Assembly: GCA_023458595.1 (NCBI GenBank) | Contig: JAEWYT010000121.1 | Span: 2,983 to 66,982 of the forward strand | Source: Pseudomonadota bacterium | GTDB taxonomy: Bacteria > Pseudomonadota > Alphaproteobacteria > Rhizobiales > Tepidamorphaceae | DNA: 64,000 nt | Direction of reading: 5' to 3' | Shown here: piece after piece, positions 1 through 64,000 of the stretch | How positions within the stretch are numbered: position 1 is the stretch's first letter | How the letters are laid out: each line of letters begins with the position of its first letter | Program-made: the position numbers and the translations under genes | The notes under the pieces: generated by a model | Seen by the model: the letters and a program-made list of their open reading frames with translations, nothing else | Databases searched by the model: none | Told to the model about the DNA's origin: nothing

Positions 1-1
1 G

Positions 2-1180
2 CTCGGAGGCGTCACGGCGGCGCTCGGCGTGCTCTACGCGCTGATGCAGAACGACATCAAGCGCCTGCTCGCCTACAGCACGGTGGAGAACATCGGCATC
101 GTCTTCATCGGTCTCGGCCTCTCGCTCGCCTTCCAGGCCAACGGGATGGGCTGGGCCGCGGCCCTCGCCCTGACGGCCGCCCTGTTCCACGTCTTCAACC
201 ACTCGCTGTTCAAGAGCCTCCTCTTCTTCGGTGCCGGCGCGGTGCTGACGGCGACGGGCGAGCGCGACATGGACCGTCTCGGCGGCCTCATCCACCGTAT
301 GCCCTATACGAGTTTCGCCTTCCTTGTCGGCTGCGTCGCGATATCGGCTTTGCCACCGCTCAACGGCTTCGTCTCGGAATGGCTGACGTTCCAGGCAATA
401 CTCCAGAGCCCGCAGCTGCCGCAGTGGGGCCTCAAGATTCTGGTGCCGGCGGTGGGCGCGCTGCTCGCCCTCGCCGCCGCGCTAGCCGCGGCATGCTTCG
501 TCAGGGCCTTCGGCACGACATTCCTGGGGCGGCCGCGCTCGACGCTGGCGGAGAAAGCCGTCGAGGTCGACGCCTATTCGCTCACCGCCATGTTCGCCCT
601 CGGAGGGCTCTGTCTTGCAGCCGGTGTCGTGCCGGGTTTTGTCATGGATGCGCTCGCCCCGGTCACGACCGCGCTGCTTGGTGACCGCGTGCCGGGCCAG
701 GTAGGCGTCCCCTGGCTCTCCATTGTCCCGATCACCGAGAGCCGCAGCTCCTACAACGGCGTGCTGGTCTTCCTCTTCATCGCGGTGTCCGCCTCGCTTG
801 CCGCCATGGCGATCCACCGCTTCGCTTCCCGCGCGACGCGACGCGCGCCCGCATGGGACTGCGGCTTCCCGGATCCGAGCCCGGCGACGCAGTACACCGC
901 AGGTAGCTTCGCCCAGCCGATCCGCCGCGTCTTCGGCACGCTCGTGTTCCAGGCCCGCGAGCATGTCGACATGCCGCCGCCCGGTGATCCGGGGCCCGCT
1001 CGCTTCCGCGTCGACCTGAGGGATCCGGTCTGGGATATCCTTTACGCCCCGGTCGAGATTGCCGTGAACGCGGCGTCGGGCCGCCTGAACCACCTGCAAT
1101 TCCTGACCATCCGCCGGTATCTCAGTCTCGTCTTCTTCTCCCTCGTCGTCCTGCTGCTGGCGCTCGCCCTATGGCCATGA
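2..1180 (+). CDS. NuoL/HyfB/HycC-type antiporter-like membrane subunit of a group-4 hydrogenase-like complex; C-terminal part, 5' end lies outside the window
   Basis: The frame is open to the window edge (LGGVTAALGVLYALMQNDIKRLLAYSTVENIG...). Family-typical motifs are AYSTVENIG and FHVFNHSLFKSLLFFGAG, and the protein is polytopic and hydrophobic. Its stop overlaps the next start (ATGGCCATGA). Confidence 0.85.
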   Translation, partial: LGGVTAALGVLYALMQNDIKRLLAYSTVENIGIVFIGLGLSLAFQANGMGWAAALALTAALFHVFNHSLFKSLLFFGAGAVLTATGERDMDRLGGLIHRMPYTSFAFLVGCVAISALPPLNGFVSEWLTFQAILQSPQLPQWGLKILVPAVGALLALAAALAAACFVRAFGTTFLGRPRSTLAEKAVEVDAYSLTAMFALGGLCLAAGVVPGFVMDALAPVTTALLGDRVPGQVGVPWLSIVPITESRSSYNGVLVFLFIAVSASLAAMAIHRFASRATRRAPAWDCGFPDPSPATQYTAGSFAQPIRRVFGTLVFQAREHVDMPPPGDPGPARFRVDLRDPVWDILYAPVEIAVNAASGRLNHLQFLTIRRYLSLVFFSLVVLLLALALWP

Positions 1181-2127
1181 TCGTCGACCTCCTGGTCCAG
1201 GGCGGGCAGATGGCCCTGGTGCTTCTGCTGGCGCCGCTGCTGACGGGCTTCGTGCGCAAGGTGAAGGCGCGGCTGCTGCGCCGGCGCGGCGCCTCCGTCT
1301 TCCAGCCCTACCGCGATCTCGCCCGGCTGCTGCGCAAGGACGTCGTGCTTGCCGAGAACGCCTCGTGGCTGTTTCGCGCGACGCCCTATCTGGTCTTCGC
1401 CGCGACCTGGGTTGCCGCTGCGCTGGTGCCGACCTTCGCACCGGGCCTCATGTTCAGCTGGAGCGCCGATCTGATTGCCCTGATCGCGCTGCTCGCGAGC
1501 GCGCGCTTCTTCCTCGCGCTCGCCGGCATGGACGTCGGCACGAGCTTCGGCGGCATCGGCTCGAGCCGCGAGGTGATGATCGCCTCGCTCGCCGAGCCGG
1601 CGATGTTGCTGATCGTCTTCACGCTGGCGCTGATCGCGGGCTCGACGCAGCTCTCCACGGTGGCCGCCTACATGGCGTCTCCCGATGTGGGGCTCAGGGT
1701 TTCGCTCGGTCTTGCGTTGATCGGCCTCATCATCGTCGCCGTCGCCGAGAACGCCCGCATTCCGGTCGACAACCCGGCGACGCATCTCGAACTCACCATG
1801 GTGCATGAGGCAATGGTGCTCGAATATTCCGGGCGGCACCTGGCGATGATCGAGTTCGCCGCGTTTCTGAAGCTCCTTCTCTACGTCTCGCTGATCGCCT
1901 GCATCTTCATGCCCTGGGGTCTCGCCGCGTCGGGGTCCGGGGCCGCGGGCTATGCGATCGCGATCGGCGCCTACGTCGCCAAGCTCGCCGTTGCAGGCTT
2001 CCTGCTCGCGGTGTTCGAGACGGCAATCGCCAAGATGCGCGTGTTCCGCGTGCCGGATTTCCTGGGTGCAGCCCTGATGCTCGGCTTCCTGGGCACCTTG
2101 CTCCTGTTCGTTTCGAAGAGTCTCTAG
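1171..2127 (+). CDS. NuoH/HycD/HyfC-type membrane subunit
   Basis: 318-aa polytopic ORF with a NuoH/HycD-like core (ENARIPVDNPATHLELTMVHEAMVLEYSG). Its start overlaps the upstream stop. Confidence 0.85.
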   Translation: MAMIVDLLVQGGQMALVLLLAPLLTGFVRKVKARLLRRRGASVFQPYRDLARLLRKDVVLAENASWLFRATPYLVFAATWVAAALVPTFAPGLMFSWSADLIALIALLASARFFLALAGMDVGTSFGGIGSSREVMIASLAEPAMLLIVFTLALIAGSTQLSTVAAYMASPDVGLRVSLGLALIGLIIVAVAENARIPVDNPATHLELTMVHEAMVLEYSGRHLAMIEFAAFLKLLLYVSLIACIFMPWGLAASGSGAAGYAIAIGAYVAKLAVAGFLLAVFETAIAKMRVFRVPDFLGAALMLGFLGTLLLFVSKSL

Positions 2128-2790
2128 ATGGGCAGCCTCACCTTCGATATCGCGCATCTTCTGGCCGGCGGTCTCGTGCTGGTGAGCTTCATGCTGCTCT
2201 ACCAGGACCGGCTCTACGCCCTCCTCAACACCTACGCGCTGCACGCCTTCGTCCTGGCGCTCTCGGTTGCCTGGCAGGCCTACGTCCAGGACGCCCCGCA
2301 CCTCTACGTGACGGCGGCGATCGCGCTCGTCTTCAAGGCGATCGTCATCCCGATGGCGCTGCATCGGATCATCCAGCGGCTCGGTATCCACCGCGAGATC
2401 GAAACGGTGGTCGGGATCGGCCCGACCATGATCGCCGGGATGGGGCTCGTCGCGCTGTCGATGGTGGTGATGCTGAGGGTGACGGCGGAGGCCGATCCTC
2501 TGGCTCGCGAGGACCTGGCCTTCGCGCTCTCCGTCGTGCTGCTCGGCCTTTTGATGATGGTGACCCGCCGCAATGCGGTCAGTCAGGTGGTCGGCTTCAT
2601 GTCGCTGGAGAACGGCCTGATCCTCGCCGCGACCGGGGCAAAGGGCATGCCGCTCGTCGTCGAGATCAGCGTCGCCTTCTCGGTCCTGATCGCCTTCATC
2701 GTCATTGGGATATTCCTGTTCCGCATCCGCGAGCGCTTCGACACGGTCGACATCCAGGCGCTCGACCGTTTCCGGGGAGAGCGGCGATGA
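2128..2790 (+). CDS. HyfE-like small membrane subunit (NuoK-related)
   Basis: 220-aa hydrophobic ORF that starts on the base after the upstream TAG. It carries GFMSLENGLILAA-type helices and sits between the NuoH-like and NuoN-like genes, as in hyf operons. Confidence 0.7.
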   Translation: MGSLTFDIAHLLAGGLVLVSFMLLYQDRLYALLNTYALHAFVLALSVAWQAYVQDAPHLYVTAAIALVFKAIVIPMALHRIIQRLGIHREIETVVGIGPTMIAGMGLVALSMVVMLRVTAEADPLAREDLAFALSVVLLGLLMMVTRRNAVSQVVGFMSLENGLILAATGAKGMPLVVEISVAFSVLIAFIVIGIFLFRIRERFDTVDIQALDRFRGERR

Positions 2791-4238
2791 CCTCGCTTCC
2801 CTTCGATTCGGTCGCCGCCGTCCTGGTGATCCCGCTGGCCGCCGCCGCGCTGGTCGCCGCGCTGCCGAACTACCGTGTCACCGCCCGCCTCAACGTGCTC
2901 GCTTCGTTCCTGACCTTTCTTGCCGCCGTGTCGCTGCTGTTCACCGACTGGGCGCCGGCGGGTGAATATCTGTTCATCGACGACCTCAACATCGTCTTCA
3001 TCGTGCTCAACACTTTCGTCGGCTTTACGACGAGCGTGTTCAGCGCGAGCTACATCGCCCACGAGATCGAGACGGGCCGGCTGACCCAGAACCATCTGCG
3101 CTTCTACCACGCGATGTACCAGGTGCTGATGTTCGGCATGAACCTGGCGCTGGTCGCCGACAACATCGGCCTGATGTGGGTTGCGATCGAGCTCGCCACC
3201 CTGACGACCGTGCTCATGGTCGGCATCTACCGTACCCACGAGGCGCTGGAGGCGGCGTGGAAGTACTTCATCCTCGGCAGTGTCGGCATCGCGCTCGCAC
3301 TGTTCGGCACGATCCTCGTCTACATGGCCGCCCGTCCAGTGGTCGGCGAGGGGATCGATGCGATGGTCTGGACCGTCCTGATCGCGCATGCGTCCAGGTT
3401 CGACGCGGCGCTGCTGAATGTCGCGTTCGCCTTCCTGCTCCTCGGCTACGGCACCAAGGTGGGCCTCGCGCCGCTGCACGCCTGGCTGCCCGACGCCCAT
3501 GCCGAGGGCCCGACACCGATCTCGGCGGTCCTGTCCGGCCTTTTGCTGAACGTTGCGCTCTACGCCGTGTTGCGCTTCAAGCTGCTGCTTGCGGCCAATC
3601 CCGCGGCGATCGCGCCGGGACCCCTGATGGTCACGATGGGCCTCACGTCGCTGATCTTCGCCGCTTTCATGCTCTATCGGCGCCGCGACATAAAGCGCAT
3701 GTTCGCCTATTCCTCGATCGAGCACATGGGAATCATCGCCTTCGCCTTCGGCATGGGCGGGCCGCTCGCCAACTTCGCCGGGCTCCTGCACATGACGATG
3801 CACAGCCTGACCAAGTCGGCGATCTTCTTCGCCGTCGGCCACATCGCGCAGGTCAAAGGAACGCAGAAGATCGCCGATATCCGCGGACTGACGGTCAGCC
3901 ACCCTTGGCTCGGCTGGTCGCTCGTCGTCGGCGTCGTCGCGATCGCCGGCCTGCCGCCGCTCGGCATCTTCATGAGCGAGTTCCTGGTCGTCAGCTCGAC
4001 CTTCGCCCGCGAGCCGTTGCTGGCCGTGCCGCTGGTCTTCGGCCTTTTGATCGCCTTCGGGGCGCTGCTCCTGCGGGTCAGCGGCATGGCGTTCGGCGAG
4101 CCTGCCGGCAGCACGGCGCCGGTGCAGGCGTCCTACGTTCCGATGTTCGCGCATCTCGGCCTCGTCCTTGCCGCCGGCATATATCTGCCGCCGCCGCTGG
4201 TCGCCTGGTTCCAGCAAGTCGCCGCCGCGCTCGGGTGA
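2787..4238 (+). CDS. NuoN/NuoM/HyfF-type antiporter-like membrane subunit
   Basis: 483 aa with motifs WLPDAHAEGPTPISAVLSGLLLN and AYSSIEHMG. ATGA overlap with the upstream gene. Confidence 0.85.
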   Translation: MTSLPFDSVAAVLVIPLAAAALVAALPNYRVTARLNVLASFLTFLAAVSLLFTDWAPAGEYLFIDDLNIVFIVLNTFVGFTTSVFSASYIAHEIETGRLTQNHLRFYHAMYQVLMFGMNLALVADNIGLMWVAIELATLTTVLMVGIYRTHEALEAAWKYFILGSVGIALALFGTILVYMAARPVVGEGIDAMVWTVLIAHASRFDAALLNVAFAFLLLGYGTKVGLAPLHAWLPDAHAEGPTPISAVLSGLLLNVALYAVLRFKLLLAANPAAIAPGPLMVTMGLTSLIFAAFMLYRRRDIKRMFAYSSIEHMGIIAFAFGMGGPLANFAGLLHMTMHSLTKSAIFFAVGHIAQVKGTQKIADIRGLTVSHPWLGWSLVVGVVAIAGLPPLGIFMSEFLVVSSTFAREPLLAVPLVFGLLIAFGALLLRVSGMAFGEPAGSTAPVQASYVPMFAHLGLVLAAGIYLPPPLVAWFQQVAAALG

Positions 4239-4249
4239 GGTCGGAAGCC

Positions 4250-5749
4250 ATGACAACGCTTCAAGATCTGATCGGGAAGGGGGTGCGCGCACCGGACCAC
4301 CGGCCCTGGCTGCGCGCAAGCGTAGACATGGCGACATGGGGCGCTATCTCGGACCGTCTCGCTGCCGGCGAGGGGACCCTGCTCGGGCTTTGGGGCGAGG
4401 CGGACGCCGTTCATATGGCGCTGCTTGCCGGCGAGGACGGGGCAGTGGTCAGCCTCGGCTGTCCCGACGGGCATTTTCCTTCGGTAGCCGCCAAACATCC
4501 CCCGGCGATGCGTCTCGAACGCGCGATCCGCGACCTCTTCGGACTGACGCCCGACGGCCTGCCCGACGCGCGACCCTGGCTCGATCACGGCCGTTGGGGC
4601 GTGAAGGCCCCGCTCGGAGCGAATCCCGAAAACACCGACGGCGACACCGGCTACACGTTCCTCCCGGTCGAGGGCGAGAGCCTGCACCAGATCCCCGTCG
4701 GCCCCGTCCATGCGGGCATCATCGAGCCCGGCCACTTCCGCTTCACGGCCAACGGCGAGACCGTCGTGCGCCTGGAGCAGCGGCTCGGCTACGCGCACAA
4801 GGGTATCGAGGGCCTGATGGCCGGGGCAGATCTCGATCGCGCCGCCAGGCTCGCCGGACGCACGTCCGGGGACAGCGCCGTCGCCTACGGGGTAGCCTTC
4901 GCCCGCGCCGCCGAGGCCGCGCTCGACGTCGATGCTCCACCACGGGCGCAATGGATCCGCGCGCTGATGGCGGAGATGGAGCGGCTCGCCAATCATCTCG
5001 GCGATATCGGCGCGATCTGCAACGACGCCGCGTTCGCCCTGATGCTTGCGCACTGCGCTGTCCTGCGCGAGCGGGTCCTGCGCGTCGCCGGCACCTGCTT
5101 CGGGCATCGGCTGATGCGCGACCGGGTGGTGCCGGGCGGCGTTACCGTGGATCTCGACGCGAACGGCGTGGTCGCGGTTCGCGACCTCGTCGCCGAGATT
5201 CGCCGCCTCTTCCCGCCGCTGGTGCACCTCTACGACAACACCGCCTCGCTCCTCGACCGGACGGTCACGACCGGTATCCTGCGGGCCGACCTCGCCGGCC
5301 AATACGGCGCTGGCGGCTATGTCGGCCGCGCCTCCGGCCGTGGCTTCGACGCCCGGCGGCTCGGCTATCCGCCCTATGACCGGCTCGACTTCGACGTGCC
5401 CGTGTTGGCGGAGGGCGACGTCAATGCGCGCGTCTGGATCCGCATCCGGGAAGTGGAGCAGAGCCTCTCGCTGATCGAGCAGATCCTGGATCGGATGCCC
5501 GATGGCCCGATCCGCGCCGATCCTCCGCGCAGGGCAGGGGAGGGCGTGGCGCTCGTGGAGGGCTTTCGCGGCGACATCCTCGCCTGGCTGCGCCTCGGCG
5601 CGGAGGGAACGGTCATGCGCTGCCACCTGCGCGATCCGTCCTGGTTCCAGTGGCCGCTGCTCCAAGCCGTCATAGAGGGCAACATCGTCGCCGACTTCCC
5701 GATCTGCAACAAATCCTTCAACTGCTCCTATTCCGGGCACGACCTGTAG
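4250..5749 (+). CDS. Fused NuoC-NuoD / HycE-HyfG-type large subunit homologue lacking canonical [NiFe] cysteine ligands (Ehr-like)
   Basis: I take the ATG at 4250 (MTTLQDLIGKG) as the start, 12 nt after the upstream stop. The conserved core is PVGPVHAGIIEPGHFRF. The N-terminal ligand position reads RTSGDSAVAY (4859-4888) and the C-terminus reads ADFPICNKSFNCSYSGHDL-stop. Confidence 0.8.
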   Translation: MTTLQDLIGKGVRAPDHRPWLRASVDMATWGAISDRLAAGEGTLLGLWGEADAVHMALLAGEDGAVVSLGCPDGHFPSVAAKHPPAMRLERAIRDLFGLTPDGLPDARPWLDHGRWGVKAPLGANPENTDGDTGYTFLPVEGESLHQIPVGPVHAGIIEPGHFRFTANGETVVRLEQRLGYAHKGIEGLMAGADLDRAARLAGRTSGDSAVAYGVAFARAAEAALDVDAPPRAQWIRALMAEMERLANHLGDIGAICNDAAFALMLAHCAVLRERVLRVAGTCFGHRLMRDRVVPGGVTVDLDANGVVAVRDLVAEIRRLFPPLVHLYDNTASLLDRTVTTGILRADLAGQYGAGGYVGRASGRGFDARRLGYPPYDRLDFDVPVLAEGDVNARVWIRIREVEQSLSLIEQILDRMPDGPIRADPPRRAGEGVALVEGFRGDILAWLRLGAEGTVMRCHLRDPSWFQWPLLQAVIEGNIVADFPICNKSFNCSYSGHDL

Positions 5750-5757
5750 AGGCGGCG

Positions 5758-6282
5758 ATGCGCGATCTCCTGTTCCGGAACATCTTTCGCAGGCCCCTCA
5801 CCGAGCGTGCGCCGGAGGTCGAGGACGCGGCGATCGACGAACTCGCGGCGAGCGTCGGCCGCGCCGCGCGCAAGCGCCTCGGGCGCAGCCTCTCGATCCG
5901 CGAGGTCGACGCCGGCTCCTGCAACGGCTGCGAACTGGAAATCCACGCCCTCAACAACGCCTTCTACGATGTGGAGCGTTTCGGCATCCGCTTCGTCGCT
6001 TCGCCCCGCCACGCTGACGTACTGCTGGTGACCGGACCGGTGACGAAGAACATGCGCGAGGCGCTGGAGCGGACCTACAACGCCACGCCGGATCCGAAAT
6101 GGGTGGTCGCGGTCGGCGACTGCGCCTTCGACGGCGGCTGTTTTTCGACAAGCTATGCGGTCGTCGGAGGCGTCTCGCAGGTCGTTCCCGTCGATCTCCA
6201 CATCCGGGGCTGCCCACCGAACCCGACCCAGATACTTCGAGGTCTGCTCGCGCTCCTGGACTCGTCTTCGTCTGGTCGATAG
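5758..6282 (+). CDS. NuoB/HycG-type small subunit with a [4Fe-4S] cluster
   Basis: 174 aa. The cluster cysteines are retained (DAGSCNGCELE, VGDCAFDGG, GCPPNP). Starts 9 nt after the large-subunit stop. Confidence 0.85.
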   Translation: MRDLLFRNIFRRPLTERAPEVEDAAIDELAASVGRAARKRLGRSLSIREVDAGSCNGCELEIHALNNAFYDVERFGIRFVASPRHADVLLVTGPVTKNMREALERTYNATPDPKWVVAVGDCAFDGGCFSTSYAVVGGVSQVVPVDLHIRGCPPNPTQILRGLLALLDSSSSGR

Positions 6283-6367
6283 TCCGTATCGATCCCGAAA
6301 GTCGAAAGGCGCACCGCTACGTAGCCCCCTTGGGAGGCCGTGAATTGCGTTCTGACCAGGTGTCGCG

Positions 6368-6607
6368 TCAGTTCTTCAGGGTGTATTGAAACGGAAAGCG
6401 CGCGGCTCGAGCGCAGTCATGCGTGCAAATGCCCCGAAAAGCAATCACAATTTCGTTGTCTTTGACGTATGTCGTTGCGGCAAAGTTCGAGTCTGTTGCT
6501 GAAAAACCATCCGGATCGTCTTGGACAGCCCACCCTGCGGGATAAGGCGGCGTGTCGCTATAGGCATCCAGCGCCAATAGAGCGTATTCGAGATTACTTG
6601 TCGTCAT
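6368..6607 (-). pseudogene. Truncated N-terminal remnant of a class-3 (fungal-type) lipase family gene
   Basis: The 79-aa ORF begins like Lipase_3 proteins (LEYALLALDAYSD...GFSATDSNFAATTYVKDNEIVIAFRG). It stops making sense right after the IVIAFRG motif, near nt 6430, and it lacks the GxSxG nucleophile region. Confidence 0.5.
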
Positions 6608-6643
6608 TCGACCGTCACCTTCAGATCTATTTTATCAATAGTA

Positions 6644-7744
6644 TCATCTGCAGATCGCATCTTTACTATACAGATCGTCCCCTATCACTCTTATTACTTT
6701 TGAATACGGGTCAAAAAAGGCTACATTTGGCGGACGTAATTTCTTTCCGATAACGACAAGTGTAAAATCGGCAAAAGATGTCCCATGCTTTAAAGAATCT
6801 ATTTTATGAAATTCGTAGTACCCAATATTTAATTTGTTATATTTTTCTATAACCAGTTGATCTGCAGTAATATTTACAATAATATTTTGCAACGGGTATC
6901 TATATATATTTATTGTTTCTGGCCATTTTATTGTTTCTATACGATTTATACGCCTAAGGTACTCCAATTCTTCTTTTTCATACCACACCTCTTCATCAAC
7001 AACATACGTGAAATACCCAACCCAGGTAGCCGGACTTGGCTTGCAGACGACTTTATCGGGGGGCCTTCGCCCTTCCAGCCATGGCACCTCGCGGTCGGGA
7101 TTTTCAGGCCCAGTTGATGGAGCGTGCCGCAATCGCCTGTAGCGGATATTGTGAATTCGAAGGTCCGTATCCCGACGCGTGGCGTATTCGCGCCAGTAAG
7201 CCGCTATTAGCGACGGGTCTTCCGCATCGTCCAGACGCAAAACCTTCGGCGAGTCGGTAGGGCCTTGGAATTCCAGGTAATTCTGTAGATCGACAGTCCG
7301 GATATCGTAGGGGTCGGAAATGTCTTCCTTGACGGTGATTCTGGGCAATTCCGATAAACGTGGCTCGGAGCACAGAGCCGGCCCGACAATGATCAGACCG
7401 GCGCCCGAGGGAAGCCGTTTGGCCATGAGGCCGCCGGTTATCACGGTCGGCGTGTCGCCGGCGACGAGCCCTCCGAATCGCGCCTTGGCGCGGAGTGTGC
7501 ATTTGGCAATACTGCTGAGCTGATAACGCTGGCCTTCCGCTGTCACGTCGGCAAACACTTCGGTGTAGTAGACCGTGGGCCACAGATAGCTGAGCACCAT
7601 CGGAATGATTCCGGTGACGAGGAGAAAAAACAAAACGACCAGACCGGCGAGCGACAGCAGAACGATCCGAATGGCCCGCCCCCAGTTCGAGCCATCCTTT
7701 CTTGATTGGCTGTCGCCCTCAGATGCTTTGTTACCGACGCTCAC
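6644..7744 (-). CDS. Hypothetical membrane-anchored protein with no recognisable family
   Basis: 366-aa ORF, the only long ORF in the AT-rich island. It has one N-terminal TM helix (IRIVLLSLAGLVVLFFLLVTGIIPMVL) followed by a Tyr/Ile/Lys/Asn-rich C-terminal domain. GC falls strongly from the 5' end to the 3' end of the gene. Confidence 0.6.
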   Translation of the reverse strand: MSVGNKASEGDSQSRKDGSNWGRAIRIVLLSLAGLVVLFFLLVTGIIPMVLSYLWPTVYYTEVFADVTAEGQRYQLSSIAKCTLRAKARFGGLVAGDTPTVITGGLMAKRLPSGAGLIIVGPALCSEPRLSELPRITVKEDISDPYDIRTVDLQNYLEFQGPTDSPKVLRLDDAEDPSLIAAYWREYATRRDTDLRIHNIRYRRLRHAPSTGPENPDREVPWLEGRRPPDKVVCKPSPATWVGYFTYVVDEEVWYEKEELEYLRRINRIETIKWPETINIYRYPLQNIIVNITADQLVIEKYNKLNIGYYEFHKIDSLKHGTSFADFTLVVIGKKLRPPNVAFFDPYSKVIRVIGDDLYSKDAICR

Positions 7745-8281
7745 GCTGTATCCCTATCATGCTCCAGCGGCACTTCTGTTGACACGAGCGATCAAGCACT
7801 GCTTTGAGGCGTACCGACCCGCCGGCAAGATTTTCAGTGTGAGAATCGCTCTCGTCCACCGAGCCTCCCCCAACGCGAACCGCCATGCTCAAACGTAATC
7901 AAGGGAGCTTGCACCACGCGCGATGCGTGCACAACCATAAATTGCTAACAACGTGTAAGTTGCAGCTCGATGGGGTAAGCAGCCGATACGCTTCGGAATC
8001 ATCGGCCTAGCTTGCGATAGATGCGACGCAGGTCTCGGTCCGGGATCGGTACAGAATCGAGAGCCCTGTCCGCCAGCCGCGCCGACGCGTCGCCTTGGCT
8101 TGCGAAGAGACTGGCTGACGACGGAAGGGCGGGCTGCGCGTCGGGCATGGGTCTATGCAGAAAAATTGCGGACACACCCGTCTTCACTTTGACGGCGCTT
8201 CGAACTAGATAACTTGATCGAATTGATAGAGAATTGTCGTGCGCTGGTTCGGATGCCGACAATCCCGCTAAATCGGGTTAC

Positions 8282-8752
8282 ATGATTTCCCATAAGGCAA
8301 AATACGCGTTGCGGGCCCTTCTTGCGCTCGCCCGCGCCCCCCGCGACAAGCCGCTTCTGACGTCGGAGATCGCCGACAGCCAGTCGATACCCAAGAAGTT
8401 CCTCGAGCAGATCCTGCTTGAGCTCAAACACCAGGGCATCGTCATGAGCCGCCGCGGCAAGTTCGGCGGCTACCTGCTGCTGCGCAGGCCGGAGGAGATA
8501 ACCTTCGGCCAGGTGCTCCGGATCGTGGACGGCCCCATCGCGCCGCTGCCGTGCCTGTCCAAGATCGCATACCGGCGCTGCGACGACTGCAACAGCGAGG
8601 CCGATTGCGAGGTGCGCCACGTCTTCGCACGGGTCGCCGAAGCGACCCGGGAGGTGCTCGACAACACGACGCTGGCGGATGCCTTGCGCTCGGCGCCGGC
8701 GTTGCTGCAGCAGGACATGGGCGATGAGGTCGACGTCGCCGAAGCCGTCTGA
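8282..8752 (+). CDS. Rrf2 family transcriptional regulator
   Basis: MISHKAKYALRALLALA... is a typical Rrf2 wHTH N-terminus. A C-terminal Cys cluster is present (PLPCLSKIAYRRCDDCNSEADC). I prefer the ATG at 8282 over the upstream alternative start of the ORF track. Confidence 0.85.
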   Translation: MISHKAKYALRALLALARAPRDKPLLTSEIADSQSIPKKFLEQILLELKHQGIVMSRRGKFGGYLLLRRPEEITFGQVLRIVDGPIAPLPCLSKIAYRRCDDCNSEADCEVRHVFARVAEATREVLDNTTLADALRSAPALLQQDMGDEVDVAEAV

Positions 8753-8920
8753 CTCGAACTCCCGCGACCTAGGCTCTATCAATCCCGTCCGCGCTTTCGC
8801 CAAGTGGTGAGGGCTGCCGATCCTTTGCTGCTCCCACCTCCTCCGGATGCGTGGGGAACGGAATTCCACGCCGTTTCGACCCGGCAGAACAGACTTCTCC
8901 GATCGCTGCAAAATTCAAAA

Positions 8921-8949
8921 TTGACAATCTCGATCTATTAGGTCGAGAT
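8921..8949 (+). promoter_or_regulatory. Candidate promoter/operator upstream of the sulfate-binding protein gene
   Basis: AT-rich stretch with TTGACA (8921-8926), immediately followed by a 7-bp inverted repeat ATCTCGA-N9-TCGAGAT (8927-8949), about 35 nt upstream of the sbp ATG. I could not identify a clean -10 box. Confidence 0.3.
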
Positions 8950-8984
8950 AATGGGGTAACGGAGATCACAGAGGGGTATCCGCC

Positions 8985-10031
8985 ATGTCCACAGCCATGT
9001 TCGCCATATCCAGGCGATTGCGAAACAGTGCCGCGATCCTCGGTTTCACCGCAGCCTTCACGATGATCCTCACAATCGTGGCTTTCGCACAGACGACGCT
9101 GCTGAACGTCAGCTACGACCCGACACGAGAGCTGTACAAGGAATTCAACACGGCCTTCGCGAAGCACTGGAAGGAAAAGACGGGGGAGGAGATCGCCATC
9201 CAGATGTCGCACGGCGGTTCCGGCAAGCAGGCGAGAGCCGTGATCGATGGTCTGCCTGCCGACGTCGTGACGCTCGCGCTGGAGGCCGACATCAACGCCA
9301 TTGCAGACAACACCGGCAAGATCCCCGCCGATTGGCGCGGCAAGCTGCCGAACAACAGCGCGCCATATACCTCGACGATCGTCTTTCTTGTCCGCAAGGG
9401 CAATCCCAAGGGGCTGAAGGATTGGTCGGATCTCGTCGGTGACGGCGTCGAGGTCATCACGCCGAACCCCAAGACCTCGGGCGGCGCCCGATGGAACTTC
9501 CTCGCCGCCTGGGGGTGGGCGGAACAGGAATTCGGCGGCGATGAGGAGAAGGTCCGCGCCTATGTCGCGGATCTGTTCAAGCATGTCCCGGTGCTCGACA
9601 CGGGAGCCCGTGGTTCGACGACGACATTCGTTCAGCGCGGAATCGGCGACGTACTGCTCGCGTGGGAGAACGAGGCTTTCCTGGCGCTCGAAGAACTGGG
9701 GCCGGACCAGTTCGAGATCGTCGTCCCGTCCGTGTCGGTGAAGGCGGAGCCGCCGGTGTCGCTGGTCGACGGCAATGTCGACCGGAAGGGCACGCGCGAA
9801 GCGGCGCAAGCCTATCTCGAGTATCTCTATTCGCCGGTCGGACAGCAGATCGCGGCGAAGCACTACTACCGGCCGGCCGATCCGCAAGCCGTGACCAACA
9901 AGGCGGACCTCGAGCGGTTCCCCGAGTTGATGCTGGTGACGGTCGACGATTTCGGCGGGTGGAAGGAAGCCCAGCCGTATTTCTTCGGCGACGGCGGCGT
10001 CTTCGATCAGATCTACAAGCCGTCGAAGTGA
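8985..10031 (+). CDS. sbp: Sulfate/thiosulfate ABC transporter periplasmic binding protein
   Basis: 348 aa with a signal peptide ([10 protein letters not shown]). Sbp/CysP-like body ([46 protein letters not shown]). It lies upstream of cysTWA. Confidence 0.9.
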
Positions 10032-10053
10032 GACGGGGCCAGGGGCTTCGCAG

Positions 10054-10899
10054 ATGACCGGCGCGCACGTCGCGCTCAGGCGGCCGAGCGTCATCCCGGG
10101 CTTCGGGCTGGCTCTCGGTCTCACCCTGAGCTACCTCAGCCTTATCGTGCTCATACCGCTCGCCGCGCTCGGTCTCGAGGCCGCGAGCCTCGGCTGGGCG
10201 GAGTTCTGGCGCATCGCCTCCGACGAGCGAACCGTCGCGGCCCTGCGGCTCAGCTTCGGCGCCTCGCTCGTCGCGGCTCTGATCAATGCCCTGTTCGGCC
10301 TGGTCGTCGCATGGGTACTCGTGCGGTATCGCTTCCCGGGCCGCCGCATCCTCGATGCCTTCGTCGACCTGCCTTTCGCCTTGCCGACCGCGGTAGCCGG
10401 GATCGCGCTGACGGCTCTCTACGCACCCAACGGCTGGATAGGGCAGCTTCTGACGCCGCTCGGGCTGAAAGTCGCCTACACCCCGCTCGGCATCGTCGTT
10501 GCCCTGACGTTCATCGGCTTGCCTTTCGTCGTGCGCACCCTGCAGCCGGTTCTCGAGGAGATCGATCCCGAGATCGAGGAAGCTGCCGCGACCCTCGGAG
10601 CCTGGCGTCGGCAGACGGTCCTCAGGGTGGTGCTTCCGACCGTGTCGCCCGCGCTGCTCACCGGATTCGCGCTGGCGCTCGCCAGGGCGATCGGCGAATA
10701 CGGCTCGGTCATCTTCATCGCCGGCAACATTCCCTACGTGTCGGAGATCGCGCCTCTCCTCATCGTCATCCGTCTCGAGGAGTTCGACTACGCGGGCGCC
10801 ACCGCTGTCGGCGCCGTGATGCTGATAATCTCGTTCGCCCTTCTCCTCGCGATCAACCTGATTCAGGCGTGGGCACGCAGGAGGCTCGGCCATGGCTGA
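10054..10899 (+). CDS. cysT: Sulfate ABC transporter permease CysT
   Basis: 281-aa polytopic permease with an EAA-type loop ([21 protein letters not shown]). First permease after sbp. Confidence 0.9.
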
Positions 10900-11758
10900 T
10901 CGGGCTGTTCCCGCCGTGTCGGGATCCGCGATCACCGAGCCCCCGGTGGCGCGTGCGGCGCTCACGGTGGTCGCGGTGGTCTTCCTGAGTCTGTTTCTCC
11001 TTCTGCCGCTCGTCGCCGTGTTCGTCGAAGCACTGCGCAGCGGCATCGGGGCGTACGCGGCGGCGATCGTGGAGCCGGATGCGCTAGCGGCGATCCGGCT
11101 AACGCTGCTCGTCGCCGCGATCGCTGTCCCGGCGAACCTCGCCTTCGGAATCGCCGCAGCGTGGTCCGTGGCGAAGTTCGAATTCAGGGGCAAGAGCCTG
11201 CTGATCACGCTGATCGATCTGCCGTTCTCGGTCTCGCCGGTGATTTCCGGTCTCGTGTACGTGCTTCTGTTCGGTGCCCAGGGCCTGCTCGGACCGTGGC
11301 TGGAAGCACACGGCATTCAAATCATCTTCGCTGTGCCGGGCATCGTGCTGGCGACGGTGTTCGTGACCTTGCCATTCATCGCCCGCGAGCTGATTCCGTT
11401 GATGCAGGATCAGGGCACGCAGGACGAGGAAGCGGCTCTTTCTCTCGGTGCGAGCGGTTTCAAGACCTTCCTGTTCGTAACGCTGCCGAACGTGAGATGG
11501 GCGCTTCTTTATGGCGTTCTGCTCTGCAACGCGCGCGCCATGGGCGAGTTCGGCGCGGTTTCCGTCGTCTCCGGCCACATCCGCGGCCTGACCAACACAA
11601 TGCCGCTGCACGTCGAGATTCTCTACAACGAGTACAGTTTCGCGGCGGCCTTCGCGGTCGCCTCGCTTCTGGCCCTGCTCGCCCTGCTCACTCTGATGCT
11701 CAAGACGCTCCTGGAGCTGCGGTATGGCGGCGATCTTTCCGGTAACGGCCGACACTGA
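10892..11758 (+). CDS. cysW: Sulfate ABC transporter permease CysW
   Basis: 288-aa permease ([31 protein letters not shown]). It overlaps the cysT stop by 8 nt. Confidence 0.9.
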
Positions 11759-11861
11759 AGGGGGATCCATGGACGTTTCGGTGCCGTATGATAGGAGGGA
11801 CGGCAGCGCTGCCGCCGGCGATACGGCTTTCGTTCCGATCGACCGATCCTGGGGTGAGCCC

Positions 11862-12908
11862 ATGGACGTAACCGTAGACAATGTCGTCAAGGCGTTCGGC
11901 GAAACGCCCGCGCTGCACGGCGTCTCCCTCGATATCGCCGGCGGCGAGCTGATCGCGCTGCTCGGGCCCTCCGGGTCCGGCAAGACGACGCTGTTGCGCA
12001 TTCTGGCCGGGCTCGAGTCCCCGACGTCCGGGCGCGTGCTCTTCGGCGACGAGGATGCTTCGACCAAGACCGTCCAGGAGCGCAACGTCGGTTTCGTCTT
12101 CCAGCACTACGCCTTGTTCAGGCACATGACCGTTTTCCAAAATATCGCCTTCGGCCTGAAGGTGCGCCCGCGCGGGCGGCGCCCGCAGGGTGCGGCGATC
12201 CGCGAGCGGGTGCTGACGCTGCTTGACCTCGTCCAGCTGTCGGGTCTTGAGAACCGCTATCCGGCGCAGCTCTCGGGCGGGCAGCGGCAGCGGGTGGCGC
12301 TCGCCCGTGCGCTTGCCATAGAACCGCGTATCCTCCTCCTGGACGAACCGTTCGGCGCGCTCGACGCCAAGGTTCGCAAGGAGCTGAGGCGTTGGCTCAG
12401 GGAACTTCACGACCGCACGGGGCACACGACGGTCTTCGTGACCCACGACCAGGAAGAGGCACTCGAGCTCGCCGACCGCGTCGTCGTCATGAGCCAGGGG
12501 CGTGTCGAGCAGGTTGGTAGCGCCGACGACATCTACGATCGGCCGGCCACGCCCTTCGTATTCGACTTCATCGGGGATTCCAGCACGCTTCCCGTGACGG
12601 TCGAAACCGGCAAGGTTCAACTCGACGACCGGCATCTCGATATCGACCCGGGCGTGCGGAAGGACGGCGTGTATACGCTCGCCTTCCGACCCCAGCATGT
12701 CCAGATCGTCACCGACGGAGCCGGCACGATCCCCGGGATCGTCACCGCTACCCGCCGTCACTGGGGAGGTCGCCGCATCGAGATCGAGGTCGGCCTTGCG
12801 CGGCACCGGGTCGAACTCGACGTCCCTGCGGACACCCCGATTCCCGGGAACGGCCGACTGGCGATCAGGCCGACACGGTGGACGCTGTTCGAGAGGCGGA
12901 CCGCGTGA
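11862..12908 (+). CDS. cysA: Sulfate ABC transporter ATP-binding protein CysA
   Basis: Walker [10 protein letters not shown], signature [15 protein letters not shown], Walker B ILLLDEPF and a C-terminal TOBE-like domain. I chose the start at [13 protein letters not shown]. An alternative ATG at 11769, with a GAAGGGGGA RBS, would add 31 aa. Confidence 0.88.
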
Positions 12909-12992
12909 TCATATCGTCATTGACGTCGCTGCGACCGGCGGGAGTACGTCCGCCGGACGCACGCGCCGGCGGGGCGTCCGTCAACCGGTGAG

Positions 12993-13802
12993 ATGCGGAT
13001 GGACCTCCAACTGTCGATCATTATCGGCCTGACCTTCGTCATTCACCTGATTGGCACGCTTGCCTACGCCTTCCGTATTGCCGGGGTGCGGACCGGCAAG
13101 ATCGCGACGGCGCTGTCGCTCTTCAATATCCTCGTCCTGGTATCGCGGACGTCGAATTCCTTTCAGGGACCGTTCATCGCCAAGCGCGTCGAGATGGACA
13201 TACTCGGAGCCGCGACCTACGGCCTGGCCCGTGATTTCGGCTTGATCTTGCTCGCGGCGTCGGTCGCCACGGTCGCAGGATCGCTCATGATCCCGACGGT
13301 GCAGCGAATCGCGTCCCGGGCCGTGAACCGTTTCGGTCGCGACCGCTCCGTGCTGCGCCTCGTTCGCGCGGCATTGACGGCGCGCGGACTACGCTCGGCC
13401 GCGCAGTGCGGTGCCCTCCCGCGTCGGGGCTCGCTCACGAGCCTGCGCATCGGCCGGGACTTGCCGACCCGGGTAGTGCTGCTGAACGTCGGCGCCAACG
13501 CACTGTGGACGGTCGGCGTCCTGGCGGCGCTCTATGCGGGCTCGCTCGATCCGCAGTTCCGGGTGACGGCATCGACCTTGTCGTCGGTGATCAACGGCAT
13601 TGCTACGATCGTCCTGTTCGTGATCGTCGACCCCTATCTGGGCGGGCTTACGGACGATGTCGTCAACGGCAAGGAGACGGATGCCCGCTTCCGACGGGTC
13701 GTGGTGTGGATGGTCGGCAGCAGGCTCGCCGGCACGGTCCTCGCTCAGTTCCTCCTTCTGCCGAGCGCATATCTCATTGTTGAAGTGGCGCACTTGATCT
13801 GA
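12993..13802 (+). CDS. Amj/DUF2837-like integral membrane protein (candidate alternate lipid II flippase family)
   Basis: 269-aa polytopic ORF. The N-terminus IHLIGTLAYAFRIAGVRTGKIATALSLFNILVLVSRTSN resembles the Amj family as I recall it. The family call comes from memory only. Confidence 0.55.
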   Translation: MRMDLQLSIIIGLTFVIHLIGTLAYAFRIAGVRTGKIATALSLFNILVLVSRTSNSFQGPFIAKRVEMDILGAATYGLARDFGLILLAASVATVAGSLMIPTVQRIASRAVNRFGRDRSVLRLVRAALTARGLRSAAQCGALPRRGSLTSLRIGRDLPTRVVLLNVGANALWTVGVLAALYAGSLDPQFRVTASTLSSVINGIATIVLFVIVDPYLGGLTDDVVNGKETDARFRRVVVWMVGSRLAGTVLAQFLLLPSAYLIVEVAHLI

Positions 13803-14159
13803 AGTGCGAACGGGCCCCTGGTCTGCGTCGGAACGGCGGAATCCGTCGACGAAGCCCTGGTGGTTTGCCTCCGCGCCACGTTCAAGCGTGAAGATGCCTT
13901 CATGATGATGCCCCGAGGGCTCGACGAGATTCGGCGCATGGGCACAGGCTTGAATCACTTGGCTCTTCGAGCCGAAACTGGCTTCACGCCGATAGACGTC
14001 GGTCCCGGCGACGTCGATGAGACGAGAGGACGGAATCTATGCGATCGTATCGGTCGGATGGCCGGCGTCGCCGATCCGGAGGTCGGGTCGCGCGACTCGG
14101 CGACGCCGGATGACGCCCTAAGTGGAGTTCAGATTCCGACGGTTACGGTCAACAAATAG

Positions 14160-15401
<1,242 letters not shown>

Positions 15402-15404
15402 GCC

Positions 15405-16418
15405 ATGCCGCGCATGACCATGATCGAGGCGATCCGCTCGGCGATCGACGTGTCGATGGAAGCCGACCGGAAGGTTGTCGTTTTCGGTGAGGACGTCGGC
15501 TATTTCGGCGGCGTCTTCCGCTGCACCGCCGGTCTTCAGCAGAAATACGGCAGGACGCGTTGTTTCGACACGCCGATCAGCGAACTCGGCATCGTCGGCA
15601 CCGCGATCGGCATGGCGGCCTACGGCCTGAGGCCCTGCATCGAGATCCAGTTCGCCGATTACGTCTATCCCGCCTACGACCAGATCGTCTCGGAGGCGGC
15701 GCGACTGCGCTACAGGTCCAACGGCCAGTTCACCTGTCCGATCGTCGTGCGGATGCCGGCGGGCGGCGGCATCTTCGGCGGTCAGACCCACAGCCAGAGC
15801 CCGGAAGCGCTGTTCACCCACGTCTGCGGTCTGAAGGTGGTCGTCCCGTCCAACCCGCGAGACGCCAAGGGCCTGCTGATATCTGCCATCGAGGACCCCG
15901 ACCCGGTGATCTTCCTGGAGCCGAAGCGGCTCTACAACGGCCCCTTCGACGGCCATCACGAGCGCCCGGTGACGCCGTGGTCGAAGCATCCGCTCGGCGA
16001 GGTCGACGCCGGGCGTTTCGTCGTTCCGCTCGGCAAGGCCGAGGTCCGGCGCGAGGGTGGCGCCGTCACCATCCTGACCTACGGCACGATGGTCTACGTG
16101 GCGGAGGCGGCGGCGCAGGAGACCGGGATCGACGCGGAGATCATCGATCTGAGGACGCTGATGCCGCTCGACCTCGATGCGATCGTCGCCTCGGTCGGCA
16201 AGACCGGGCGCTGCGTGATCGTGCACGAGGCGACGCTGACGTCCGGCTTCGGCGCCGAGCTCGCGGCTCTCGTCCAGGAACATTGCTTCTATCACCTCGA
16301 GGCGCCCGTCGCCCGCGTCACCGGTTGGGACACGCCGTATCCCCACGCCCAGGAATGGGACTATTTCCCCGGGCCGGGTCGCGTCGGTGAAGCGCTCGTG
16401 CGCGCGATGGAGGCCTGA
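15405..16418 (+). CDS. bkdA2: Branched-chain 2-oxoacid dehydrogenase E1 beta subunit
   Basis: 337-aa transketolase-like pyrimidine-binding and C-terminal domains (VFGEDVGYFGGVFRCT, FDTPISELGIVG). Starts 3 nt after the E1 alpha stop. Confidence 0.9.
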   Translation: MPRMTMIEAIRSAIDVSMEADRKVVVFGEDVGYFGGVFRCTAGLQQKYGRTRCFDTPISELGIVGTAIGMAAYGLRPCIEIQFADYVYPAYDQIVSEAARLRYRSNGQFTCPIVVRMPAGGGIFGGQTHSQSPEALFTHVCGLKVVVPSNPRDAKGLLISAIEDPDPVIFLEPKRLYNGPFDGHHERPVTPWSKHPLGEVDAGRFVVPLGKAEVRREGGAVTILTYGTMVYVAEAAAQETGIDAEIIDLRTLMPLDLDAIVASVGKTGRCVIVHEATLTSGFGAELAALVQEHCFYHLEAPVARVTGWDTPYPHAQEWDYFPGPGRVGEALVRAMEA

Positions 16419-17696
16419 ATGGGCGAGCGCATCATCAAGCTGCCGGATGTCGGTGAGGGCATCGCCGAGGCCGAGCTCGTCGAATGGCACGTGAAGGTCG
16501 GCGACCCGGTGCTCGAGGATACGATCCTCGCCGCCGTGATGACCGACAAGGCGACGGTCGAGATTCCGTCTCCGGTGGAGGGTACGGTCGAGTGGCTCGG
16601 TGCCGAGATCGGCGAGAAGGTCGCCGTCGGCGCTCCCCTCGTGCGGCTCGTGACAAGTGGTGCGAGCGGTGCCGAGCCCCGAACCGAACCCGGAGCCGGG
16701 GAGAAGCCGGCCGTGCAGGAGCCGGCGACCGCGACCGAAACCGTGGCGGAACGGCCCGAGCCGGTGCGGAAGCCGGTATCGGGTCCAACGTCTGTCCCGA
16801 CGACGGGAGCGCCGCGACCGGCGGGCGAGAAGCCTGTCGCCTCTCCGGCGGTCCGCGGCCGGGCGCGCGAGGCTGGCATCGACCTGCGCCAGGTCGCGGG
16901 AACCGGCCCCGCCGGACGCATAACCCACGAAGACATCGACGCCTTCCTGCGCGGGGGGCCGGGTGAGGGCGCCAGGCCTGCACTCGCGCGCGACACTTCG
17001 GTCGAGGAGATCAAGGTCGTCGGGTTGCGCCGGCGCATTTCAGAGCGCATGGCGCACGCGCACGCGCACGTCGTGCCGATCACCTATGTCGAGGAGGTCG
17101 ACGTCACGGAGCTCGAGGAACTCCGGGCCAAGCTCAACGCCGGCAAGCGCGCCGACCGTCCGCGCCTGACGATTCTCCCGTTCCTTATGCGGGCGATGGT
17201 CGCCGCCGTTCGCGAGCAGCCGCTCGTCAACGCGCACTACGAGGACGAGGCGGGATTGATCCGCCGCTTTGGAGGCGTCCACATCGGCATCGCCACCCAG
17301 ACCGACACCGGTCTGATGGTGCCCGTCGTCCGCCACGTCGAGGCGCGCGACATCTGGGATTGCGCGGCGGAGATGGGCCGATTGTCGGATGCGGCGCGCA
17401 ACGGCACGGCGACGCGAGAAGAGCTTTCCGGCTCGACGATCACGATCACCTCGCTCGGCGCCCTCGGCGGCATCGCCACCACGCCCGTGATCAACTATCC
17501 GGAAGTGGCGATCGTCGGCGTCAACAGGATGGCCGTCCGGCCGCTCTGGGATGGCAAGGAGTTCGTTCCGCGCAGGGCCATGAACCTTTCGTGCTCCTTC
17601 GATCACCGCGTCGTCGACGGCTGGAATGCCGCCGTGTTCGTCCAGCGCCTAAAGACGCTCCTGGAAACGCCGGCGCTGATCTTCGTGGAAGGCTGA
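16419..17696 (+). CDS. bkdB: Dihydrolipoamide branched-chain transacylase E2
   Basis: Lipoyl domain ([15 protein letters not shown]), Pro/Ala linker, E3-binding domain ([16 protein letters not shown]) and catalytic domain with the DHRVVDG motif. Confidence 0.9.
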
Positions 17697-17705
17697 GAGA
17701 CGACG

Positions 17706-19100
17706 ATGAACGAGATCACCTGCTCACTCCTCGTCATCGGCGCCGGCCCCGGCGGCTATGTGTGCGCGATCCGCGCGGGTCAGCTCGGGATCGACACGAT
17801 GATCGTCGAGAAAGGTAAGCCGGGCGGCACATGCCTCAATGTCGGCTGCATTCCCTCCAAGGCGCTGATCCACGCCGCCGAGGAATTCGAGAAGGCCGTA
17901 CGCTGGTCGACCGCTTCGGACCCGCTCGGCATTTCCGTCACCGGACCGAACGTCGATCTGAAGAAGACGGTTGCCTGGAAGGACCACATCGTCGGCCGCC
18001 TCAACAACGGCGTCGCGGGACTCCTGAAGAAAGCCGGAGTGAAATCGGTCCACGGCCACGCCCGTTTCCGAGACGGCAAGACGGTCGCCGTCGAGACCGA
18101 GACCGGCGTGCAGGTCATCAAGGCGCGGACCATCGTCATAGCCACGGGTTCGGAACCGGTTGCCCTCCCGGATCTGCCTTTTGGTGGCACGGTGATCTCC
18201 TCGACGGAGGCGCTGGCTTTGACGGCGCAGCCCAAGACGCTCGCAGTCGTCGGCGGCGGCTATATCGGCCTCGAACTCGGCATGGCCTTCGCGAAGCTCG
18301 GCACCGACGTGACGATCGTGGAGGCCGAGTCCCGTATTCTGCCGCTCTACGATGCCGAGCTGACCCGCCCGGTCGTGAAGCGACTGAACGAGCTTGGCGT
18401 GACGACGGTGACTGGCGCGCGGGCGCGCGGGCTGTCGGGAAGGAAGGACGCACTGATCGTCGACGCCGCGGATGGTGAAAGACGCATTCCAGCGGAGAAA
18501 GTGCTGGTCACGGTCGGCCGCCGGCCGGTGACCGAGGGCTGGGGGCTGGAGGAAATCGATCTCGACATGGCCGGCCGGTTCCTGCGGATCGACGACCAGT
18601 GCCGTACTTCCATGCGCGGCGTCTATGCGATCGGAGACGTGACCGGCGAGCCGATGCTCGCCCATCGTGCCATGGCGCAGGGCGAGATGGTCGCCGAGAT
18701 CGTTGCCGGCAGACGTCGAAGTTGGGACGTCCGAGCGATCCCCGCGATCTGCTTCACCGATCCGGAGATCGTCTCGGTCGGATCGTCGCCCGACGAGGCG
18801 CGCGCGGCGGGACGCGAGATCAAGGTCGGCCAGTTCCCTTTCAGCGCCAACGGGCGCGCCATGACCCGGCTCGCCGAGGACGGCTTCGTGCGCGTCGTCG
18901 CGCGCGCCGACAACCATCTGGTTCTCGGTATTCAGGCCGTCGGGCAGGGCGTGTCCGAACTTTCGGCTGCGTTCGGCCTGGCTATCGAGATGGGCGCGCG
19001 GCTCGAGGACATCGCCGGCACGATACACGCACATCCCACCCAAGGCGAAGGTTTCCAGGAAGCCGCCCTCAAGGCGCTCGGCCACGCAGTTCACATATAG
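17706..19100 (+). CDS. lpdV: Dihydrolipoamide dehydrogenase E3
   Basis: 464 aa with FAD motif GAGPGGY, redox-active disulfide [16 protein letters not shown] motif GGGYIGLE and a C-terminal HAHPT motif. Confidence 0.9.
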
Positions 19101-19345
19101 CCGAGTGCGGATATGCGCGGGCCGGCCCTGTCATCGGCTGCCACGGGCTTGTATTCGGCCGACGCCGTTTCCTGCGGATATCTACGGCCATCCAGCCAAT
19201 GCGAACGCCATTGTCTTCGGCCAAGCCGTCTGCCTGGCGGACAGTCGCCCGATAGGAACTGCCTTGCGGTTAGAAATCGGTCTTTCCTTTCCGGATCGAA
19301 TGCCGTTAGACGGCGGGAAACCGCGAGCGAGGCGAGGGGGAGGAG

Positions 19346-19870
19346 ATGGCGAGGATCGGGTATTGTGACGTCGACGGCCCGGAGCGCGAGACGATCGCCG
19401 CCGATATCGTCGCGCAGCGGGGCAGTTTTCCGCATCTCTACCGCATGCTGCTGCACAGCCCTTCCGTTGCCGCGGGCTGGCTCACCTATCTGACCGCGAT
19501 CCGGCAGCAGACGAGCCTTCCGGGCGATCTTAGGGAACTCGTCATCATGCGCGTCGCCATCCTGAACGACGCGCCCTACGAGGCCGAGCAGCACGCCCCG
19601 ATCGCCCTGGCCGAAGGCATGACGCCGGCGCAGCTCGGCGAACTCGCCGAATGGGAAGGCTCCGCGCTGTTCGATGACCGGCAGCGCGCGGTCCTCGCCC
19701 TGACCGATGCCATGACCCGCAACGTCCACGTGGACGAAGCCATCTTCGCCGCCGCGCGTGCGCAGTTCGATGAAAGGCTGATGGTGGAGCTCGTCGCCAC
19801 GGTCGCCGCCTACAACATGGTCTCGCGTTTTCTCGAAGCCTTGGAGGTCCGGGGCAGCGACCCCGTCTAG
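19346..19870 (+). CDS. Carboxymuconolactone decarboxylase / AhpD-like family protein
   Basis: 174-aa all-helical ORF with CMD-family features (LRELVIMRVAILNDAPYEAEQH). Stand-alone gene. Confidence 0.65.
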   Translation: MARIGYCDVDGPERETIAADIVAQRGSFPHLYRMLLHSPSVAAGWLTYLTAIRQQTSLPGDLRELVIMRVAILNDAPYEAEQHAPIALAEGMTPAQLGELAEWEGSALFDDRQRAVLALTDAMTRNVHVDEAIFAAARAQFDERLMVELVATVAAYNMVSRFLEALEVRGSDPV

Positions 19871-20026
19871 CGCTCCGTGAGCGGACGGCGGGGGCCGTAA
19901 CGTCCCGTCCCGGCGGTCGGGACAGGTTTGTCCGCCAGGCGGACATTCCGCTGATTCCTCTGTCTGGCGCGTGAACCGCCGTCCTAGCCTTGGCTCAACA
20001 AACGACAAGACTTCAGCGAGGGGAGA

Positions 20027-20647
20027 ATGAACGCGCCCGGGCGAGAACGGCCGGAATCGCTCGCCGATCCCGCGGTCGAGACAGGGGCCGCCCGTGCCGG
20101 CAGCCTCGCGACGTATTTCATCGGGAGCGGGATCGACCCGCTGACCGGCGCGCGCCTGTCCCGGGCCGAGCGTTTCTCGAACGCCGTGATGTCGACGCTG
20201 CTCCTCGTTGCGGCCGGCTTCTTCGTCGCGGGCGCGGCCGTCACCATCGCCGACGTTCTGGCGAGGGCGCTGTTTTCCTCCAATGTCGATTCGGCGATCG
20301 AGCTGACCACGCTGTTCGTCGGCCTCGGCGCCCTCCTCAGCATGCCGACCTGCTTTGCCGGGCTGGAGCACGTCACCGCGAAGATGATCAGCGAGTTCCT
20401 GTCGGGCCGCAGCGGCGCTGTCCTGACGGTGTTCGGAGCCCTGCTTTCGATCGCTTTCGTGGTGCTCCTCTTCGTTTTTTCGGTCCAGAGCGCATGGGAG
20501 AAAGCCGGCAGCCTCCAGGCCACTCCCGACATCGGGCTGAGGGTTTCGACGCTCTGGATCGTCGTCGCGGCGGCGCTCGGCCTTGCGGTTCTGGCGGCGT
20601 TCCGCGGATTGCTTGCCGCGCTCGGGCGGGGCAAACCGAATGGATAG
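20027..20647 (+). CDS. TRAP transporter small permease (DctQ family)
   Basis: 206 aa with four predicted TM helices. It lies immediately upstream of a DctM-type gene and overlaps it. The N-terminal ~50 aa are hydrophilic, so the start is uncertain. Confidence 0.7.
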   Translation: MNAPGRERPESLADPAVETGAARAGSLATYFIGSGIDPLTGARLSRAERFSNAVMSTLLLVAAGFFVAGAAVTIADVLARALFSSNVDSAIELTTLFVGLGALLSMPTCFAGLEHVTAKMISEFLSGRSGAVLTVFGALLSIAFVVLLFVFSVQSAWEKAGSLQATPDIGLRVSTLWIVVAAALGLAVLAAFRGLLAALGRGKPNG

Positions 20648-21944
20648 CGGTCTGCTGATCGGCGGGACCGGCTTCGCCGTCACCATCGCGTTGATCATGC
20701 TGGAGGTCCCCGTCGGCGCGGCGATGGGCCTGGTCGGGCTCGCGGGCTGCGCCTGGATCATCGGCACCGGCGGCGTCGCCGCGATCGGCGCGACGACGCT
20801 GTGGGATTCGCTGACCAACTACACGCTGTCCGTCCTGCCCCTTTTCGTGCTGATGGGGAACCTCGCGGCCAAGAGCGGTCTGTCGGGCCGTCTCTACCGT
20901 TCGATGCGTACGCTGATCGGCCACCGCCAGGGCGGTCTCGCGCTCGCCACCATCGGGGCCTCGGCCGGGTTCGGCATGATCTCCGGCTCCTCGCTGGCGA
21001 CCACGGCGACAATGAGCCGTATCGCCATGCCGGAGATGCAGGCTGCCGGCTATACCAAGTCGCTGGCCTCCGGCACGGTCGCCGCCGGCGGGACGCTCGG
21101 CATCCTGATCCCGCCATCCACCGTCCTCGTCATCTATGCGTTTCTCGCCGAGCAGTCGATCAAGAGCCTTCTGCTCGCCACCTTCGGGCCGATCGCGATC
21201 GCCGTCGGGCTCTATTGCCTCGCCGTGTTCCTGCCGCTGCTGTTCGGCTGGGCGACGGCGCCGCGCATCGTGCGGGCCTCGGGCCCGGAGCGTTTGGCGG
21301 CTTTCGGCGATCTGGCGCCGCCGGTGGGCATATTCGCGCTTATCATGGGTGGGCTCTACTCCGGCGTCTTCACAGCCAACGAGACCGCCGCGATCGGCGT
21401 CGGCCTCGTGCTCGTCTACGGTCTTGTCTCCCGCCAGCTCGACATGGCCGGCCTCCTGTCGGCGGCCGCGGACACCGCGCGCACCTGCGGCGCGCTGTAT
21501 CTGGTCGTCATCGGCGCCAATCTCTTCAACTTCTTTCTGGCTCTGAGCGGGCTGCCGTTTTCTCTGACCTCCCTGTTCGGCGATCTCGTCGCCAACCCGA
21601 TCCTGCTGATCGTCGTCATGACGGTTGCCTACCTGCTGCTCGGCAGTCTGATGGATTCACTCGCCATGCTGCTGCTGACGGTACCGCTGTTCGTGCCGAT
21701 CGCGCGGGCCGCGGGCATCGATCTCGTCTGGTTCGGCATCTACGCCGTGATGGTCGTGGAAATGGGTCTGATCACGCCGCCCGTCGGCATGAACCTTTTC
21801 GTGATCAAGGCGAGTTACGGCGACGTCCGCCTCATCGAGATGTGGCGAGGCGTCCTTCCTTTCGTCGTCGCCGATCTCTTCCGCATCGCGATCGTCATCG
21901 CCTTTCCGGCACTCGTTCTCTGGCTGCCGCAACACGCTCACTGA
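20640..21944 (+). CDS. TRAP transporter large permease (DctM family)
   Basis: About 434-aa polytopic ORF starting at MDSGLLIGGTGFAV. DctM-like repeats are present (LFVLMGNLAAKSGLS, GSSLATTATM). The ATG overlaps the dctQ-like stop. Confidence 0.88.
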   Translation: MDSGLLIGGTGFAVTIALIMLEVPVGAAMGLVGLAGCAWIIGTGGVAAIGATTLWDSLTNYTLSVLPLFVLMGNLAAKSGLSGRLYRSMRTLIGHRQGGLALATIGASAGFGMISGSSLATTATMSRIAMPEMQAAGYTKSLASGTVAAGGTLGILIPPSTVLVIYAFLAEQSIKSLLLATFGPIAIAVGLYCLAVFLPLLFGWATAPRIVRASGPERLAAFGDLAPPVGIFALIMGGLYSGVFTANETAAIGVGLVLVYGLVSRQLDMAGLLSAAADTARTCGALYLVVIGANLFNFFLALSGLPFSLTSLFGDLVANPILLIVVMTVAYLLLGSLMDSLAMLLLTVPLFVPIARAAGIDLVWFGIYAVMVVEMGLITPPVGMNLFVIKASYGDVRLIEMWRGVLPFVVADLFRIAIVIAFPALVLWLPQHAH

Positions 21945-21976
21945 CCAACGCCCGCGGGCAACAACAGGAGGAAGCA

Positions 21977-23011
21977 ATGACCGTAGTCACCCGAAGTTTC
22001 AGAAGGGCCGTTCCCGCCGCTCTTGCACTTGCTGCGGCCATCGGTACGGGATTCGCCTCCGGAGCAGATGCGCGTGAGATGCGCGTGTCGAGCTGGGAAC
22101 CCGAGCAGGGCTTCTATTCGAGCAAGGTCATCCAGGCCTGGATCGATCAGATCAATCCGAAACTGAGCGAAGGCGTCTCCTTCAAGCTCTATCCGGGCGC
22201 AATCCTCGGTTCACCGCCCGCCCAGCAGGAACTGGTGCGCAAGGGTGTCGCCGATGTAGCCCTGATCGGCCCGACCTATACGCCCGGCGTCTTTCCTCGG
22301 ACCACTGTCGTCGAGGTCCCCGGCATCGCACCGTCGAGCGCCGCGGGCACGGACGTCCTGCAGACGCTCCTCGACGAGGGCCTGCTCGGCGACGAATACA
22401 AGGACTTCAAGGTCATCGGCCTCTTCTCGACCAGCGGCTACAATCCGTTCATGCACGACCGGCCGGTCAGGATGCCCGAGGACATCAAGGGCATGAAGCT
22501 GCGCACGCCGTCCCAGTTCATGGCGACCTTGCTCGCCATGTTCGGCGCCAGCGGCGTCAGCATGCCCGCGCCGCAGGTCTACGAGTCGCTCGAGCGCAAT
22601 GTCGTCGACGGTGCGATGTGGACGTTCGACGCCTACACGACGTTCCGCCTCTACGAGACCGCACCCAACATCACGATGCTGAAGCTGTCGGCAAACCCGT
22701 TGGCCATCGTGATGAACAAGCAGGTCTACGAGGGCCTCCCGGAACCCGACCGCGCGGCGATCGACTCGCTTTCGGGGCGCGCCTTCGCCGACTGGGTCGC
22801 GCCGATCATCGACGGTTACGACCAGGAGCAGAGCGCCGCGATGTCGAAGAAGGAGGGGGTGACGTTCGTCGTTCCCGACGAAGCGGAGAGCGCGGCCTGG
22901 AAGAAGGCGTACGAAGGCGCGCCGCAAGCCTGGCTGGACTCCCGCAAGGAGCTCGGCATCGACGCCGCGGCTGTCCTCGACAGGGCCCGCGAGATCTCCG
23001 CGAAGCACTAG
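21977..23011 (+). CDS. TRAP transporter solute-binding protein (DctP family)
   Basis: 344 aa with an AGGAGG RBS at 21966-21971, a signal peptide (ALALAAAIGTGFASGADA) and a DctP-like body. Confidence 0.85.
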   Translation: MTVVTRSFRRAVPAALALAAAIGTGFASGADAREMRVSSWEPEQGFYSSKVIQAWIDQINPKLSEGVSFKLYPGAILGSPPAQQELVRKGVADVALIGPTYTPGVFPRTTVVEVPGIAPSSAAGTDVLQTLLDEGLLGDEYKDFKVIGLFSTSGYNPFMHDRPVRMPEDIKGMKLRTPSQFMATLLAMFGASGVSMPAPQVYESLERNVVDGAMWTFDAYTTFRLYETAPNITMLKLSANPLAIVMNKQVYEGLPEPDRAAIDSLSGRAFADWVAPIIDGYDQEQSAAMSKKEGVTFVVPDEAESAAWKKAYEGAPQAWLDSRKELGIDAAAVLDRAREISAKH

Positions 23012-23024
23012 CCAGGGACGAGAA

Positions 23025-23073
23025 GCATGGACAGCCTTCCTGGCCTTCTTGCCGGATCACGGGCTGTCCATGC
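23025..23073. promoter_or_regulatory. 12-bp perfect inverted repeat between the TRAP SBP gene and the dioxygenase gene (terminator or operator candidate)
   Basis: GCATGGACAGCC (23025-23036) pairs with GGCTGTCCATGC (23062-23073), separated by a 25-nt spacer. There is no downstream T-tract. Confidence 0.35.
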
Positions 23074-23168
23074 ATCGGACACCCCCGCATCGGCTCTTCC
23101 CGAACCGGCCGGGCGCGGTAGTGTTTATCGAACGATGGCAAGTCAGCCATGAAACCCGGGAGGCGGTG

Positions 23169-24137
23169 ATGGGCATTATCGCACTTGGATATTTAGGCGT
23201 ACGATCCGACAAGCTCGACGACTGGGGCGAATTCGCCTCGGGCCTTCTCGGCATGCAGCAGGTCGACAGGGCGGGCAAGATCCGCGCCTTCCGCATGGAC
23301 GACCGCAAGCAGCGGCTGGTCGTTTCCGACGAGCCGGGCGACACGCTCGCGTTCCTCGGCTGGGAGGTGGCCGAGAAGGAGGATCTCGATGCTTTCGCCG
23401 CTCTCCTCGAGAGCCGCGGCACGGCGGTGGAAAGAGGAACGCGCGCGCTCGCCGACAAGCGCTTCGTCACCGACCTCATCGTCTTCCGCGATCCGGGCGG
23501 CAACCGGATCGAGTTGTTCTGGGGTCCCATGATCGCCGACGATCCGTTCGTTCCCGGCCGGCCGATCTCCGGCTTCAAGACCGGTCCGCTCGGCATGGGG
23601 CACGCCGTGCTGAAGGTCGACAGCGTCGACGAACTGTTGCCGTTCTATCGCGACGTGCTCGGTTTCCACGTCAGCGACTACGGACTCACGCCCTATGACC
23701 TCTATTTCTTCCATGTGAACGGACGTCACCACAGCTTTGCCATGGCCGCGGTCGGCAATCCGGGCTTCCACCACTTCATGGTCGAGTTCAACAATCTCGA
23801 CGACGTCGGCCAGGGATACGACCTCGCCAATCTCCAGGAAGGGCGCATCGCCTATACGCTCGGGCGCCACACCAACGACTTCATGACCTCCTACTATGCC
23901 CACACGCCGTCGGGCTTTTTCGTCGAGAGCGGCTGGGGCGGCAGGGTGATCGACCCGGCGACCTGGGAGCCGCACGAAACGTTCACCGGACCGAGCTTCT
24001 GGGGACATGAGCGGCTGCATCTGGCGGAGGGGCCGCGGGCGGTCATGCGGCAGATGCGGCTCGACACGGCGGCGGCGGGCCTGCGGGCGCCGCCCGTCGT
24101 CGACTGTCCGTGGCTCTACCAGCAGATCAAGAAGTAG
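23169..24137 (+). CDS. Type I extradiol ring-cleavage dioxygenase (vicinal oxygen chelate; BphC/catechol 2,3-dioxygenase-like)
   Basis: 322 aa, two-domain VOC architecture (LGYLGVRSDKLDDW...; GMGHAVLKVDSVDELLPFY; HHSFAM; FHHFMVEF). Confidence 0.85.
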   Translation: MGIIALGYLGVRSDKLDDWGEFASGLLGMQQVDRAGKIRAFRMDDRKQRLVVSDEPGDTLAFLGWEVAEKEDLDAFAALLESRGTAVERGTRALADKRFVTDLIVFRDPGGNRIELFWGPMIADDPFVPGRPISGFKTGPLGMGHAVLKVDSVDELLPFYRDVLGFHVSDYGLTPYDLYFFHVNGRHHSFAMAAVGNPGFHHFMVEFNNLDDVGQGYDLANLQEGRIAYTLGRHTNDFMTSYYAHTPSGFFVESGWGGRVIDPATWEPHETFTGPSFWGHERLHLAEGPRAVMRQMRLDTAAAGLRAPPVVDCPWLYQQIKK

Positions 24138-24233
24138 GACGGCAACACGGGCCGACCTGGCACGGCGGCGGAGGTCGCCGTTCCCCCGGGGTCGGGCGAA
24201 TCCAAGAACCGAGACCCGCTACAGGGACATGCA

Positions 24234-25778
24234 ATGAACGGAATCGACCAGATCGAAGAGCCGCTCTACGACGTCGTCGTCATCGGCCTCGGGCCGGCCG
24301 GGGCGACCTTGGCGAGTCTCCTCGGCCTCTGCGGCTTGTCGACATTGGTTCTCGAGCGCGAGGCGGAGACGTTTCACCTGCCGCGCGCCGTCGGCTTCGA
24401 CGACGAGGCGATGCGCGTCTTCCAGACGATCGGTCTCGCCGACGAGATCGCGAGCACCACGCGGCTCAATCCGGGCATGCGGTTTGTCGATACCGGGGGC
24501 GAGCAGATCCTGATCTGGCCGCGCCCGGCCGTGATAGGACCGAACGGCTGGTACTCGGCCTACCGCTTCCACCAGCCCGAGCTCGAGGCGCTGCTGCGCC
24601 GGGGCCTTGCCCGGTTTCCGAGCGTCGAGGTGCGCACCCGTGCCGATGTCTTTGCTTTCGACGAGGAGGCCGAGTGGGTGCGCGTGCGCTACGAGGACCT
24701 CGACTCCGGCCGGCTCGCGAGCAGCCGGGGGCGTTACGTGGTCGGCTGCGACGGCGCTCGCTCGCTGGTGCGCCGTTTCGTCGGCTCCTCGATGGACGAC
24801 CTCGGCTTCCACGAGCGCTGGCTGATCGTCGACGTGGTGCTGAAGACGCCGAAGCCCGAACTCGGCGACTACACGGTGCAGTTCTGCGATCCGCATCGCC
24901 CCGCTACCTACGTGCGCGGTCTCGGCGACCGCCGCCGCTGGGAGATCACGGTCCGTCCGGAAGAGGACTCCCGCGAGATGGTGCGCCCGGACGCCGTGTG
25001 GGGAGTATTGAGCCCCTGGCTCGGACGGGACGAGGCCGAGCTCGAACGGGCGACCGTCTACACGTTCCACTCCGCCGTAGCCCAGGTTTGGCGGCATGAC
25101 CGGCTGCTCCTCGCCGGCGATGCCGCCCATCAGACGCCCCCCTTCCTGGGCCAGGGCATGTGCGCCGGAATCCGCGATGCCGCCAATCTCGCCTGGAAGC
25201 TGGAACGCGTCATTCGCGGCAAGGCGCCGGATACGCTGCTGGATACCTACGAAAGCGAGCGTTCGCCGAACGTGCGGGAATACATCAGGACTGCCGTCCG
25301 CCTCGGCGGCCTGATCAACACGCGCGATCCGGAAGCCGCGCTCACGGCGGCATTTCGAGACGCGGACGGCTCGGCTTTCATCGAGACGATCCAGCCGCGC
25401 CTTGGACCCGGCTGCTTCGCTGACCGCGGCGATCTGCGCGGCCGCCCCGCCGCGCAGCCCAGGCTCGGCGACGGCCGCCTGCTCGACGACCATGTCGGCT
25501 ACGCATTCGTGCTACTCGCCAATGACGGGTTCTGGCGAGGCGTTCCCCCCGATATAAGGGATGCCTTCGTAGGGGACGGTGTCTCGGTCGTGACCGATGC
25601 CGGCAATCCCGAACTCGCGGCGTGGCTCGAACAGGTGAATGCCGAGGCGGTGCTCGTCCGTCCCGATCGCTATGTGGCCGGAACGGCGGGCGCCGTCTCG
25701 GATCTCCGCGACCTTTCCGGTGTTCTCGCATCACAGAATCCGCGCTCGCGCGCAGCAGGTGTTAAGGAGACGATATGA
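24234..25778 (+). CDS. FAD-dependent aromatic hydroxylase (MhpA / PheA-TfdB-like class A flavoprotein monooxygenase)
   Basis: 514 aa with GLGPAG dinucleotide fold, DGARSLVR motif and LAGDAAHQTPPFLGQGMCAGIRDAANLAWKL motif. Confidence 0.85.
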   Translation: MNGIDQIEEPLYDVVVIGLGPAGATLASLLGLCGLSTLVLEREAETFHLPRAVGFDDEAMRVFQTIGLADEIASTTRLNPGMRFVDTGGEQILIWPRPAVIGPNGWYSAYRFHQPELEALLRRGLARFPSVEVRTRADVFAFDEEAEWVRVRYEDLDSGRLASSRGRYVVGCDGARSLVRRFVGSSMDDLGFHERWLIVDVVLKTPKPELGDYTVQFCDPHRPATYVRGLGDRRRWEITVRPEEDSREMVRPDAVWGVLSPWLGRDEAELERATVYTFHSAVAQVWRHDRLLLAGDAAHQTPPFLGQGMCAGIRDAANLAWKLERVIRGKAPDTLLDTYESERSPNVREYIRTAVRLGGLINTRDPEAALTAAFRDADGSAFIETIQPRLGPGCFADRGDLRGRPAAQPRLGDGRLLDDHVGYAFVLLANDGFWRGVPPDIRDAFVGDGVSVVTDAGNPELAAWLEQVNAEAVLVRPDRYVAGTAGAVSDLRDLSGVLASQNPRSRAAGVKETI

Positions 25779-26620
25779 AGCTTTGTTCGTTCGGTGCCGA
25801 TGGCCGGTCCAGCTTCGGGCTGGTCACCGATGGGGGGATCGTCGATCTTGGCCGACGCTTTCCGGGTGTTGCGAGCCTGAGGGCCTTTCTCGCCGACGAT
25901 GGACTTGCCAAGGCGAAGGCCTTCGCCGGCGACACGGCCGCCGACTACGCGCTCGACGCGGTCACCTTCGAGCCGGTCATCACCGATCCCGACAAGATCG
26001 TCTGCATCGGCCTGAATTACCGGGACCACGTGGCCGAAACGGGCCGCACCGTCACCGAGAAGCCGGTCCTGTTTTCCCGCTATCCGGGCAGCCAGATCGG
26101 CCACGGCCAGCCCATGGTCAAGCCGCTTGAGTCCGACGAGTTCGACTACGAGGGCGAACTCGCCGTCATCATCGGCAAGCGCGGCAGGCGGATCCCGGAG
26201 GCGGACGCGCTGTCCTACGTCGCGGGCTACTCCTGCTACAACGACGGCAGCGTGCGCGACTGGCAGCGCCATACGTCGCAGTTTCTGCCCGGCAAGACCT
26301 TCGCCGGAACCGGCGGCATCGGCCCCTGGATGGTGACGGCCGACGAGATCCCCGACCCCACGAAGCTCACGCTGACGACGCGGCTGAACGGGCAGGTGGT
26401 GCAGAACACCACGACCGACCTGATGATCACGCCGATCCCTGCGCTGATCGCCTACATTTCGACGATCTTGCCGGTCGAAGTCGGCGATGTCATCGTGTCC
26501 GGCACCCCGGGCGGCGTCGGCGCGCGGCGCAACCCGCCGCTTTGGATGAAGGCCGGGGACACCGTCGAGGTGGAGATCAGCTCGATCGGCTGTCTCAGCA
26601 ACCCGGTGGTGAACGAGTAG
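25775..26620 (+). CDS. Fumarylacetoacetate hydrolase (FAH) family hydrolase/isomerase
   Basis: 281 aa. The FAH C-terminal fold motifs are present (IVCIGLNYRDH, DYEGELAVIIGK, GTPGGVG). ATGA overlap with the hydroxylase gene. Confidence 0.85.
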   Translation: MKLCSFGADGRSSFGLVTDGGIVDLGRRFPGVASLRAFLADDGLAKAKAFAGDTAADYALDAVTFEPVITDPDKIVCIGLNYRDHVAETGRTVTEKPVLFSRYPGSQIGHGQPMVKPLESDEFDYEGELAVIIGKRGRRIPEADALSYVAGYSCYNDGSVRDWQRHTSQFLPGKTFAGTGGIGPWMVTADEIPDPTKLTLTTRLNGQVVQNTTTDLMITPIPALIAYISTILPVEVGDVIVSGTPGGVGARRNPPLWMKAGDTVEVEISSIGCLSNPVVNE

Positions 26621-26698
26621 GATCGACGGCGGCCGGGCTCGCTGTGCGGCCGCCTGCGCCGCCCGCGGCACAGGCGCGAGCCCGGGCAGGGACGGCGG

Positions 26699-27493
26699 TT
26701 GAGCGGAGAGAGGCGCACGAGCGATCCGAAGGGCGACAGCGTCCGGTCCCTGCGTCGCGGGCTGGCGATCCTTCGGTACGTGAATTCGGTCCGCTCCACC
26801 AATCCGGCCGAGATCGCCTCGGTCCTCGATATTCCGCGCTCCACCGTCTACCGTCTGCTCCAGACGCTCGAGGAAGACGGCTATGTCCGCTACTCGAGTT
26901 CCGACAACCGGGTGCGCGTCGCGCGGCTGGCGGCCTCGCTCGGCGACAGCTACGTCGCGACGACCGACGTTTGCCACGTGGCGGGACCGATCTTCGGGGA
27001 GTACGGGCCGAAGCTCGTCTGGCCACTCGATCTCAGCGTCTACGAGGACGCGGCGATGGTCGTCGAGGAGACGACCCATCCGCGCAGTCCGCTTTCGGTC
27101 GATCGGGGCATGATCGGCTCCAGGCTCCCGGTCCTGCGAACCTCCGCGGGACGGGTGTATCTTGCCCACTGCAGCGAACGGGAGCGTTCGATCATAGTCG
27201 AGCAGATCCGCCGCCTCGGCGACCCGAAGGATGCGTCCTACCTGACGGATCGATATCTGAACCCGATGCTGGCGGAAGCCGCACGGCGCGGATACGCGGT
27301 CCGGGCCGAGAGCAGCCTGCATCCCAAGACGGCAAGCGTCGCCGTGCCCGTGGTCGTCGACAGGTCGGTACGGGCGACCGTCTCGATGATATGGATCCGC
27401 TCCGCCATGGATCTGGAGACGTCGATCGCGACCTACGTCCCCGCGCTTCAGGAGATTGCCGCCACGATCGCCGAGGCCGCCGCGCGAAGCTAG
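26699..27493 (+). CDS. IclR family transcriptional regulator
   Basis: 264 aa with an N-terminal wHTH (SLRRGLAILRYVNS...EIASVLDIPRSTVYRLLQTLEEDGYV) and an IclR effector domain. The start appears to be TTG, since no in-frame ATG lies nearby. Confidence 0.8.
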   Translation: MSGERRTSDPKGDSVRSLRRGLAILRYVNSVRSTNPAEIASVLDIPRSTVYRLLQTLEEDGYVRYSSSDNRVRVARLAASLGDSYVATTDVCHVAGPIFGEYGPKLVWPLDLSVYEDAAMVVEETTHPRSPLSVDRGMIGSRLPVLRTSAGRVYLAHCSERERSIIVEQIRRLGDPKDASYLTDRYLNPMLAEAARRGYAVRAESSLHPKTASVAVPVVVDRSVRATVSMIWIRSAMDLETSIATYVPALQEIAATIAEAAARS

Positions 27494-28986
27494 TGAACGG
27501 CGGCGTACATGATCTTCTCCTCTGTCGCCTCGATGGGCGACAGCTCCTCCACGATCCGCCCCTGCCGGCAGACGAGGATCCGGTCCGACAGGTTCATGAT
27601 CTCCGGCAGGTACGAGGAGATCATCACGACCGCGAGGCCCTCGTCGGCGAGAGCCTTTATGGTTTCGTGGATCTCGGCGATGGCCGCGACGTCGACGCCG
27701 CGCGTCGGCTCGTCGAAGATCACCATGCGCGGCCTCTGGACCAGGCCCTTGCCGATCACGACCTTTTGCTGGTTGCCGCCCGACAGTTCCACGACGCGCG
27801 CGTCGGCGTTGATCGTCTTGATGTTGAGCCGGCCGGTCCATTCCTCCGCGAGGTCGCGGATCGCGCGGGTGCGGATGACGAGCCCCTCCTCGCGCCCCGC
27901 CGCCAGGAGGCCGCCGAACAGGTTCTCGCCGATCGACATCGTCTCGAAGATGCCTTCGGACTTGCGGTCCTCGGTCACGTAGGCGATGCCGTCGCGCACG
28001 GCCTCGGCGGGCGTGTAGTAGCGCACCGGCTGATCGTCGAGCGCGATCGCGCCGCCGCGCAGGAAGTCCCGCTTGTAGATTCCGGCGACGATCTTGAACG
28101 TCTCGGTCCGGCCTGAGCCGATCAGCCCGAAAACCCCCGTGATCTGTCCTTCGAACACGGAAAAGGACGTGTTGCGGACCATGTTGCCCATCGAGATGTC
28201 CTGCACCGAAAGCACCTTGCGGCCCGGCTTGCGCAGATGGGTCACGTCGCGCTTCGAGTAGAGCTCCCCGGACAGCGTCCGGCCGACCATCGCGGCGATG
28301 ATCTTCTCGCGGTCGAAACCCGAGGTCGGGCCGGTGGCCACCAGTTCGCCGTCGCGCAGTATGGTGATGCGGTCGGAGATCATCAGCGCTTCCTCCAGCG
28401 CATGGCTGATGAAGACGATCGACACGCCGCGCGCCTTCAGCCGGCGCAGGAGCGCGAAGAAGTGGCGCTTCTCCTCCGGCGTCAGCGAGGCCGTCGGTTC
28501 GTCGAAGATGATGACGCGGGCTTCGTGATGCACGGCCCGGGCGATCTCGATCATTTGCCGCTTGGCGGCTCCGAGCGTCTCGACCATCGCCGTCGGGTCG
28601 ACCGGGAAGTTCAGCGACTGCAGGAACTGCTGCGCGGAGATGTAGATGCCGCGCAGGCGGTTCAGGAAGTTCTCCGAACCGAGATAGAGGTTCTGCGCGA
28701 CCGTCATCGACGGCACCAGGCTCGTCTCCTGGAACACCATTGCGATCCCCGCCTGCAGCGCCTCGTGGGGCGTCGCGAACTGCACCTCCGCGCCGCGATA
28801 GGTCATCCGCCCGGCCGTCGGCTCCACGACGCCGGCCATCACCTTCGTCAGCGTCGACTTGCCCGCGCCGTTCTCGCCGAGGAGCGCATGGATCTCGCCC
28901 TCGTTGAGGTCGAAATCGACGTCCTTGACCGCCGGCACGCTGCGGTAGGCCTTGGTGATGCGCTCCATGCGCACGATCGGGTCCAT
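27490..28986 (-). CDS. Sugar-type ABC transporter ATP-binding protein with duplicated ABC domains (RbsA/MglA-like)
   Basis: 498 aa with two Walker A / signature sets (GENGAGKST ... LSGGNQQKVVIG). GGAGGTGA RBS. The ATG shares one base with the upstream gene's stop (TGATG). Confidence 0.9.
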   Translation of the reverse strand: MDPIVRMERITKAYRSVPAVKDVDFDLNEGEIHALLGENGAGKSTLTKVMAGVVEPTAGRMTYRGAEVQFATPHEALQAGIAMVFQETSLVPSMTVAQNLYLGSENFLNRLRGIYISAQQFLQSLNFPVDPTAMVETLGAAKRQMIEIARAVHHEARVIIFDEPTASLTPEEKRHFFALLRRLKARGVSIVFISHALEEALMISDRITILRDGELVATGPTSGFDREKIIAAMVGRTLSGELYSKRDVTHLRKPGRKVLSVQDISMGNMVRNTSFSVFEGQITGVFGLIGSGRTETFKIVAGIYKRDFLRGGAIALDDQPVRYYTPAEAVRDGIAYVTEDRKSEGIFETMSIGENLFGGLLAAGREEGLVIRTRAIRDLAEEWTGRLNIKTINADARVVELSGGNQQKVVIGKGLVQRPRMVIFDEPTRGVDVAAIAEIHETIKALADEGLAVVMISSYLPEIMNLSDRILVCRQGRIVEELSPIEATEEKIMYAAVH

Positions 28987-30020
28987 CACGTCACCTCCGG
29001 CGCCAGGATGCCGTCGCCGCCCTTCGAGGCGACGAGGAGCCGTCCGTCCGCCTCGATCGCGCTCGTCGTTCCGTGGCGGATGCCGTTCGCCCGGCTGTGC
29101 AGGCTGAAGACCGGGAGGAAGTTGGCGTCGAGCTTCGCGACGAGGCCGAACGACGTGCTGGGCGCCCAGGCCTTGTGCACGCCCATCGTCCGGATGCCGC
29201 CGCATTGCAGCGGCTCGAGGAAGCTGCGCCCCGACGACAGCGCCGGCGCGATCCAGAACTCGCGCGGCACTTCGGCCATCATGTCGTGCCGGTAGAGGGT
29301 TTCCTGAAGCACGAGTTCGATCAGCCGGTTGCGCGGCGCGAAGATCGAAAGCCACGCTCCGCCGTCGGCGGCGGGCGAAATCCGCGCCGGGTAGCCCGGC
29401 AGGTGAGTGAGGAGCGGATCCACGCCGTCGAGACCGACCCGCACGAGCCGGTGCCGCCAGCACTCGCTGACGAGCGCCGCCTCGCCCGTGGGGAGGATTC
29501 CGTAGGGCCATTCGAGGCCCTTGGCGATGCCCTTGAACCCTTCGCCCTTCCGCCGGTACCAGACCGAGCCGTTGGCGTTCTTCTCCATGAGATCGGCGGC
29601 CCAGCCGGAAGCCGGGTGGCGGTCGGAGCCGTTGGCAAGCCACAGCGACCCGTCGGATCCGTAGGCGAGGGCGGTGATGCAGGACACGCCCTTCGGTAGC
29701 TCGGCCGGCCTTCCGCCTTCGATCAGCGTTCCATCGTCGAGGGCGACGGCGAGCGTTCCCTCCGGCGCGGCTGCGACCGCCGTGATCTCTGCAGGAAAGG
29801 TCTCGACGAGGTCCGGCGGGGCGCCGTCCCTCACGGCGTAGAGGCGAGCGCCGCTCGTCGCGAGCAGGCGGCCGCCGGCCTTGCACAGATTGTCGGCCGC
29901 GGGCAGGTGGGCGACGACGGCCGCCTCGTCGAGTGCCGTATTCGCGCGGAACGCGCCGTCCAGCGGGGGGATCGTGACCGCCTTGCCGCGGAAGATGTCG
30001 AGGATCGGGTCGAAGATCAT
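28986..30020 (-). CDS. Stand-alone strictosidine-synthase/SMP-30-like beta-propeller protein, no signal peptide
   Basis: 344 aa starting at MIFDPILDIF. Propeller-like blades are present (ALAYGSDGSLWLANG, EWPYGILPTGEAALVSECWRHRLVRV, PGYPARISPAADGGAWLSIF). It parallels the C-terminal domain of the upstream fusion protein. Confidence 0.65.
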   Translation of the reverse strand: MIFDPILDIFRGKAVTIPPLDGAFRANTALDEAAVVAHLPAADNLCKAGGRLLATSGARLYAVRDGAPPDLVETFPAEITAVAAAPEGTLAVALDDGTLIEGGRPAELPKGVSCITALAYGSDGSLWLANGSDRHPASGWAADLMEKNANGSVWYRRKGEGFKGIAKGLEWPYGILPTGEAALVSECWRHRLVRVGLDGVDPLLTHLPGYPARISPAADGGAWLSIFAPRNRLIELVLQETLYRHDMMAEVPREFWIAPALSSGRSFLEPLQCGGIRTMGVHKAWAPSTSFGLVAKLDANFLPVFSLHSRANGIRHGTTSAIEADGRLLVASKGGDGILAPEVT

Positions 30021-32140
30021 GACCGTTTGCCCCAATAGGCGTCGTTCGACGTCCAGGCCGCATCGGCCCCCTCGATGCGATAACGGCCGACCCGGTTGTT
30101 GAGGATGCCGCCGATGTAGAGGTAGCCCTTGTGCTCGCGCATCGACGTCACCATCGGATGCGACAGCCCGGACAGATCGCCGTAGGTCCGGATGATCTCG
30201 CCCCTGTCGTCGAACTTCACCACGCCGCCGGTGTTGATGTTCGGGAACAGCCAGTCGTCCTGCGGCAGGCGGCGCGTCATGCGCTTGCGCATTCCCGGAT
30301 GGCGCAGCGACAGGTCGAAGCTCGGCGTCCGCATGCCGAGCCACGCCATCCAGTAGGTCCCGTCGGAGGCCCGGTTCACGTTGTCCGGGTATCCGGGCAT
30401 GTCGCGGATCACGCACTCGGCGGTGCCGGCCTTCGGACCTTCGAGCCAGTAGCGGTGGATGCGGCACGCCCAGCTTTCGCAGAAGAACAGCGACTTGTTG
30501 TCGTGCGCCATGCAGACGCCGTTCGTATAGCGGTAGCCGTCGAGCAGCGTGCGCGTGCTGCCGTCCTTCGGGTCGTAGACCAGGAGTCGCCCGGTCGCCC
30601 GGTTCTCGATCGAGTCGAGCGCCCAGTCGTGGGCGTCGTAGCGCTTGGTGGAATCGGTGAAGTAGACCTTGCCGTCCGGCGCGATGTCGAGGTCGTTTGG
30701 ATCGCGCAGGCGGGCGTCGTCGACGATCGAGGTGAACGAGCGGTGCGTCTCGGCCGAAAGCCGCGTCACCTCGCGCTCGGGCGATATCCTGTAGAGCCCC
30801 ATCGCGCCGACGCAGGACAGCAGGTTGCCGTCGTGGTCGAAGGCGAGGCCGAGCGGGAAGCCGCCGATATGGGCGAACACCTCCGAGCGGGTGTAGTCGG
30901 GCGCGAAGAAGCGCACGATCTCGCCGTGGCGCGTGCCGCAATAGAGGTTGTCGTCGCGGTCGAGGATGACGTCCTCGGGCCCCTCGAGCTCGCCGAGGCC
31001 GATCGGCTCGGCCTCCGACAGACGGTTGTTCAGCGCGTAGGGCGAGCCGGAGCCGGGCACGGCGGACTGCGTGTCGCCCATGCGCAGATAGACCGGGGCG
31101 ACATAGACCTCGTTCAGCACCTTGTGGCGGTTCTTGAGCCAGCGGATGTCGATCGTCACGGCGGCGGCGAGCAGGATGCCCAGAACCATCTGGTTGGTTC
31201 CGGTGCCGTAGCCGAGACGGATCAGGCCGTTGGTCATCACCAGCACGATCACCGCGCCCATCAGGCCCTTGACGACCGATCCGCGCCCGCCGCCGAGGCT
31301 GTTGCCGCCGACGACTGCGGCGGTCAGCGCGAGGATCTCGAGCCCGAGGCCGGTGCCCGGTCCGGCGCCGCTCAGCCGCGTCGCGATCAGGAAGCCGGCG
31401 CCCGCCGAGCAGAGGCCGGAGAACACATAGGTCAGGAAAACCGTCAGCCGGACCCGGATGCCGGCATTGTGCGCCGAGCGCCGAGATCCGCCGACGGCGA
31501 GCACGTGCCAGCCGGGCCGGGAGCGCGTCAGCGCGACATGGGTGACGATGGCAAGCGCGATCGCCGCCAGCACGGGCACGGAAATGCCGAGGAGCGTGCC
31601 GTCGCCGATGAAGTCCCAGGTGTCGGACGAGGCGAAGGAAAGCTGGATCTTCGAACCGTGGGCGACGACGAGGATGTCGTAGAGAGCCCGGCCGATGATG
31701 AAGGTCACCAGCGTCGTGATGAACGCCCTGAGCCTCAGGAAGCCGATCAGGTAGCCGTTGACCGCGCCGAAGACGAGGCCGGTCGCCATCGACGCCAGGA
31801 AGGCGACCCAGACGGGCTGCTCGAAGATGAAGAAGGTCGAGACCGCGGCGAAGGCCGAGAGTGCGAAGATGGAGCCGACGGCGAGGTCGATGCCGCCGCC
31901 CAGCATCACGACCGTCAGCCCGATCACGACGAGGCTGAACTCGCCGAGCTGGCGTGTCGATTCCTGTAGCGAATAGAGCTGGAAGAAGCCCGGGATGATG
32001 CTGCCGAACGTCGCCACCGTCGTGACGAGGGCGAGGAACGGGATCGCGTTGTCGGTCCACCGCTTTGTCAGGATCTCGCCGATGACGTGATCGGGAATGA
32101 AATTGTAGCGCCACGCCTGCAGGCGCTCACGGGTCGTCAT
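30017..32140 (-). CDS. Fusion protein: RbsC-type ABC permease (N-terminal ~345 aa) plus strictosidine synthase-like beta-propeller domain (C-terminal ~350 aa)
   Basis: 707 aa starting at MTTRERLQAW. The N-terminal half is a polytopic BPD_transp_2-type permease. The C-terminal half carries Str_synth hallmarks (GPEDVILDRDDNLYCG, NDLDIAPDGKVYFTDS, YTNGVCMAHDNKSLFFCESWACRIHRYWLEGPKAG, PGYPDNVNRASDGTYWMAW). The frame is continuous with no stop. Confidence 0.85.
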   Translation of the reverse strand: MTTRERLQAWRYNFIPDHVIGEILTKRWTDNAIPFLALVTTVATFGSIIPGFFQLYSLQESTRQLGEFSLVVIGLTVVMLGGGIDLAVGSIFALSAFAAVSTFFIFEQPVWVAFLASMATGLVFGAVNGYLIGFLRLRAFITTLVTFIIGRALYDILVVAHGSKIQLSFASSDTWDFIGDGTLLGISVPVLAAIALAIVTHVALTRSRPGWHVLAVGGSRRSAHNAGIRVRLTVFLTYVFSGLCSAGAGFLIATRLSGAGPGTGLGLEILALTAAVVGGNSLGGGRGSVVKGLMGAVIVLVMTNGLIRLGYGTGTNQMVLGILLAAAVTIDIRWLKNRHKVLNEVYVAPVYLRMGDTQSAVPGSGSPYALNNRLSEAEPIGLGELEGPEDVILDRDDNLYCGTRHGEIVRFFAPDYTRSEVFAHIGGFPLGLAFDHDGNLLSCVGAMGLYRISPEREVTRLSAETHRSFTSIVDDARLRDPNDLDIAPDGKVYFTDSTKRYDAHDWALDSIENRATGRLLVYDPKDGSTRTLLDGYRYTNGVCMAHDNKSLFFCESWACRIHRYWLEGPKAGTAECVIRDMPGYPDNVNRASDGTYWMAWLGMRTPSFDLSLRHPGMRKRMTRRLPQDDWLFPNINTGGVVKFDDRGEIIRTYGDLSGLSHPMVTSMREHKGYLYIGGILNNRVGRYRIEGADAAWTSNDAYWGKRS

Positions 32141-32221
32141 CTGCAATCCGTCTGTTCGATGCGCACGCGGCAAGAGGGGCGGCCGCCCTGGGCCGGCCAC
32201 CCCCGGATTCGTGGAGCCGGA

Positions 32222-33241
32222 CTACTCTCCCGCTTCCGCCTGAAGGGCCTTCAGGTCCCAGCAGCTGTCGGGCTTGAGGTTGTCCTTCGTCGTCGCCTTC
32301 AGCAGCGTGTAGAGGTACGGCGACGAGGTTCCGGGCGGCTGGCCGCTCTGCAGCAGGTACTTGATCATCGTGACCATGTTGTAGCTTTCCTGCTTCAGCT
32401 CGGTCATGACGACGGCGCCGTAGGTGCCGTTCTCGATCATGTCGCAGTCGGCCGTCTTCTCGCCGCCGCCCGTCGTCACGAGGAACACCTTGTCCTGCAT
32501 GCCGGCGTCGCGGATCGCCGCGGCCGCACCGGTCGCGTCGCCGTCCCAGAAGTCGATGATCCCGCAGATGTCAGGGTGCTGCTGCAGCATGGTGGTGGTC
32601 ACGTTGCGCGAGGTCGTCGCGTCCCAGTTCGAGTCGGGCTTGGCCACGACCTCGAAGTCGGGATGCTTGGAGAGCACGTCCATGATGCCGGCATACTGGA
32701 ACAGGCTCGTCGCGTTCACCTGATCGCCTTGCACGAGGCCGATCTTCTTCGAGGAGTCGGGGCCGCAGCCCTTGACCACGGCTTCCGCCTCCAGCCGGCC
32801 GAGCTGGGTCCAGTCGCTGCCGAGATAGGCGTCGGCCTTGAAGTTCGCCGGGTTGTCGATGAGCAGGACGTAGATTCCCGCCTCCTGCGCCTTCTTCATG
32901 AGCTTGGAGTAGGAATTCAGGTCCGGCGACATGACGATCAGCACGTCGGGCTTGGGATCCGCCGAGATCGCCTCGGTGATCGCCTGGGCGCCGGCTTCCA
33001 CGCTCCAGTTCGGATCGCGCGTCTCGAAGACGCCGCCGAAGGCGTCGACCTCGCGCTTGAGGATCGCGGCCCAGCCCTGGGCGAGGTCGAAGCCCATGGC
33101 CATCGGCACGAGCAGGACGCGCTTGCCCTTGAGCGCTTCGGCATAGGCGGCCGGAGCGGGATCCTGCGCATATGCCGGCAGCGCGGCGAAAGTCGCCGCC
33201 GTCAGCGCGGCAGCGGCCAGTACGGTTCTCATCGGTTTCAT
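32222..33241 (-). CDS. Sugar-type ABC transporter periplasmic binding protein (Peripla_BP_4-like)
   Basis: 339 aa starting at MKPMRTVLAAAALTAATFAALPAYAQ (signal peptide), with a type I PBP fold pattern. Confidence 0.85.
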   Translation of the reverse strand: MKPMRTVLAAAALTAATFAALPAYAQDPAPAAYAEALKGKRVLLVPMAMGFDLAQGWAAILKREVDAFGGVFETRDPNWSVEAGAQAITEAISADPKPDVLIVMSPDLNSYSKLMKKAQEAGIYVLLIDNPANFKADAYLGSDWTQLGRLEAEAVVKGCGPDSSKKIGLVQGDQVNATSLFQYAGIMDVLSKHPDFEVVAKPDSNWDATTSRNVTTTMLQQHPDICGIIDFWDGDATGAAAAIRDAGMQDKVFLVTTGGGEKTADCDMIENGTYGAVVMTELKQESYNMVTMIKYLLQSGQPPGTSSPYLYTLLKATTKDNLKPDSCWDLKALQAEAGE

Positions 33242-33291
33242 CGTTTCACTCTTTCCCCTGTTGGACTCTGATGTCGTTGTCGGCGCTCCGT

Positions 33292-34284
33292 TCAGATATC
33301 GCCCTGCTGGGCCGTCTGCTCGTCGCGCGGGTTGAGCACGCCGTCGACGATGATCGCAAACAGCAGGATCGTCGATTTGATGAGGTTCTGATAGAGCAGC
33401 GGGATGTCGATGATCGTCATCGCGTTCAGCATGATGCCGATCAGCGCCGCGCCGACGAGGACGTTGCGGACGCCACCCTTTCCGCCGGACAGGCCGATGC
33501 CGCCGATCACCGCGACGAGCACGATGTCGTAGAGCAGGGTGGAATTGACCACGCGGGTGTTGATCGAGTGCAGGCTGGCCGCCGTCAGCAGTCCCGCCAC
33601 GAAGGCGATCACCGCCGACAGAGCGTAGCGCAGCATCAGCATCGGCCGCACCGGGATGCCGATGTTGCGCGCCCCGATCGGATTGTCGCCGGCGTAGTAG
33701 ACGTACCGGCCCCATTTCGTGAAGCGCAGGAGAACGAACGCCGCGCCGGAGAGCAGCAGGAAGAGATAGATCTCGATCGGCACGCCGAGAAACCGCAGCC
33801 CGCCCGTGATCTCGACCCAATGCCCGTCGGGCACCGGCACCGCGTCCGAAGGGATCAGCTGCGAGCGCACGTAGCCGAAGACGAAGGCCCCGCTCGCCAG
33901 CGTCACGAAGATCGCCGGGACGTCGGCATAGGCGATGAGGAAGCCGTTTATCAGCCCGATCGCCAGCACGCCGCCGAGCACCAGCGCGAACGCCAGGGAG
34001 TCCGGCATCCCGTCGCCGAGAAGCTGCAGGTACCAGGCGACCGACATCGCCATCACGGCGACCATCGACAGGTCGATGCCACGCCCGATGATGACGACCG
34101 ACATCCCCAGCGCGAGGATGCCCAAAACCGCGATGGAGCGGACGATGGCGATCAGGTTCGCCGCCGTCAGGAATCCCGGCAGCCCGATCACGGCGGCGCC
34201 GAAGATCAGGACCGCGACGACGAGGACGATCCGTTCCTGGTTCAGATTCCGCAGGAAAGTCGCGACGCTCCCGCCCATGCACAC
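33292..34284 (-). CDS. RbsC-type ABC transporter permease
   Basis: 330-aa polytopic ORF, similar to the N-terminal half of the fusion protein (GGIGLSGGKGGV versus GGNSLGGGRGSV). Confidence 0.88.
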   Translation of the reverse strand: MCMGGSVATFLRNLNQERIVLVVAVLIFGAAVIGLPGFLTAANLIAIVRSIAVLGILALGMSVVIIGRGIDLSMVAVMAMSVAWYLQLLGDGMPDSLAFALVLGGVLAIGLINGFLIAYADVPAIFVTLASGAFVFGYVRSQLIPSDAVPVPDGHWVEITGGLRFLGVPIEIYLFLLLSGAAFVLLRFTKWGRYVYYAGDNPIGARNIGIPVRPMLMLRYALSAVIAFVAGLLTAASLHSINTRVVNSTLLYDIVLVAVIGGIGLSGGKGGVRNVLVGAALIGIMLNAMTIIDIPLLYQNLIKSTILLFAIIVDGVLNPRDEQTAQQGDI

Positions 34285-34401
34285 CTCGTCGCCCGGTTGG
34301 TCTCGGATCCGCCCCGGAACCGAAAATTCAGCTTAGCGAGCGCCGAAAGCCGGCGTCCAATGAAAGATTCTGCGCATTATCGATACCGAACCGGAATGTG
34401 T

Positions 34402-35346
34402 TCAAACGATATGCAGATGCGGCCCCGGCGTGCGCCCCTGTGCCGCCGTTTTGTTCTCTTCGGCCATGATGTGCGCCCTGAGGCCTTCGATGAACCGCTT
34501 GCCGTAGGCCGGCAGGGGCATTCGCCCGTCCCAGATGGCGCATATGTCGAAGCTGATCTGCTCGCCGCGCAGCGTGATCGGGCGGCTCGTCAGCGTGTGG
34601 CTGTCGAGCCGCGCCGACGAGGGTACGACGGCGACGCCGTTTCCGCCTTCCGCCAGCGCGAACAGCGTGTGCGGCGAAGCCCCTTCCAGCACGATCCGCG
34701 GCACGATTCCGGTCAGCCGGCAAGCGGCGTCGAAGACCTCGCGCGAGGCGTGGCGGCGGTTCAGCGTCAGGATCGGGCTTTCGAGCAGCGCGGCGATCTC
34801 GATCGGACCGCCGGTATCCGGAAGCAGGTCGGGCGTGGCGACCGCCAGGAAGGCGAGCTCGCCGAGGCGAAGGGTCTCGAAGGGCTCGATCGGCGTGGAG
34901 GGCATCGCGCTGATCGTCAGGTGTACCGAGCCCGCCTGGAGCCTTTCCATCAGTTCGGGCCCGCCGGCGTCCTCGAGCCGCACGTCGATCCCCGCATTGG
35001 CCGCGCGCCAGTCGCGCAGGAACATCGGCAGGTAGCGCTCGATCAGCTGCGAACAGGCGCCGATCTTCAGGAGCCCGCTCTGGTCCCGCGCGAGATCGCC
35101 GGCGAAGGCGCGCAGGTCGCGGTCCGCCGCCAGCACGCCGTTGACGCGCGACAGGAGCGCCTCGCCGGCCGCCGTCAGCCTCACGTTGCGTCCCGCCTTC
35201 TCGAACAGGCGCAGCCCGAGGGACTCCTCCAGGCTGCGGATCTGCCGCGACAGCGCCGACTGGGTGATGTTCAGCATCTGCGCCGCCAGCGTGATGTTCT
35301 GCGTTTCGGCGGCCGTCACGAAGCCGGTATAGGTGCGGATATCCAT
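34402..35346 (-). CDS. LysR family transcriptional regulator
   Basis: 314 aa with an N-terminal HTH (FVTAAETQNITLAAQMLNITQSALSRQIRSLEE) and a LysR substrate-binding domain. Confidence 0.9.
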   Translation of the reverse strand: MDIRTYTGFVTAAETQNITLAAQMLNITQSALSRQIRSLEESLGLRLFEKAGRNVRLTAAGEALLSRVNGVLAADRDLRAFAGDLARDQSGLLKIGACSQLIERYLPMFLRDWRAANAGIDVRLEDAGGPELMERLQAGSVHLTISAMPSTPIEPFETLRLGELAFLAVATPDLLPDTGGPIEIAALLESPILTLNRRHASREVFDAACRLTGIVPRIVLEGASPHTLFALAEGGNGVAVVPSSARLDSHTLTSRPITLRGEQISFDICAIWDGRMPLPAYGKRFIEGLRAHIMAEENKTAAQGRTPGPHLHIV

Positions 35347-35421
35347 CGACGTGGCCCGGATTGACGCGATTACGCTATTGGCCGCGCGACGGCGCTGTCA
35401 ACTTCGGCGCGGCGCCGGCGG

Positions 35422-36060
35422 TCAGCCGGCCAGTTCGGCGACCAGCGCGTCGGTCGTCACCTGCCGGCAGTAGCCCTTGATGGTCGTCAGCGAATGGTCG
35501 TGCCGCGCCTGCGTATAGGTGAGGCAGGCGTCGGTCACCTGCGTCACCAGATAGCCGAGATCGCAGGCGTCCCGGATCGCGCTCTCCACGCACTGGTCCG
35601 TGACGAGCCCGGAGATGACGAGTTGCCTCACCCCGAGGTTGCGCAGGACGTAGTCGATATGGGTCGAGACGAAAACCGAGGAGGACGATTTCGGCAGGAC
35701 GATCTCGTCGTCGCCCGGCTTCAGCGCGTCGATCACCTTGCCGTCCCACGACCCCTTCGGGACGTTGAAGCCGGTGATCTTGTAGTCGAGGCTGCGGTCG
35801 CGGCCGTCCCGCGTGAGGCTCTCGATCGTGGTGTACATCACCTCGATTCCCGCCGCGCGGCAGGCCGCCTGCAGTCGCTGCATGTTCGGCACCACGCGCG
35901 CCTCGAGCTGGTCGAAGAACCAGCCGTACTTCTCGCCGAACTCGGGCGCGGGGACGTCCTTGAACTCGCCGCCCTTGCGATGCGCGCAGAAGTTCTGCAC
36001 GTCGATATAGAGGAGCGCGGACTGCTCCGTGACGAGCGGCACGTCCCGGGTGAGCGTCAT
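35422..36060 (-). CDS. Isochorismatase-family cysteine hydrolase
   Basis: About 212 aa with family pattern ALLYIDVQNF ... LVISGLVTDQCVESAIRDA (catalytic Cys context). I prefer the ATG at 36060 (AAGGGA RBS) to the TTG at 36075. Confidence 0.8.
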   Translation of the reverse strand: MTLTRDVPLVTEQSALLYIDVQNFCAHRKGGEFKDVPAPEFGEKYGWFFDQLEARVVPNMQRLQAACRAAGIEVMYTTIESLTRDGRDRSLDYKITGFNVPKGSWDGKVIDALKPGDDEIVLPKSSSSVFVSTHIDYVLRNLGVRQLVISGLVTDQCVESAIRDACDLGYLVTQVTDACLTYTQARHDHSLTTIKGYCRQVTTDALVAELAG

Positions 36061-36061
36061 T

Positions 36062-36838
36062 TCACGTCCCTTCAAGCCAGCGGTCGAGCGTCACGGATAG
36101 CCATTCCGCCCAGCGGTCCTGTCCCGCGGCGCCATCGATATGGTCGTTGCGGATCTCCATCAGGCTGTGCGGCAGGCCGCGGGCCTCGCCGTGCCGCGGG
36201 ACGAACCAGTCCGACAGGTCGTCGATCCGGTAGGGCTCGTTCATGCCGATCCGCAGTTCGGGGCGGAGATCTTTGACGAGATCGGCGAGGCGCGCGGATG
36301 TGTGCTCGTCCTTTCGGAACAGGAAGCCGATGTCCCAGGGACGGGAAACGCCTCCGAAGACCGGCGTGAACGAATGGATGGAGAAAGCCGCCCGGACAGG
36401 ACCCCGATCGAGGACGTTCGCCACGGCGTCCTGGAACGGCTGGAAAATCTCGTCCACCCGGGCCGTGCGCTCCGGTTCCGTCAGGTCCAGATTTGCCGGG
36501 ACGGTCGATCCGTCGCTGACCTCGGGAATCGAGTCCGGGGCGGCGGTCGGTCGGTTGCAGTCGATGACGAGCCGGCTGTAGGGCTGCAGCACGCACGCGC
36601 ATCCGAGGCGCTCGGCCATGCGCCTGGCGACCGCACCGGCGCCGATGTCCCAGCCTATGTGCCGGTCTATATCGCCTCCGGGCAACCCGAGATCGCCGAG
36701 AACCGACGGGATCGCCTGGCCCGCGTGCTCGCAGACCAGCAGGATCGGGTGGTCGCTGTCGGGATTGACGATCTCCAGCGGCGCCGGATCGTCCGGCGTC
36801 AGAAGTGTGCGGGAGGTCGCGTCCGAAACAGCCGCCAT
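36062..36838 (-). CDS. N-formylglutamate amidohydrolase (FGase) family protein
   Basis: 258 aa with FGase-family features (ILLVCEHAG, SRLVIDCNR, AFSIHSFTP, EIRND). Confidence 0.75.
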   Translation of the reverse strand: MAAVSDATSRTLLTPDDPAPLEIVNPDSDHPILLVCEHAGQAIPSVLGDLGLPGGDIDRHIGWDIGAGAVARRMAERLGCACVLQPYSRLVIDCNRPTAAPDSIPEVSDGSTVPANLDLTEPERTARVDEIFQPFQDAVANVLDRGPVRAAFSIHSFTPVFGGVSRPWDIGFLFRKDEHTSARLADLVKDLRPELRIGMNEPYRIDDLSDWFVPRHGEARGLPHSLMEIRNDHIDGAAGQDRWAEWLSVTLDRWLEGT

Positions 36839-37014
36839 GTCGCCTCTTCGGTTCCGGCGGGAAGGGATGTCGGCACGCTAGTCCGGATCGCGGGGAAGCG
36901 CCAGCGGGGACGGACGGCGCCGGTTGTCACGGCGCACGGCAAGTGTTTGTCTCCTGTCTGACGATTGCGCCGGATTCCCCGATCCGGCGGCCCCGCAAGT
37001 TCGAGAAGCCGCGC

Positions 37015-38328
37015 ATGATCGCCAATCCGCTGATTTTCGTCGCCGCCCCCGATATCGCCGGCAAGACCCGCGGCAAGGCGTTTCCGGTCGCCGATCTGGA
37101 CAAACGGCTACGCAGGGGCGTCGGCTGGACGCCCACCAACGTCATGATCACCTGCTTCGACGCCATCGCCGAAAGTCCGTTCGGCGCGCTGGGCGATCTC
37201 CTGCTCGTCCCCGATCCGAATGCCGGCGTCGAGATCGATTTCGGCGACGACGGCCCGGTCGAGCGCTTCATGCTCGGCGACATCACCGGGCTCGACGGTA
37301 CGCCCTGGAACCTCTGCACGCGGTCGATCCTCAGGGGTGCGCTGGATAGGCTGAAGAGGGTTGCCGGCATCGAGCTCGTGGCGGCCTTCGAGCACGAGTT
37401 CCAGTTCAAGGGGGCCAGTCCGCCTCTCGGACAGGCCTACGCGCTGACCGGGTTCTCCGGGCGCCGCCGTTTCGGCGAGGCCCTGATGGCCGCGCTGGAC
37501 CAAGCCGGGCTGACGCCCGACACCTTCATGAAGGAATACGGCGCGAGCCAGTTCGAGATAACCAACGACCCGCGAAAGGGCGTCGGCGCCGCGGACGCCG
37601 CGGTGATCCTGCGCGAGCTGACGCGGATGACGGCCGCCCGGCTCGGCGAGGAGGTGAACTTCACGCCTATCCGCGATCCGGCGAGCGTCGGCAACGGCGT
37701 CCACATCCACATGAGCTTCGTCGACGGCGAGGGAAACCCCGCGACCTATTCGGCCGACAGTCCGGCAGGGCTGTCGGAGATCGCCGGGTCCTTCGTCGCC
37801 GGGGTCCTGAAGTACCTCGACCGTTTCCTCGCGCTCACCGCGCCCTCCGACATTTCCTACCTGCGGCTGACGCCGCATCGCTGGAGCGCGGCCTTCAACA
37901 ATCTCGGCTTTCGCGACAGGGAGGCGGCGGTGCGGATATGCCCGGTCACCGCCGCCGATCCGCAGGCGGTCGCGCGGCAGTTCAATTTCGAGTTCCGCGC
38001 CGGAGACGCGGCCGCCTCGCCCCATCTGGCGCTGGCCGCGATCGTCCATGCCGGCTCGCAAGGAATAGAAGAAGGCCTGCCGGCCCCTGCGATCACGCAG
38101 GAGGACCTGTCGCTGCTGCCGGCCACGGAGCTGGCGAAGCGCGGCCTCATCCGGCTGCCGCGGTCGCTCGAGGAGGCCCTGGCGAAATTCGAGGCCGACG
38201 ACACGGTTCGCGGCTGGTTCACGGGCGATTTCGCGTCCGTCTACGTCGCCCACAAGCGCGGCGAGCTGGCCTTTCTGAAGGGTATGAGCCCGGAGGAACG
38301 CTGCGCGGCCTATGAATCGTCGTATTGA
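37015..38328 (+). CDS. Glutamine synthetase-family (gamma-glutamyl ligase type) protein
   Basis: 437 aa starting at MIANPLIFVAAP, with GS catalytic-domain motifs (FEHEFQF, YGASQFEIT, GNGVHIHMSF). Divergent from the FGase-like gene. Confidence 0.75.
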   Translation: MIANPLIFVAAPDIAGKTRGKAFPVADLDKRLRRGVGWTPTNVMITCFDAIAESPFGALGDLLLVPDPNAGVEIDFGDDGPVERFMLGDITGLDGTPWNLCTRSILRGALDRLKRVAGIELVAAFEHEFQFKGASPPLGQAYALTGFSGRRRFGEALMAALDQAGLTPDTFMKEYGASQFEITNDPRKGVGAADAAVILRELTRMTAARLGEEVNFTPIRDPASVGNGVHIHMSFVDGEGNPATYSADSPAGLSEIAGSFVAGVLKYLDRFLALTAPSDISYLRLTPHRWSAAFNNLGFRDREAAVRICPVTAADPQAVARQFNFEFRAGDAAASPHLALAAIVHAGSQGIEEGLPAPAITQEDLSLLPATELAKRGLIRLPRSLEEALAKFEADDTVRGWFTGDFASVYVAHKRGELAFLKGMSPEERCAAYESSY

Positions 38329-38364
38329 CGCCTTCCGGCGGGCAACGCCGCGCCGGGTGGGAAT

Positions 38365-40047
38365 TCAGTCGCCGTCGCCGTCGTCGTCCGTCCGGTCCGG
38401 CCAGAACCGCACGCCCGGTCGCGCGTGGCCGCCGCTCGTCGCCGAGACGCTGCCGTCGGCGCGCCAGCACGCGGCGCCCTCCATGGTGCCGTCCTCCGAA
38501 AAGGCGATCGCGTTCATGCCGCCGCCGATATGCGGCACCACCCGCACGTCGTGTCCGCGCGCGTCGAGCGCGGCCCGGGCGCCGCTGTAACCCTTTTCGA
38601 TCTCCACCTCCTCGCCCTGCGTCCAGATGCGAGGGGCCTCCACGGCATGCTGGAGCGGCATGCCGTGATCGACGACGTTGACGATCATCTGCATGGCGGA
38701 CGGGAAGATGCGCGTCCCGCCGGGCAGGCCCACGGCGAAAGCCGGGCGCCCGTCCCGCAGCACGATGGTAGGCGACATCGCCGTCGGCACGCGCTTGCCC
38801 GGCACGATGGACATGGCGTTGCCCGGATGCGGATCGAAATTCGCCATGTAGTTGTTCGGAACGATCCCCGTGCCCGGGACCATGAAGCGGGCGCCGAAGA
38901 GCCAGTTGATGGTGTGGGTCGCGGCGACGACGTTGCCGGACCTGTCGGCGACCGTGACGTGGGTGGTGTTGCGCGGTTCCGCGTCGGGCGCCGGGCCCGT
39001 GGTTGGGCCGCCGCGCGCCCGGATTCGCCCCGCCGCCTCGCGCGCATAGTCCTTCGAGACCAGGCGTTCGACCGGAACGTCGACGAACGCGGGGTCGCCG
39101 TTGTAGGCGCGCCGGTCCTCGAAGGCGATCCGCATGACCTCTATGAGCAGGTGCAGCGTGTCGGGGGCGCCGAAGCCGAGCTCTCGCAGATCGTGGGCCT
39201 CCAGCATGTTCAGCATCTGCAGGACGTGAGTGCCGGATGCGGGCGGCGGCGCGCCCAGCACCTCGTATCCGCGGTAGCTGCCCGAGACGGGCGCGCGGTC
39301 GACGGTCCGGTAGCCGCGCAGGTCCTCGGCGCTCAGCCATCCCGCGTCTTCGCCGCCCGTCGCGATGCGCTCGGCGAGAGCGGTCCCGAGCACGCCTCCG
39401 TAAAGGGTGGGGGCGCCCTCCCGCGCGATCAGCGCCAGGGTCTCCGCGTACTGGGGCTGCACCAGTCGTTCCCCCGGCGTCAGCGGCCGCCCGCCCGGCA
39501 CCAGCACCCGGGAGATCTCCGGGTCGAGCGACATGTCCGCGGCGCAGTCCCTGATCGCGCCGGCGAGATAGTGGGAGGCGACGAAGCCGCGCCGCGCGAA
39601 GCGGATGGCCGGCTCGACGACGTCGGCCAGGGACAGGCGCCCGAAACGGGCGAGCATGTCGCACCAGCCCGCGAGGTTTCCCGGCACGGCCACGGCGGAC
39701 GGTCCGACGATGTTCCGCCGGTTCTCCACCTCCATGTAGTCCGGCATCGTGTCGGAAATCGGCGTATAGATCGCCGCGTGTGCGGATTTCGGCGCCGTCG
39801 CCATCGCGTCGATGATCACGTGCGTGCCGTCCGCGAGACGCAGATGCGATATGCCGCCGCCGGCGATGCCCACCATCATCGGCTCGACCACGGTCAGGGC
39901 GAAGAGCGCCGCCACCGCTGCATCGATCGCGTTTCCGCCCTCAGCCAGGATCTCGGTGCCGGCGGCCGAGGCGAGGGGATGGTTGGTCGCCACCACGCCG
40001 TTTCGGCCGGTCGCCGGCGCCTTTTCGCAGGAAAACGGCCACGTCAT
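38365..40047 (-). CDS. Gamma-glutamyltransferase family (Ntn hydrolase) protein, apparently cytoplasmic
   Basis: About 560 aa starting at MTWPFSCEKAPATGRNGVVATNHPLAS, with no signal peptide. GGT motifs are present, including the putative autoprocessing site (GNVVAATHTINWLFGA) and GGGMNAI. Confidence 0.85.
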   Translation of the reverse strand: MTWPFSCEKAPATGRNGVVATNHPLASAAGTEILAEGGNAIDAAVAALFALTVVEPMMVGIAGGGISHLRLADGTHVIIDAMATAPKSAHAAIYTPISDTMPDYMEVENRRNIVGPSAVAVPGNLAGWCDMLARFGRLSLADVVEPAIRFARRGFVASHYLAGAIRDCAADMSLDPEISRVLVPGGRPLTPGERLVQPQYAETLALIAREGAPTLYGGVLGTALAERIATGGEDAGWLSAEDLRGYRTVDRAPVSGSYRGYEVLGAPPPASGTHVLQMLNMLEAHDLRELGFGAPDTLHLLIEVMRIAFEDRRAYNGDPAFVDVPVERLVSKDYAREAAGRIRARGGPTTGPAPDAEPRNTTHVTVADRSGNVVAATHTINWLFGARFMVPGTGIVPNNYMANFDPHPGNAMSIVPGKRVPTAMSPTIVLRDGRPAFAVGLPGGTRIFPSAMQMIVNVVDHGMPLQHAVEAPRIWTQGEEVEIEKGYSGARAALDARGHDVRVVPHIGGGMNAIAFSEDGTMEGAACWRADGSVSATSGGHARPGVRFWPDRTDDDGDGD

Positions 40048-40267
40048 CGCTGAAATCTCGCTTTCGGAAGGCAAATCGATTTCTTTTCGCGCGGTTCGCA
40101 CCCTCGGGGCCGGGGCGCCGTCACGTTAGGCCATCGCATCGATCGATCCAATGGGCCGCGGATTCGTGCGGCAAATCCTCTCGCGATACGCCGGACATGG
40201 CGTCCGGCCGGCGGGCCGAGTAAGGTGGCGCCGTCGCGAGTCCGTTTGTAACCGAAGGAAAGTTGTT

Positions 40268-41128
40268 ATGCGCTACGCGGCGCCTGAAACCATAGAAAGC
40301 GCGGTGGGGCTGCTCGCCGCCGAGAGCGGCGGAGTCCATGTCCTTGCCGGGGGAACCGATCTCCTGGTGCGGATGAAATCGGGGTTCGTGGAGCCCGACC
40401 TCGTGGTCGACATAAAGCGCATCCCCGAAATGCGGACGATCATTGAGGAAGACGGCGGCTTCCGCATCGGCGCGGGTGTCCCGACCGCCGAGATGGGCGA
40501 GCATGACGGCCTCGAGGCCGCCTGGCCGGGGGTCGTCGAGGCGGCCGAGCTGATCGGGTCGACGCAGGTCCAGGGCCGCGCCACGATCGCCGGTAATCTC
40601 TGCAACGCCTCGCCCGCCGCCGACAGCGTTCCCGCGCTCGTCGCCGCCGGCGCGACGGCGCGGATCGCCGGACCCGACGGGGTTCGCGAGCTCCCGGTCG
40701 AGGAGGTCCCGAAAGGGCCGGGCAAGACGGCGCTGAAGCGCGGCGAGTTCATCACCTCGATCTTCCTGCCGAAGCCCGCGCCGCGCTCGGCCGACGCCTA
40801 TCTGCGCTTCATCCCGCGCACCGAGATGGACATCGCGGTGGTCGGCTGCGGCATCGCCGTGACGCTCGACGGCAAGGGCACCTGCACGGCGGCGCGCGTC
40901 GGTCTCGGCGCGGTCGCCCCGACGGTCCTCCTCGTCGAGGACGCGGCGAAGGCCCTGATCGGCACCGATTTGGGCGAGGCTGCGCTCGAACGTGTCGCCG
41001 AAGCCGTCTCCGCCGCCTGCCGCCCGATCGACGACAAGCGCGGCACCGTCGCCTTCAGAACCCGCGTCGCCGGCGTGCTCGCCCGCCGCGTCGCCGTCAT
41101 CGCCCGCGACAGAGCCCGGAGCCAGTGA
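40268..41128 (+). CDS. Molybdenum hydroxylase FAD-binding medium subunit (CoxM/XdhB-like)
   Basis: 286 aa with LAGGTDLLVRMK and GNLCNASPAADS motifs. First gene of an M-S-L array. Confidence 0.85.
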   Translation: MRYAAPETIESAVGLLAAESGGVHVLAGGTDLLVRMKSGFVEPDLVVDIKRIPEMRTIIEEDGGFRIGAGVPTAEMGEHDGLEAAWPGVVEAAELIGSTQVQGRATIAGNLCNASPAADSVPALVAAGATARIAGPDGVRELPVEEVPKGPGKTALKRGEFITSIFLPKPAPRSADAYLRFIPRTEMDIAVVGCGIAVTLDGKGTCTAARVGLGAVAPTVLLVEDAAKALIGTDLGEAALERVAEAVSAACRPIDDKRGTVAFRTRVAGVLARRVAVIARDRARSQ

Positions 41129-41607
41129 TGAGCCAGATCCACGTTACCGCCACCATCAACGGCGACGTCACCGAGTTCCTCTGCGAGCCCGACGAGACGC
41201 TGCTCGACGTCCTGCGCGACCGTCTCGGCCTCACCGGCTCCAAGGAAGGCTGCGGCACCGGCGACTGCGGCGCCTGCTCGGTGACCGTCGACGACCGCCT
41301 CGTCTGCTCTTGCCTGGTGCTGGGCGCGGAGGCGGACGGCGCCAGGATCGAGACGATCGAGGGCATGGCCGACGGCGAGACGCTGCATCCGCTGCAGCGC
41401 AAGTTCCTCGACCACGCCGCCCTGCAGTGCGGCATCTGCACGCCCGGCATCCTCATCGCCGCCAGATCGTTGCTCGAGCGCAATCCCGATCCGAGCGAGG
41501 AAGAGGCCCGTTACTGGCTCGCCGGCAACCTCTGCCGCTGCACGGGTTACGACAAGATCATCCGGGCCGTCCTCGATACGGCGGCCGAGATGAGGGAGGC
41601 ACGCTGA
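41125..41607 (+). CDS. Molybdenum hydroxylase [2Fe-2S] small subunit (CoxS-like)
   Basis: 160 aa with CGTGDCGACSV and QCGICTPG ... CRCTGY cluster motifs. ATGA overlap with the upstream gene. Confidence 0.9.
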   Translation: MMSQIHVTATINGDVTEFLCEPDETLLDVLRDRLGLTGSKEGCGTGDCGACSVTVDDRLVCSCLVLGAEADGARIETIEGMADGETLHPLQRKFLDHAALQCGICTPGILIAARSLLERNPDPSEEEARYWLAGNLCRCTGYDKIIRAVLDTAAEMREAR

Positions 41608-43853
41608 TGCTCGACAAGCCGACCCCGGAAACCCGTGAGTTCAAGGTCGTCGGTACCCGGCCGATCCGTCCCGACGGCATCGACAAGGTCACCGGCAGGG
41701 CCCGCTTCGGCGCCGACATGACGGCCCCGGGCGCGCTCGTCGGCCTTGTCCTGCGCAGCCCGCACGCCCACGCGCGCATCCGCTCGATCGACGCTTCGAA
41801 GGCGGAAGCGCTGCAGGGCGTGAGGGCGGTCGTCACGCGCGCCGATTTCGCCACCGCGCGCGATCCAGGCGACGACACGCTCGACAACTGCATGGCCGGC
41901 GCCAAGGCGCTCTACGACGGCCACGCCGTGGCCGCCGTCGCGGCGGTGAGCCGGTCGGTGGCGCGCAAGGCCCTGAAGCTGATCGACGTCGACTACGAGG
42001 TGCTGCCGCACGTCACCGACGTCGACGAGGCGATGAAGCCGGATGCGCCGGTGCTGCATGAAGGCCGGGCCAGCGAGACCGTGCCGAAGGGCATGTCCGG
42101 CAACGTCGTCAACCGCTACGAGTTCGGCCACGGCGACCCCGAGGCGGGCTTCGCCGAGGCCGACCGCGTCGTCGAGCGGACGTTCCGCACCGCAGCCACC
42201 CACCAGGGCTACATCGAGCCGCACGCCTGCCTCGCCACCATGGGCGGCGACGGCCAGGCGGACCTGTGGTGCTGCACCCAGGGCCACTACATGGTGCGCG
42301 ATTTCTGCGCCGCCATGCTCGGCATCGAGATCGGCAAGCTGCGCGTCACCGCCTCCGAGATCGGCGGCGGCTTCGGCGGCAAGACGACGGTCTTCCTCGA
42401 GCCCGTGGCGCTGGCGCTCTCGCGCAAGGCCGGACGGCCGGTGAAGATGGTGATGAACCGCGAGGAGGTGCTCCGCGCGACCGGTCCGACCGCCTCCACC
42501 TCGATCGACGTCAAGATCGGCATGAAGGCGGACGGCACGATCACCGGCGCCCATGCCGAGCTGCGCTACCAGGGCGGCGCCTATCCGGGCTCCCCCGTCG
42601 AGTTCGGCTCGATGTCGGCGTTCGCCCCCTATGACCTGAAGAACGTCAGGACGGTCGGCTGGGACGTGGTCACCAACCGGCCGCGCCAGGCGGCCTATCG
42701 CGCGCCGGGCGCGCCGATGGCGGCCTACGCCGTCGAGAGCGTCATCGACGAGCTGGCGCGCAGCTTCGACCTCGATCCGATCGACGTTCGCCTGAAGAAC
42801 GCCGCCAGGCAGGGCACCCGCTCGTCCTACGGGCCGACGTTCCAGCAGATCGGCTGCGCGGCGACCCTCGAGGCGGCCAGGAAGCACCCGCACTGGTCGG
42901 CCCCGCTCGGCCCGGACCAGGGCAGGGGCGTCGCCTGCGGCTTCTGGTTCAATTTCGGCGGCAACACCTGCGTGTCGCTCAACATCAACGTCGACGGCAC
43001 GGTGAGCCTGTCGGAGGGCAATCCCGACATCGGCGGCTCGCGCGCGTCGATGTCGATGATGGCGGCCGAGGAGCTCGGCGTCCCTTACGAGAAGGTCCGC
43101 GCCATCATCGCCGACACCGGCGCGCTCGGCCTCAACGACGTCACCGACGGTAGCCGCGTCACCTTCGCGGTCGGTCTCGCCACCATCGAGGCGGCCCGCG
43201 CGGCGATCCGCGAGATGTGCGGCCGCGCCGCCAAGGTCTGGGGCATCGATCCCGACGCGGTCGAATGGGTGGACGGCGCCGCGCGTCCGGCCGGTCCGAA
43301 CGCCGGCCAGTTCCCGCCGATGGCGCTCGCCGAGATCGCGGCCATCGCCTCGAACACCGGCGGCCCGATCGCCGGCCACTGCGAGGTGAACGCGGAAGGC
43401 GCGGGCGTGAGCTTCGCCACCCACATCGTCGACACCGAGATCGATCGCGAGACGGGCGCGGTGAAGGTCCTGCGCTACACGGTCGTCCAGGACGCGGGCA
43501 AGGCCGTGCATCCGGCCTATGTCGAGGGGCAGCTCCAGGGCGGTGCGGTGCAGGGGATCGGCTGGGCGCTCAACGAGGAGTACATCTACGGCAAGGACGG
43601 CCGTCTGCAGAACCCGGGCTTCCTCGACTACCGCATTCCGGTCGCCTCCGACCTGCCGATGATCGACACGGTCGTGCTGGAAATCCCGAACCCCGGTCAC
43701 CCCTACGGCGTGCGCGGCGTCGGCGAGACGTCGATCGTGCCGCCGCTGGCGGCGGTGTCCAACGCGGTCTCCCATGCCGCGGGCGTGCGGATGACCGAGC
43801 TGCCGATGTCGCCGCCGAGGGTCCTGGCCGCCCTGGACCGCGCCCGGGCCTGA
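41607..43853 (+). CDS. Molybdopterin-binding large subunit of a xanthine dehydrogenase / aldehyde oxidase family enzyme (CoxL-like; substrate unknown)
   Basis: 748 aa. The ATG overlaps the upstream TGA. The active-site loop region reads AAYRAPGAP rather than the CO-dehydrogenase AYxCSFR signature. Confidence 0.85.
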   Translation: MLDKPTPETREFKVVGTRPIRPDGIDKVTGRARFGADMTAPGALVGLVLRSPHAHARIRSIDASKAEALQGVRAVVTRADFATARDPGDDTLDNCMAGAKALYDGHAVAAVAAVSRSVARKALKLIDVDYEVLPHVTDVDEAMKPDAPVLHEGRASETVPKGMSGNVVNRYEFGHGDPEAGFAEADRVVERTFRTAATHQGYIEPHACLATMGGDGQADLWCCTQGHYMVRDFCAAMLGIEIGKLRVTASEIGGGFGGKTTVFLEPVALALSRKAGRPVKMVMNREEVLRATGPTASTSIDVKIGMKADGTITGAHAELRYQGGAYPGSPVEFGSMSAFAPYDLKNVRTVGWDVVTNRPRQAAYRAPGAPMAAYAVESVIDELARSFDLDPIDVRLKNAARQGTRSSYGPTFQQIGCAATLEAARKHPHWSAPLGPDQGRGVACGFWFNFGGNTCVSLNINVDGTVSLSEGNPDIGGSRASMSMMAAEELGVPYEKVRAIIADTGALGLNDVTDGSRVTFAVGLATIEAARAAIREMCGRAAKVWGIDPDAVEWVDGAARPAGPNAGQFPPMALAEIAAIASNTGGPIAGHCEVNAEGAGVSFATHIVDTEIDRETGAVKVLRYTVVQDAGKAVHPAYVEGQLQGGAVQGIGWALNEEYIYGKDGRLQNPGFLDYRIPVASDLPMIDTVVLEIPNPGHPYGVRGVGETSIVPPLAAVSNAVSHAAGVRMTELPMSPPRVLAALDRARA

Positions 43854-43868
43854 GCCCGGGGCGACGGC

Positions 43869-44114
43869 ATGGTCAAGGTCGTGATCTGGGGCTCTCTGCA
43901 GTCCGTCACCGACGGCGCAGCGGAGGTCGAGGTCGAAGCGGATACGCTCGGAGAGCTCCTGAAGGGGCTCGCCGAACGCTATCCGGGCCTGGAACCGCAG
44001 TTGAAGCGCGGGATTTCGGTCGCGATCGACGGGCGCATCTACAACGACTCCTGGTTCAAGGCGATCACGCCGGACAGCGAGGTCGTGCTCCTGCCGCGGC
44101 TGACCGGCGGATAG
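43869..44114 (+). CDS. MoaD/ThiS-like ubiquitin-fold protein ending in Gly-Gly
   Basis: 81-aa ORF, MVKVVIWGSL...VVLLPRLTGG-stop. Its length and C-terminal GG are typical of sulfur-carrier beta-grasp proteins. Starts 15 nt after the CoxL-like stop. Confidence 0.65.
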   Translation: MVKVVIWGSLQSVTDGAAEVEVEADTLGELLKGLAERYPGLEPQLKRGISVAIDGRIYNDSWFKAITPDSEVVLLPRLTGG

Positions 44115-44280
44115 CCGGACGCAGGCAGGAAGCCGTGCTTCCGTCCCGCCCGCCGCCGGTAATGCCGTGTCGTCGGCGCGGTGCATGTCGAAAACGGGGC
44201 GGCTGCGACCTGTCGCATCCTTGCGCCGGCCGGCGGGAACTTCCATCCTGCCGGTTCGGCGACGAGCTGAGGGTGCGCTG

Positions 44281-44622
44281 ATGCACGAACTGTCGCTTTG
44301 CGAGAGTATCGTCGACGTCCTGGAGCGCCGGGCGGTCGACCACAGCTATTCGCGTGTGAGGACGGTGTGGCTCGAGATCGGCCCGCTCGCGGGCGTCGAG
44401 CTGGAGGCGCTGCGCTTCTCCTTCGACGTGGCGACGCGCGGCACGCTCGCGGAGAACGCGGCGCTGAGGATCATCGAGACGAAGGGCGAGGCCTGGTGCA
44501 TGGCCTGCTCGAAGACCGTGCCGGTGAAGGAGCGTTTCGCCGCCTGCCCCGAATGCGGCAGCTACCGGCTGCAGCTCACCGGCGGCGAGGAACTGAGGAT
44601 CAAGGAACTGGAGGTGGACTGA
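44281..44622 (+). CDS. hypA: Hydrogenase nickel-insertion protein HypA
   Basis: 113 aa with the [12 protein letters not shown]-terminus and a Zn site (CMAC...CPECG). Confidence 0.92.
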
Positions 44623-45527
44623 TGTGCACCGTTTGCGGCTGCGGCCAGGGCGAGACGAGGATCGAGGGCAAGGGGCGCGTACATCGTCATGACCATTCCC
44701 ATGATCACGACCACGACCATGGGCACGACCATGGGCACGACCACGGGCATCATCACCACGATCATGACCATCACCACGGGCACGGCCATACCCACGACTA
44801 CGGCACCGGGCCGGCGCGGGCGCACGCGCCGGGCCTGAGCCAGGCGCGCATGGTGCAGATCGAGGAGGACATCCTCGCCAAGAACAACCGGTACGCCGCC
44901 GCCAACCGCCGCTATTTCGAGGCGCGCGGCATCCTCGCCCTGAACCTCGTCTCCTCGCCGGGCTCCGGCAAGACGACGCTGCTGGTTCAGACCATCGAGG
45001 CGCTCATGCGAGAGATGCCGGTCTCGGTCATCGAGGGCGACCAGCAGACCGCCAACGACGCCGAGCGCATCCGCGAGACCGGCGCCGACGCGATCCAGAT
45101 AAACACCGGCAAGGGCTGCCATCTCGACGGCCACATGATCGGCCACGCGCTCGAAAGCCTGTCGCCGGACGAGCGCGGCGTGCTGTTCATCGAGAATGTC
45201 GGCAATCTCGTCTGCCCGGCCGCCTTCGATCTCGGCGAAGCGCACAAGGTGGTGATCCTCTCGGTCACCGAGGGCGAGGACAAGCCGCTGAAGTATCCCG
45301 ACATGTTCCACGCCTCCGACCTGATGATCCTGAGCAAGGTCGACCTGCTGCCGCATCTGAATTTCGACGCCGGGCGCTGCATCGAGTACGCCCGCCGCGT
45401 CAATCCGCGCATCAAGGTGCTTAAAGTTTCGGCGACGAGCGGCGAGGGCATGGAGAGCTGGTACGCCTGGATACGCGCGACCCGGCAGCTCGCCATGACC
45501 GGCCTGCCGGCGGCGGCGGCGGAATAG
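44622..45527 (+). CDS. hypB: Hydrogenase nickel-incorporation GTPase HypB with a His-rich tract
   Basis: N-terminal MCTVCGCG motif, a His-rich tract of ~40 aa ([38 protein letters not shown]) and a GTPase P-loop ([11 protein letters not shown]). The ATG overlaps the hypA stop. Confidence 0.92.
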
Positions 45528-45537
45528 GAGAGTAGAC

Positions 45538-45786
45538 ATGTGTCTCGCCCTGCCGGCCCTGGTCGTGTCGATCGACGAAGCCAGCGAGATGGCGACGGTC
45601 GCGCTCGCGGGCGTCCGCAAGGCGATTTCCATCGCCCTGCTCGACGACGTCGCGATCGGCGACTACGTGCTCGTCCACGTCGGCTACGCGCTGCACAAGA
45701 TCAGCCCGGAGGAGGCCGACCGCACGCTGAAGCTGATGGAAGAGGCCGGGATCATCGAGGAAGAGCTCGAGGAGATCCGGTCATGA
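45538..45786 (+). CDS. hypC: Hydrogenase assembly chaperone HypC
   Basis: 82 aa with the invariant MCLALP N-terminus. Confidence 0.9.
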   Translation: MCLALPALVVSIDEASEMATVALAGVRKAISIALLDDVAIGDYVLVHVGYALHKISPEEADRTLKLMEEAGIIEEELEEIRS

Positions 45787-46934
45787 AATACGTCGACGAG
45801 TATCGCCGCCCGGATCTCGCGAAATCCCTCGCCGCGGCGATCGCCCGCGAGGCCGGGCCCGACCGCCGGTATCACCTGATGGAATTCTGCGGCGGCCACA
45901 CCCACGCGATCTTCCGCTATGGCGTGCAGGACCTGATGCCCGACAACGTCCATTTCGTCCACGGGCCGGGCTGCCCGGTCTGCGTGCTGCCGATCGGGCG
46001 CATCGACGGGGCGATGGAGATCGCCGAGAAATACGGCGCCATCCTGTGCAGCTACGGCGACATGATGCGCGTGCCGGCGAGCGGGCGGCGCAGCCTGCTG
46101 AAGGCGAAGGCGGCCGGCGCCGACATCCGCATGGTCTATTCGACCCAGGACGCGCTCAGGATCGCCCGCGACAACCCGGATCGCGAGGTCGTGTTCTTCG
46201 CCATCGGCTTCGAGACCACGACGCCGCCGACTGCCGTCGCGATCAGGCAGGCCGAGGCCGAGGGCCTGAAGAACTTCACCGTCTACTGCAACCACGTGCT
46301 GACCCCGGCCGCGATCCGGCACATCCTTAAATCCCCGGAGGTGTGCGACACGGGAACGGTTGCCATCGACGGATTCCTGGGCCCCTCGCACGTCAGCGCG
46401 GTGATCGGCAGCGCACCCTACGAGTCCGTCGCCGAGGAGTTCCAGCGCCCGGTGGTGATCGCCGGCTTCGAGCCGCTCGACGTCATGCAGGCGACCCTGA
46501 TGCTGATCCGCCAGCTCAACGAGGGCCGCCACGAGGTCGAGAACGAATACCACCGCGTCGTCACCCGCGAGGGCAACCGCAAGGCGCAGGCGCTCGTCGC
46601 CGATGTGTTCGAGCTGCGCAAGGCCTTCGAGTGGCGCGGCCTCGGCGAGGTTCCCAGCAGCGCGCTCAGGATCGGGCGGGCATACGCCGACTTCGACGCC
46701 GAGGCGCGCTTCGCGCTGTCCGGGCGCCGCGTCAGGGACGTCAAGGGCTGCGAATGCCCGGCGATCCTGCGCGGCGTAAAGAAGCCGACCGACTGCAAGC
46801 TGTTCGGCACGGTATGCACGCCCGACAACCCGATGGGCTCGTGCATGGTGTCGTCCGAAGGCGCCTGCGCGGCCTACTGGACCTACCGGCGTTTCCGCGC
46901 ACCCGAGGAAGAGGGCGAGGAGGCGGCGGCATGA
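45783..46934 (+). CDS. hypD: Hydrogenase maturation protein HypD
   Basis: 383 aa with MKYVDEYR, EFCGGHTH, GPGCPVCV and GFETT motifs. ATGA overlap with hypC. Confidence 0.92.
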   Translation: MKYVDEYRRPDLAKSLAAAIAREAGPDRRYHLMEFCGGHTHAIFRYGVQDLMPDNVHFVHGPGCPVCVLPIGRIDGAMEIAEKYGAILCSYGDMMRVPASGRRSLLKAKAAGADIRMVYSTQDALRIARDNPDREVVFFAIGFETTTPPTAVAIRQAEAEGLKNFTVYCNHVLTPAAIRHILKSPEVCDTGTVAIDGFLGPSHVSAVIGSAPYESVAEEFQRPVVIAGFEPLDVMQATLMLIRQLNEGRHEVENEYHRVVTREGNRKAQALVADVFELRKAFEWRGLGEVPSSALRIGRAYADFDAEARFALSGRRVRDVKGCECPAILRGVKKPTDCKLFGTVCTPDNPMGSCMVSSEGACAAYWTYRRFRAPEEEGEEAAA

Positions 46935-47980
46935 ACGCCATGCACAACCGCTTCCCCGGCAGGCTCGATATGCGCGATGGCACGATCGACATGACGCACG
47001 GCAGCGGCGGCCGGGCGATGGCGCAGCTCATCGACGAACTGTTCGTCGCCCATTTCGACAACGACCTGTTGCGCCGGGCGAACGACCAGGCCGCCTTCGA
47101 CGTGCCCGCCGGCCGGCTCGTCATGTCGACGGACGGCCACGTCATCTCGCCGCTGTTCTTCCCCGGCGGCGACATCGGCTCGCTCGCCGTGCACGGCACG
47201 ATCAACGACGTGGCGATGGCCGGCGCGAGGCCGCTCTATCTCTCCGCCGGCTTCATTCTGGAGGAGGGCTTCCCGCTCGCCGATCTGGAACGGATCGTCA
47301 TCAGCATGGCCGAGGCCTCGAGGGCGGCGGGTGTTCCCGTCGTCACCGGCGACACCAAGGTCGTCGAGAAGGGCAAGGGCGACGGCGTCTTCATCACCAC
47401 GACCGGCGTCGGCATCGTCCCGGTGGGCGTCGACATCTCCGGCGACCGCGCCGAGCAGGGCCACGCGATCCTGTTGAGCGGCTCGATCGGCGACCATGGC
47501 GTCGCCGTCTTGTCGAAGCGCGAGAACCTCGATTTCGAGACCGAGATCCTGTCGGACTCCGCTGCCCTGCACGGCCTCGTCGCGGCGATGGTGGAGGCCG
47601 TGCCTGAGATCCGCTGCCTGCGCGATCCGACGCGCGGTGGGCTGGCGGCGACGCTGAACGAGCTCGCCCGCCAGTCCGGCGTCGGCATGCGGATCAGGGA
47701 ATCGGCGATTCCCCTGAAGCCCGACGTGGCGGCGGCCTGCGAGTTGCTCGGTCTCGACCCGCTCTATGTGGCCAACGAGGGCAAGCTGATCGCGATCTGC
47801 GAGGCGGCCGATGCCGGGACGCTGCTTTCCGCCATGCGCGCCCATCCGCTCGGCGCGGAGGCTGCCATCGTCGGCGAGGTCGTCGCCGACCCGCATTCCT
47901 TCGTGCAGATGGAGACGCTGCTCGGCGGCAGCCGCATCGTCGACTGGCTCGCCGGGGAGCAGCTGCCCCGGATCTGCTGA
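46931..47980 (+). CDS. hypE: Hydrogenase maturation carbamoyl dehydratase HypE
   Basis: 349 aa with a PurM-like fold and the characteristic C-terminal PRIC-stop. ATGA overlap with hypD. Confidence 0.92.
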   Translation: MNAMHNRFPGRLDMRDGTIDMTHGSGGRAMAQLIDELFVAHFDNDLLRRANDQAAFDVPAGRLVMSTDGHVISPLFFPGGDIGSLAVHGTINDVAMAGARPLYLSAGFILEEGFPLADLERIVISMAEASRAAGVPVVTGDTKVVEKGKGDGVFITTTGVGIVPVGVDISGDRAEQGHAILLSGSIGDHGVAVLSKRENLDFETEILSDSAALHGLVAAMVEAVPEIRCLRDPTRGGLAATLNELARQSGVGMRIRESAIPLKPDVAAACELLGLDPLYVANEGKLIAICEAADAGTLLSAMRAHPLGAEAAIVGEVVADPHSFVQMETLLGGSRIVDWLAGEQLPRIC

Positions 47981-48175
47981 TGCGCGTCCTTTTCCGCACC
48001 CACGGTTTCAGCGCGCCCGCCTCGTCGCCCGGTCTCGAAGCCCGTCTCGCCGGGAAGCGCGACCGCCGCGCGACCGACGAACGGGTGAAGCCGCTTCGCG
48101 AATGCCGGGCCGGGATGCAGGAAGGCTGCGTCATGAGCGGGCCTGCGACCGTCCTCGCCGAGCGTTGAGGCGTCG

Positions 48176-50506
48176 ATGGCAGGCGTCGGATTCCGGGTAC
48201 GCGGACTCGTGCAGGGCGTCGGCTTTCGCCCGCATGTCTGGCGTCTCGCCCATGAACTCGGGCTGACTGGCGAGGTCCTGAACGACGGCGAGGGCGTGCT
48301 GATCTCGGCCTACGGCGATCCGGCCGCGCTCGCCGGATTCCGCGAAAGGCTGTCGAGAGAGGCGCCGCCGCTGTCGCGCATCGACGTCATCGAGGAAAGC
48401 GTGCTTGCCGGAACGCCGCCCGGCACGGATTTCGTCATCGTCGAGAGCCGGCCGGGCCGGGTGCGCACCGGCATCGTCCCGGATGCGGCGACCTGCCCGC
48501 AGTGCCTCGCCGACATCCGCGATCCCGGCAATCGCCGCTACCGCTATCCCTTCGCCAACTGCACCCATTGCGGCCCGCGCCTGTCGATCGTCCGGGCGAT
48601 CCCCTACGACCGCGCGAACACCAGCATGGCCGCCTTCCCGATGTGCCCGGCCTGCGCCGCCGAGTACGCCGATCCCGCCGACCGCCGCTTCCATGCCCAG
48701 CCGAACGCCTGCCCCGCGTGCGGCCCGGGACTGTGGCTGGAAGGTCCGGCGGGCGAGCTGGCCGAAGGCGAGACGGTCGAGGGCGATCCGATCGAAAGGG
48801 CCCGCGCCCTGATCCTCGACGGCGCCATCGTCGCGGTGAAGGGCATCGGCGGCTTCCACCTCGCCTGCGACGCCGCCGACGGCGATGCGGTCGAGCGCCT
48901 GCGTGCGCGCAAGCACCGCTACGCCAAGCCGTTCGCCCTGATGGCCCGCGACCTGGCGACGGTCGCGGAGTACGCGGACCTCTCGGATGCGGAAGCCGGC
49001 ATGCTGGCGAGCGCGGCCGCCCCCATCGTGGTGCTCGAAACCAGGCGGGACCGGACGCAATTGCCGGCCGCCGTCGCACCCGGCCGGCGCAGCCTCGGCT
49101 TCATGCTGCCCTATACGCCGCTGCACCATCTGCTGATGGACGGACTGGACCGGCCGGTCGTGCTCACCTCCGGCAACCGCAGCGACGAGCCGCAGGCGAT
49201 CGGCAACGACGAGGCCCGGGAGCGCCTGGGGCCGATCGCGGACTGGTGGCTCATGCACGACCGCGACATCGTCAACCGTCTCGACGATTCCGTGGTCCGG
49301 GTCATGGCCGGCGCACCGACGGTGCTGCGGGGCGGACGCGGGCTGGCACCGGCGACATTTCCGCTGCCCGCGGGTTTCGCGGGGGCTGCGACCGGGCTGG
49401 GGATGGGCGGCGAGCTGAAGGCGACTTTTTGCCTTCTCAAGGAGGGCGAGGCGATCCTTTCCCAGCACATCGGCGATCTGGAGGAAGCGAGCGTCCACGC
49501 CGACTATCGCCGGAACCTCGAGCTCTATCGCCAGATATTCGATTTCGATCCGGCAGTCGTCGCTGTCGATATGCATCCCGACTACCTGTCGGCCCAATGG
49601 GGCCGGAATCTCGTGGAAAACGAGGGTTTGCGCCTCGAGGAGGTCCAGCACCACCACGCCCATATCGCGTCCTGCATGGCCGAGCACGGCCTCGATCTCG
49701 ACCATCCGCCGGTGCTCGGAATCGTCCTGGACGGCCTCGGCCACGGGGCCGACGGAACGGTGTGGGGCGGCGAATTCCTCCTGGCCGACTACCGCGGTTT
49801 CGACCGGCTCGCCCATTTCATGCCCGCCCCGCTGATCGGCGGCACGAAGGCGATGAAGCAGCCCTGGCGAAACGCCTACGCGTTCCTCGATACCTGCCTC
49901 GGCTGGCAGGAAGTCCTTGAAGATCATGCCGAATTGCCGATCGTCGCGTTGGTGCGCACGAAGTCGCCCGCGATCCTCCGCCGGATGATCGAGCAGGGGC
50001 TCAACACGCCGATGGCGGTCTCCGCCGGCCGGCTTTTCGATGCCGCCGCCGCGATCCTCGGCATCTGCCCGGACTCGATTGCCTACGAGGGCCAGGCGGC
50101 GATCGAGATGGAGGCGCTGGCGGCCGTCGCCGACGACCATCGCGGCTACGGCCATGCGATCCGGCAGGGGGTTCCGGCCGTCATCGACTGGACGCCGCTA
50201 TGGCGAGAGATGCTCGCCGACCTGTCCGGCGGGACGCCCCGGCAAACGGTCGCCGCACGCTTCCACAACGGCGTCGCGGCCGCCGTCGCCGGGATGGCGA
50301 AGGCGCTCGCGGCCGGCTGCGATTTCGAGAAAATCGTGCTCTCCGGCGGCGTTTTCCAGAACCGGCTGCTGCTCGAAGGCGTCGCGGCGCGGCTTCGTTC
50401 GGCAGGACTCCAGGTGCTGATCCACCGGCAGGTCCCGCCGAACGATGGCGGCATCGCCCTCGGCCAGGCGGTCATCGCCGCGGCCCGGTCACTCGGAGCG
50501 GGCTGA
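48176..50506 (+). CDS. hypF: Carbamoyltransferase HypF
   Basis: 776 aa with an acylphosphatase domain (VRGLVQGVGFRPHVWRLA), two CxxC zinc-finger pairs (CPQC...CTHCGPR; CPAC...CPACGP), a YrdC-like domain and a Kae1-like domain. Confidence 0.92.
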   Translation: MAGVGFRVRGLVQGVGFRPHVWRLAHELGLTGEVLNDGEGVLISAYGDPAALAGFRERLSREAPPLSRIDVIEESVLAGTPPGTDFVIVESRPGRVRTGIVPDAATCPQCLADIRDPGNRRYRYPFANCTHCGPRLSIVRAIPYDRANTSMAAFPMCPACAAEYADPADRRFHAQPNACPACGPGLWLEGPAGELAEGETVEGDPIERARALILDGAIVAVKGIGGFHLACDAADGDAVERLRARKHRYAKPFALMARDLATVAEYADLSDAEAGMLASAAAPIVVLETRRDRTQLPAAVAPGRRSLGFMLPYTPLHHLLMDGLDRPVVLTSGNRSDEPQAIGNDEARERLGPIADWWLMHDRDIVNRLDDSVVRVMAGAPTVLRGGRGLAPATFPLPAGFAGAATGLGMGGELKATFCLLKEGEAILSQHIGDLEEASVHADYRRNLELYRQIFDFDPAVVAVDMHPDYLSAQWGRNLVENEGLRLEEVQHHHAHIASCMAEHGLDLDHPPVLGIVLDGLGHGADGTVWGGEFLLADYRGFDRLAHFMPAPLIGGTKAMKQPWRNAYAFLDTCLGWQEVLEDHAELPIVALVRTKSPAILRRMIEQGLNTPMAVSAGRLFDAAAAILGICPDSIAYEGQAAIEMEALAAVADDHRGYGHAIRQGVPAVIDWTPLWREMLADLSGGTPRQTVAARFHNGVAAAVAGMAKALAAGCDFEKIVLSGGVFQNRLLLEGVAARLRSAGLQVLIHRQVPPNDGGIALGQAVIAAARSLGAG

Positions 50507-50847
50507 ACGTCCCGATTGTGCCGCCGGCCCGAGAAGAGACGGCGACGAGGCGTTCTCGCACTCCCGTAGCGATCGTCTCCGCGTCCGGCCCCGCCGCCGA
50601 GGATCGGCCCTTCGTCATCGGCCTGAGGGCCCGCACGTAGCGGGTGCGCGGACCTCTGCCGCGCGGGACATCCGAGGAACTTCGGGACGATCCGTTCGAA
50701 TACAAACAGTCGGCAAAAAAACAGACCGTTTGATATACGCCCGTACTCGCGAACGTGCGGACGCCCGCGGTATGGTCCACCATTCAACGACAGGCCCCCG
50801 ACCGCTCGCAGCGGATCGGAAGGCCGAGAATGGGAGGAACGGACGTT

Positions 50848-52101
50848 ATGAAATCCAGCTTGTTCTGTGCGGTTGCAGCCACCGCTCTTCTGATGGCCGC
50901 CGGCACCAACGCCGCCGAACCGCTCAAGATCGGCGTGACGGCGACGCTAGAAGGTACGTACACCGTGCTCGGGGAGGACGGCATGCGCGGCTTCGAGGTC
51001 GCGCTGCGGGAGCACAACAAGATGGCCGGTGGCCGGCCGCTCGAGATCATCGTCGCCTCGACGGACGCGAGCCCCGACTCCGCGGTGCGCGCGGTCCGCA
51101 AGCTCGTCGAGCAGGACAAGGTCGACGTCGTCGTCTCGCCGCTGTCCGGCGACGAGGGCATCGCGGTCAAGAACTACGCCAAGACGCAGCCGCAGATGAC
51201 CTTCATCAACGGCGGGTCGGGCGCGCAGGAGACGACCTTCGTCGATCCGTCGGAAAACTTCTTCCGCTTCAACATGGACGGCGCCCAGTGGTCCGCCGGC
51301 CTTGGCAACTATATCTACAACAACAAGGGCTGGAAGAAGATTGCCACGATCGGCGAGGACTACTCCTTCGTCTACACGCAGGTATTCGGCCTCGCGGTCG
51401 AGTACTGCAGCGCCGGCGGCGAGATTTCGGAGCGGTTCTGGGTCCCGCTCGGCACCAAGGACTTCTCGTCGATCATCGCCGCGCTGCCTGACGACGTCGA
51501 CGCCATCTATCTCGGCCTTGGCGGCGGCGACGCCGTCAACTTCCTGAACCAGTACGCCCAGGCCGGCGGCGACGCCCACTTCCTCGGCGGCTCGATCATG
51601 GTCGACCAGACCGTGCTGTCGTCGAAGGGCAAGGCCAAGGAACTCCTGCTCGGCACCCCGGCCGCGTCCGGCCAGGCCGACACCTGGGACAATCCGAAGT
51701 GGCAGGCCTTCGTGAAGGCCTATCAGGACGCGTTCCCGCCGGAGAAGCGCTTCGCCGGCCCCTCGCTGCTCGCCACCAACTACTATGACGCTGCGACCGC
51801 CGTGTTCAACGCGCTCGACCAGGTCAACGGCGACCTGAGCGACGGTCAGGCGAAGTTCCGCGACGCACTGAAGAACATGGTTCTCGACGCGCCGAACGGC
51901 GAGATCAAGCTCGACGAGAACCGCCAGGCGATCGGCACCAACTTCGTCACCGAAGTGATCGCCGACAAGGACGGCAACCTGGTCTCCAAGGTCGTGGACG
52001 TGGTCCCGAACGTGAACCAGACGCTCGGTATCCCGCTGGACGAGTTCAAGAAAATCGGCCTGCCGAGCCGCGACGTTCCGGAGTGCAAGAAGTACAAGTA
52101 A
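50848..52101 (+). CDS. Liv-type (branched-chain amino acid family) ABC transporter substrate-binding protein
   Basis: 417 aa with a GGGAGGA RBS, a signal peptide (ATALLMAAGTNAAEP) and a type I PBP pattern (LKIGVTATLEGTYTVLGEDG). Confidence 0.85.
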   Translation: MKSSLFCAVAATALLMAAGTNAAEPLKIGVTATLEGTYTVLGEDGMRGFEVALREHNKMAGGRPLEIIVASTDASPDSAVRAVRKLVEQDKVDVVVSPLSGDEGIAVKNYAKTQPQMTFINGGSGAQETTFVDPSENFFRFNMDGAQWSAGLGNYIYNNKGWKKIATIGEDYSFVYTQVFGLAVEYCSAGGEISERFWVPLGTKDFSSIIAALPDDVDAIYLGLGGGDAVNFLNQYAQAGGDAHFLGGSIMVDQTVLSSKGKAKELLLGTPAASGQADTWDNPKWQAFVKAYQDAFPPEKRFAGPSLLATNYYDAATAVFNALDQVNGDLSDGQAKFRDALKNMVLDAPNGEIKLDENRQAIGTNFVTEVIADKDGNLVSKVVDVVPNVNQTLGIPLDEFKKIGLPSRDVPECKKYK

Positions 52102-52291
52102 GGCACTCGCCGGAATGGACGTGGCGGCGTGCCGCGAGGCCGCCGCAGGAGTGACGAGGGTCCCGTGCCGTGGGGGCGGCGCGGGGCTTTCGCGTGCCTT
52201 GCCCGCCACAACGTATACGAAATCCGTAGCCAGCCACCAAAAGCTGGACCATACTCAAAAGAAAAAGCCGAAAATCCAAAGGGAGGAGCCG

Positions 52292-53122
52292 TTGAGCACA
52301 GCAATTTCTGTGTACCACGGCCACTTCGGCCGTGCGACGCTTTACGCGCTTGATCGCGCGATGATCAAGCACGCCCACCGGGAAGGTCACCTGACCTTCT
52401 GGGTCCAGGGCGGGCTGTCGACCATAGCGATCAAGGACGTCCCCTGCGTGCTATCACCCGAGACGGGGGCGGCGGTGAATTCGTGGGAGCTTCACTCCTA
52501 CGATCCGCACGAATGTGAGGTCCGCCAGCACTGTCTGGTCCTCTACATCAGGCCGGAGTGGTTCTTGAACTTCAGCCGGTCCACGTGCGGCGCGTTGAAA
52601 TTCGGCCGCCCCGAGGTCGAGATGACACCGCTGATCGTCCGGCTGGTCGCCCATGTCGTCCACCTGCTGACCGACCCGCACGGCAGCGATCTCCTGGACG
52701 GCTATCTCTACGAGCTGACGTCGGCCTGTTTCGAGCAGACCCACACCTGGGTGCCGGGCGCCCAGGAGGTCGGAGACGAGAGCCGCATCAACGACTTCCG
52801 CGTCCGCAAGTCGATCCGGCTGATGACCGAGAATGTCGGCCAGATCATGGGTCTCGACGACGTCGCCAGCGAGTCGGGCCTGTCGCGCCCGCACTTCTTC
52901 AAGCTGTTCCGCAGCCAGACCGGCGTCACGCCCAAGCTGTTCTGGAACACGATCCGCATGGAGCGGGCGCTGGCCGAGCTGGCGGAGTCGCCGAAGTCGA
53001 TCACCGACATAAGCCTCGACCTCGGTTTTTCCTCGCAGTCGAGCTTCACGCGGTTCTTCGTGCTGAACACGGGGCTCGCGCCGACCGAGTACCGACGGGT
53101 CGCGCACGTGTTGCACTCCTGA
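52292..53122 (+). CDS. AraC family transcriptional regulator
   Basis: About 276 aa with a TTG start preceded by GGGAGGAG. The C-terminal double HTH is present (ESGLSRPHFFKLFRSQTGVTPKLFW ... DLGFSSQSSFTRFFVLNTGLAPTEYRR). Confidence 0.8.
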   Translation: MSTAISVYHGHFGRATLYALDRAMIKHAHREGHLTFWVQGGLSTIAIKDVPCVLSPETGAAVNSWELHSYDPHECEVRQHCLVLYIRPEWFLNFSRSTCGALKFGRPEVEMTPLIVRLVAHVVHLLTDPHGSDLLDGYLYELTSACFEQTHTWVPGAQEVGDESRINDFRVRKSIRLMTENVGQIMGLDDVASESGLSRPHFFKLFRSQTGVTPKLFWNTIRMERALAELAESPKSITDISLDLGFSSQSSFTRFFVLNTGLAPTEYRRVAHVLHS

Positions 53123-53390
53123 CGCTGCCCGCGTCCGGACGGTCTTTCGAAAAGAGACTGTTTGGCATGCGCCGATCGCGGGCGGTGTCTAAGTTTGAAC
53201 AACGGGGGAGGGCCCCTGCGGGAAAACCGCCGCAAGGAGACTGGCGTGCGAGTGCGCCAGCCGACGAAGAACGGCGAACGGGGAAAGGAGACGCGGTCAT
53301 GGGCGCGCGTACGGCGATAGCTTCCGGCACACGTCGGTCGGGCGCCGGTCGCGCGCACGCACGGCCGGCCCGTTGTTTCCGGAGAACTGG

Positions 53391-54401
53391 ATGAGCCGGT
53401 TCTTCGAGCGCCACCCGATCTGGTCGATCGTCATCGTGCTCGCCGCCGCCCTGGTGCTGTGGCTGATCATCGCGCCTTGGCCCGAATGGCTCGAGACACT
53501 GATCGATCGCAAGAAGGTCTTCGTCAACGCGGTGTTCAACGGGGTGACGCTCGGCGCGCTCTATTTCCTCGTCGCCTCGGGCTTCACCCTGATCTTCGGC
53601 CTGATGCGCAACGTCAACCTGGCGCATGGCTCTCTCTATCTGTTCGGCGGCTATCTCGGCTACACGGTCACGGCGGCGACCGGCAGCTGGTATCTCGCCT
53701 TCGTCGTCGCCTTCGCCGCCATGGCCCTCTTCGGCATCGTTCTGCAGGTCGGCGTGTTCCGCCGCATGGAAGGCGAGGAGCTGCGCCAGACGCTGGTGAC
53801 GATCGGCATCTCGATCGTCCTCGCCGACGTGATGCTTTGGATCTGGGGCGGCGACTTCTACCAGGTCGAGCCGCCCGGCTGGCTGTTCGGCGCGGTCGAT
53901 CTGCCGATCATCACCGCGGTGAAGAGCGACGGCACGGCGGTCTACATGAAGTATCCGGCGGTGCGAATATTCATCCTGATCGCCTCGATCATCGTCGGGG
54001 TGCTGATGTGGCTCGCGCTCAACCGCACCAGGATCGGCATGATGATCCGCGCCGGCGTCGACGACCGCGACATGCTGTCGGCGACTGGCGTGCCCATTCA
54101 GCTCGTGTTCGTCGCGGTCTTCGCGGTCGGCGCGGGGCTTGCCGGCGTCGCCGGCGTCGTCGGCGGTACGTTCCAGGCTCTGGCGCCCGGCGTCGACACG
54201 CGATTCCTGCTCGCTTCCCTCGTCGTCGTCATCGTCGGCGGGATGGGTTCGATTCCAGGCGCCGCGATCGGCGCCGTTCTCATCGGCCTCTCCGAGCAGC
54301 TCGGCTCGGTCTACGTCCCGACCTACGCCGTCGTGCTGACGTTTCTTATCATGGTGATCGTGCTGGCTTTCCGCCCGCAGGGACTCCTTGGCAGGAGGTG
54401 A
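53391..54401 (+). CDS. LivH-type ABC transporter permease
   Basis: About 336-aa polytopic ORF with LivH motifs (GVTLGALYFLVASGFTLIFGLMRNVNLAHG). An alternative ATG lies at 53373. Confidence 0.88.
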   Translation: MSRFFERHPIWSIVIVLAAALVLWLIIAPWPEWLETLIDRKKVFVNAVFNGVTLGALYFLVASGFTLIFGLMRNVNLAHGSLYLFGGYLGYTVTAATGSWYLAFVVAFAAMALFGIVLQVGVFRRMEGEELRQTLVTIGISIVLADVMLWIWGGDFYQVEPPGWLFGAVDLPIITAVKSDGTAVYMKYPAVRIFILIASIIVGVLMWLALNRTRIGMMIRAGVDDRDMLSATGVPIQLVFVAVFAVGAGLAGVAGVVGGTFQALAPGVDTRFLLASLVVVIVGGMGSIPGAAIGAVLIGLSEQLGSVYVPTYAVVLTFLIMVIVLAFRPQGLLGRR

Positions 54402-54404
54402 GCG

Positions 54405-55508
54405 ATGGCGGTGCTCGATCAGGACCCGGCAGGCAGTCGAACGGGCGTCCGCGCGTCTGATGGCGCCTCGCTCCCCGTCTGGCTGCGCGGCATCGACCCG
54501 GGCGTCTGGCTCGTCGGCCTGTTTCTCCTGTTCGTGCCGGCATTCACCAACGACTTCATCCAGTTCCAGATCTTCGGCTGGAGTTTCGTGCTCGGCATGA
54601 TCGCGCTGAGCCTGATGTTCCTTGCGGGCTACGGCGGCATGGTGTCGCTCGTGCAGATGACCGTCGCCTGCGTCGCCGGCTACATGACCGCGATCTTCGG
54701 CCATAGCGCCTTCGAGTCGATCAGCTTCTTCTGGCCGCTGTGGATCGCGGTGCCGATCGCGATCCTCGTCGCCGTCGTCTTCGGCACCCTCACCGGCGCG
54801 CTCGCCGTGCGCACCACCGGCATCTACACGATCATGATCACGCTCGCGATCGCGGCGGCCTTCTACTATTTCGGCGAGCAGAACTACTCGATCCTGAACG
54901 GCCATCAGGGGTTCAACAGCGTGGCGGCGCCGATCGTGTTCGGCATCGATTTCCACGACTCGACGCCCTTCTACTACCTCTCGCTCTGCCTGGCCGCGCT
55001 CAGCTATTTCGTGGTGCTCTATATCTCGCGCTCGCCCTTCGGCCTGGCCCTCCAGGGTATCCGCGACAATCCGCGCCGCATGGCGGCAATCGGCTTCAAC
55101 GTCACGGCCCACCGCATCGCGGCATACGCGTTCGCCGCTTTCATCGCCGCGATCGCCGGTATCCTGCTCACCTGGCAGAACGGTCAGATCTCGCCGTTCA
55201 CGGCCGGCATCGGCCCGGTCATCGACATCCTGGTGATCGCCGTCATCGGCGGCCTCGGCCATCCGATAGGCCCGTTCATCGGCGCGCTCATCTACGTGGT
55301 GCTGCGCACGTTCGCGATCGACATTCTCCAGAACGTCGGCCTGGATCCGTCCCGCTTCAACCTGCTCGTCGGCTTCGGTTTCCTGGTGATCGTGTTCTGG
55401 TCGCCGGACGGCGTGCTCGGCCTGTGGACGCGCTGGCGCGACCGGTCGCGCGACCGCGACCCGCTGACCGGTGCCCAGAACACGGGCGACCGGCGGGAGG
55501 GCCCGTGA
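54405..55508 (+). CDS. LivM-type ABC transporter permease
   Basis: 367-aa polytopic ORF (LAGYGGMVSLVQMTV), starting 3 nt after the LivH-like stop. Confidence 0.88.
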   Translation: MAVLDQDPAGSRTGVRASDGASLPVWLRGIDPGVWLVGLFLLFVPAFTNDFIQFQIFGWSFVLGMIALSLMFLAGYGGMVSLVQMTVACVAGYMTAIFGHSAFESISFFWPLWIAVPIAILVAVVFGTLTGALAVRTTGIYTIMITLAIAAAFYYFGEQNYSILNGHQGFNSVAAPIVFGIDFHDSTPFYYLSLCLAALSYFVVLYISRSPFGLALQGIRDNPRRMAAIGFNVTAHRIAAYAFAAFIAAIAGILLTWQNGQISPFTAGIGPVIDILVIAVIGGLGHPIGPFIGALIYVVLRTFAIDILQNVGLDPSRFNLLVGFGFLVIVFWSPDGVLGLWTRWRDRSRDRDPLTGAQNTGDRREGP

Positions 55509-56296
55509 TGGCGGAAAGCGTCGCCCAGCGCCTCTCCACGGCCGGAGCCGCCAACGCGCTGGAGCTGCGCGGCGTCTCGCGCATGTTCGGCGCGCTCGCG
55601 GCGATGACCGACGTCACGATGACCGTGCGCCCCGGCGAGCGCCGCGCCGTGCTCGGCTCGAACGGCGCCGGCAAGACGACGCTCTTCAACTGCATCACCG
55701 GCGACTTCCTGCCGACGTCCGGCACGATCCGGCTGTTCGGCGAGGACGTGACGGCCTTTCCCGCCTACGAGCGCATCCGCCGGGGGCTCAGGCGCACCTA
55801 CCAGATATCGCTTCTGTTCGGCGGCCTGAGCGTCCTCGACAACATCTATCTCGCCTGCCGGGGCGTCTCGCGCGGACGGTTCTCGCTGCTGAGGCCACGC
55901 CGCAACGACGCGTTGGTCAACGCGGCGGAGGAACTCCTCGACGCCGTCCACCTGACCTCGGCGCGCGACACGCTGGTCTCGCAGCTGTCCTACGGCCAGC
56001 AGCGCCAGCTCGAGATCGCGCTCGCGCTCGCCGGCGCGCCGCGCTTCATCCTGTTCGATGAACCCGCCGCCGGCCTGTCGCCGACCGAGCGGCGTGAACT
56101 GATCGCCATCCTCTCGGGCCTGCCGGAGCACATCGGCTTCATCATCATCGAGCACGACATGGACGTGGCGCTGCGCGTCGCCGAGAGCGTGACGATGATG
56201 CACAACGGGCGCATCTTCAAGGAAGGCACGCCGGCGGAAATCGAGGACGATCCGGAAGTGCAGGCGCTCTATCTCGGAGGCGGCCACCATGGCTGA
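55508..56296 (+). CDS. LivG-type ABC transporter ATP-binding protein
   Basis: 262 aa with Walker A GSNGAGKTT, signature LSYGQQRQLEIA and Walker B ILFDEP. The ATG overlaps the upstream TGA. Confidence 0.9.
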   Translation: MAESVAQRLSTAGAANALELRGVSRMFGALAAMTDVTMTVRPGERRAVLGSNGAGKTTLFNCITGDFLPTSGTIRLFGEDVTAFPAYERIRRGLRRTYQISLLFGGLSVLDNIYLACRGVSRGRFSLLRPRRNDALVNAAEELLDAVHLTSARDTLVSQLSYGQQRQLEIALALAGAPRFILFDEPAAGLSPTERRELIAILSGLPEHIGFIIIEHDMDVALRVAESVTMMHNGRIFKEGTPAEIEDDPEVQALYLGGGHHG

Positions 56297-58496
56297 GCGC
56301 GAGCGCACCGGCACGCCCGTCCTCGATATCCGGGGCCTCAACGTCTACTACGGGGCCTCCCACGCGCTGCAGGGCGTCGACCTGCAGCTCAAGGGCGGGG
56401 CGCTCGCCGTCGTCGGCCGCAACGGCATGGGCAAGACGACGCTCTGCAAGGCCATCATGGGGCTCGTGCCGATCGCCTCGGGCTCGATCCGCTTCGCCGG
56501 CCAGGAGCTCGCCGGCCGGTCGCCCGCCGATATCGCCCGCCTCGGCATCGGCTACGTGCCGCAAGGGCGACGACTGTGGCGCTCGCTGACGGTCGACGAA
56601 CATCTGCGCATGGTCTCGACCGGCCATGCCGGCTCCTGGACGATCGAACGCATCTACTCGACGTTCCCGAGGCTCGCCGAGCGCCGCACCAACGGCGGCG
56701 GCCAGCTTTCGGGCGGCGAGCAGCAAATGCTGGCGATCGCCCGCGCGCTGCTTCTCAACCCGCAGCTCCTCGTCATGGACGAGCCGACCGAGGGTCTGGC
56801 GCCCGTCATCGTCGCCCAGGTCGAGGAACTGCTCATGAACCTCGCCGAGACGGGTGACGTCAACGTCCTCCTGATCGAGCAGAACATCGGCGTCGCCACC
56901 GAAGTCGCGCCGCAGGTCGCGATCATGGTCAACGGCCGTATCAACCGGCTCATCGAGTCCGGCCAGCTCGCCGGCGACCGCGACATGCAGCAGCGCCTCC
57001 TCGGCGTCGGCCGCCATGCCCACGACGAGACGCCGGATACGGAAACGCCCGCGAGGGCCGCGGCGGACCGGCGGGCGGCATCGGAGCACGGGCCGGTCCG
57101 TATCTACATGTCCAACCCCAAGCCGCCGACGCGCTGGTCGCAGCCGGTGTCCGTGCGCCAGATCGAGCAGTCGGCGCGTATCGTCTCCGCGCCGCGCATC
57201 CCCGGCGCGGAGGCCGGCATGCCGCACGCCGAGCTGCGGCCGCTCGCCTCGCCCGGCGAGAACATCGTCCTCGTCGCCGGTACGCTCGACACCAAGGGCG
57301 CGGAGCTGCGCTTCATCCGCGACGTCATCCGCGAGCACGGTCTTCCCGTTCGCATGGTCGATCTTTCGACGTCGGGCCGCCATTCCGGCGCGGAGATCCC
57401 GGCGCATCAGATCGCCGCCTTCCATCCGCGTGGCGCCAGCGGCGTGTTCACCAACGATCGCGGCGAGTCGGTTGCCGGCATGACGCTCGCCTTCGAGCGC
57501 TGGGTGGCGCGGCAGAGCGGCATCGCCGGCATCATCTCGGCCGGCGGCTCGGGGGGTACGGCGATCGTCGCGCCCGCCATGCGCGCGCTGCCCATAGGCA
57601 CGCCCAAGCTGATCGTCTCCACCGTCGCCTCGGGCGACGTGCGCCGCTACGTCGGCCCCTCGGACATCACCATGATGTACTCGGTCGCCGATGTTCAGGG
57701 CCTGAACTCGATCACCCGCCTTGTGCTGCGCAACGCCGCCGCGGCGATGGCCGGAATGGTCCGCGACCGGCGCGAGCATGCGCGCAGGGAGTCCGGAGCC
57801 GTCAAGCCCGCCGTCGGCCTCACCATGTTCGGCGTGACGACACCCTGTGTGCGTCAGGTCGCCGACGCGCTGGAGGGGGACTACGACTGCCTCGTCTTCC
57901 ACGCGACCGGCATCGGCGGCCAGTCGATGGAGAAGCTCGTCGACGGCGGCCAGATCCGCGCGGTGGTCGACATCACCACGACCGAGATCTGCGATATGGT
58001 CGCAGGCGGCATCTTCCCGGCGACCGCCGATCGCTTCGGCGCCATCATCCGCACCCGGATCCCGTACATCGGCTCCTGCGGCGCCCTCGACATGGTCAAT
58101 TTCGGTGCGCCCGACACGGTGCCGGAGAAATACCGCCACCGCACCTTCTATCACCACAACCCCCAGATCACGCTGATGCGCACGACGCCGGAGGAGAACG
58201 CGGAGATGGGCCGCTGGATCGGCGCGCGGCTCAACGAGATGGAAGGTCCGGTCCGCTTCTTCCTGCCCGAGGGCGGCGTCTCGCAGCTCGATCAGCCGGG
58301 CCAGCCCTTCCACGATCCCGCAGCCGACCGCGCGCTCTTCGCCGCGCTCGAGCAGACCGTGCGTCAGACCGCGACCCGGCAGCTGATACGGCTGCCCGGC
58401 AACATCAACGACCCCGCCTTTTCCGCAGAGCTCGTCGCCGCCTTCCGGGCGCTCCACGGCTCGACGCGGCCGAAACCGAGACGGGCGAGAAGGTGA
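56289..58496 (+). CDS. Fusion protein: LivF-type ABC ATPase (N-terminal ~240 aa) plus Tm-1-like UPF0261 ATP-binding domain (C-terminal ~410 aa)
   Basis: 735-aa continuous frame. The N-terminal part has [24 protein letters not shown] and LLVMDEPT. After a linker of ~90 aa, the C-terminal part has UPF0261 features ([60 protein letters not shown]). Confidence 0.8.
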
Positions 58497-58504
58497 CCGC
58501 GCGA

Positions 58505-59341
58505 ATGCCGATCGAACGAAAGAACATCCTCGAGAAGTTCCGCGCCATGATCGCGAGCGGCGAGCCGATCATCGGCGGCGGCGCGGGGACGGGCCTTTCC
58601 GCGAAGTGCGAGGAGGCCGGCGGCATCGATCTGATCGTGATCTACAATTCCGGGCGTTACCGGATGGCCGGTCGAGGTTCGCTGGCCGGACTTCTGGCCT
58701 ACGGCGACGCCAACCAGATCGTTGTCGAGATGGCCTCCGAGGTACTGCCCGTCGTGAAGCGCACGCCGGTACTCGCCGGCGTCAACGGCACCGACCCGTT
58801 CCGACTGATGGACGTCTTCCTCGACGAACTCAAGCGCATCGGCTTCTCGGGGGTGCAGAACTTCCCGACGGTCGGCCTCTTCGACGGCACGTTCCGCTCA
58901 AATCTGGAAGAGACCGGCATGTCCTATGGCCTCGAGGTCGACATGATCGGCAAGGCGCGCGCCAAGAACATGCTGACGACGCCTTACGTCTTCAACGAGG
59001 CTGACGCGGCGGCGATGGCGAAGGCCGGCGCCGACATCGTCGTCTGCCACCTGGGCCTCACCACCGGCGGCTCGATCGGCGCGGAGACCGCGCTCAAGCT
59101 CAAGGACTGCCCGGCCAAGGTCGACGCGTGGGCGGAGGCCGCCCTCAAGGTCAACAAGGATGTGATCGTGCTCGTCCACGGCGGCCCCGTCGCCATGCCG
59201 GACGACGCGCGCTTCATCCTCAAGGAAACGCGCAACTGTCACGGCTTCTACGGCGCCTCCTCGATGGAGCGCCTGCCGACGGAGGTCGCGCTGACGGAAC
59301 AAACGCGCCGGTTCAAGGAAATCGGCCGCAAGCATGGGTAA
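58505..59341 (+). CDS. Phosphoenolpyruvate hydrolase-like TIM-barrel protein (partner domain of Tm-1-type proteins)
   Basis: 278 aa with [33 protein letters not shown] and [12 protein letters not shown] motifs. It lies directly downstream of the UPF0261-containing gene. Confidence 0.75.
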
Positions 59342-59391
59342 CGGCAGGGGGTAGTCATGACGCTGCCGCTACCGGTTCGGGAGGAAAGACC

Positions 59392-62300
59392 ATGACTGGA
59401 CAGATCATTGGCCAGATCATCCTTTGGCTGATCGTCGCCGTAGTCGCGATCGCCATCATCTACTGGGTGATGAACAGGCTCTACCGCCGCTCCACCAAGG
59501 AGGTCGCGTTCGTCAGGACCGGTTTCCTCGGCGAGAAGGTCGTCATCGACGGCGGCGCGTTCGTCTGGCCCATCATCCACGACATCACGCCGGTGAACAT
59601 GAACACCGTGCCGCTGGAGGTCATCCGCGCCAGGGAGGAGGCGTTGATCACCCGCGACCGTATGCGCGTCGACGTCGAATCCGAGTTCTACATCCGGGTG
59701 AAGCCGACGAAGGAGGCCGTCTCCCGTGCCGCCGCCACCCTCGGTCGCCGCACCCTCGACACCGAGTACTTGAACAACCTCCTGTCGTCGAAGTTCGAGT
59801 CGGCCCTGCGCGCGGTCGCCGCCGACATGACCATGGCCGAGATGCACGAGCAGCGCGGCGCCTATGTCGCCCGCGTCAAGGAAGCCGCCCTCGAGGACAT
59901 GGCGACCAACGGTCTCGAGCTCGAGTCGGTGGCGATCATGGACATCGACCAGACGAGCCTCGAGTTCTTCAATCCTTCCAACCGCTTCGACGCCGAAGGT
60001 CTGACGGCCCTCATCAAGGACATCGAGGACCGCCGCAAGCTGCGCAACGACATCGAGCAGGACTCGATGATCCTGATCCGCGCGCGCAATCTCGAGGCCG
60101 AGAAGCAGGCCCTCGCGATCGAGCGGGAGAGCGAGGAAGCCCGGCTCGAGCAGGAACGCGACGTCGAGTTCCGCCGCGCCCAGCAGCGCGCCGAACTGGC
60201 TCGTGAACGTGCCGAGCGCGAGCGCGAGGCCGAGGAGGCGCAGATCGGCGCCCGCGAGGTCGTCGAGCGCGCCCGCATCGCCACCGACCAGTCCGTCACC
60301 TCGACGCGCATTCAGTCGGAGCGCGAGATCCGCCAGCGCGAGATCGAGCGCCAGCAGGCGATCGACTCCGCCGAGATCAAGTCGCGCGAGGAGATCGAGA
60401 AGGCCCGCATCCTGCAGGAGAGGGCGGTGCAGGAAGCCCGTATCGTCAACGAGCAGGAGACGCAGTCGCGCGACATCGCCCGCCGGCGCGCTATCGAGGA
60501 GGCCGAGATCGCCGCCCGCGAGGCGACCGAGCGTGCCCGTATCGAGCAGGAACGCGCCGTCCAGGAAGCCCGTATCGTCAACGAGCAGGAGACGCAGGCC
60601 CGCGAGATCATCCGCCGCCGCACGATCGAGGAGGCGGAGATCACTGCCCGGGAGGCGATCGAGCGCGCCCGCATCGAACAGGAACGGGCGATCCAGGAAT
60701 CCCGCATCGCCAACGAGCAGGAGACGCAGGCCCGCGAGATCACCCGCCGGCGCGTGCTCGAGGAGGCCGAAATCGCCGCTCGCGAATCGACCGAGCGGGC
60801 CCGCATCGAGCAGCAGCGGATCATCGAGGAAGCCCGTATCGCACAGGAACTGTCGGTCACCGACGCGCGTATCGCGAGCGAGGAGGAGACGCGCCGGCGC
60901 GAGATCGAGCGCAACCGGGCGATCGAGGCCGCCGAGATCGCCGCGCGCGAGGCGACCGAGAAGCTCAGGATCGCCGAGGCCGCCGGTGTCAACGAGGAGC
61001 GCATCTCGACAGACCGGCACATCCGCGAGTTGGAGATCGAGCGCCAGCGGGTCCTGGAAGAGGCCGAGATCGCCGCGACCCAGGCGACCGAAGCCGCCCG
61101 TATCGCCCGCGAGAAGCGGATCTCCGCCGAGCGTATCGCCTACGAGCAGGACGTGCGCGAACGCGAGATCGCCCGCGCCCGCGCGGTGGACACGGCAGAG
61201 ATCGCCGCGCGCCAGACTGTCGAGGCACAGCGGATCGAGGTTGACGCGAAGATCGATCAGGAGCGCATCGCCAAGCGGGAGGCGACCGTGCTCGCCGAGA
61301 CGGCGTCGGTGCTGAAGACCGAGGCCGCCGGCATCGAGCGGCAGAAGACGATAGAGATCGAGCGTATCGCGGCCGGCACCGAGACGCGCACCCGCGAGAT
61401 CGAGCGCAACGAGGTCATCGAGAGCCAGGAAGTCGCCTCCCGGCGCACCGTCGACCAGGTCCGCATCGAGAAGGAGCTCGAGACCTCGCGCGACAAGGTC
61501 CGGCGCGACGAGGAACTGCGCAATCTGGAGATCGCCCGCAACAAGGTGCTGGACGAGGCGGCGATCGCCGCCGAGCAGGCCGTGGAGGCGGCGCGCATCT
61601 CGCAGAAGAAGTCGCTGGACGCCGAGCGCATCGCCGCCGAGCAGGACGTGCGGCAGCGCGAGATCGCCCGCGAGGAAGCCGTCGAGACGAGCGACCTGCT
61701 GCGCCGCGACGCCGTCGAGCGCCAGCGCATCGGCGTCGAACTGGGCCTCGAGGAGGAGCGCATCACCTCGCAGAAGCAGCGCGAGGTTCTCGACATCAAT
61801 CGCAAGAGGGAGGTCGAGGAAGCCGACGAGAGCCGTATCATCGAGATCGCGGCCATCAAGGGCCAGCGCGCGGAAGCCGACGCAAGGCTGCGGCGCACCG
61901 AGATCGCGGCCAAGCGCGACGTCGAGACGACCGACGTACAGCGCGAGCAGGCGCTCGACGCGGCGAAGCTCGAGCGCAGGCGGTCGATCGAGCAGCTCGA
62001 GATCGCCCGCGTGCAGGCCCTGCGCGAAGCCGAGATCGCCTCGCACGAGGACATCGAGCGCGCCCGCATCGCCTCCGAGCGCGGCCTCGACGACGCCCGC
62101 ATCGGCCACGAGACCGCGCGCCGTCGCCTCGAGGTGCAGCGCGAGCGCGACGTCGAGACCGCGAAGATGGAGAAGGCGATCGCGCTCTACCAGAAATCTC
62201 TCGAGGAATCCGCCGCGCAGATCGAGGCCGATCTTGCCCGCGCACGCGCCGCAGAAGCCGAGGAGCAGGTCAAGACGACCCGCGAGACCGAGGAGGCCAA

Positions 62301-62889
62301 CCGCCGCAAGACGATCGATGTGCTCATGGCGCAGAAGGCCGCCGAGCAGGAGAAGATCGCGGCCGCCGCCGAAAAGGTTCGCCGTGCGGTCGAGGCCGAG
62401 GCCCAGCGTCTCATCAACGAGGCGGAGAACATCCTCACCGACGGCGCCCGCGCCTCGCTGTTCAAGCGCAAGCTGCTCGACCGCGTGGAGGGTATCGTCG
62501 CCGCCTCCGTCAAGCCCCTGGAGAAGATCAACGACATCCGCATCGTGCAGATGGACGGTCTCGGCCAGAACGGCGGCGGGATCGGCGGCAGCCCGACCGA
62601 CGAGGTGATCAACTCGGCGCTGCGCTACCGCGTGCAGGCGCCGCTGATCGACAGCCTGCTGTCGGAGATGGGTATCGAGGGCGCGAACCTGGCGAAACAG
62701 GCCGGCCTGATCCGAGAGGCCTCGGACATGCAGCGCATCGCCAAGGAGGCCGGACGGCCATCGGGGAGCGGCGGTGGCGGTGAAGGCGGCGGCTCGGGCG
62801 GCGGATCCGGCGGCGGGGGCAGCGGCGGATCCGGCGGCGGCTCGAAGTCCGGCGGTTCCCGGTCACGCCGCGGCCAGAAGGGCGAATGA
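59392..62889 (+). CDS. Giant flotillin/SPFH (band-7) family membrane-scaffold protein with an expanded hendecad-based coiled-coil repeat region and a Gly/Ser tail
   Basis: 1165 aa. I prefer the ATG at 59392 with a GGGAGGAAAG RBS. It has an N-terminal TM helix (IIGQIILWLIVAVVAIAIIYWV) and an SPFH domain (VAFVRTGFLGEKVVIDGGAFVWPIIHDITPVNMNTVPLEV). A very long Glu/Arg/Ala/Ile-rich repeat region follows, then a flotillin-type C-terminal region (LLDRVEGIVAASVKPLEKINDIRIV). Confidence 0.8.
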   Translation: MTGQIIGQIILWLIVAVVAIAIIYWVMNRLYRRSTKEVAFVRTGFLGEKVVIDGGAFVWPIIHDITPVNMNTVPLEVIRAREEALITRDRMRVDVESEFYIRVKPTKEAVSRAAATLGRRTLDTEYLNNLLSSKFESALRAVAADMTMAEMHEQRGAYVARVKEAALEDMATNGLELESVAIMDIDQTSLEFFNPSNRFDAEGLTALIKDIEDRRKLRNDIEQDSMILIRARNLEAEKQALAIERESEEARLEQERDVEFRRAQQRAELARERAEREREAEEAQIGAREVVERARIATDQSVTSTRIQSEREIRQREIERQQAIDSAEIKSREEIEKARILQERAVQEARIVNEQETQSRDIARRRAIEEAEIAAREATERARIEQERAVQEARIVNEQETQAREIIRRRTIEEAEITAREAIERARIEQERAIQESRIANEQETQAREITRRRVLEEAEIAARESTERARIEQQRIIEEARIAQELSVTDARIASEEETRRREIERNRAIEAAEIAAREATEKLRIAEAAGVNEERISTDRHIRELEIERQRVLEEAEIAATQATEAARIAREKRISAERIAYEQDVREREIARARAVDTAEIAARQTVEAQRIEVDAKIDQERIAKREATVLAETASVLKTEAAGIERQKTIEIERIAAGTETRTREIERNEVIESQEVASRRTVDQVRIEKELETSRDKVRRDEELRNLEIARNKVLDEAAIAAEQAVEAARISQKKSLDAERIAAEQDVRQREIAREEAVETSDLLRRDAVERQRIGVELGLEEERITSQKQREVLDINRKREVEEADESRIIEIAAIKGQRAEADARLRRTEIAAKRDVETTDVQREQALDAAKLERRRSIEQLEIARVQALREAEIASHEDIERARIASERGLDDARIGHETARRRLEVQRERDVETAKMEKAIALYQKSLEESAAQIEADLARARAAEAEEQVKTTRETEEANRRKTIDVLMAQKAAEQEKIAAAAEKVRRAVEAEAQRLINEAENILTDGARASLFKRKLLDRVEGIVAASVKPLEKINDIRIVQMDGLGQNGGGIGGSPTDEVINSALRYRVQAPLIDSLLSEMGIEGANLAKQAGLIREASDMQRIAKEAGRPSGSGGGGEGGGSGGGSGGGGSGGSGGGSKSGGSRSRRGQKGE
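60307..62170 (+). repeat. In-frame tandem repeat array inside the flotillin gene: 132-nt (44-codon) units, about 14 copies of decaying similarity
   Basis: Successive units start at 60307, 60439, 60571 and 60703, an exact 132-nt spacing (CGTATCGTCAACGAGCAGGAGACGCAG...). Each unit splits into four 11-residue sub-repeats. One extra 33-nt (11-aa) insertion lies at 60835-60867. Confidence 0.8.
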
Positions 62890-62892
62890 GCG

Positions 62893-63330
62893 ATGGCCCG
62901 CGTCTTCATATCGAGCGTGATCTCCGCCCCCGTCGTCCGTGTCTGGGAGCGCGTGCGTGACTTCAACGCCCTGCCGCGCTGGCATCCGGCGATCCGCGAA
63001 AGCCGCATCGAGAACGGCGAGCCGTCCGACAAGGTCGGCTGCGTGCGCGACTTCCGCCTGCAGAACGGGGACCGGATCCGGGAGAGGCTGCTCGGTCTCT
63101 CCGACTACGACTACTTCTGCACGTACTCGATCCTCGAAAGCCCGATGCCGCTCACGAACTACGTGGCGACGCTGCGGCTTACTCCCGTCACCGACGGCGA
63201 CCGGACCTTCGCGGAATGGTCGGCCGAGTTCGACTGCGCGCCGGAGGCGGCGAACGACCTCGTCGGCGGCATCGGCATGAATGTCTTTCAGGCCGGCTTC
63301 GACAGCCTCAAGAGGCATTTCGGAGGCTGA
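62893..63330 (+). CDS. SRPBCC (START/Bet v1/polyketide cyclase-like) family protein, copy A
   Basis: 145 aa (VISAPVVRVWERVRDFNALPRWHPAI...PSDKVGCVRDF...LTPVTDGDRTFAEW). Starts 3 nt after the flotillin stop. Confidence 0.75.
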   Translation: MARVFISSVISAPVVRVWERVRDFNALPRWHPAIRESRIENGEPSDKVGCVRDFRLQNGDRIRERLLGLSDYDYFCTYSILESPMPLTNYVATLRLTPVTDGDRTFAEWSAEFDCAPEAANDLVGGIGMNVFQAGFDSLKRHFGG

Positions 63331-63336
63331 CGGGCG

Positions 63337-63798
63337 ATGGTGAAGGTGGTCAAGAGCACGATCATGGACGCCCCCGTCGAGGCGGTATGGGACGTGCTGC
63401 GCGATTTCAACGGCCACGACCAGTGGCATCCGGCTGTTGCCGACAGCGCCATCGAGCGGGGCCTGCCGTCCGACAAGGTCGGCTGCGTGCGCCGGTTCCA
63501 TCTCGCCGACGGCTCGGAGCTGCGCGAGCAGTTGCTGACGCTCTCCGACGCGGACATGGCCTTCTCCTACTGCCTGCTCGACACGCCGGTGCCGCTCCTG
63601 AACTACGTCGCCCACGTTCGCCTCATTCCCGTGACCGACGGCGACCGCACCTTCTGGCACTGGGAGTCGCGCTTCGACACGCCCGAGGGCCGCGAGGAGG
63701 AGCTCGCCGGCATGGTCGGCGAACAGATCTACGAGGGCGGCTTCGCCGCCGTTCGCGAGTTCATGGGGCTCGGCCCCGCCGATACGGGAGAAACCTGA
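63337..63798 (+). CDS. SRPBCC family protein, copy B (tandem paralogue)
   Basis: 153 aa, roughly half identical to copy A by eye. The two copies share an identical 27-nt block, CCGTCCGACAAGGTCGGCTGCGTGCGC (63023-63049 and 63464-63490). Confidence 0.75.
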   Translation: MVKVVKSTIMDAPVEAVWDVLRDFNGHDQWHPAVADSAIERGLPSDKVGCVRRFHLADGSELREQLLTLSDADMAFSYCLLDTPVPLLNYVAHVRLIPVTDGDRTFWHWESRFDTPEGREEELAGMVGEQIYEGGFAAVREFMGLGPADTGET

Positions 63799-64000
63799 TG
63801 CCGGTGCGCGTCGAAACCTTTTCGGCGGTCGACCAGGCCGCCGGAGCGCTGGCCTCCAACGCGTCGGCGCGCATGTTCGGCGGCGGTACGCTGCTGATGC
63901 GCGCCGTCAATGAGGCCGACCAGTCCTTCGACACGCTGATCCGCGTGACCGATCCGGCGCTCAGGGAGATCCGTGTCGAGGGCGACGCGGTCGTCGTCGG
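63798..64000 (+). CDS. N-terminal part of a second molybdenum-hydroxylase FAD-binding (CoxM/XdhB-like) subunit; continues beyond the window
   Basis: The ATG overlaps the upstream TGA (TGATG). My own translation is MPVRVETFSAVDQAAGALASNASARMFGGGTLLMRAVNE..., with the GGGT-LL FAD-binding (PCMH) signature. The frame is open to the window end. Confidence 0.6.
   Translation, partial: MPVRVETFSAVDQAAGALASNASARMFGGGTLLMRAVNEADQSFDTLIRVTDPALREIRVEGDAVVV

Follow-up and report, generated by a model that had tools for sequence, protein, structure and literature searches.

Large subunits of group-4 [NiFe] hydrogenases hold their metal centre by two motifs, i.e., the L1 motif R-x-C-G-x-C-x-x-x-H and the L2 motif D-P-C-x-x-C-x-x-R/H, each of which supplies two metal ligands. 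The window analysed here, a stretch of 64,000 nucleotides from an alphaproteobacterial contig, encodes a large subunit of this type in which cysteine is missing from all four ligand positions, and this raises the question of what such a protein does together with the membrane subunits encoded next to it. The gene belongs to a module with the order HTH regulator (hyqR, just upstream of the window), followed by HyfB-, NuoH-, HyfE-, HyfF-, large- and NuoB-like genes, of which the window contains:

hyqB (C-terminal 383 codons), 29..1180, plus strand: HyfB/HycC/NuoL-like antiporter-type membrane subunit.
hyqC, 1171..2127, plus strand: NuoH/HycD-like membrane subunit (Pfam NADHdh, E = 1.5e-36).
hyqE, 2128..2790, plus strand: HyfE-like small membrane subunit, syntenic in related loci.
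hyqF, 2787..4238, plus strand: HyfF/NuoM-like antiporter-type membrane subunit.
hyqG, 4250..5749, plus strand: ATG to TAG, 499 aa, fused NuoC and NuoD/HycE-like large subunit without [NiFe] cysteine ligands.
hyqI, 5758..6282, plus strand: NuoB/HycG-like small subunit (Pfam Oxidored_q6, E = 8e-36).

The window starts at position 2997 of L001, a longer sequence of the same contig, on which the complete hyqB gene, beginning upstream of the window, occupies 2170..4176 (668 aa).

Judged by sequence, it is near-certain that this cluster is the hyqRBCEFGI operon as described in Azorhizobium caulinodans, for which orthologues were given in Rhizobium leguminosarum/johnstonii 3841, Bradyrhizobium and Rhodopseudomonas (Ng 2009; Ciccolella 2010; Sprecher 2012; PMC2650096, PMC2930871, PMC3357923). 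Orthology to A. caulinodans HyqG rests on matching cysteine positions and on plasmid pRL11 of R. johnstonii 3841, a strain named as hyq carrier (PMC2650096, PMC3357923); pRL11 shows the identical hyq gene order and its large subunit shares 70.7% identity with HyqG. The seven-gene module is syntenic in about 80 genomes, mostly alphaproteobacterial. The family comprises at least 592 species-level matches, far more than the eight diazotrophic genera given in 2012, and its hosts are largely aerobic soil Alphaproteobacteria; it is also present in thousands of metagenomic proteins, and many members are located on rhizobial plasmids. Database labels for Hyq/Ehr proteins vary, including "hydrogenase 4", "NADH-quinone oxidoreductase subunit C" and even "HypE".

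For HyqG, the first-pass annotation had proposed a group-4 hydrogenase large subunit with a fused NuoC-like N-terminus and a conserved core, and all three elements were recovered. Escherichia coli HycE (7z0s_E) is the top solved relative in phmmer (E = 5.6e-54) and also gives the better fold match (TM 0.80, compared to 0.76 for fused NuoCD), while the N-terminus scores above the cut-off of Pfam Complex1_30kDa (26.1 versus 22.5 bits). The match to Pfam NiFeSe_Hases is weak and stays below the cut-off (22.9 versus 25.8 bits), and the NCBIfam NuoD models are missed by far, with 206 versus 360 bits for NF004739 and 160 versus 459 bits for TIGR01962. Membership of HyqG in the group-4 large-subunit/NuoD superfamily is thereby supported. 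The AlphaFold2 monomer predicted from a 40-sequence alignment has a confident overall fold (pTM 0.81), with pLDDT values below 50 at residues 110–184 and 472–499, i.e., in two parts expected to line the former Ni-Fe pocket, the beta1-beta2 region and the C-terminal motif; the pocket region of the model is unreliable and only the fold match was drawn on. The following sites of HyqG are of importance:

beta1-beta2 loop PVGPVHAGIIEPGHFRF, 4694..4744, plus strand: hydrogenase-type, residues 149–165, including the conserved Glu159.
Former L1 motif RTSGDSAVAY, 4859..4888, plus strand: residues 204–213, R204-T-S206-G207-D208-S209-A-V-A-Y213.
Cys257 in GAICND, 5018..5020, plus strand: invariant column in 40 homologues, opposite a HycE Cys (LACHF).
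C-terminus ADFPICNKSFNCSYSGHDL, 5690..5746, plus strand: holds Cys486, Cys492 and the former L2 columns Ser493 and Gly496.

In the phmmer alignment to HycE, RTSGDSAVAY of HyqG lies opposite RVCGICGFAH, so that both cysteines of L1 are replaced by serine and the histidine by Tyr213, exactly as had been read from the letters before. At the C-terminus NKSFNCSYSG is placed opposite IGSLDPCYSC, a pairing that makes Ser493 and Gly496 the L2 ligand columns and puts Cys492 one column earlier, on the proline; correspondingly, NCSYSGHDL faces DPCYSCTDR in HycE and LCYSCTDR in relatives that carry all four cysteines. The four ligand columns are thus Ser206, Ser209, Ser493 and Gly496. The same columns were obtained by MAFFT together with nine four-Cys relatives, and both stretches are free of gaps in that alignment as well as in the phmmer alignments to HycE and MbhL, i.e., cysteine occupies none of the four columns in any of them. 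HyqG contains cysteines at positions 71, 257, 269, 283, 458, 486 and 492, none of which comes closer than 40 residues to the L1 motif; on this ground, a misalignment concealing the ligands was ruled out. With no cysteine retained in any ligand column, a canonical Ni-Fe(CN)2CO centre cannot be bound by HyqG. The first-pass annotation was also right that the C-terminus lacks a CxxC motif and that its two cysteines are displaced from the ligand positions; the spacing of Cys486 and Cys492, which it had given as CX6C, is however C-x5-C. It had furthermore pointed to the missing C-terminal extension. The extension is indeed absent, HyqG stopping three residues past the last ligand column, but this has no diagnostic value since the nearest four-Cys relatives likewise terminate at ...CYSCxDR.

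The replacement residues are not the result of chance or decay, since RxSGDSxVAY and FP[LI]CNKSFNCSYSGHDL are near-invariant among 120 homologues with 70–77% identity. A decaying pseudogene was rejected on this basis and by the intact open reading frame in about 80 genomes. Across 40 homologues no change occurs in Cys257, Cys486, Cys492 or the loop PVGPVHAGIIEPGHFRF, which phmmer aligns to PIGPLHVTSDEPGHFRL of HycE; the loop also persists in the majority of 95 distant representatives. Only nine of these 95, with 34–37% identity to the query, carry all four cysteines, while the others have S-G-D-[STNE] and S-Y-[SA]-G in common. The pair Cys486/Cys492 is limited to the Hyq clade; most S-G-D-S relatives have Ile/Val and Leu at these positions. 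In the homologue alignment the pocket-lining motifs rank among the best-conserved parts of HyqG, and at the level of sequence the replacement motifs were demonstrated to be under strong conservation. That the Hyq family has lost both CxxC motifs, and which cysteines it conserves, was already published in 2012, and the ligand loss has been known since 2012–2013: Sprecher et al. (2012) described that A. caulinodans HyqG lacks both CxxC motifs and that three completely conserved cysteines remain, namely those at positions 258, 491 and 497 (PMC3357923).

Next to the large subunit, the electron-transferring and the membrane parts were analysed. HyqI scores 139.5 bits, above the cut-off, with the NCBIfam NuoB subfamily model. 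The earlier assumption that this neighbour retains its 4Fe-4S cysteines was borne out, as Cys55, Cys58, Cys122 and Cys152 align with the residues that ligate the cluster in HycG and MbhJ, providing four cysteines for one [4Fe-4S] cluster. The Hyq membrane subunits are all closest to their Hyc, Mbh or Mbs counterparts. Even the partial HyqB reaches 514 bits with NCBIfam NF005086 ("hydrogenase 4 subunit B"); its top PDB relative is HycC (7z0s_C, E = 2e-62) and it retains the TM5 Glu, TM7 Lys, TM8 Lys and TM12 Glu motifs. HyqF matches NF005043 ("hydrogenase 4 subunit F") with 896 bits at a cut-off of 533 and, aligned to NuoM, MbhH and MbsH, keeps TM5 Glu, TM7 Lys and TM12 Glu, with Asn in the TM8 Lys column. 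HyqC, whose top PDB relative is HycD (7z0s_D, E = 3e-42), aligns in its conserved acidic residues, and HyqE matches NF008556 ("hydrogenase 4 membrane subunit") with E = 9e-26, under the cut-off of that model.

The six structural genes of the operon do not include NuoA, J, K, I, E, F or G. For a ferredoxin of the NuoI/HycF/HycB type, no Fer4 Pfam match was obtained in the cluster, and the motif CxxCxxCxxxC is absent from all six frames of L001 1..9400. All-against-all clustering of the open reading frames of 56 hyq loci returned no conserved partner gene beyond the seven genes and shadow ORFs. A complete hypABCDEF cluster is located in the window 38 kb downstream, and Cox-like CODH genes together with hyp genes lie on the same contig as hyq, tens of kilobases from it. 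The 64 kb window contains no [NiFe] structural genes, and in 81 related loci no hyp gene lies closer to hyq than 10 kb. A consensus scan of the 350 nt upstream of hyqR, weak as negative evidence, found neither TGGYAY-N5-TTGCW (one mismatch allowed) nor TGT-N10-ACA; a sigma-54-like site was returned upstream of hyqR by the consensus scan in one of 64 loci, and the search for FNR/FixK boxes was essentially negative.

We consider with moderate confidence that Hyq is a six-subunit (B, C, E, F, G and I) ion-translocating redox module and not a conventional hydrogenase. Hyq is related to formate hydrogenlyase-2 (Hyf) and to complex I but is cut down in comparison. The place usually taken by NuoI would be the docking site of a low-potential soluble carrier or enzyme, such as ferredoxin, flavodoxin or a soluble dehydrogenase, which would exchange electrons with the single [4Fe-4S] cluster of HyqI; from there they would pass to an acceptor located where HyqG, HyqI and HyqC meet, in the remodelled pocket. 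As the hosts are aerobic or microaerobic, this acceptor would most plausibly be a membrane quinone. HyqC would connect the peripheral module with the membrane arm and the redox step would couple to proton or sodium movement via HyqB and HyqF; the reaction could also reverse, driven by the membrane potential. Redox competence is suggested by the retained cluster ligands of HyqI, and competence for pumping by the charges in TM5, TM7, TM8 and TM12, which are kept in HyqB and mostly in HyqF, and by the acidic residues of HyqC. That the module stands isolated follows from the lack of a Fer4 motif, of a conserved neighbour in 56 loci and of nearby hyp genes in 81. Several observations count against this reading. 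Without a NuoI-like subunit the entry of electrons is conjecture, HyqG lacks the canonical quinone ligands known from complex I, with Gly207 and a hydrogenase-type loop in their place, and Asn occupies the TM8 Lys column of HyqF. Moreover, nodule H2 recycling is lost in Delta-hup Delta-hyq double mutants (PMC2930871), and the nifK-independent, hyq-dependent H2 output fits better with a hydrogenase than with a ferredoxin:quinone module.

The absence of an electron wire, with a single Fe-S cluster in all of Hyq, might also be taken to mean that Hyq serves as the membrane coupling module of a soluble enzyme encoded separately, e.g., a formate or CO dehydrogenase or a [NiFe] hydrogenase of the soluble or sensory type, whose proposed docking on HyqI/HyqG in the place of NuoI would let the complex inherit the partner's substrate and thereby account for the H2 phenotypes without any catalytic site in HyqG. 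A pairing of Ehr with formate dehydrogenase was proposed elsewhere (PMC6349859), Geobacter Ehr subunits increase on formate (PMC7894505), and hupUV was kept in the A. caulinodans Delta-hupSL mutants (PMC2650096). The sharing of a contig by hyq, the Cox-like CODH genes and the hyp genes points in the same direction. However, the cox and hyp genes are tens of kilobases off, with hyp never within 10 kb of hyq in the 81 related loci, and the 56 loci have no conserved partner gene adjoining hyq, making this explanation unlikely.

Alternatively, HyqG itself might convert hydrogen. According to the Ludwig laboratory Hyq is a true H2-converting enzyme, an "endo-hydrogenase" or H2:quinone oxidoreductase, and its non-canonical catalytic site would use conserved Ser, Asp and Cys residues of HyqG, e.g., Cys257, Cys486, Cys492, Asp208 and Glu159. 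In A. caulinodans a Delta-hyq mutant grows more slowly under diazotrophic conditions (PMC2650096), nodule H2 recycling is lost solely in the hup hyq double mutant (PMC2930871), and about 80% of the microaerobic H2 output depends on hyq and is independent of nifK (PMC3357923). The retained hydrogenase-type loop with Glu159, the retained Arg204, a replacement motif that is highly conserved and not degenerate, and a complete hypABCDEF set in a 64 kb window without [NiFe] structural genes are in agreement with such an activity. Nevertheless, we regard it as quite unlikely. None of the four ligand columns of HyqG holds a cysteine, and we know of no hydrogenase chemistry without these ligands. The family, with its at least 592 species, extends far beyond H2-recycling diazotrophs, hyp genes are unlinked to hyq in the 81 related loci, and Cys486/Cys492 cannot form a family-wide catalytic site since they are confined to the Hyq clade. 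Furthermore, the link to H2 stems from in vivo genetics of a single laboratory, and the authors who described A. caulinodans Hyq themselves rated a Ni-Fe site in HyqG as uncertain, even unlikely. The stronger version, in which Hyq both oxidises and evolves H2 at a site without any canonical cysteine and the orphan hypABCDEF genes might serve Hyq, is highly improbable in view of the unlinked hyp genes, the clade-specific cysteine pair and the spread of the family beyond diazotrophs; if it were true, Hyq would represent a novel type of hydrogen catalyst in biology or a novel mode of holding a metal centre.

It is very unlikely that Hyq performs no redox chemistry at all and acts as Mrp-like cation/proton antiporter or stress module with HyqG and HyqI as structural or regulatory remnants. 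The Mrp subunits A and D are among the closest relatives of HyqB and HyqF, the catalytic ligands of HyqG are gone and a donor or acceptor module is not encoded, all of which would agree with an antiporter. However, the four [4Fe-4S] cysteines of HyqI are all conserved, the conservation of the motifs lining the HyqG pocket speaks for a functional site and against a remnant, and true Mrp systems have, to our knowledge, no homologues of NuoB, NuoD and NuoH. Finally, a bona fide group-4 [NiFe] hydrogenase whose ligand loss is an alignment artefact, to which the two cysteines near the C-terminus and the sub-threshold NiFeSe_Hases match might point, has a negligible probability and is already contradicted by three independent, gap-free alignments giving Ser/Ser/Ser/Gly and by the distance of any cysteine from the L1 motif.

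As a summary, the ion-translocating redox module remains our preferred description of a complex that belongs, as a Hyq/Ehr member, to the least understood branch of the complex I/membrane-bound hydrogenase superfamily; in discussions of how hydrogenases and complex I are connected in evolution, this branch figures as intermediate. The question for the family as a whole is the substrate of a minimal, single-cluster, six-subunit, complex-I-like pump, to which this window contributes only the confirmation of a conserved replacement motif and of the lack of a linked partner gene. Recognising the locus as Hyq keeps it from being tallied as hydrogenase or complex I in metabolic reconstructions.

Among the known systems, A. 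caulinodans Hyq is shared in nearly every feature: the same seven-gene order including the regulator, the lack of HyfA-, HyfD- and HyfH-type subunits, the loss of both CxxC motifs, three conserved HyqG cysteines (257/486/492 here, 258/491/497 there) with the same C-x5-C spacing, and HyqI cysteines at 55, 58 and 152 in both (PMC3357923 for A. caulinodans HyqI). The operon was reported to depend on NifA in A. caulinodans, whereas the consensus scan found no NifA box/sigma-54 promoter here and in 63 of 64 relatives, and the host here is an uncultured bacterium.

Ehr complexes, defined by a group-4-like large subunit without the Ni-Fe-binding cysteines (PMC6349859, PMC10284858), likewise combine such a subunit with a NuoB-like small subunit and with NuoH- and antiporter-like membrane subunits (PMC6349859, PMC10284858, PMC7894505, PMC10432482). 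The assignment to the Ehr type made in the first-pass annotation can be upheld, given the missing [NiFe] cysteines, the intact NuoB-like neighbour and the HyfB/C/E/F-like membrane subunits (PMC6349859, PMC10284858, PMC4758237). Its addition that substrate and role are unknown holds for Ehr, whose function is still classed as unknown in reviews up to 2023 (PMC10432482), but passes over the hyq-dependent H2 uptake and evolution reported in vivo for A. caulinodans by one laboratory (PMC2650096, PMC2930871, PMC3357923). Ehr is a broad label, probably for a heterogeneous group, within which a narrower proteobacterial Hyq clade is recognised by its hyqR regulator and its C-x5-C pair; most distant S-G-D-S members end in NLSY[SA]GNDL without the second cysteine.

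HycE/HyfG of E. coli (group 4a; PDB 7Z0S) is the best match in sequence and fold, has the same NuoC-NuoD fusion, and has the EPGHFR loop, the L1 Arg and a cysteine in the Cys257 column in common with HyqG. HycC, HycD and HycG of formate hydrogenlyase are homologous to the Hyq partners. However, HycE carries RVCGICGFAH, DPCYSC and a processed C-terminal extension where HyqG has RTSGDSAVAY and NCSYSG, and HycF, HycB and the formate dehydrogenase are missing from Hyq.

In complex I, NuoD/NuoCD (Nqo4, NDUFS2) descends from the same fold, also lacks [NiFe] and is seated on the [4Fe-4S] subunit NuoB, and NuoD and HyqG both have serine in the second L1 Cys column. The quinone ligand of complex I is the tyrosine of RLDY (Nqo4 Tyr87). 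This column (DRLDYVS in Nad7/NDUFS2) is Gly207 in HyqG, and the beta1-beta2 loop PVHAGIIEPGHFRF of HyqG is hydrogenase-type as in HycE and not of the complex I type with its histidine.

Mbs/Mbx of Pyrococcus furiosus (PDB 6U8Y) differs from Hyq by a retained NuoI-type subunit and many more membrane subunits. MbsL and MbsH are nevertheless found among the PDB matches, with low identity between HyqG and Mbs (E = 9e-28), and Mbs provides a precedent for the proposed Hyq module, being a respiratory complex descended from group 4 that has ceased to make H2 and has been repurposed to another acceptor; according to Yu et al. in 2020 it reportedly reduces polysulfide.

The hyqG ORF (4250..5749, forward strand) starts with ATG, stops with TAG and codes for a hydrogenase-like large subunit of 499 aa. 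It carries the Pfam domain Complex1_49kDa (E = 1.2e-41) and a weak yet above-threshold Complex1_30kDa match at residues 72-122, while NiFeSe_Hases stays sub-threshold and the scores against the NCBIfam NuoD and FpoD models lie far under their cut-offs. Among all PDB sequences the formate hydrogenlyase subunit HycE of E. coli ranks first (7z0s_E; E = 5.6e-54), followed by MbhL (E = 8e-38) and complex I NuoD/NDUFS2 (about 1e-30). The HycE alignment is gapless across the N-terminal (L1) and C-terminal (L2) ligand motifs and pairs RVCGICGFAH with RTSGDSAVAY and IGSLDPCYSC with NKSFNCSYSG of HyqG, so that the four ligand columns are Ser206, Ser209, Ser493 and Gly496; Tyr213 replaces the motif histidine and Cys492 falls on the proline column, one before the third ligand. 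Identical columns result from a MAFFT alignment with distant relatives bearing CGxC and CYSC. The loss of the canonical [NiFe] ligands claimed in the first-pass annotation is borne out by both alignments, with no cysteine in the four columns, and it was shown that a canonical Ni-Fe site is unable to form in HyqG. The annotated coordinates are exact for RTSGDSAVAY (residues 204-213, nt 4859-4888) and for the C-terminus ADFPICNKSFNCSYSGHDL (nt 5690-5746). The C-terminal CX6C spacing has to be corrected to C-x5-C (Cys486/Cys492), and the C-terminal extension described as missing is indeed absent but not diagnostic, since the nearest four-Cys relatives also end in CYSCxDR.

In fold, the AlphaFold2 monomer model of HyqG (mean pLDDT 73.9, pTM 0.81) best matches HycE (TM 0.80) and the Aquifex and E. 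coli NuoCD fusions (TM 0.76). The model loses its confidence over residues 110-184 and 472-499, the would-be pocket lining and the HyqI/HyqC contacts.

A search of 5.8 billion proteins gave at least 8000 candidates at E <= 1e-10, the best 120 of which are 70-77% identical to HyqG. Among these 120 the L1 replacement RxSGDSxVAY is near-universal and the exact C-terminus VADFPLCNKSFNCSYSGHDL occurs in 102. Invariant positions in a 40-sequence alignment of homologues include R204, S206, D208, Y213, C257 and C486 as well as N487-N491, C492, S493-G496 and D498. Moreover, 1.84 billion cluster representatives scanned exhaustively with HMMER gave 1184 proteins at E <= 1e-30, and the columns of distant relatives were read in the 95 near-full-length representatives among its top 150. 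Only nine of the 95, which are 34-37% identical to HyqG, have cysteine in all four columns; the remainder mostly read S-G-D-[S/T/N/E] and S-Y-[S/A]-G, and Asp208 goes together with cysteine loss. The Cys486/Cys492 pair occurs only in the nearer, Hyq-type clade; in the wider group the two positions are mostly Ile/Val and Leu. The conserved replacement in close and distant relatives indicates, at the level of sequence, that ligand loss is an old, selected state common to a large family. Chance or decay as source of the cysteine loss was ruled out by the motif conservation across the 120 homologues and the wider relatives.

The window opens inside the hyq operon, its first base being position 2997 of the contig as fetched (L001), on which the whole cluster is visible:

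Upstream of the window, on L001: HTH_31/XRE regulator (hyqR), 102 aa
Full length on L001: HyfB-like subunit (HyqB), 668 aa, nearest HycC
Within the cluster: NuoH-like subunit (HyqC), nearest HycD
After the NuoH-like gene: HyfE-like subunit (HyqE)
2787..4238: HyfF-like subunit (HyqF), nearest MbsH, MbhH and NuoM
4250..5749, +: large subunit HyqG, 499 aa
Last gene of the cluster: NuoB-like small subunit (HyqI), 174 aa

As annotated before, HyqI retains its [4Fe-4S] ligands, Cys55, 58, 122 and 152 aligning with those of HycG and MbhJ. The antiporter-like HyqB and HyqF keep their charged transmembrane residues, save for the TM8 Lys column of HyqF: near residue 255 an Asn stands in place of the central proton-channel Lys of NuoM (Lys265), MbhH and MbsH, whereas HyqB retains the Lys. 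No ferredoxin-type CxxCxxCxxxC motif was found in any reading frame of the cluster, which thus is without a NuoI/HycF/HycB equivalent.

When each GTDB species was scanned through one genome, at least 592 species had a relative, mostly Alphaproteobacteria and a few beta- and gammaproteobacteria, among them Rhizobium, Mesorhizobium, Bradyrhizobium, Ensifer, Phyllobacterium, Sphingopyxis, Devosia and Rhodopseudomonas. As these species include non-diazotrophs, this argues against nitrogenase-linked H2 recycling as general role of Hyq. The seven-gene synteny is present in essentially every locus of sufficient length, and no further gene is conserved around it in the related loci compared. The cluster also resides on 68 PLSDB plasmids (Rhizobium 31, Azospirillum 8, Burkholderia 7, Cupriavidus 6, others), annotated as 'NADH-quinone oxidoreductase subunit C' or 'HypE'. 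Directly 3' of hyqI lies a low-GC island, 6300..8000 (GC 0.53 vs about 0.67 elsewhere), which is probably a horizontally acquired insertion; its two ORFs are not conserved beside hyq in related loci:

6644..7744, -: 366-aa ORF, no Pfam/NCBIfam match
Within the island, -: 79-aa ORF called on the contig, no Pfam/NCBIfam match

With one [4Fe-4S] cluster kept and apparently intact pump subunits, Hyq is somewhat favored to be a generic non-[NiFe] redox-coupled pump; neither an electron-wire subunit in the reading frames of the cluster nor a linked partner gene in the compared loci was found. It might act as a reversible, ion-translocating redox module, whose HyqI cluster would trade electrons directly with a soluble low-potential partner at the surface vacated by the missing NuoI. 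A second substrate would be handled by a remodelled pocket at the HyqG/HyqI/HyqC interface, most plausibly quinone in these aerobic hosts. However, in alignments with the PDB matches the column of the quinone-binding Tyr of complex I is Gly207 in HyqG, and the beta1-beta2 loop is hydrogenase-type. Unlikely, by comparison, is a coupling module for a partner enzyme, although H2 phenotypes from the Ludwig laboratory would be explicable if Hyq connected the membrane with a soluble hydrogenase that is encoded separately. These genetics showed that hup hyq double mutants lose nodule H2 recycling (PMC2930871) and that, of the high H2 output under microaerobic conditions, about 80% is hyq-dependent and persists in a nifK mutant (PMC3357923), which speaks against Hyq being no hydrogenase; a non-canonical hydrogenase is nevertheless rather improbable, and the authors themselves doubt a Ni-Fe site in HyqG (PMC3357923). 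A redox-inert antiporter, given the cluster ligands kept in HyqI, is more doubtful still, and a real [NiFe] enzyme masked by an alignment artefact, with two alignments in agreement, has practically no probability.

In difference to the published A. caulinodans Hyq, no NifA box or sigma-54 promoter was found upstream of hyqR in the window's contig; a sigma-54-like site occurs in only 1 of 64 loci, and no FNR/FixK box was found upstream of hyqR. A palindrome, GATGTTT-N-AAACATC, is present there in 36 of 65 related loci (<=3 mismatches), with 37 sites seen vs about 1.9 expected from windows drawn at random in these loci, and its positions cluster at about -95, -75 and -12 relative to hyqR. The contig has an imperfect copy, GATGGTTAGAACATC, at L001 1756..1770, 96 nt before the hyqR start and upstream of the window. 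The palindrome is probably the operator of the XRE-type regulator HyqR.

About 38 kb downstream of hyq lies a complete [NiFe]-hydrogenase maturation set, hypABCDEF (44281..50506, +), each gene over its NCBIfam equivalog cut-off, flanked by two molybdoenzyme clusters of the xanthine-dehydrogenase/aerobic-CODH family:

40151..43853, +: first cluster, immediately upstream of hypA, with FAD subunit and MoCoBD large subunit
~44281..44622, +: hypA
~44622..45527, +: hypB
45538..45786, +: hypC
~45783..46934, +: hypD
~46985..47980, +: hypE
48176..50506, +: hypF
62893..63798: two SRPBCC/CoxG-like ORFs, the start of the second, cox-like cluster, then 2181..9767 of L083, the stretch beyond the window's right end

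The latter goes on with CoxM-, CoxS-, split CoxL-, CoxD- and CoxE-like genes, and together with hyp the clusters look like a carboxydotrophy/hydrogenotrophy-type island. Among the window's main ORFs screened with Pfam/NCBIfam, a subset of all ORFs, there are no [NiFe] structural genes, and the ligand-less hyq genes are the only hydrogenase-like ones. The co-location of hyp and hyq is read as coincidental because none of 81 related loci has hyp within 10 kb of hyq.

Ordinary housekeeping or catabolic genes occupy 8234..19100 and 20027..27493, among them:

Rrf2 regulator; sulfate/thiosulfate-type ABC transporter; Amj-family protein
Branched-chain 2-oxoacid dehydrogenase operon (E1alpha, E1beta, E2, E3); TRAP transporter DctQM
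Aromatic-catabolism set: BphC-like dioxygenase, FAD monooxygenase, FAA hydrolase, IclR regulator

Two ORFs have odd domain combinations and may be true fusions, or the mechanical ORF call may have run neighbouring genes together:

30017..32200, -, 727 aa: branched-chain amino-acid permease with strictosidine-synthase/SGL-like beta-propeller
56289..58496, +, 735 aa: ABC ATPase with UPF0261 N- and C-terminal domains, next to which follows a PEP-hydrolase-like gene

The term Ehr (energy-converting-hydrogenase-related) is defined as covering complexes whose group-4-like large subunit has no Ni-Fe ligands, and papers from 2019-2023 still called the function of these complexes unknown (PMC6349859, PMC10284858, PMC10432482, PMC6728331); Geobacter EhrL/EhrS is an example (PMC7894505). 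Degli Esposti 2015 placed ehr alongside hyq in a list of group-4 subtypes in which the canonical Ni-Fe ligands are missing (PMC4758237). The Ehr-type interpretation in the first-pass annotation was right, since HyqG fits this definition and the locus matches hyqRBCEFGI. The locus is a member of the already described Hyq/Ehr family, and its sequence peculiarity, published in 2012-2013, is hence not new. R. johnstonii (formerly R. leguminosarum bv. viciae) 3841, named among the carriers of an orthologue of Azorhizobium caulinodans hyqRBCEFGI (PMC2650096, PMC3357923), has the same seven genes on pRL11, with a large subunit 70.7% identical to HyqG. Sprecher et al. 2012 described HyqG as devoid of both CxxC motifs, as is the case here (PMC3357923). 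Furthermore, Cys 258, 491 and 497 of A. caulinodans HyqG, completely conserved according to the same study, correspond with equal spacing to Cys257, 486 and 492 here, and the HyqI residues Cys-55, Cys-58 and Cys-152 of that study have the same positions in the HyqI of the window.

Follow-up and report, generated by a model that had tools for sequence, protein, structure and literature searches.

A conserved CUT2-type ABC importer module with one strictosidine-synthase-like propeller fused to a permease and a second, free propeller paralogue

The window analysed here, a stretch of 64,000 nucleotides of DNA from a member of the Tepidamorphaceae, carries a five-gene ABC importer in which a strictosidine-synthase-like (SSL) propeller is joined to the C-terminus of one permease, with a second propeller encoded by a separate gene. 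The locus raises the question of whether such a fusion is genuine and, if it is, what two propellers would do on a transporter. An earlier note on this DNA had set out the five co-directional genes in order, with an adjacent LysR gene, and had quoted the motifs of the fused domain and the overlaps that couple the last three genes. Open reading frame positions and Pfam matches bear out this layout, on the minus strand, including HTH_1 and LysR_substrate in the LysR product (Table 1), and the motifs and overlaps are found in the sequence. The stop codon of the fusion gene and the start codon of the free-propeller gene share ATGA (30017-30020, 4 nt), and the stop codon of the latter shares one base, at 28986, with the ATPase start in TGATG (1 nt). 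Permease A more probably begins with the ATG at 34278, which has GAGG just before it; its orthologues are 325 aa long. A promoter consensus scan of the region returned 3 sites against 0.8 expected, one of them in the spacer between LysR and permease A, and the hairpin 3' of the binding-protein gene folds no better overall than shuffled sequence (z -0.73).

Table 1. Features of the importer locus; positions are those of the window
Feature	Position	Strand	Basis
LysR-family regulator	34402-35346	-	Pfam HTH_1 + LysR_substrate
Sigma-70-like promoter match TTGAAC-18-GATAAT, LysR-permease A spacer	34376-34405	-	consensus match only
Permease A (RbsC-like, BPD_transp_2)	33292-34284	-	Pfam BPD_transp_2 E 4.5e-25
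Periplasmic binding protein (Peripla_BP_4) with Sec signal peptide	32222-33241	-	E 1.6e-42, 146 bits
Fusion of permease B and SSL propeller, 707 aa	30017-32140	-	Pfam
Fusion residues 1-338, permease B membrane domain	31127-32140	-	Pfam, helix positions, K+R count
Fusion residues 339-411, basic linker and SSL_N segment	30908-31126	-	Pfam SSL_N, 55 bits
Fusion residues 412-707 and stop codon, six-bladed SSL/SGL propeller	30017-30907	-	Str_synth 82 bits, SGL 60 bits
Free-standing propeller paralogue, 344 aa, no signal peptide	28986-30020	-	BLASTP, profile-profile, structure model
Tandem-domain ABC ATPase (RbsA/AraG-like)	27490-28986	-	two ABC_tran domains

The transporter itself belongs to the CUT2 (ribose-type) family of binding-protein-dependent ABC importers. 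Its core consists of a secreted binding protein, whose N-terminal signal peptide, MKPMRTVLAAAALTAATFAALPAYA, can be read directly from the sequence, two 10-helix permeases that match BPD_transp_2 (E 4.5e-25 and 2.2e-31, Pfam), and a tandem-domain ATPase. In each of these respects it resembles the known CUT2 importers (TC 3.A.1.2; RbsABC, AraFGH, XylFGH, YtfQRT-YjfF, LsrACDB): these too have a Peripla_BP_4 binding protein that carries a signal peptide, BPD_transp_2 permeases, either one or two, with some 10 helices and an EAA-like loop, and an ATPase whose two ABC domains lie on one polypeptide; the presence of two different permeases is as in YtfT/YjfF and LsrC/LsrD. The ATPase is AraG/XylG/RbsA-like over its full length, with NCBIfam scores of 430-460 bits that all lie below the equivalog cut-offs, and every score against the NCBIfam equivalog models fell far under its cut-off. 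The description of the system as sugar-type holds for the transporter family but not demonstrably for the substrate: the binding protein has 57 sugar-binding relatives in the PDB, but 9 of the 10 ribose-contact residues of RbsB are missing from it (only D89 is kept) and its pocket has Trp at two positions, the equivalents of 164 and 190, so that a sugar substrate is unproven. No characterised CUT2 member is known to have a propeller joined to a permease on the cytoplasmic side, or a gene for an additional propeller subunit lying between those for permease and ATPase.

A frameshift or an assembly error near 31060-31100, joining two separate genes, had been named as a possible source of the fusion, and this is now excluded. 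The predicted protein matches BPD_transp_2 over residues 64-327, SSL_N over 367-411, Str_synth over 482-568 and SGL over 412-602, all above the gathering scores. A full-length fusion reading frame is present in 402 GTDB species genomes. Protein clusters with 81-91% identity to it number at least 120, all of 706-716 aa, and in four independent metagenome assemblies of this organism's sequence, one of them from an RNA-Seq library, contigs span 30979-31558 and show no inserted or deleted base at the junction. On this evidence the view that an artefact or a pseudogene has put a permease gene and an independent SSL gene together is already refuted and has next to no probability; a related metagenome contig (L091) that has the two halves as separate reading frames might speak for it, but that split is a single-base frameshift within the conserved linker. 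No natural split version was found. Across Alpha-, Beta- and Gammaproteobacteria the five genes are met again in this order, at identities as low as about 39%, and the order is identical in Pantoea, Paraburkholderia and Celeribacter plasmids. It is also seen around those fusions that diverge most (P0266, P0261 and P0255), the contexts of the divergent fusions having been obtained by exact-protein look-ups; locus searches for these in GTDB genomes returned nothing useful. The system belongs to the core gene set of Mesorhizobium and occurs in Rhizobium, in Ochrobactrum/Brucella and in many Rhodobacterales, as well as in some Pantoea and Paraburkholderia. The fusion is both genuine and ancient.

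The side of the membrane on which the fused propeller lies, a point that the earlier note had left to topology prediction, was judged from permease B. Its 10 helices are the DSSP helices of a full-length AlphaFold2 model that is poor (pLDDT 55, from an alignment of 47 close homologues) and of which we used the helix positions only, the fold search being made without it. An EAA-like coupling loop, AVGGSRRSAHNAGI, lies between helices 6 and 7 and is followed by four helices. Under a 10-helix, N-in/C-in topology the loops carry 15 Lys and Arg residues on the cytoplasmic side versus 2 on the periplasmic side, RWLKNRHK comes right after the last helix, and the linker that leads into the propeller is conserved and basic (KNRHKVLNEVYVAPVYL...), being largely invariant in the 47 homologues. 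This topology favours a cytoplasmic location of the fused propeller. CUT2 permeases are typically BtuC-like with 10 transmembrane segments (PMC3654945).

It is improbable, by our estimate, that the helix number of permease B is odd and that the fused propeller is periplasmic, acting there on the substrate ahead of its capture by the binding protein or in the course of it. Such a location would agree with that of many family members, PON1, plant STR and APMAP among them, which are extracytoplasmic, and with that of the stand-alone bacterial SSL proteins of about 355 aa, in which a basic stretch and then a hydrophobic N-terminal membrane anchor precede SSL_N, so that the propeller is predicted to lie outside. 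Topology predictors, moreover, conflict on CUT2 permeases (PMC3654945). However, the coupling loop must face the ATPase and has four of the 10 model helices beyond it, the charge distribution fits the N-in/C-in arrangement, the obligate partner propeller lacks a signal peptide, and the fusions of SSL domains to FAA_hydrolase, which have no membrane anchors, show that the clade can work in the cytoplasm.

The fused domain exceeds the curated Pfam thresholds (Str_synth 81.8 against 25 bits, SGL 59.6 against 26.3, SSL_N 55.5 against 18.9) and carries the motifs YTNGV (538-542), RIHRYWLEGPKAG (560-572), PGYPDNV (582-588) and GTYWMAW (594-600). Its best sequence match in the PDB is rice TGW6 (8kg3, E 1.7e-26), with which it shares SSL_N and a six-bladed Str_synth/SGL propeller, the motifs YxNGV and PGYPDNV, and an E/N/N/N putative Ca site. 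The TGW6 residues E59, N167, N226 and N272 correspond to E389, N482, N540 and N587 (with D586), where E389, part of a GPED motif within the SSL_N segment, was assigned through the shared GPE motif and not through the PDB alignment. E389, N482, N540 and D586/N587 are invariant in the 47 homologues of this subfamily. TGW6 is a hydrolase of the IAA-glucose ester (PMC10958001). No Ca2+ was seen at the equivalent site of TGW6 itself, which leaves the metal site putative in the reference structure as well (PMC10958001).

Fold and Pfam family are also those of STR1 (2fp8), but STR does not have the N/DN residues of the site, which the fused domain retains. Glu309, which we take to be the catalytic residue of STR1, aligns with Thr665 of the fused domain in a weak second alignment segment anchored by EHxGxLYIG. 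Judged by sequence, the fused domain is not a Pictet-Spenglerase or strictosidine synthase (EC 4.3.3.2). The fold is shared as well with SMP-30/gluconolactonase/LRE, PON1, Drp35 and DFPase, and the SGL match is above its cut-off; likeness to these metal-dependent six-bladed propeller hydrolases makes lactonase or esterase chemistry plausible, though the PDB gluconolactonases show weak sequence likeness (E 1e-4 to 5e-3) and such hydrolases usually have at least two acidic residues where the putative site here, as in TGW6, has one assigned. TGW6 and typical bacterial SSL proteins are soluble or singly anchored and extracytoplasmic, whereas the fused domain follows a 10-helix permease and is predicted to be cytoplasmic.

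The free protein has no Pfam or NCBIfam match, yet several comparisons point to a true, very divergent six-bladed SSL propeller paralogue, as had been claimed, without a signal peptide. It aligns with the fused propeller by BLASTP (E 1e-15, 23% identity) and by profile-profile comparison (hhalign probability 99.3%, E 1.8e-19), and a Foldseek search with its AlphaFold2 model (pLDDT 80, pTM 0.82) recovers strictosidine synthases, TGW6, PON1 and Drp35 with E-values down to 6e-12 and a probability of 1.00 for the top matches, STR1 (2fp8) being the first. In the profile alignment T116, Y173 and R213 stand in place of the three Asn residues of the site and A212 in place of D586, while D43 is possible at the first position by motif alignment only. 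At least three of the four site residues are therefore replaced, a loss that had been named beforehand as grounds for doubting catalysis, and the free propeller is not a second hydrolase of the same type as the fused one. Nor is it simply decaying: it has invariant polar motifs of its own (HSRAxGxRHG, SExWRHR, YPxR) and a family-specific, invariant 28-aa insertion at residues ~262-289; this loop and the N-terminus have low model confidence. A profile search with it returned only free-standing proteins of 344-375 aa, and it always accompanies the fused propeller; of the two it could be the functionally essential half.

What would a propeller pair contribute to import? The reading we consider best, and hold tentatively at a likelihood just short of even, is import followed by immediate hydrolysis. 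The binding protein would deliver a neutral ligand, probably not a simple monosaccharide, which ATP hydrolysis would drive through the permease A/B dimer. At the cytoplasmic face, beside the exit, the fused propeller would cleave an ester or lactone bond of the substrate with its TGW6-like site (E389, N482, N540, D586/N587), and hydrolysis would render uptake irreversible by trapping the product. The free propeller, with its site lost, would be a non-catalytic partner pairing with the fused propeller, possibly docked under permease A as a pseudo-symmetric mate, and the upstream LysR protein would be the likely regulator. A hydrolase role of the fused domain is plausible because it keeps the putative metal-site residues of its closest solved relative, itself a hydrolase. 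The fused propeller is also the best-conserved component, with a median identity of 85.8% versus 80.7% for the ATPase in 74 loci, a ranking biased in that the loci were picked by similarity to the fusion protein, which leaves the comparison of propeller with membrane domain unaffected. Related bacterial SSL domains are fused to other hydrolase-type enzymes as well (FAA_hydrolase, polysaccharide deacetylase). Against the hydrolysis reading weigh the missing Ca2+ in TGW6, gene neighbourhoods that point to no consistent substrate, the invariant motifs of the free propeller, and the loss of the site residues, with the whole five-gene module kept, in about 6 of the 14 divergent permease-SSL fusions examined (10 of the 14 being representatives of 50%-identity clusters). 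Catalysis thus cannot be the universal reason for this architecture, which must serve something besides TGW6-like chemistry. Two of the site-less subfamilies have a separate hydrolase gene (Lactamase_B or Amidohydro_1) 3' of the ATPase gene, which fits the hydrolase reading and, with n=2, is suggestive only.

A close rival, which we regard as a serious possibility if a doubtful one, holds that both propellers are non-catalytic structural or regulatory subunits and that the TGW6-like residues form a binding site, not an active site. The cytoplasmic module would then bind the imported compound or a metabolite, and would control the ATPase by gating or trans-inhibition, in the manner of the regulatory domains of MalK, MetN and ModC, or pass the substrate on like the cytoplasmic acceptors of haem importers. 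The loss of the site in the free propeller everywhere and in the divergent fusions, with the module intact, agrees with this, as does the absence of bound Ca from TGW6; the conserved linker is not a floppy tether, the loop and N-terminus of the free propeller are invariant at low model confidence, as interaction surfaces would be, and translational coupling fits stoichiometric assembly. Against it stand the strict invariance of the four site residues in this subfamily, the conservation of the fused propeller above all other components, the enzymes that are its nearest characterised relatives and the SSL fusions to other enzymes elsewhere; we also know of no ABC regulatory domain with a six-bladed SSL propeller fold. 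The earlier proposals, that the propellers are of hydrolase or lactonase type and that import is coupled to chemical conversion, thus stand in part: the first for the fused domain, which keeps the site, and not for the free one; the second as plausible catalysis in this subfamily that is not universal.

The gene neighbourhood, compared by clustering the reading frames of 85 related loci, gave no single pathway or consistent substrate across them. The LysR gene is co-directional with the transporter genes and lies immediately upstream of them, and an orthologue holds the same position in about 31 of the 85 loci, including Ochrobactrum/Brucella and R. leguminosarum. The suggestion that it regulates the module is reasonable and we consider it likely, but no such linkage exists in Mesorhizobium. 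An AhpD-like CMD gene follows the ATPase gene in 72 of the loci and is absent from the window; genes for a class-IV aminotransferase and for an NADPH:quinone-reductase-like protein are common downstream. Upstream, a set of glutamine-synthetase-like, N-formylglutamate-amidohydrolase-like, isochorismatase-like and RpiR genes occurs in about 20 non-Mesorhizobium loci, the present one included. In Mesorhizobium, Pantoea, Paraburkholderia and Celeribacter the neighbours are unrelated. Two candidate contexts were set aside: genes for LLM monooxygenases and SfnB-like and SsuABC-like proteins, which would indicate sulfur scavenging, lie near the module in Ochrobactrum and R. leguminosarum and not elsewhere, and FAA_hydrolase as a Rosetta-stone partner has a gene nearby in only 5 of the 85 loci. 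The window has an FAA-family gene at 25775-26620.

Our literature search found no description of a permease-SSL propeller fusion, in line with the earlier note, which was aware of no characterised case, although the covalent fusion of an enzyme to a transporter has a precedent. In mycobacterial IrtAB a siderophore-interaction (reductase) domain is fused to the transporter on its cytoplasmic side (PMC11779899). This ABC subunit, with a covalently attached cytoplasmic domain of enzyme type by which the imported substrate is processed, comes closest to being a precedent for the logic proposed here, where the covalent attachment of an enzyme-type domain is confirmed and its cytoplasmic side is inferred from topology. 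IrtAB differs from the present system in its exporter-type fold and its N-terminal flavin domain, and it lacks both a binding protein and a second, free paralogue; the two have no sequence or fold relationship.

This five-gene nutrient importer is genuine, conserved across many bacteria and unstudied, and its two propellers suggest that uptake is coupled to the processing or sensing of the imported compound. It is conceivable, though we think it rather unlikely, that the module represents an unrecognised class of ABC importer in which an obligatory cytoplasmic propeller pair, one permease-fused and one free in a pseudo-symmetric arrangement, couples transport to substrate conversion; this would be vectorial catalysis, akin in function to group translocation but driven by an ABC transporter. 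If the propeller pair is integral and functional, it would extend the repertoire of ABC importers by a new accessory module and provide the first functional handle on the bacterial strictosidine-synthase-like proteins, a large family whose bacterial members, to our knowledge, have no known substrates. The hosts are tractable plant-associated and marine bacteria, so that the system can be tested in them, and the module may mark an unrecognised nutrient or signal in plant-associated and marine habitats.

Six genes, all in the same direction, occupy positions 27490-35346 of the minus strand, and the domain matches in Pfam and NCBIfam agree with the reading of five of them, in the earlier note, as an importer operon with one permease fused to a strictosidine-synthase-like (SSL) propeller and a second, free propeller. 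By residue, the Pfam matches of the fusion protein are BPD_transp_2 64-327, SSL_N 367-411, SGL 412-602 and Str_synth 482-568, with SSL_N, Str_synth and SGL all exceeding their gathering scores. The short overlaps described among the last three genes are present, as ATGA between the fusion stop and the free-propeller start and as one base common to the free-propeller stop and the ATPase start, and the LysR gene is indeed adjacent and co-directional with the transporter genes, with a sigma-70-like match (consensus only) in the spacer before permease A. Every NCBIfam equivalog score of the importer genes lies far under its cut-off, and therefore the importer cannot be given a known substrate specificity. 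A GC-rich hairpin (window ~32150-32200, minus strand; 11-bp stem, GGGGGUGGCCG...CGGCCGCCCC) lies in the 81-nt spacer between the binding protein and fusion genes and could make the upstream transcript selectively more stable; the whole spacer folds no better than shuffled sequence (z -0.73).

Genes of the module and its upstream neighbours. Median identity is to the window protein over 74 loci with all components; these were picked by fusion-protein similarity, so that comparison between proteins is biased and the two fusion halves are comparable.
Feature	Window position	Strand	Assignment	Median identity
Glutamine-synthetase-like	~37015-38328	+	nearest gamma-glutamylputrescine synthetase	
N-formylglutamate-amidohydrolase-like	36062-36838	-		
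Isochorismatase-family hydrolase	35422-36075	-	directly upstream of LysR gene	
LysR regulator	34402-35346	-		
Permease A	33292-34284 (likely start ATG 34278)	-	BPD_transp_2, RbsC/AraH-like (Pfam, NCBIfam)	79.0%
Binding protein	32222-33241	-	Peripla_BP_4, Sec signal peptide	76.4%
Fusion protein, 707 aa	30017-32140	-	BPD_transp_2 (RbsC/AraH-like), SSL_N, Str_synth, SGL	membrane domain 81.7%, propeller 85.8%
Free propeller, 344 aa	28986-30020	-	no Pfam/NCBIfam profile match	60.9%
ATPase, 498 aa	27490-28986	-	two ABC_tran domains, AraG/XylG/RbsA-like	80.7%

Among solved structures, rice TGW6 (8kg3, E 1.7e-26) is the nearest to the fused domain; it is an IAA-glucose hydrolase with putative Ca-site residues E59, N167, N226 and N272, at which Ca was not observed in the crystal (PMC10958001). 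In the fused domain, alignment puts N482, N540 and N587 at the last three of these positions, and the shared GPE motif puts E389 at the first; together with D586, just before N587, they are invariant in 47 homologues. Glu309, the catalytic residue of strictosidine synthase, aligns with Thr665 in a weak alignment segment, and the fused domain is therefore rejected as a Pictet-Spenglerase.

The free protein is, as judged from alignments and a predicted structure, a propeller paralogue of the fused domain: BLASTP aligns the two at E 1e-15 and 23% identity, profile-profile alignment gives a probability of 99.3% over 277 columns, and the AlphaFold2 model (pLDDT 80, pTM 0.82) matches strictosidine synthases, TGW6, PON1 and Drp35 in Foldseek (probability 1.00, TM ~0.6-0.7). 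The proposal of a second propeller without a signal peptide is upheld, but the last three site positions are replaced by T116, Y173 and A212-R213 in the profile-profile alignment. Loss of catalytic residues, named in the earlier note as a sign of purely structural propellers, thus applies to the free propeller and not to the fused one. All members found of the free-propeller family (344-375 aa) stand alone, and across subfamilies they share the N-terminal invariant motif TIPPLDG...N..LD, the further invariant motifs SExWRHR, LPGYPxR, FAPRN and HSRAxGxRHG, and an invariant 28-aa insertion (residues ~262-289 in the window protein), SFLEPLQxGGxKxMGxxKPWAPS, modelled with low confidence.

Our tentatively preferred reading is that the fused propeller splits an ester or lactone bond of the substrate as soon as it has been imported, and that the free propeller is its non-catalytic partner. 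A close rival, only somewhat less likely, is that the propeller pair is instead a binding, gating or regulatory module in which the site residues, where kept, serve for binding and not for cleavage, since the free propeller has conserved motifs of its own and the TGW6-like site is lost in other subfamilies, in about six of the 14 tabulated divergent fusions (P0244, P0255, P0256, P0261, P0264 and P0266). The module is retained around P0255, P0261 and P0266, whose contexts are readable. In two site-less subfamilies (locus L089, 10724-13140, and the P0255 context), the ATPase gene is immediately followed by a separate hydrolase gene, of the metallo-beta-lactamase fold or Amidohydro_1; on these two cases only, it may be a functional replacement for the lost site.

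The full-length fusion model is poor (pLDDT 55); its helices give ten membrane segments, with a conserved EAA-like loop, AVGGSRRSAHNAGI, which must contact the ATPase, between helices 6 and 7 and four helices after it. Under an N-in/C-in arrangement the loops carry 15 K+R inside versus 2 outside, and RWLKNRHK stands immediately after the last membrane helix. Permeases of the CUT2 (ribose-type) family are typically 10-TMS and BtuC-related (PMC3654945). Because of the ten helices, the charge bias and the CUT2 norm, this topology prediction, suggested earlier as a way to locate the fused propeller, makes it most likely cytoplasmic, like the signal-less free one. A periplasmic propeller is very improbable: stand-alone bacterial SSLs carry an N-terminal anchor and are predicted to be periplasmic, but the charge bias opposes this, and FAA_hydrolase-SSL fusions lack an anchor, which shows that the SSL clade also works inside cells. 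Besides these, bacterial SSL fusions include SSL-polysaccharide deacetylase, SnoaL_2-SSL and a ~540-aa N-terminal domain followed by membrane helices and SSL (non-permease fusions as listed: P0374, P0358, P0384, P0322, P0386, P0319/P0324/P0347).

That the fusion is an artefact of the feared frameshift or assembly join can be dismissed with near certainty, as contigs from four independent sludge/bioreactor runs (one of them labelled RNA-Seq) read through the junction with no indels, and the proposed phylogenetic survey finds it full-length in 402 GTDB species genomes (best match a Tepidamorphus MAG, 93%). At least 120 best-matching protein clusters hold fusions of 706-716 aa at 81-91% identity; others, 50-68% identical and full-length, lie on plasmids of Pantoea, Paraburkholderia, Celeribacter, Sulfitobacter, Salipiger and Shinella, and representatives of 50%-identity clusters add many more (674-746 aa, propeller identity down to ~39%). 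The gene order permease A - binding protein - fusion - free propeller - ATPase is constant in every context examined. The only apparent permease/SSL split, in one metagenome contig (L091, 5850-6120), was rejected as a natural one: a 1-nt frameshift within the conserved linker separates the two ORFs, and it reflects a pseudogene or an error of long-read assembly. Two fusions (P0027 and P0113), 83-87% identical to the alphaproteobacterial protein of the window, come from assemblies listed as Pseudomonas sp. R2.Fl and R3.Fl, with contigs reaching 7.5 Mb; these assemblies may be mislabelled, or transfer may have carried the module there. By sequence identity, the enzyme-like domain is constrained no less than the transport core.

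The description of the importer as sugar-type holds for its CUT2 family but is not borne out by the binding protein, which keeps only D89 of ten RbsB ribose-contact residues in a low-identity, indicative alignment (E. coli RbsB sequence checked against 1URP/2DRI). It has N, Q and T where RbsB has its two arginines and D215, and a Trp at each of the positions corresponding to 164 and 190. These sequences do not imply that the substrate is a simple monosaccharide. Importer neighbourhoods are inconsistent among lineages. In 72 of 85 loci, and in Pantoea, the gene directly after the ATPase gene encodes an AhpD-family CMD protein (136 aa, CxxC-type motif NGCQYCVHSH). The window and its nearest relatives lack it; the best tblastn match in the window (19520-19645) is weak. 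Class-IV aminotransferase and quinone-reductase-like genes are common downstream in related loci. The upstream glutamine-synthetase-like, formylglutamate-amidohydrolase-like and isochorismatase-like trio recurs in about 20 loci of several genera, including the window, and may form a linked unit for amine or amide catabolism; an RpiR regulator joins it in many of those loci, with none seen in the window. Other lineages have different neighbours. Positions 24234-27493 of the window encode an FAA_hydrolase-family protein and two proteins that pass NCBIfam cut-offs, an MhpA-type 3-(3-hydroxyphenyl)propionate hydroxylase (subfamily cut-off) and an MhpR-like IclR regulator (equivalog cut-off). The IclR gene is convergent with the ATPase gene, their ends overlapping at 27490-27493. 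Related loci do not share this neighbourhood.

Databases label these proteins "ABC transporter permease", "SMP-30/gluconolactonase/LRE family protein" or "hypothetical protein", and our literature search found no description of the permease-SSL fusion arrangement. IrtAB, an ABC importer with a covalently fused enzyme domain, offers a precedent for the general idea (PMC11779899). We regard the anatomy as settled: the module is a CUT2-type importer with an obligatory, most likely cytoplasmic pair of SSL propellers, of which the fused one bears the site and the free one lacks it. Within this pair, the fused propeller would cleave an ester or lactone bond right after import, and the free propeller would act as a partner without catalysis.

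Follow-up and report, generated by a model that had tools for sequence, protein, structure and literature searches.

An ABC importer ATPase fused to a UPF0261 domain and encoded beside a PEP_hydrolase-like TIM barrel in an alphaproteobacterium

The fusion gene and its importer

The window, i.e., the whole stretch of 64,000 nucleotides analysed here, carries a gene in which the second ATPase of an ABC importer is joined in frame, through a linker, to a UPF0261 domain of the Tm-1/MarK type, followed directly by the gene of a PEP_hydrolase-like TIM barrel. The fused architecture of this reading frame (56289-58496) is real and conserved, and the chances are about even that a kinase/TIM enzyme is thereby tethered to the importer and acts on the incoming, possibly aromatic, solute. 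The genes and domains concerned are the following.

50848..52101, + strand: periplasmic substrate-binding protein, 417 aa including the signal peptide (Peripla_BP_6, Pfam E 1.1e-53)
52292..53122, + strand: AraC-family regulator, 276 aa (HTH_18, HTH_AraC)
53391..54401, + strand: UrtB/LivH-like ABC permease (BPD_transp_2, Pfam E 6e-33; UrtB 172 bits, below cutoff; start set from homologues)
54405..55508, + strand: UrtC/LivM-like ABC permease (BPD_transp_2, Pfam E 5.5e-37; UrtC 108 bits, below cutoff)
55508..56296, + strand: first ATPase, UrtD/LivG-like, with a BCA_ABC_TP_C tail (ABC_tran, BCA_ABC_TP_C; UrtD 195 bits, LivG 176 bits)
56289..58496, + strand: fusion gene, second ABC ATPase, linker and UPF0261 domain (uninterrupted frame, 735 aa; Pfam and NCBIfam domains)
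56322..57002, + strand: nucleotide-binding domain (NBD) of the fusion, residues 12-238 (motif table, AF2, Foldseek)
57003..57263, + strand: Pro/Ala/Arg-rich linker, predicted to be disordered, residues ~239-325, 86 aa (composition, pLDDT 30-60)
57093..57185, + strand: conserved island in the linker, residues 269-299 (alignment A1)
57264..58457, + strand: UPF0261 (Tm-1/MarK-type) domain, residues 326-723 (Pfam, PDB sequence search, Foldseek)
58505..59341, + strand: PEP_hydrolase-like TIM barrel, 278 aa (PF09370, 2P10)

The in-frame fusion of a LivF-type ATPase to UPF0261, described by an earlier note on this DNA, is borne out by 735 open codons ending in TGA at 58494-58496 and by the Pfam and NCBIfam domains found on them; the Pfam search that the note had proposed recovered ABC_tran, UPF0261 and PEP_hydrolase. 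ABC_tran (PF00005) matches residues 28-167 (E 4e-28, 99 bits against a cutoff of 25), and the NBD displays a Walker A motif (GRNGMGKT), the Q-loop glutamine Q92, the signature LSGGEQ, and a Walker B motif (LLVMDE) that includes the catalytic Glu. With these motifs it is a nucleotide-binding subunit of the HAAT (LivF/UrtE) type; its AF2 model is confident, and Foldseek matches it to 1JI0 with a TM score of 0.87 and 42% identity.

The partners encoded in 50848-56296 are likewise those of a HAAT importer, namely a LivG/UrtD-type ATPase, two BPD_transp_2 permeases and a Peripla_BP_6 binding protein. The first ATPase gene starts in a TGATG overlap, and its last 8 nt are shared with the fusion gene. 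The designation of the importer as Liv-type thus holds at the level of the HAAT family, but the ATPases and permeases score best on the Urt models while staying under both sets of cutoffs: the fusion ATPase reaches 222 bits with UrtE (TIGR03410, cutoff 285.8) and 144.5 bits with LivF (NF008626, cutoff 441), and all scores with the UrtA, UrtB, UrtC and UrtD models lie below their cutoffs. The importer was rejected as a true Urt (urea) or Liv (branched-chain amino acids) system, since its proteins miss every equivalog cutoff and its binding protein is only remotely similar to UrtA and LivJ.

The AraC gene is indeed embedded between the binding-protein gene and the permeases, and Pfam finds its HTH domains. 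Its longest reading frame opens at 52115; the probable start, however, is TTG 52292, preceded by the Shine-Dalgarno sequence GGGAGGAG, and relatives of 276 aa align from residue ~58 of the longest frame. The regulator is only 45-49% identical to those of related loci, against 65-92% for the flanking genes. A promoter and terminator scan of the operon gave nothing exceeding chance.

A sequencing or assembly error that merged two neighbouring genes, livF-like and UPF0261, has in its favour that other lineages do have the two genes adjacent and unfused. However, the domains are separated by an 86-codon linker and not by a missing stop codon, and all 120 of the 120 best database homologues (70-91% identity, 705-760 aa), from many sources, carry ABC_tran and both UPF0261 domains on one chain. 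Moreover, contigs from three unrelated sludge/bioreactor metagenome studies span the junction (56871-57507) with zero indels, which answers the suggestion that 57000-57260 be checked, and a metatranscriptome contig spans 56805-57057. The homologue architecture and the independent junction-crossing contigs contradict an artefact, the probability of which is practically nil, and it was dropped.

NCBI labels most of the fused proteins 'ABC transporter permease', a wrong name for what are, by domain type, ATPase-kinase fusions.

The UPF0261 domain

The domain had been placed at about 57258-58493, in good agreement with Pfam and the alignment (57264..58457). Its N-domain (PF06792) covers residues 326-494 (E 2.9e-60, 203.7 bits against a cutoff of 27), and UPF0261_C (PF23189) covers residues 506-722 (E 1e-90, 303.2 bits against 27). 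With the NCBIfam equivalog NF002673 the match reaches 611 bits, where 520 are required. A PDB sequence search retrieved Tm-1 (3WRY, E 3e-95) and MarK (9MPY, E 3e-57), Foldseek aligns the domain to Tm-1 with TM scores of 0.84-0.88, and the domain is nearer to plant Tm-1 than to MarK.

The nucleotide-site motif G-T-x-D-T-K is present as GTLDTKG at residues 331-337 and is invariant in alignment A1; the roles of its residues are known from Tm-1 Lys20 and MarK K16 (PMC12624787). The ATP-site residues D14/T15/K16 of MarK correspond to D334/T335/K336 of the fusion, and MarK His219 and His304 to H538 and H623, all of them invariant in 30 fusion homologues. Judged by these residues, the domain is apparently complete and competent. 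MarK is an ATP-dependent phenol kinase, for which conversion of ATP to ADP has been demonstrated (PMC12624787; 2025), and a kinase activity may be presumed for the fused domain. The description of UPF0261 as uncharacterised therefore no longer covers this one member, although it otherwise stands. An orthologue of MarK acting on acetovanillone was ruled out by the substituted contact residues (His348 to Leu667, Phe283 to Met602, Ile285 to Asn604 and Thr196 to Val516, from MarK to the fusion) and by the carboxylase genes acvCDEF, none of which appears in the Pfam annotation of the window neighbourhood.

The TIM-barrel partner

The TIM-barrel gene lies, as the earlier note had it, 8 nt after the fusion, with its likely start at ATG 58505 and the Shine-Dalgarno sequence AGAAGGTGA before it. 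The protein matches PEP_hydrolase (PF09370) over its full length, at positions 2-267 of the 267 in the profile (E 2.9e-131; 436.9 bits, gathering score 33.8), and is ~70% identical to Mll9387 (PDB 2P10, E 9e-123). The single-chain architecture of plant Tm-1 is not found in the window, as the fusion's stop codon separates the TIM gene.

In all 13 of the 13 fusions with intact UPF0261 motifs, the TIM gene lies directly downstream, whereas it is missing in all four of the fused proteins in which these motifs have decayed (P0123, P0128, P0144, P0156), the NBD motifs of which are still intact. The joint decay of UPF0261 and loss of TIM indicates that the two act as a unit; that the fused domain outlives its catalytic motifs in four lineages points to some non-catalytic role too.

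These four proteins also bear on the main rival reading, a regulatory appendage, in which UPF0261 and TIM would gate the ATPase in response to a metabolite in the cytoplasm or to the adenylate state, with no enzymatic action on the substrate, much as the C-terminal domains of MalK, MetN and ModC exert trans-inhibition. Importer ATPases with C-terminal regulatory domains are an established pattern, and that pattern favours such a role. So do the PEP_hydrolase TIM that forms the N-terminal sensor of a sigma-54 activator beside such an operon (L009, 4393-6030), the sigma-54 regulators annotated in the pMLa and pNGR234a clusters, the four decayed domains retained on NBDs with intact motifs, and the binding of Tm-1 to a P-loop NTPase, the viral helicase, via bound ATP (PMC12624787). 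Nevertheless, the motifs common to the proven kinase MarK are all invariant in TIM-containing loci, and their decay coincides exactly with TIM loss, which an enzyme pair fits better than a sensor that is still needed; furthermore, the free UPF0261 proteins of unfused lineages are of normal size, without a docking extension. A purely regulatory function thus appears rather unlikely.

The linker and its conserved island

The linker was expected to be Pro/Ala/Arg-rich and ~90 aa long; it has 86 aa, and P+A+R make up 41% of it against 27% of the whole fusion protein. The composition is as described, but the linker is more than a spacer, since an invariant motif lies inside it. This island reads IYxSNPxxPTRWSxPVxVRQIExxAR (core YxSNPxxPTRWS), with S275, N276, P277, P280, R282, W283 and R297 invariant across 30 homologues (alignment A1) and a mean column identity of 0.71 against 0.39-0.52 in the flanking linker. 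PPTRW[ST] is also found in a gammaproteobacterial locus (L004) and in P0122 and P0124, for which NBD/UrtD identity is 52-64%, and a weaker form, GF[NT]RW, occurs in L005 and L006.

That the island is conserved speaks for a defined way of docking. In the AF2 model of the fusion (pTM 0.46, linker pLDDT 30-60) the domains have no defined mutual orientation, and the model is uninformative as to where the island docks. The linker is pertinent to passive tethering, whereby the fusion would only set the stoichiometry or membrane location of an enzyme pair of the same pathway, while catalysis and transport would be kinetically independent and the enzyme might work on a compound further down the pathway, e.g., the Mo-hydroxylase product. 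The length and mostly disordered state of the linker are in keeping with this, but the conserved island is not.

Distribution of fused and unfused forms

The fusion is no rarity: homologue and contig searches reveal a widespread proteobacterial clade, with fusions in Alpha-, Beta- and Gammaproteobacteria. This clade appears to be monophyletic and long-lived over the three classes, which again speaks against passive tethering. A motif scan of genome contigs, based on generic NBD motifs and amounting to a sample of loci and not a census, gave both fused and unfused examples. In Actinomycetes, Thermomicrobium and some Alphaproteobacteria, UPF0261 and TIM stand as genes of their own beside importers of this subfamily: the UrtE-like, UPF0261 and TIM genes are separate and 12-14 nt apart in Falsiroseomonas (L009), Actinomycetes (L013) and Thermomicrobium (L093), and lie nearby in L008, L012 and L016, in the same gene order as at the fusion locus. 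By contrast, neither UPF0261 nor TIM occurs in any of the 67 listed loci with a UrtE-like ATPase of <50% identity.

This Rosetta-stone pattern of fused and adjacent-unfused versions suggests that UPF0261 and TIM are functionally tied to the importer, and the proposal that the fusion links the pair to a transporter is strengthened accordingly by the unfused lineages, which keep the genes adjacent and in order. That the unfused arrangement functions in several phyla is, at the same time, a point for passive tethering. A literature search found no description of the fusion; its yield was limited to the MarK paper, a paper on the origin of Tm-1, and Brucella attenuation lists.

Downstream genes

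The unit comprises the ABC, UPF0261 and TIM genes as noted earlier, but it is larger and extends past the window end:

59392..62889, + strand: giant flotillin-like membrane protein, 1165 aa (Band_7, Flot)
62893..63330, + strand: first SRPBCC (Polyketide_cyc2) protein (Pfam E 5.6e-25; syntenic in related loci)
63337..63798, + strand: second SRPBCC (Polyketide_cyc2) protein (Pfam E 6.9e-20)
63798..64000, + strand: start of a Mo-hydroxylase FAD subunit (CoxM-like), cut at the window end (tblastn)

The flotillin-like protein has an N-terminal TM segment and SPFH domain, a long Glu/Arg/Ala-rich repeat region, with a 44-aa tandem repeat, and a Flot C-terminus. It belongs to the flotillin/SPFH family (PF01145 67.9 bits, PF15975 108.9 bits) but not to the FloT equivalog (36.8 bits against 700), and shares 83% identity with its syntenic counterpart in Microbaculum and 59% with that in Maliponia. 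Among the loci compared, it accompanies 16 of 16 fused versions and 0 of 6 unfused ones, which suggests that membrane organisation is the selected trait and favours passive tethering; with the island and the age of the clade on the opposite side, we consider that reading unlikely.

In L006 and L007, the orthologue of the second SRPBCC protein carries an added Zn-ADH domain on the same chain. The Mo-hydroxylase start was detected with the Microbaculum CoxM-like protein as the tblastn query (72% over residues 1-67). A full cluster (FAD, 2Fe-2S, split Mo subunit, MoxR AAA) is present in L001-L003, L010, L011 and L085, and L086 ends inside the Mo subunit. A Fe-ADH gene was sought elsewhere in the window and is absent. 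The conserved module is a binding protein, two permeases, two ATPases, TIM, the flotillin-like protein and two SRPBCC proteins, joined by Mo-hydroxylase in close relatives.

Possible substrate and proposed role

Orthologues of the binding protein occur in all related loci. Its best solved relative is 4ZPJ (1.6e-35), followed by 4EY3, 4EVQ, 4EVS and 4F06; UrtA (7S6F, 8e-8) and LivJ (2LIV, 9e-5) are remote. The latter four are reportedly R. palustris binding proteins for benzoate derivatives (Michalska 2012). The substrate predicted earlier was amino-acid-like or a small acid; the nearest solved relatives speak for aromatic acids over amino acids. RPA0668, RPA0985 and RPA4029 bind benzoates (PMC3223731). 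Neighbouring genes in various lineages encode Mo-hydroxylase, Zn-ADH, VOC, FAH, a monooxygenase and a split PEP-utilising dikinase. Other UPF0261/TIM pairs adjoin sugar-type ABC systems and Gfo/Idh/MocA enzymes, which weakens the aromatic guess. A hydroxylated aromatic or a comparable organic acid is the probable solute, with the aromatic part a weak guess.

We infer that the substrate of the fused UPF0261 domain would be the transported solute. In the proposed tethered-enzyme mechanism, the binding protein and permeases would deliver the solute to the cytoplasmic face, where the UPF0261 domain and the TIM protein would be held as a two-part enzyme; the solute would be phosphorylated and processed on emerging, and so be trapped and channelled, with the flotillin-like, SRPBCC and Mo-hydroxylase genes providing a membrane platform and later steps. 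Against this mechanism, MarK works without a TIM partner and its acetovanillone contacts are not conserved in the fusion; Tm-1 and MarK form homodimers, but with a heterodimeric pair of ATPases each transporter would have a single UPF0261 domain; the fused domain is kept in four lineages after loss of its catalytic motifs; and AF2 shows no fixed domain orientation. A bolder version, ATP-driven group translocation, in which the importer pumps the solute, the fused kinase phosphorylates it and the TIM protein receives it on a flotillin-like platform, is possible but doubtful.

The UPF0261/TIM pair occurs in bacteria, archaea, fungi and plants (there as Tm-1), with a known activity only in the TIM-less MarK. 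The fusion clade fixes it physically and genomically at a defined importer with a purifiable, ligand-screenable binding protein, and natural fused, unfused and decayed variants, together with culturable hosts (Shinella, Variovorax, Reyranella, Hoeflea), make its role directly testable. Should the tethered enzyme act on the solute as it enters, ABC uptake would be coupled to metabolism in a new manner; if group translocation applies, such a transport metabolon would have no described precedent among ABC importers and would be the first physiological role for the pair inherited by plants as Tm-1. With its strict link between fusion and flotillin-like gene, the clade also provides bacterial flotillins with a concrete client system.

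Comparison with known systems

MarK (multiple aromatic kinase; Saro_1862 of Novosphingobium aromaticivorans, PDB 9MPY) has the two-domain UPF0261 fold in common with the fusion, in which its D-T-K ATP motif and two histidines are kept; unlike the fused domain, it is a free homodimer with neither TIM partner nor transporter. Tomato Tm-1 and plant Tm-1-like proteins (PDB 3WRV-3WRY) are the best sequence and structure match and likewise pair UPF0261 with a PEP_hydrolase-like TIM barrel. In plants, however, the two form one chain, whereas here UPF0261 sits on an ABC ATPase and TIM has its own gene; the known role of Tm-1 is viral helicase binding, not metabolism.

The bacterial pairs of M. japonicum pMLa (Mll9387 and its neighbour) and S. 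fredii NGR234 are the same two proteins in unfused form (UPF0261 57-59% and TIM 68-70% identical to those of the fusion locus). They also adjoin ABC uptake genes, of a sugar-type system in NGR234, but have no flotillin-like gene; their neighbours are a cupin, a Gfo/Idh/MocA oxidoreductase and a sigma-54 regulator.

Other HAAT importers, for aromatic acids (R. palustris HbaEFGHI/RPA0668, CouPSTU) or urea (UrtABCDE), share the five-component layout and Pfam families, and the solved relatives of the binding protein include the aromatic-acid group (PMC3223731); none of them has an enzyme fused to the ATPase. In MalK, MetN, ModC and OpuAA an extra domain follows the importer NBD, as in the fusion, but these are small regulatory modules of ~100-150 aa, whereas the added domain here is a 400-aa enzyme type with its own ATP site and is present on one of two different ATPase subunits only. 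The phosphotransferase system is a functional analogy only, in that the proposed uptake is coupled to solute phosphorylation at the membrane; it consists of entirely different proteins, uses PEP and requires phosphotransfer for translocation itself, whereas the fusion would run ATP-driven transport and phosphorylation as separate reactions on one polypeptide.

The Fusion Gene and Its Operon

The ORF at 56289-58496 (+) runs through 735 uninterrupted codons in a window of ~67% G+C and joins a UrtE/LivF-like ABC ATPase to a UPF0261 domain, the family of the N-terminal part of tomato Tm-1 and of the kinase MarK (PDB 9MPY). Pfam places ABC_tran at residues 28-167, the UPF0261 N-domain at 326-494, and UPF0261_C at 506-722, and the protein passes the NCBIfam UPF0261 equivalog NF002673 (611 bits; cutoff 520). 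The nucleotide-binding domain carries canonical motifs (Walker [10 protein letters not shown]92, signature LSGGEQ, and Walker B LLVMDE). The accessory domain appended at the C-terminus of this importer ATPase is of enzyme type and has an ATP site of its own. The downstream gene, here called TIM, encodes a full-length PEP_hydrolase-like TIM barrel (Pfam PF09370, E 2.9e-131), ~70% identical to Mll9387 (PDB 2P10); its ATG at 58505, placed from homologues and a good Shine-Dalgarno sequence, starts 8 nt past the fusion stop, as the earlier note had stated. That note's interpretation, a LivF-type ATPase/UPF0261 fusion with a TIM partner, is supported overall, with corrections. The operon comprises the following genes:

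50848-52101, Peripla_BP_6 binding protein
probably 52292-53122, AraC regulator
upstream of the fusion, two BPD_transp_2 permeases
55508-56296, UrtD/LivG-like ATPase, overlapping the fusion gene by 8 nt
56289-58496 (+), ATPase/UPF0261 fusion
58505-59341, TIM

In the AF2 model of the fusion, both domains are confident, the linker (residues 240-325, 41% Pro+Ala+Arg) has a pLDDT of 30-60, and the domain orientation is not confident (pTM 0.46). Foldseek pairs the UPF0261 part with the N-terminal domain of Tm-1 (TM 0.84-0.88) and also with MarK; for the ATPase part it finds T. maritima 1JI0 (42% identity). This linker is more than a plain spacer. Its residues S275, N276, P277, P280, R282, W283, and R297 are invariant across 30 homologues, and mean column identity reaches 0.71 at residues 269-299 versus 0.39-0.52 in the flanking linker segments. 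The motif PPTRW[ST] recurs in distant fusions (locus L004 and proteins P0122 and P0124), with a weaker form, GF[NT]RW, in loci L005 and L006, and is absent from the most divergent fused forms. Unfused UrtE-like proteins stop at ~235-240 aa and thus lack the linker region entirely.

Distribution of the Fused Form

The fusion is not an artefact. Contigs from three unrelated activated-sludge/bioreactor metagenome studies cross 56871-57507 without gaps, and a metatranscriptome contig spans 56805-57057. A search of a 5.8-billion-protein collection recovered ABC_tran with both UPF0261 domains in all of the best 120 matches taken (70-91% identity, 705-760 aa), which come from Microbaculum (91%), Hoeflea, Roseitalea, Mesorhizobium, Shinella, Maliponia, Tepidamorphus, Kiloniellales, and many metagenomes. 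The full architecture occupies roughly 10-15 clusters at 50% clustering, with identity down to 41%, and was verified as a single ORF in Arenicellales (Gammaproteobacteria), in Burkholderiales, Caldimonas, and Variovorax (Betaproteobacteria), and in Reyranella and Yoonia. Most homologues are named 'ABC transporter permease' at NCBI, which is a misnomer; the architecture is already visible in databases under the JGI label 'UPF0261 family / ABC-type ... ATPase', and a literature search found no paper discussing it.

Association without Fusion

When the window proteins were compared by BLAST with the ORFs of fetched loci, UrtE-like, UPF0261, and TIM genes were found separate, 12-14 nt apart and in the window order, in Falsiroseomonas (L009), an actinomycete (L013), and the Thermomicrobium roseum megaplasmid (L093); in L008, L012, and L016 the three lie nearby, but interrupted or divergently arranged. 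Both UPF0261 and TIM are absent from the 67 loci whose UrtE-like ATPase is <50% identical to that of the window, so a specific ABC subfamily travels with the pair. The fusion is a Rosetta-stone confirmation of the link between this subfamily and the UPF0261/TIM pair. Neighbour-joining of ATPase-domain sequences, done without bootstrap and indicative only, gathers all fused sequences in one clade, whose sister is the unfused-with-UPF0261 clade; this suggests a single fusion event. The unfused L093 locus (NC_011961.1, 59243-77198), from a distant phylum, keeps the gene order without fusion (two permeases, binding protein, two ATPases, UPF0261, and TIM), after which come GntR, cyclase, FAH, FAD-binding, and ABM monooxygenase genes and a split PEP-utilising enzyme similar to aromatic dikinases.

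UPF0261 and TIM as One Unit

Fusions were scored for the UPF0261 signature motifs DTK, GGSGGT, STVASGD, FHATG, TTTE, and HNPQ. TIM lies immediately downstream in 13/13 fusions with intact motifs (the window, L001-L007, L010, L011, and L088-L090). Four proteins have lost these motifs while retaining perfect ATPase motifs, namely P0144 (L084), P0128 (L085), P0123 (L086), and P0156 (L087); in all four loci TIM is missing, and the flotillin-like gene directly follows the fusion. Such co-variation argues for the pair being an enzyme made of two halves that need each other. The best-supported reading, which we hold to have an even chance of being correct, is that a two-part kinase/TIM enzyme tethered to the importer acts on the incoming solute. 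The enzyme would be held at the importer's cytoplasmic face, where the solute would be acted on, and thereby trapped and channelled.

The four decayed proteins look like natural pseudo-enzyme variants, and they show that the fused domain is kept for another reason once catalysis is presumably lost. Their retention favours the main rival, in which the UPF0261 appendage is a sensor gating the ATPase; we regard this as unlikely, if still a serious contender. A third reading, in which the tether is passive and serves only stoichiometry or localisation, is judged improbable. In the converse case, P0134 (L089 7001-9157), a decayed ATPase domain (Walker A GLDASQAT, signature VSFASQ, Walker B MNS) is fused to an intact UPF0261 domain, and TIM is present; a large gene is also found downstream in L089, and no UrtD-like or binding-protein gene occurs near P0134.

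The Larger Module

TIM is followed at 59392-62889 by a giant flotillin-like gene (Band_7 and Flot domains, 1165 aa), whose product has an N-terminal TM and SPFH, a long Glu/Arg/Ala-rich repeat region, and a Flot C-terminus. Within the repeat region, a 132-nt (44-aa) unit is repeated 3.5 times in tandem at 60385-60841. Across syntenic relatives, the protein varies between 515 and 1165 aa in length. The gene is present in 16/16 fused loci with downstream sequence versus 0/6 unfused loci. Two SRPBCC (Polyketide_cyc2) genes follow from 62893, and a CoxM-like FAD subunit of a Mo-hydroxylase starts at 63798 and is cut by the window end. In relatives, the next genes encode a 2Fe-2S subunit, a Mo subunit split into parts of about 560 and 340 aa, and an AAA protein of the MoxR type, so the cluster runs past the window end. 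If the kinase/TIM enzyme is tethered as proposed, the flotillin-like protein may organise the importer/enzyme assembly, and the SRPBCC and Mo-hydroxylase genes may serve later steps.

The full series, found in Microbaculum, Maliponia, Shinella, and others, consists of binding protein, Fe-ADH, AraC, two permeases, ATPase, fusion, TIM, flotillin-like, two SRPBCC, FAD, 2Fe-2S, and split Mo subunits, and MoxR AAA, while the minimal conserved core (e.g., marine L090) comprises binding protein, two permeases, ATPase, fusion, TIM, flotillin-like, and two SRPBCC genes. The Fe-ADH, which in Microbaculum, Maliponia, Shinella, L085, and L086 separates the binding-protein gene from AraC, resembles 4-hydroxybutyrate dehydrogenase (434 bits, below the cutoff of 500) and is absent from the window. 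The window AraC is only 48% identical to that of Microbaculum, whereas flanking genes are 73-92% identical; together with the missing Fe-ADH, this indicates a local replacement or deletion at 52102-53122.

Reyranella and Caldimonas have a Zn-dependent alcohol dehydrogenase/quinone-oxidoreductase domain fused to their second SRPBCC protein (L006 9831-11285; L007 16154-17617), which suggests that SRPBCC proteins may hand a hydrophobic ligand to an oxidoreductase. Upstream of the operon, 40151-50506 holds a second Mo-hydroxylase and then hydrogenase-maturation genes, with no synteny to the relatives examined:

40424-41092, FAD-subunit-like (tblastn match)
41128-41553, 2Fe-2S-like
within ORF 40992-43853, large subunit
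44167-44622, hypA
45540-46934, hypD
48176-50506, hypF

Substrate Clues

Clues to the importer's substrate are weak. The best solved relatives of the binding protein are 4ZPJ, then 4EY3, 4EVQ, 4EVS, and 4F06 (E 1e-26 to 5e-15), with UrtA (8e-8) and LivJ (9e-5) well behind the 4EY3 group. We take this group to be the proteins from R. palustris, reported by Michalska et al. 2012, that bind benzoate derivatives. RPA0668, RPA0985, and RPA4029 bind benzoate and 4-hydroxybenzoate (PMC3223731). Accessory genes vary by lineage and often look like aromatic/heteroaromatic catabolism, including an XDH/4-hydroxybenzoyl-CoA-reductase-like Mo enzyme, the Zn-ADH fused to SRPBCC, and a VOC protein, and in Thermomicrobium FAH, FAD-binding, ABM monooxygenase, and a split PEP-utilising dikinase. 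L008 and L009 carry Gfo/Idh/MocA and xylose-isomerase-like TIM genes instead, and rhizobial plasmid UPF0261/TIM pairs adjoin sugar-type ABC systems.

Beside the UPF0261/TIM operon of L009, a sigma-54 enhancer-binding protein (4393-6030) has a Pfam-verified PEP_hydrolase-like TIM barrel as its N-terminal sensor, and genes annotated as sigma-54 Fis-family regulators occupy the equivalent place on pMLa and pNGR234a (L091 8508-10337; L092 11859-13688). The sensor-domain role in L009 shows the barrel as a likely binder of a pathway-related small molecule, and such sensor paralogues also speak for an appendage that gates the ATPase.

Comparison with MarK and Tm-1

The first catalytic function for the UPF0261 family was described in 2025 for MarK, a homodimeric kinase without a TIM partner that converts ATP to ADP and targets the phenolic hydroxyl group of acetovanillone and related aromatics (PMC12624787). 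Its residues were mapped to the window by sequence alignment.

The ATP-site residues D14/T15/K16 of MarK correspond to D334/T335/K336, and its conserved histidines His219 and His304 to H538 and H623; all of these are invariant. The four residues that contact acetovanillone in MarK are all replaced: His348 by Leu667, Phe283 by Met602, Ile285 by Asn604, and Thr196 by Val516.

Because the ATP-site and histidine residues are kept and the acetovanillone contacts are replaced, the window domain resembles a functional kinase whose substrate differs from that of MarK. Tm-1 binds a P-loop helicase through an ATP bridge, which counts in favour of the sensor reading. By analogy with homodimeric Tm-1 and MarK, the UPF0261 domain might possibly link two transporters. 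Tm-1 is nearer to the window UPF0261 domain (E 3e-95) than MarK is (E 3e-57).
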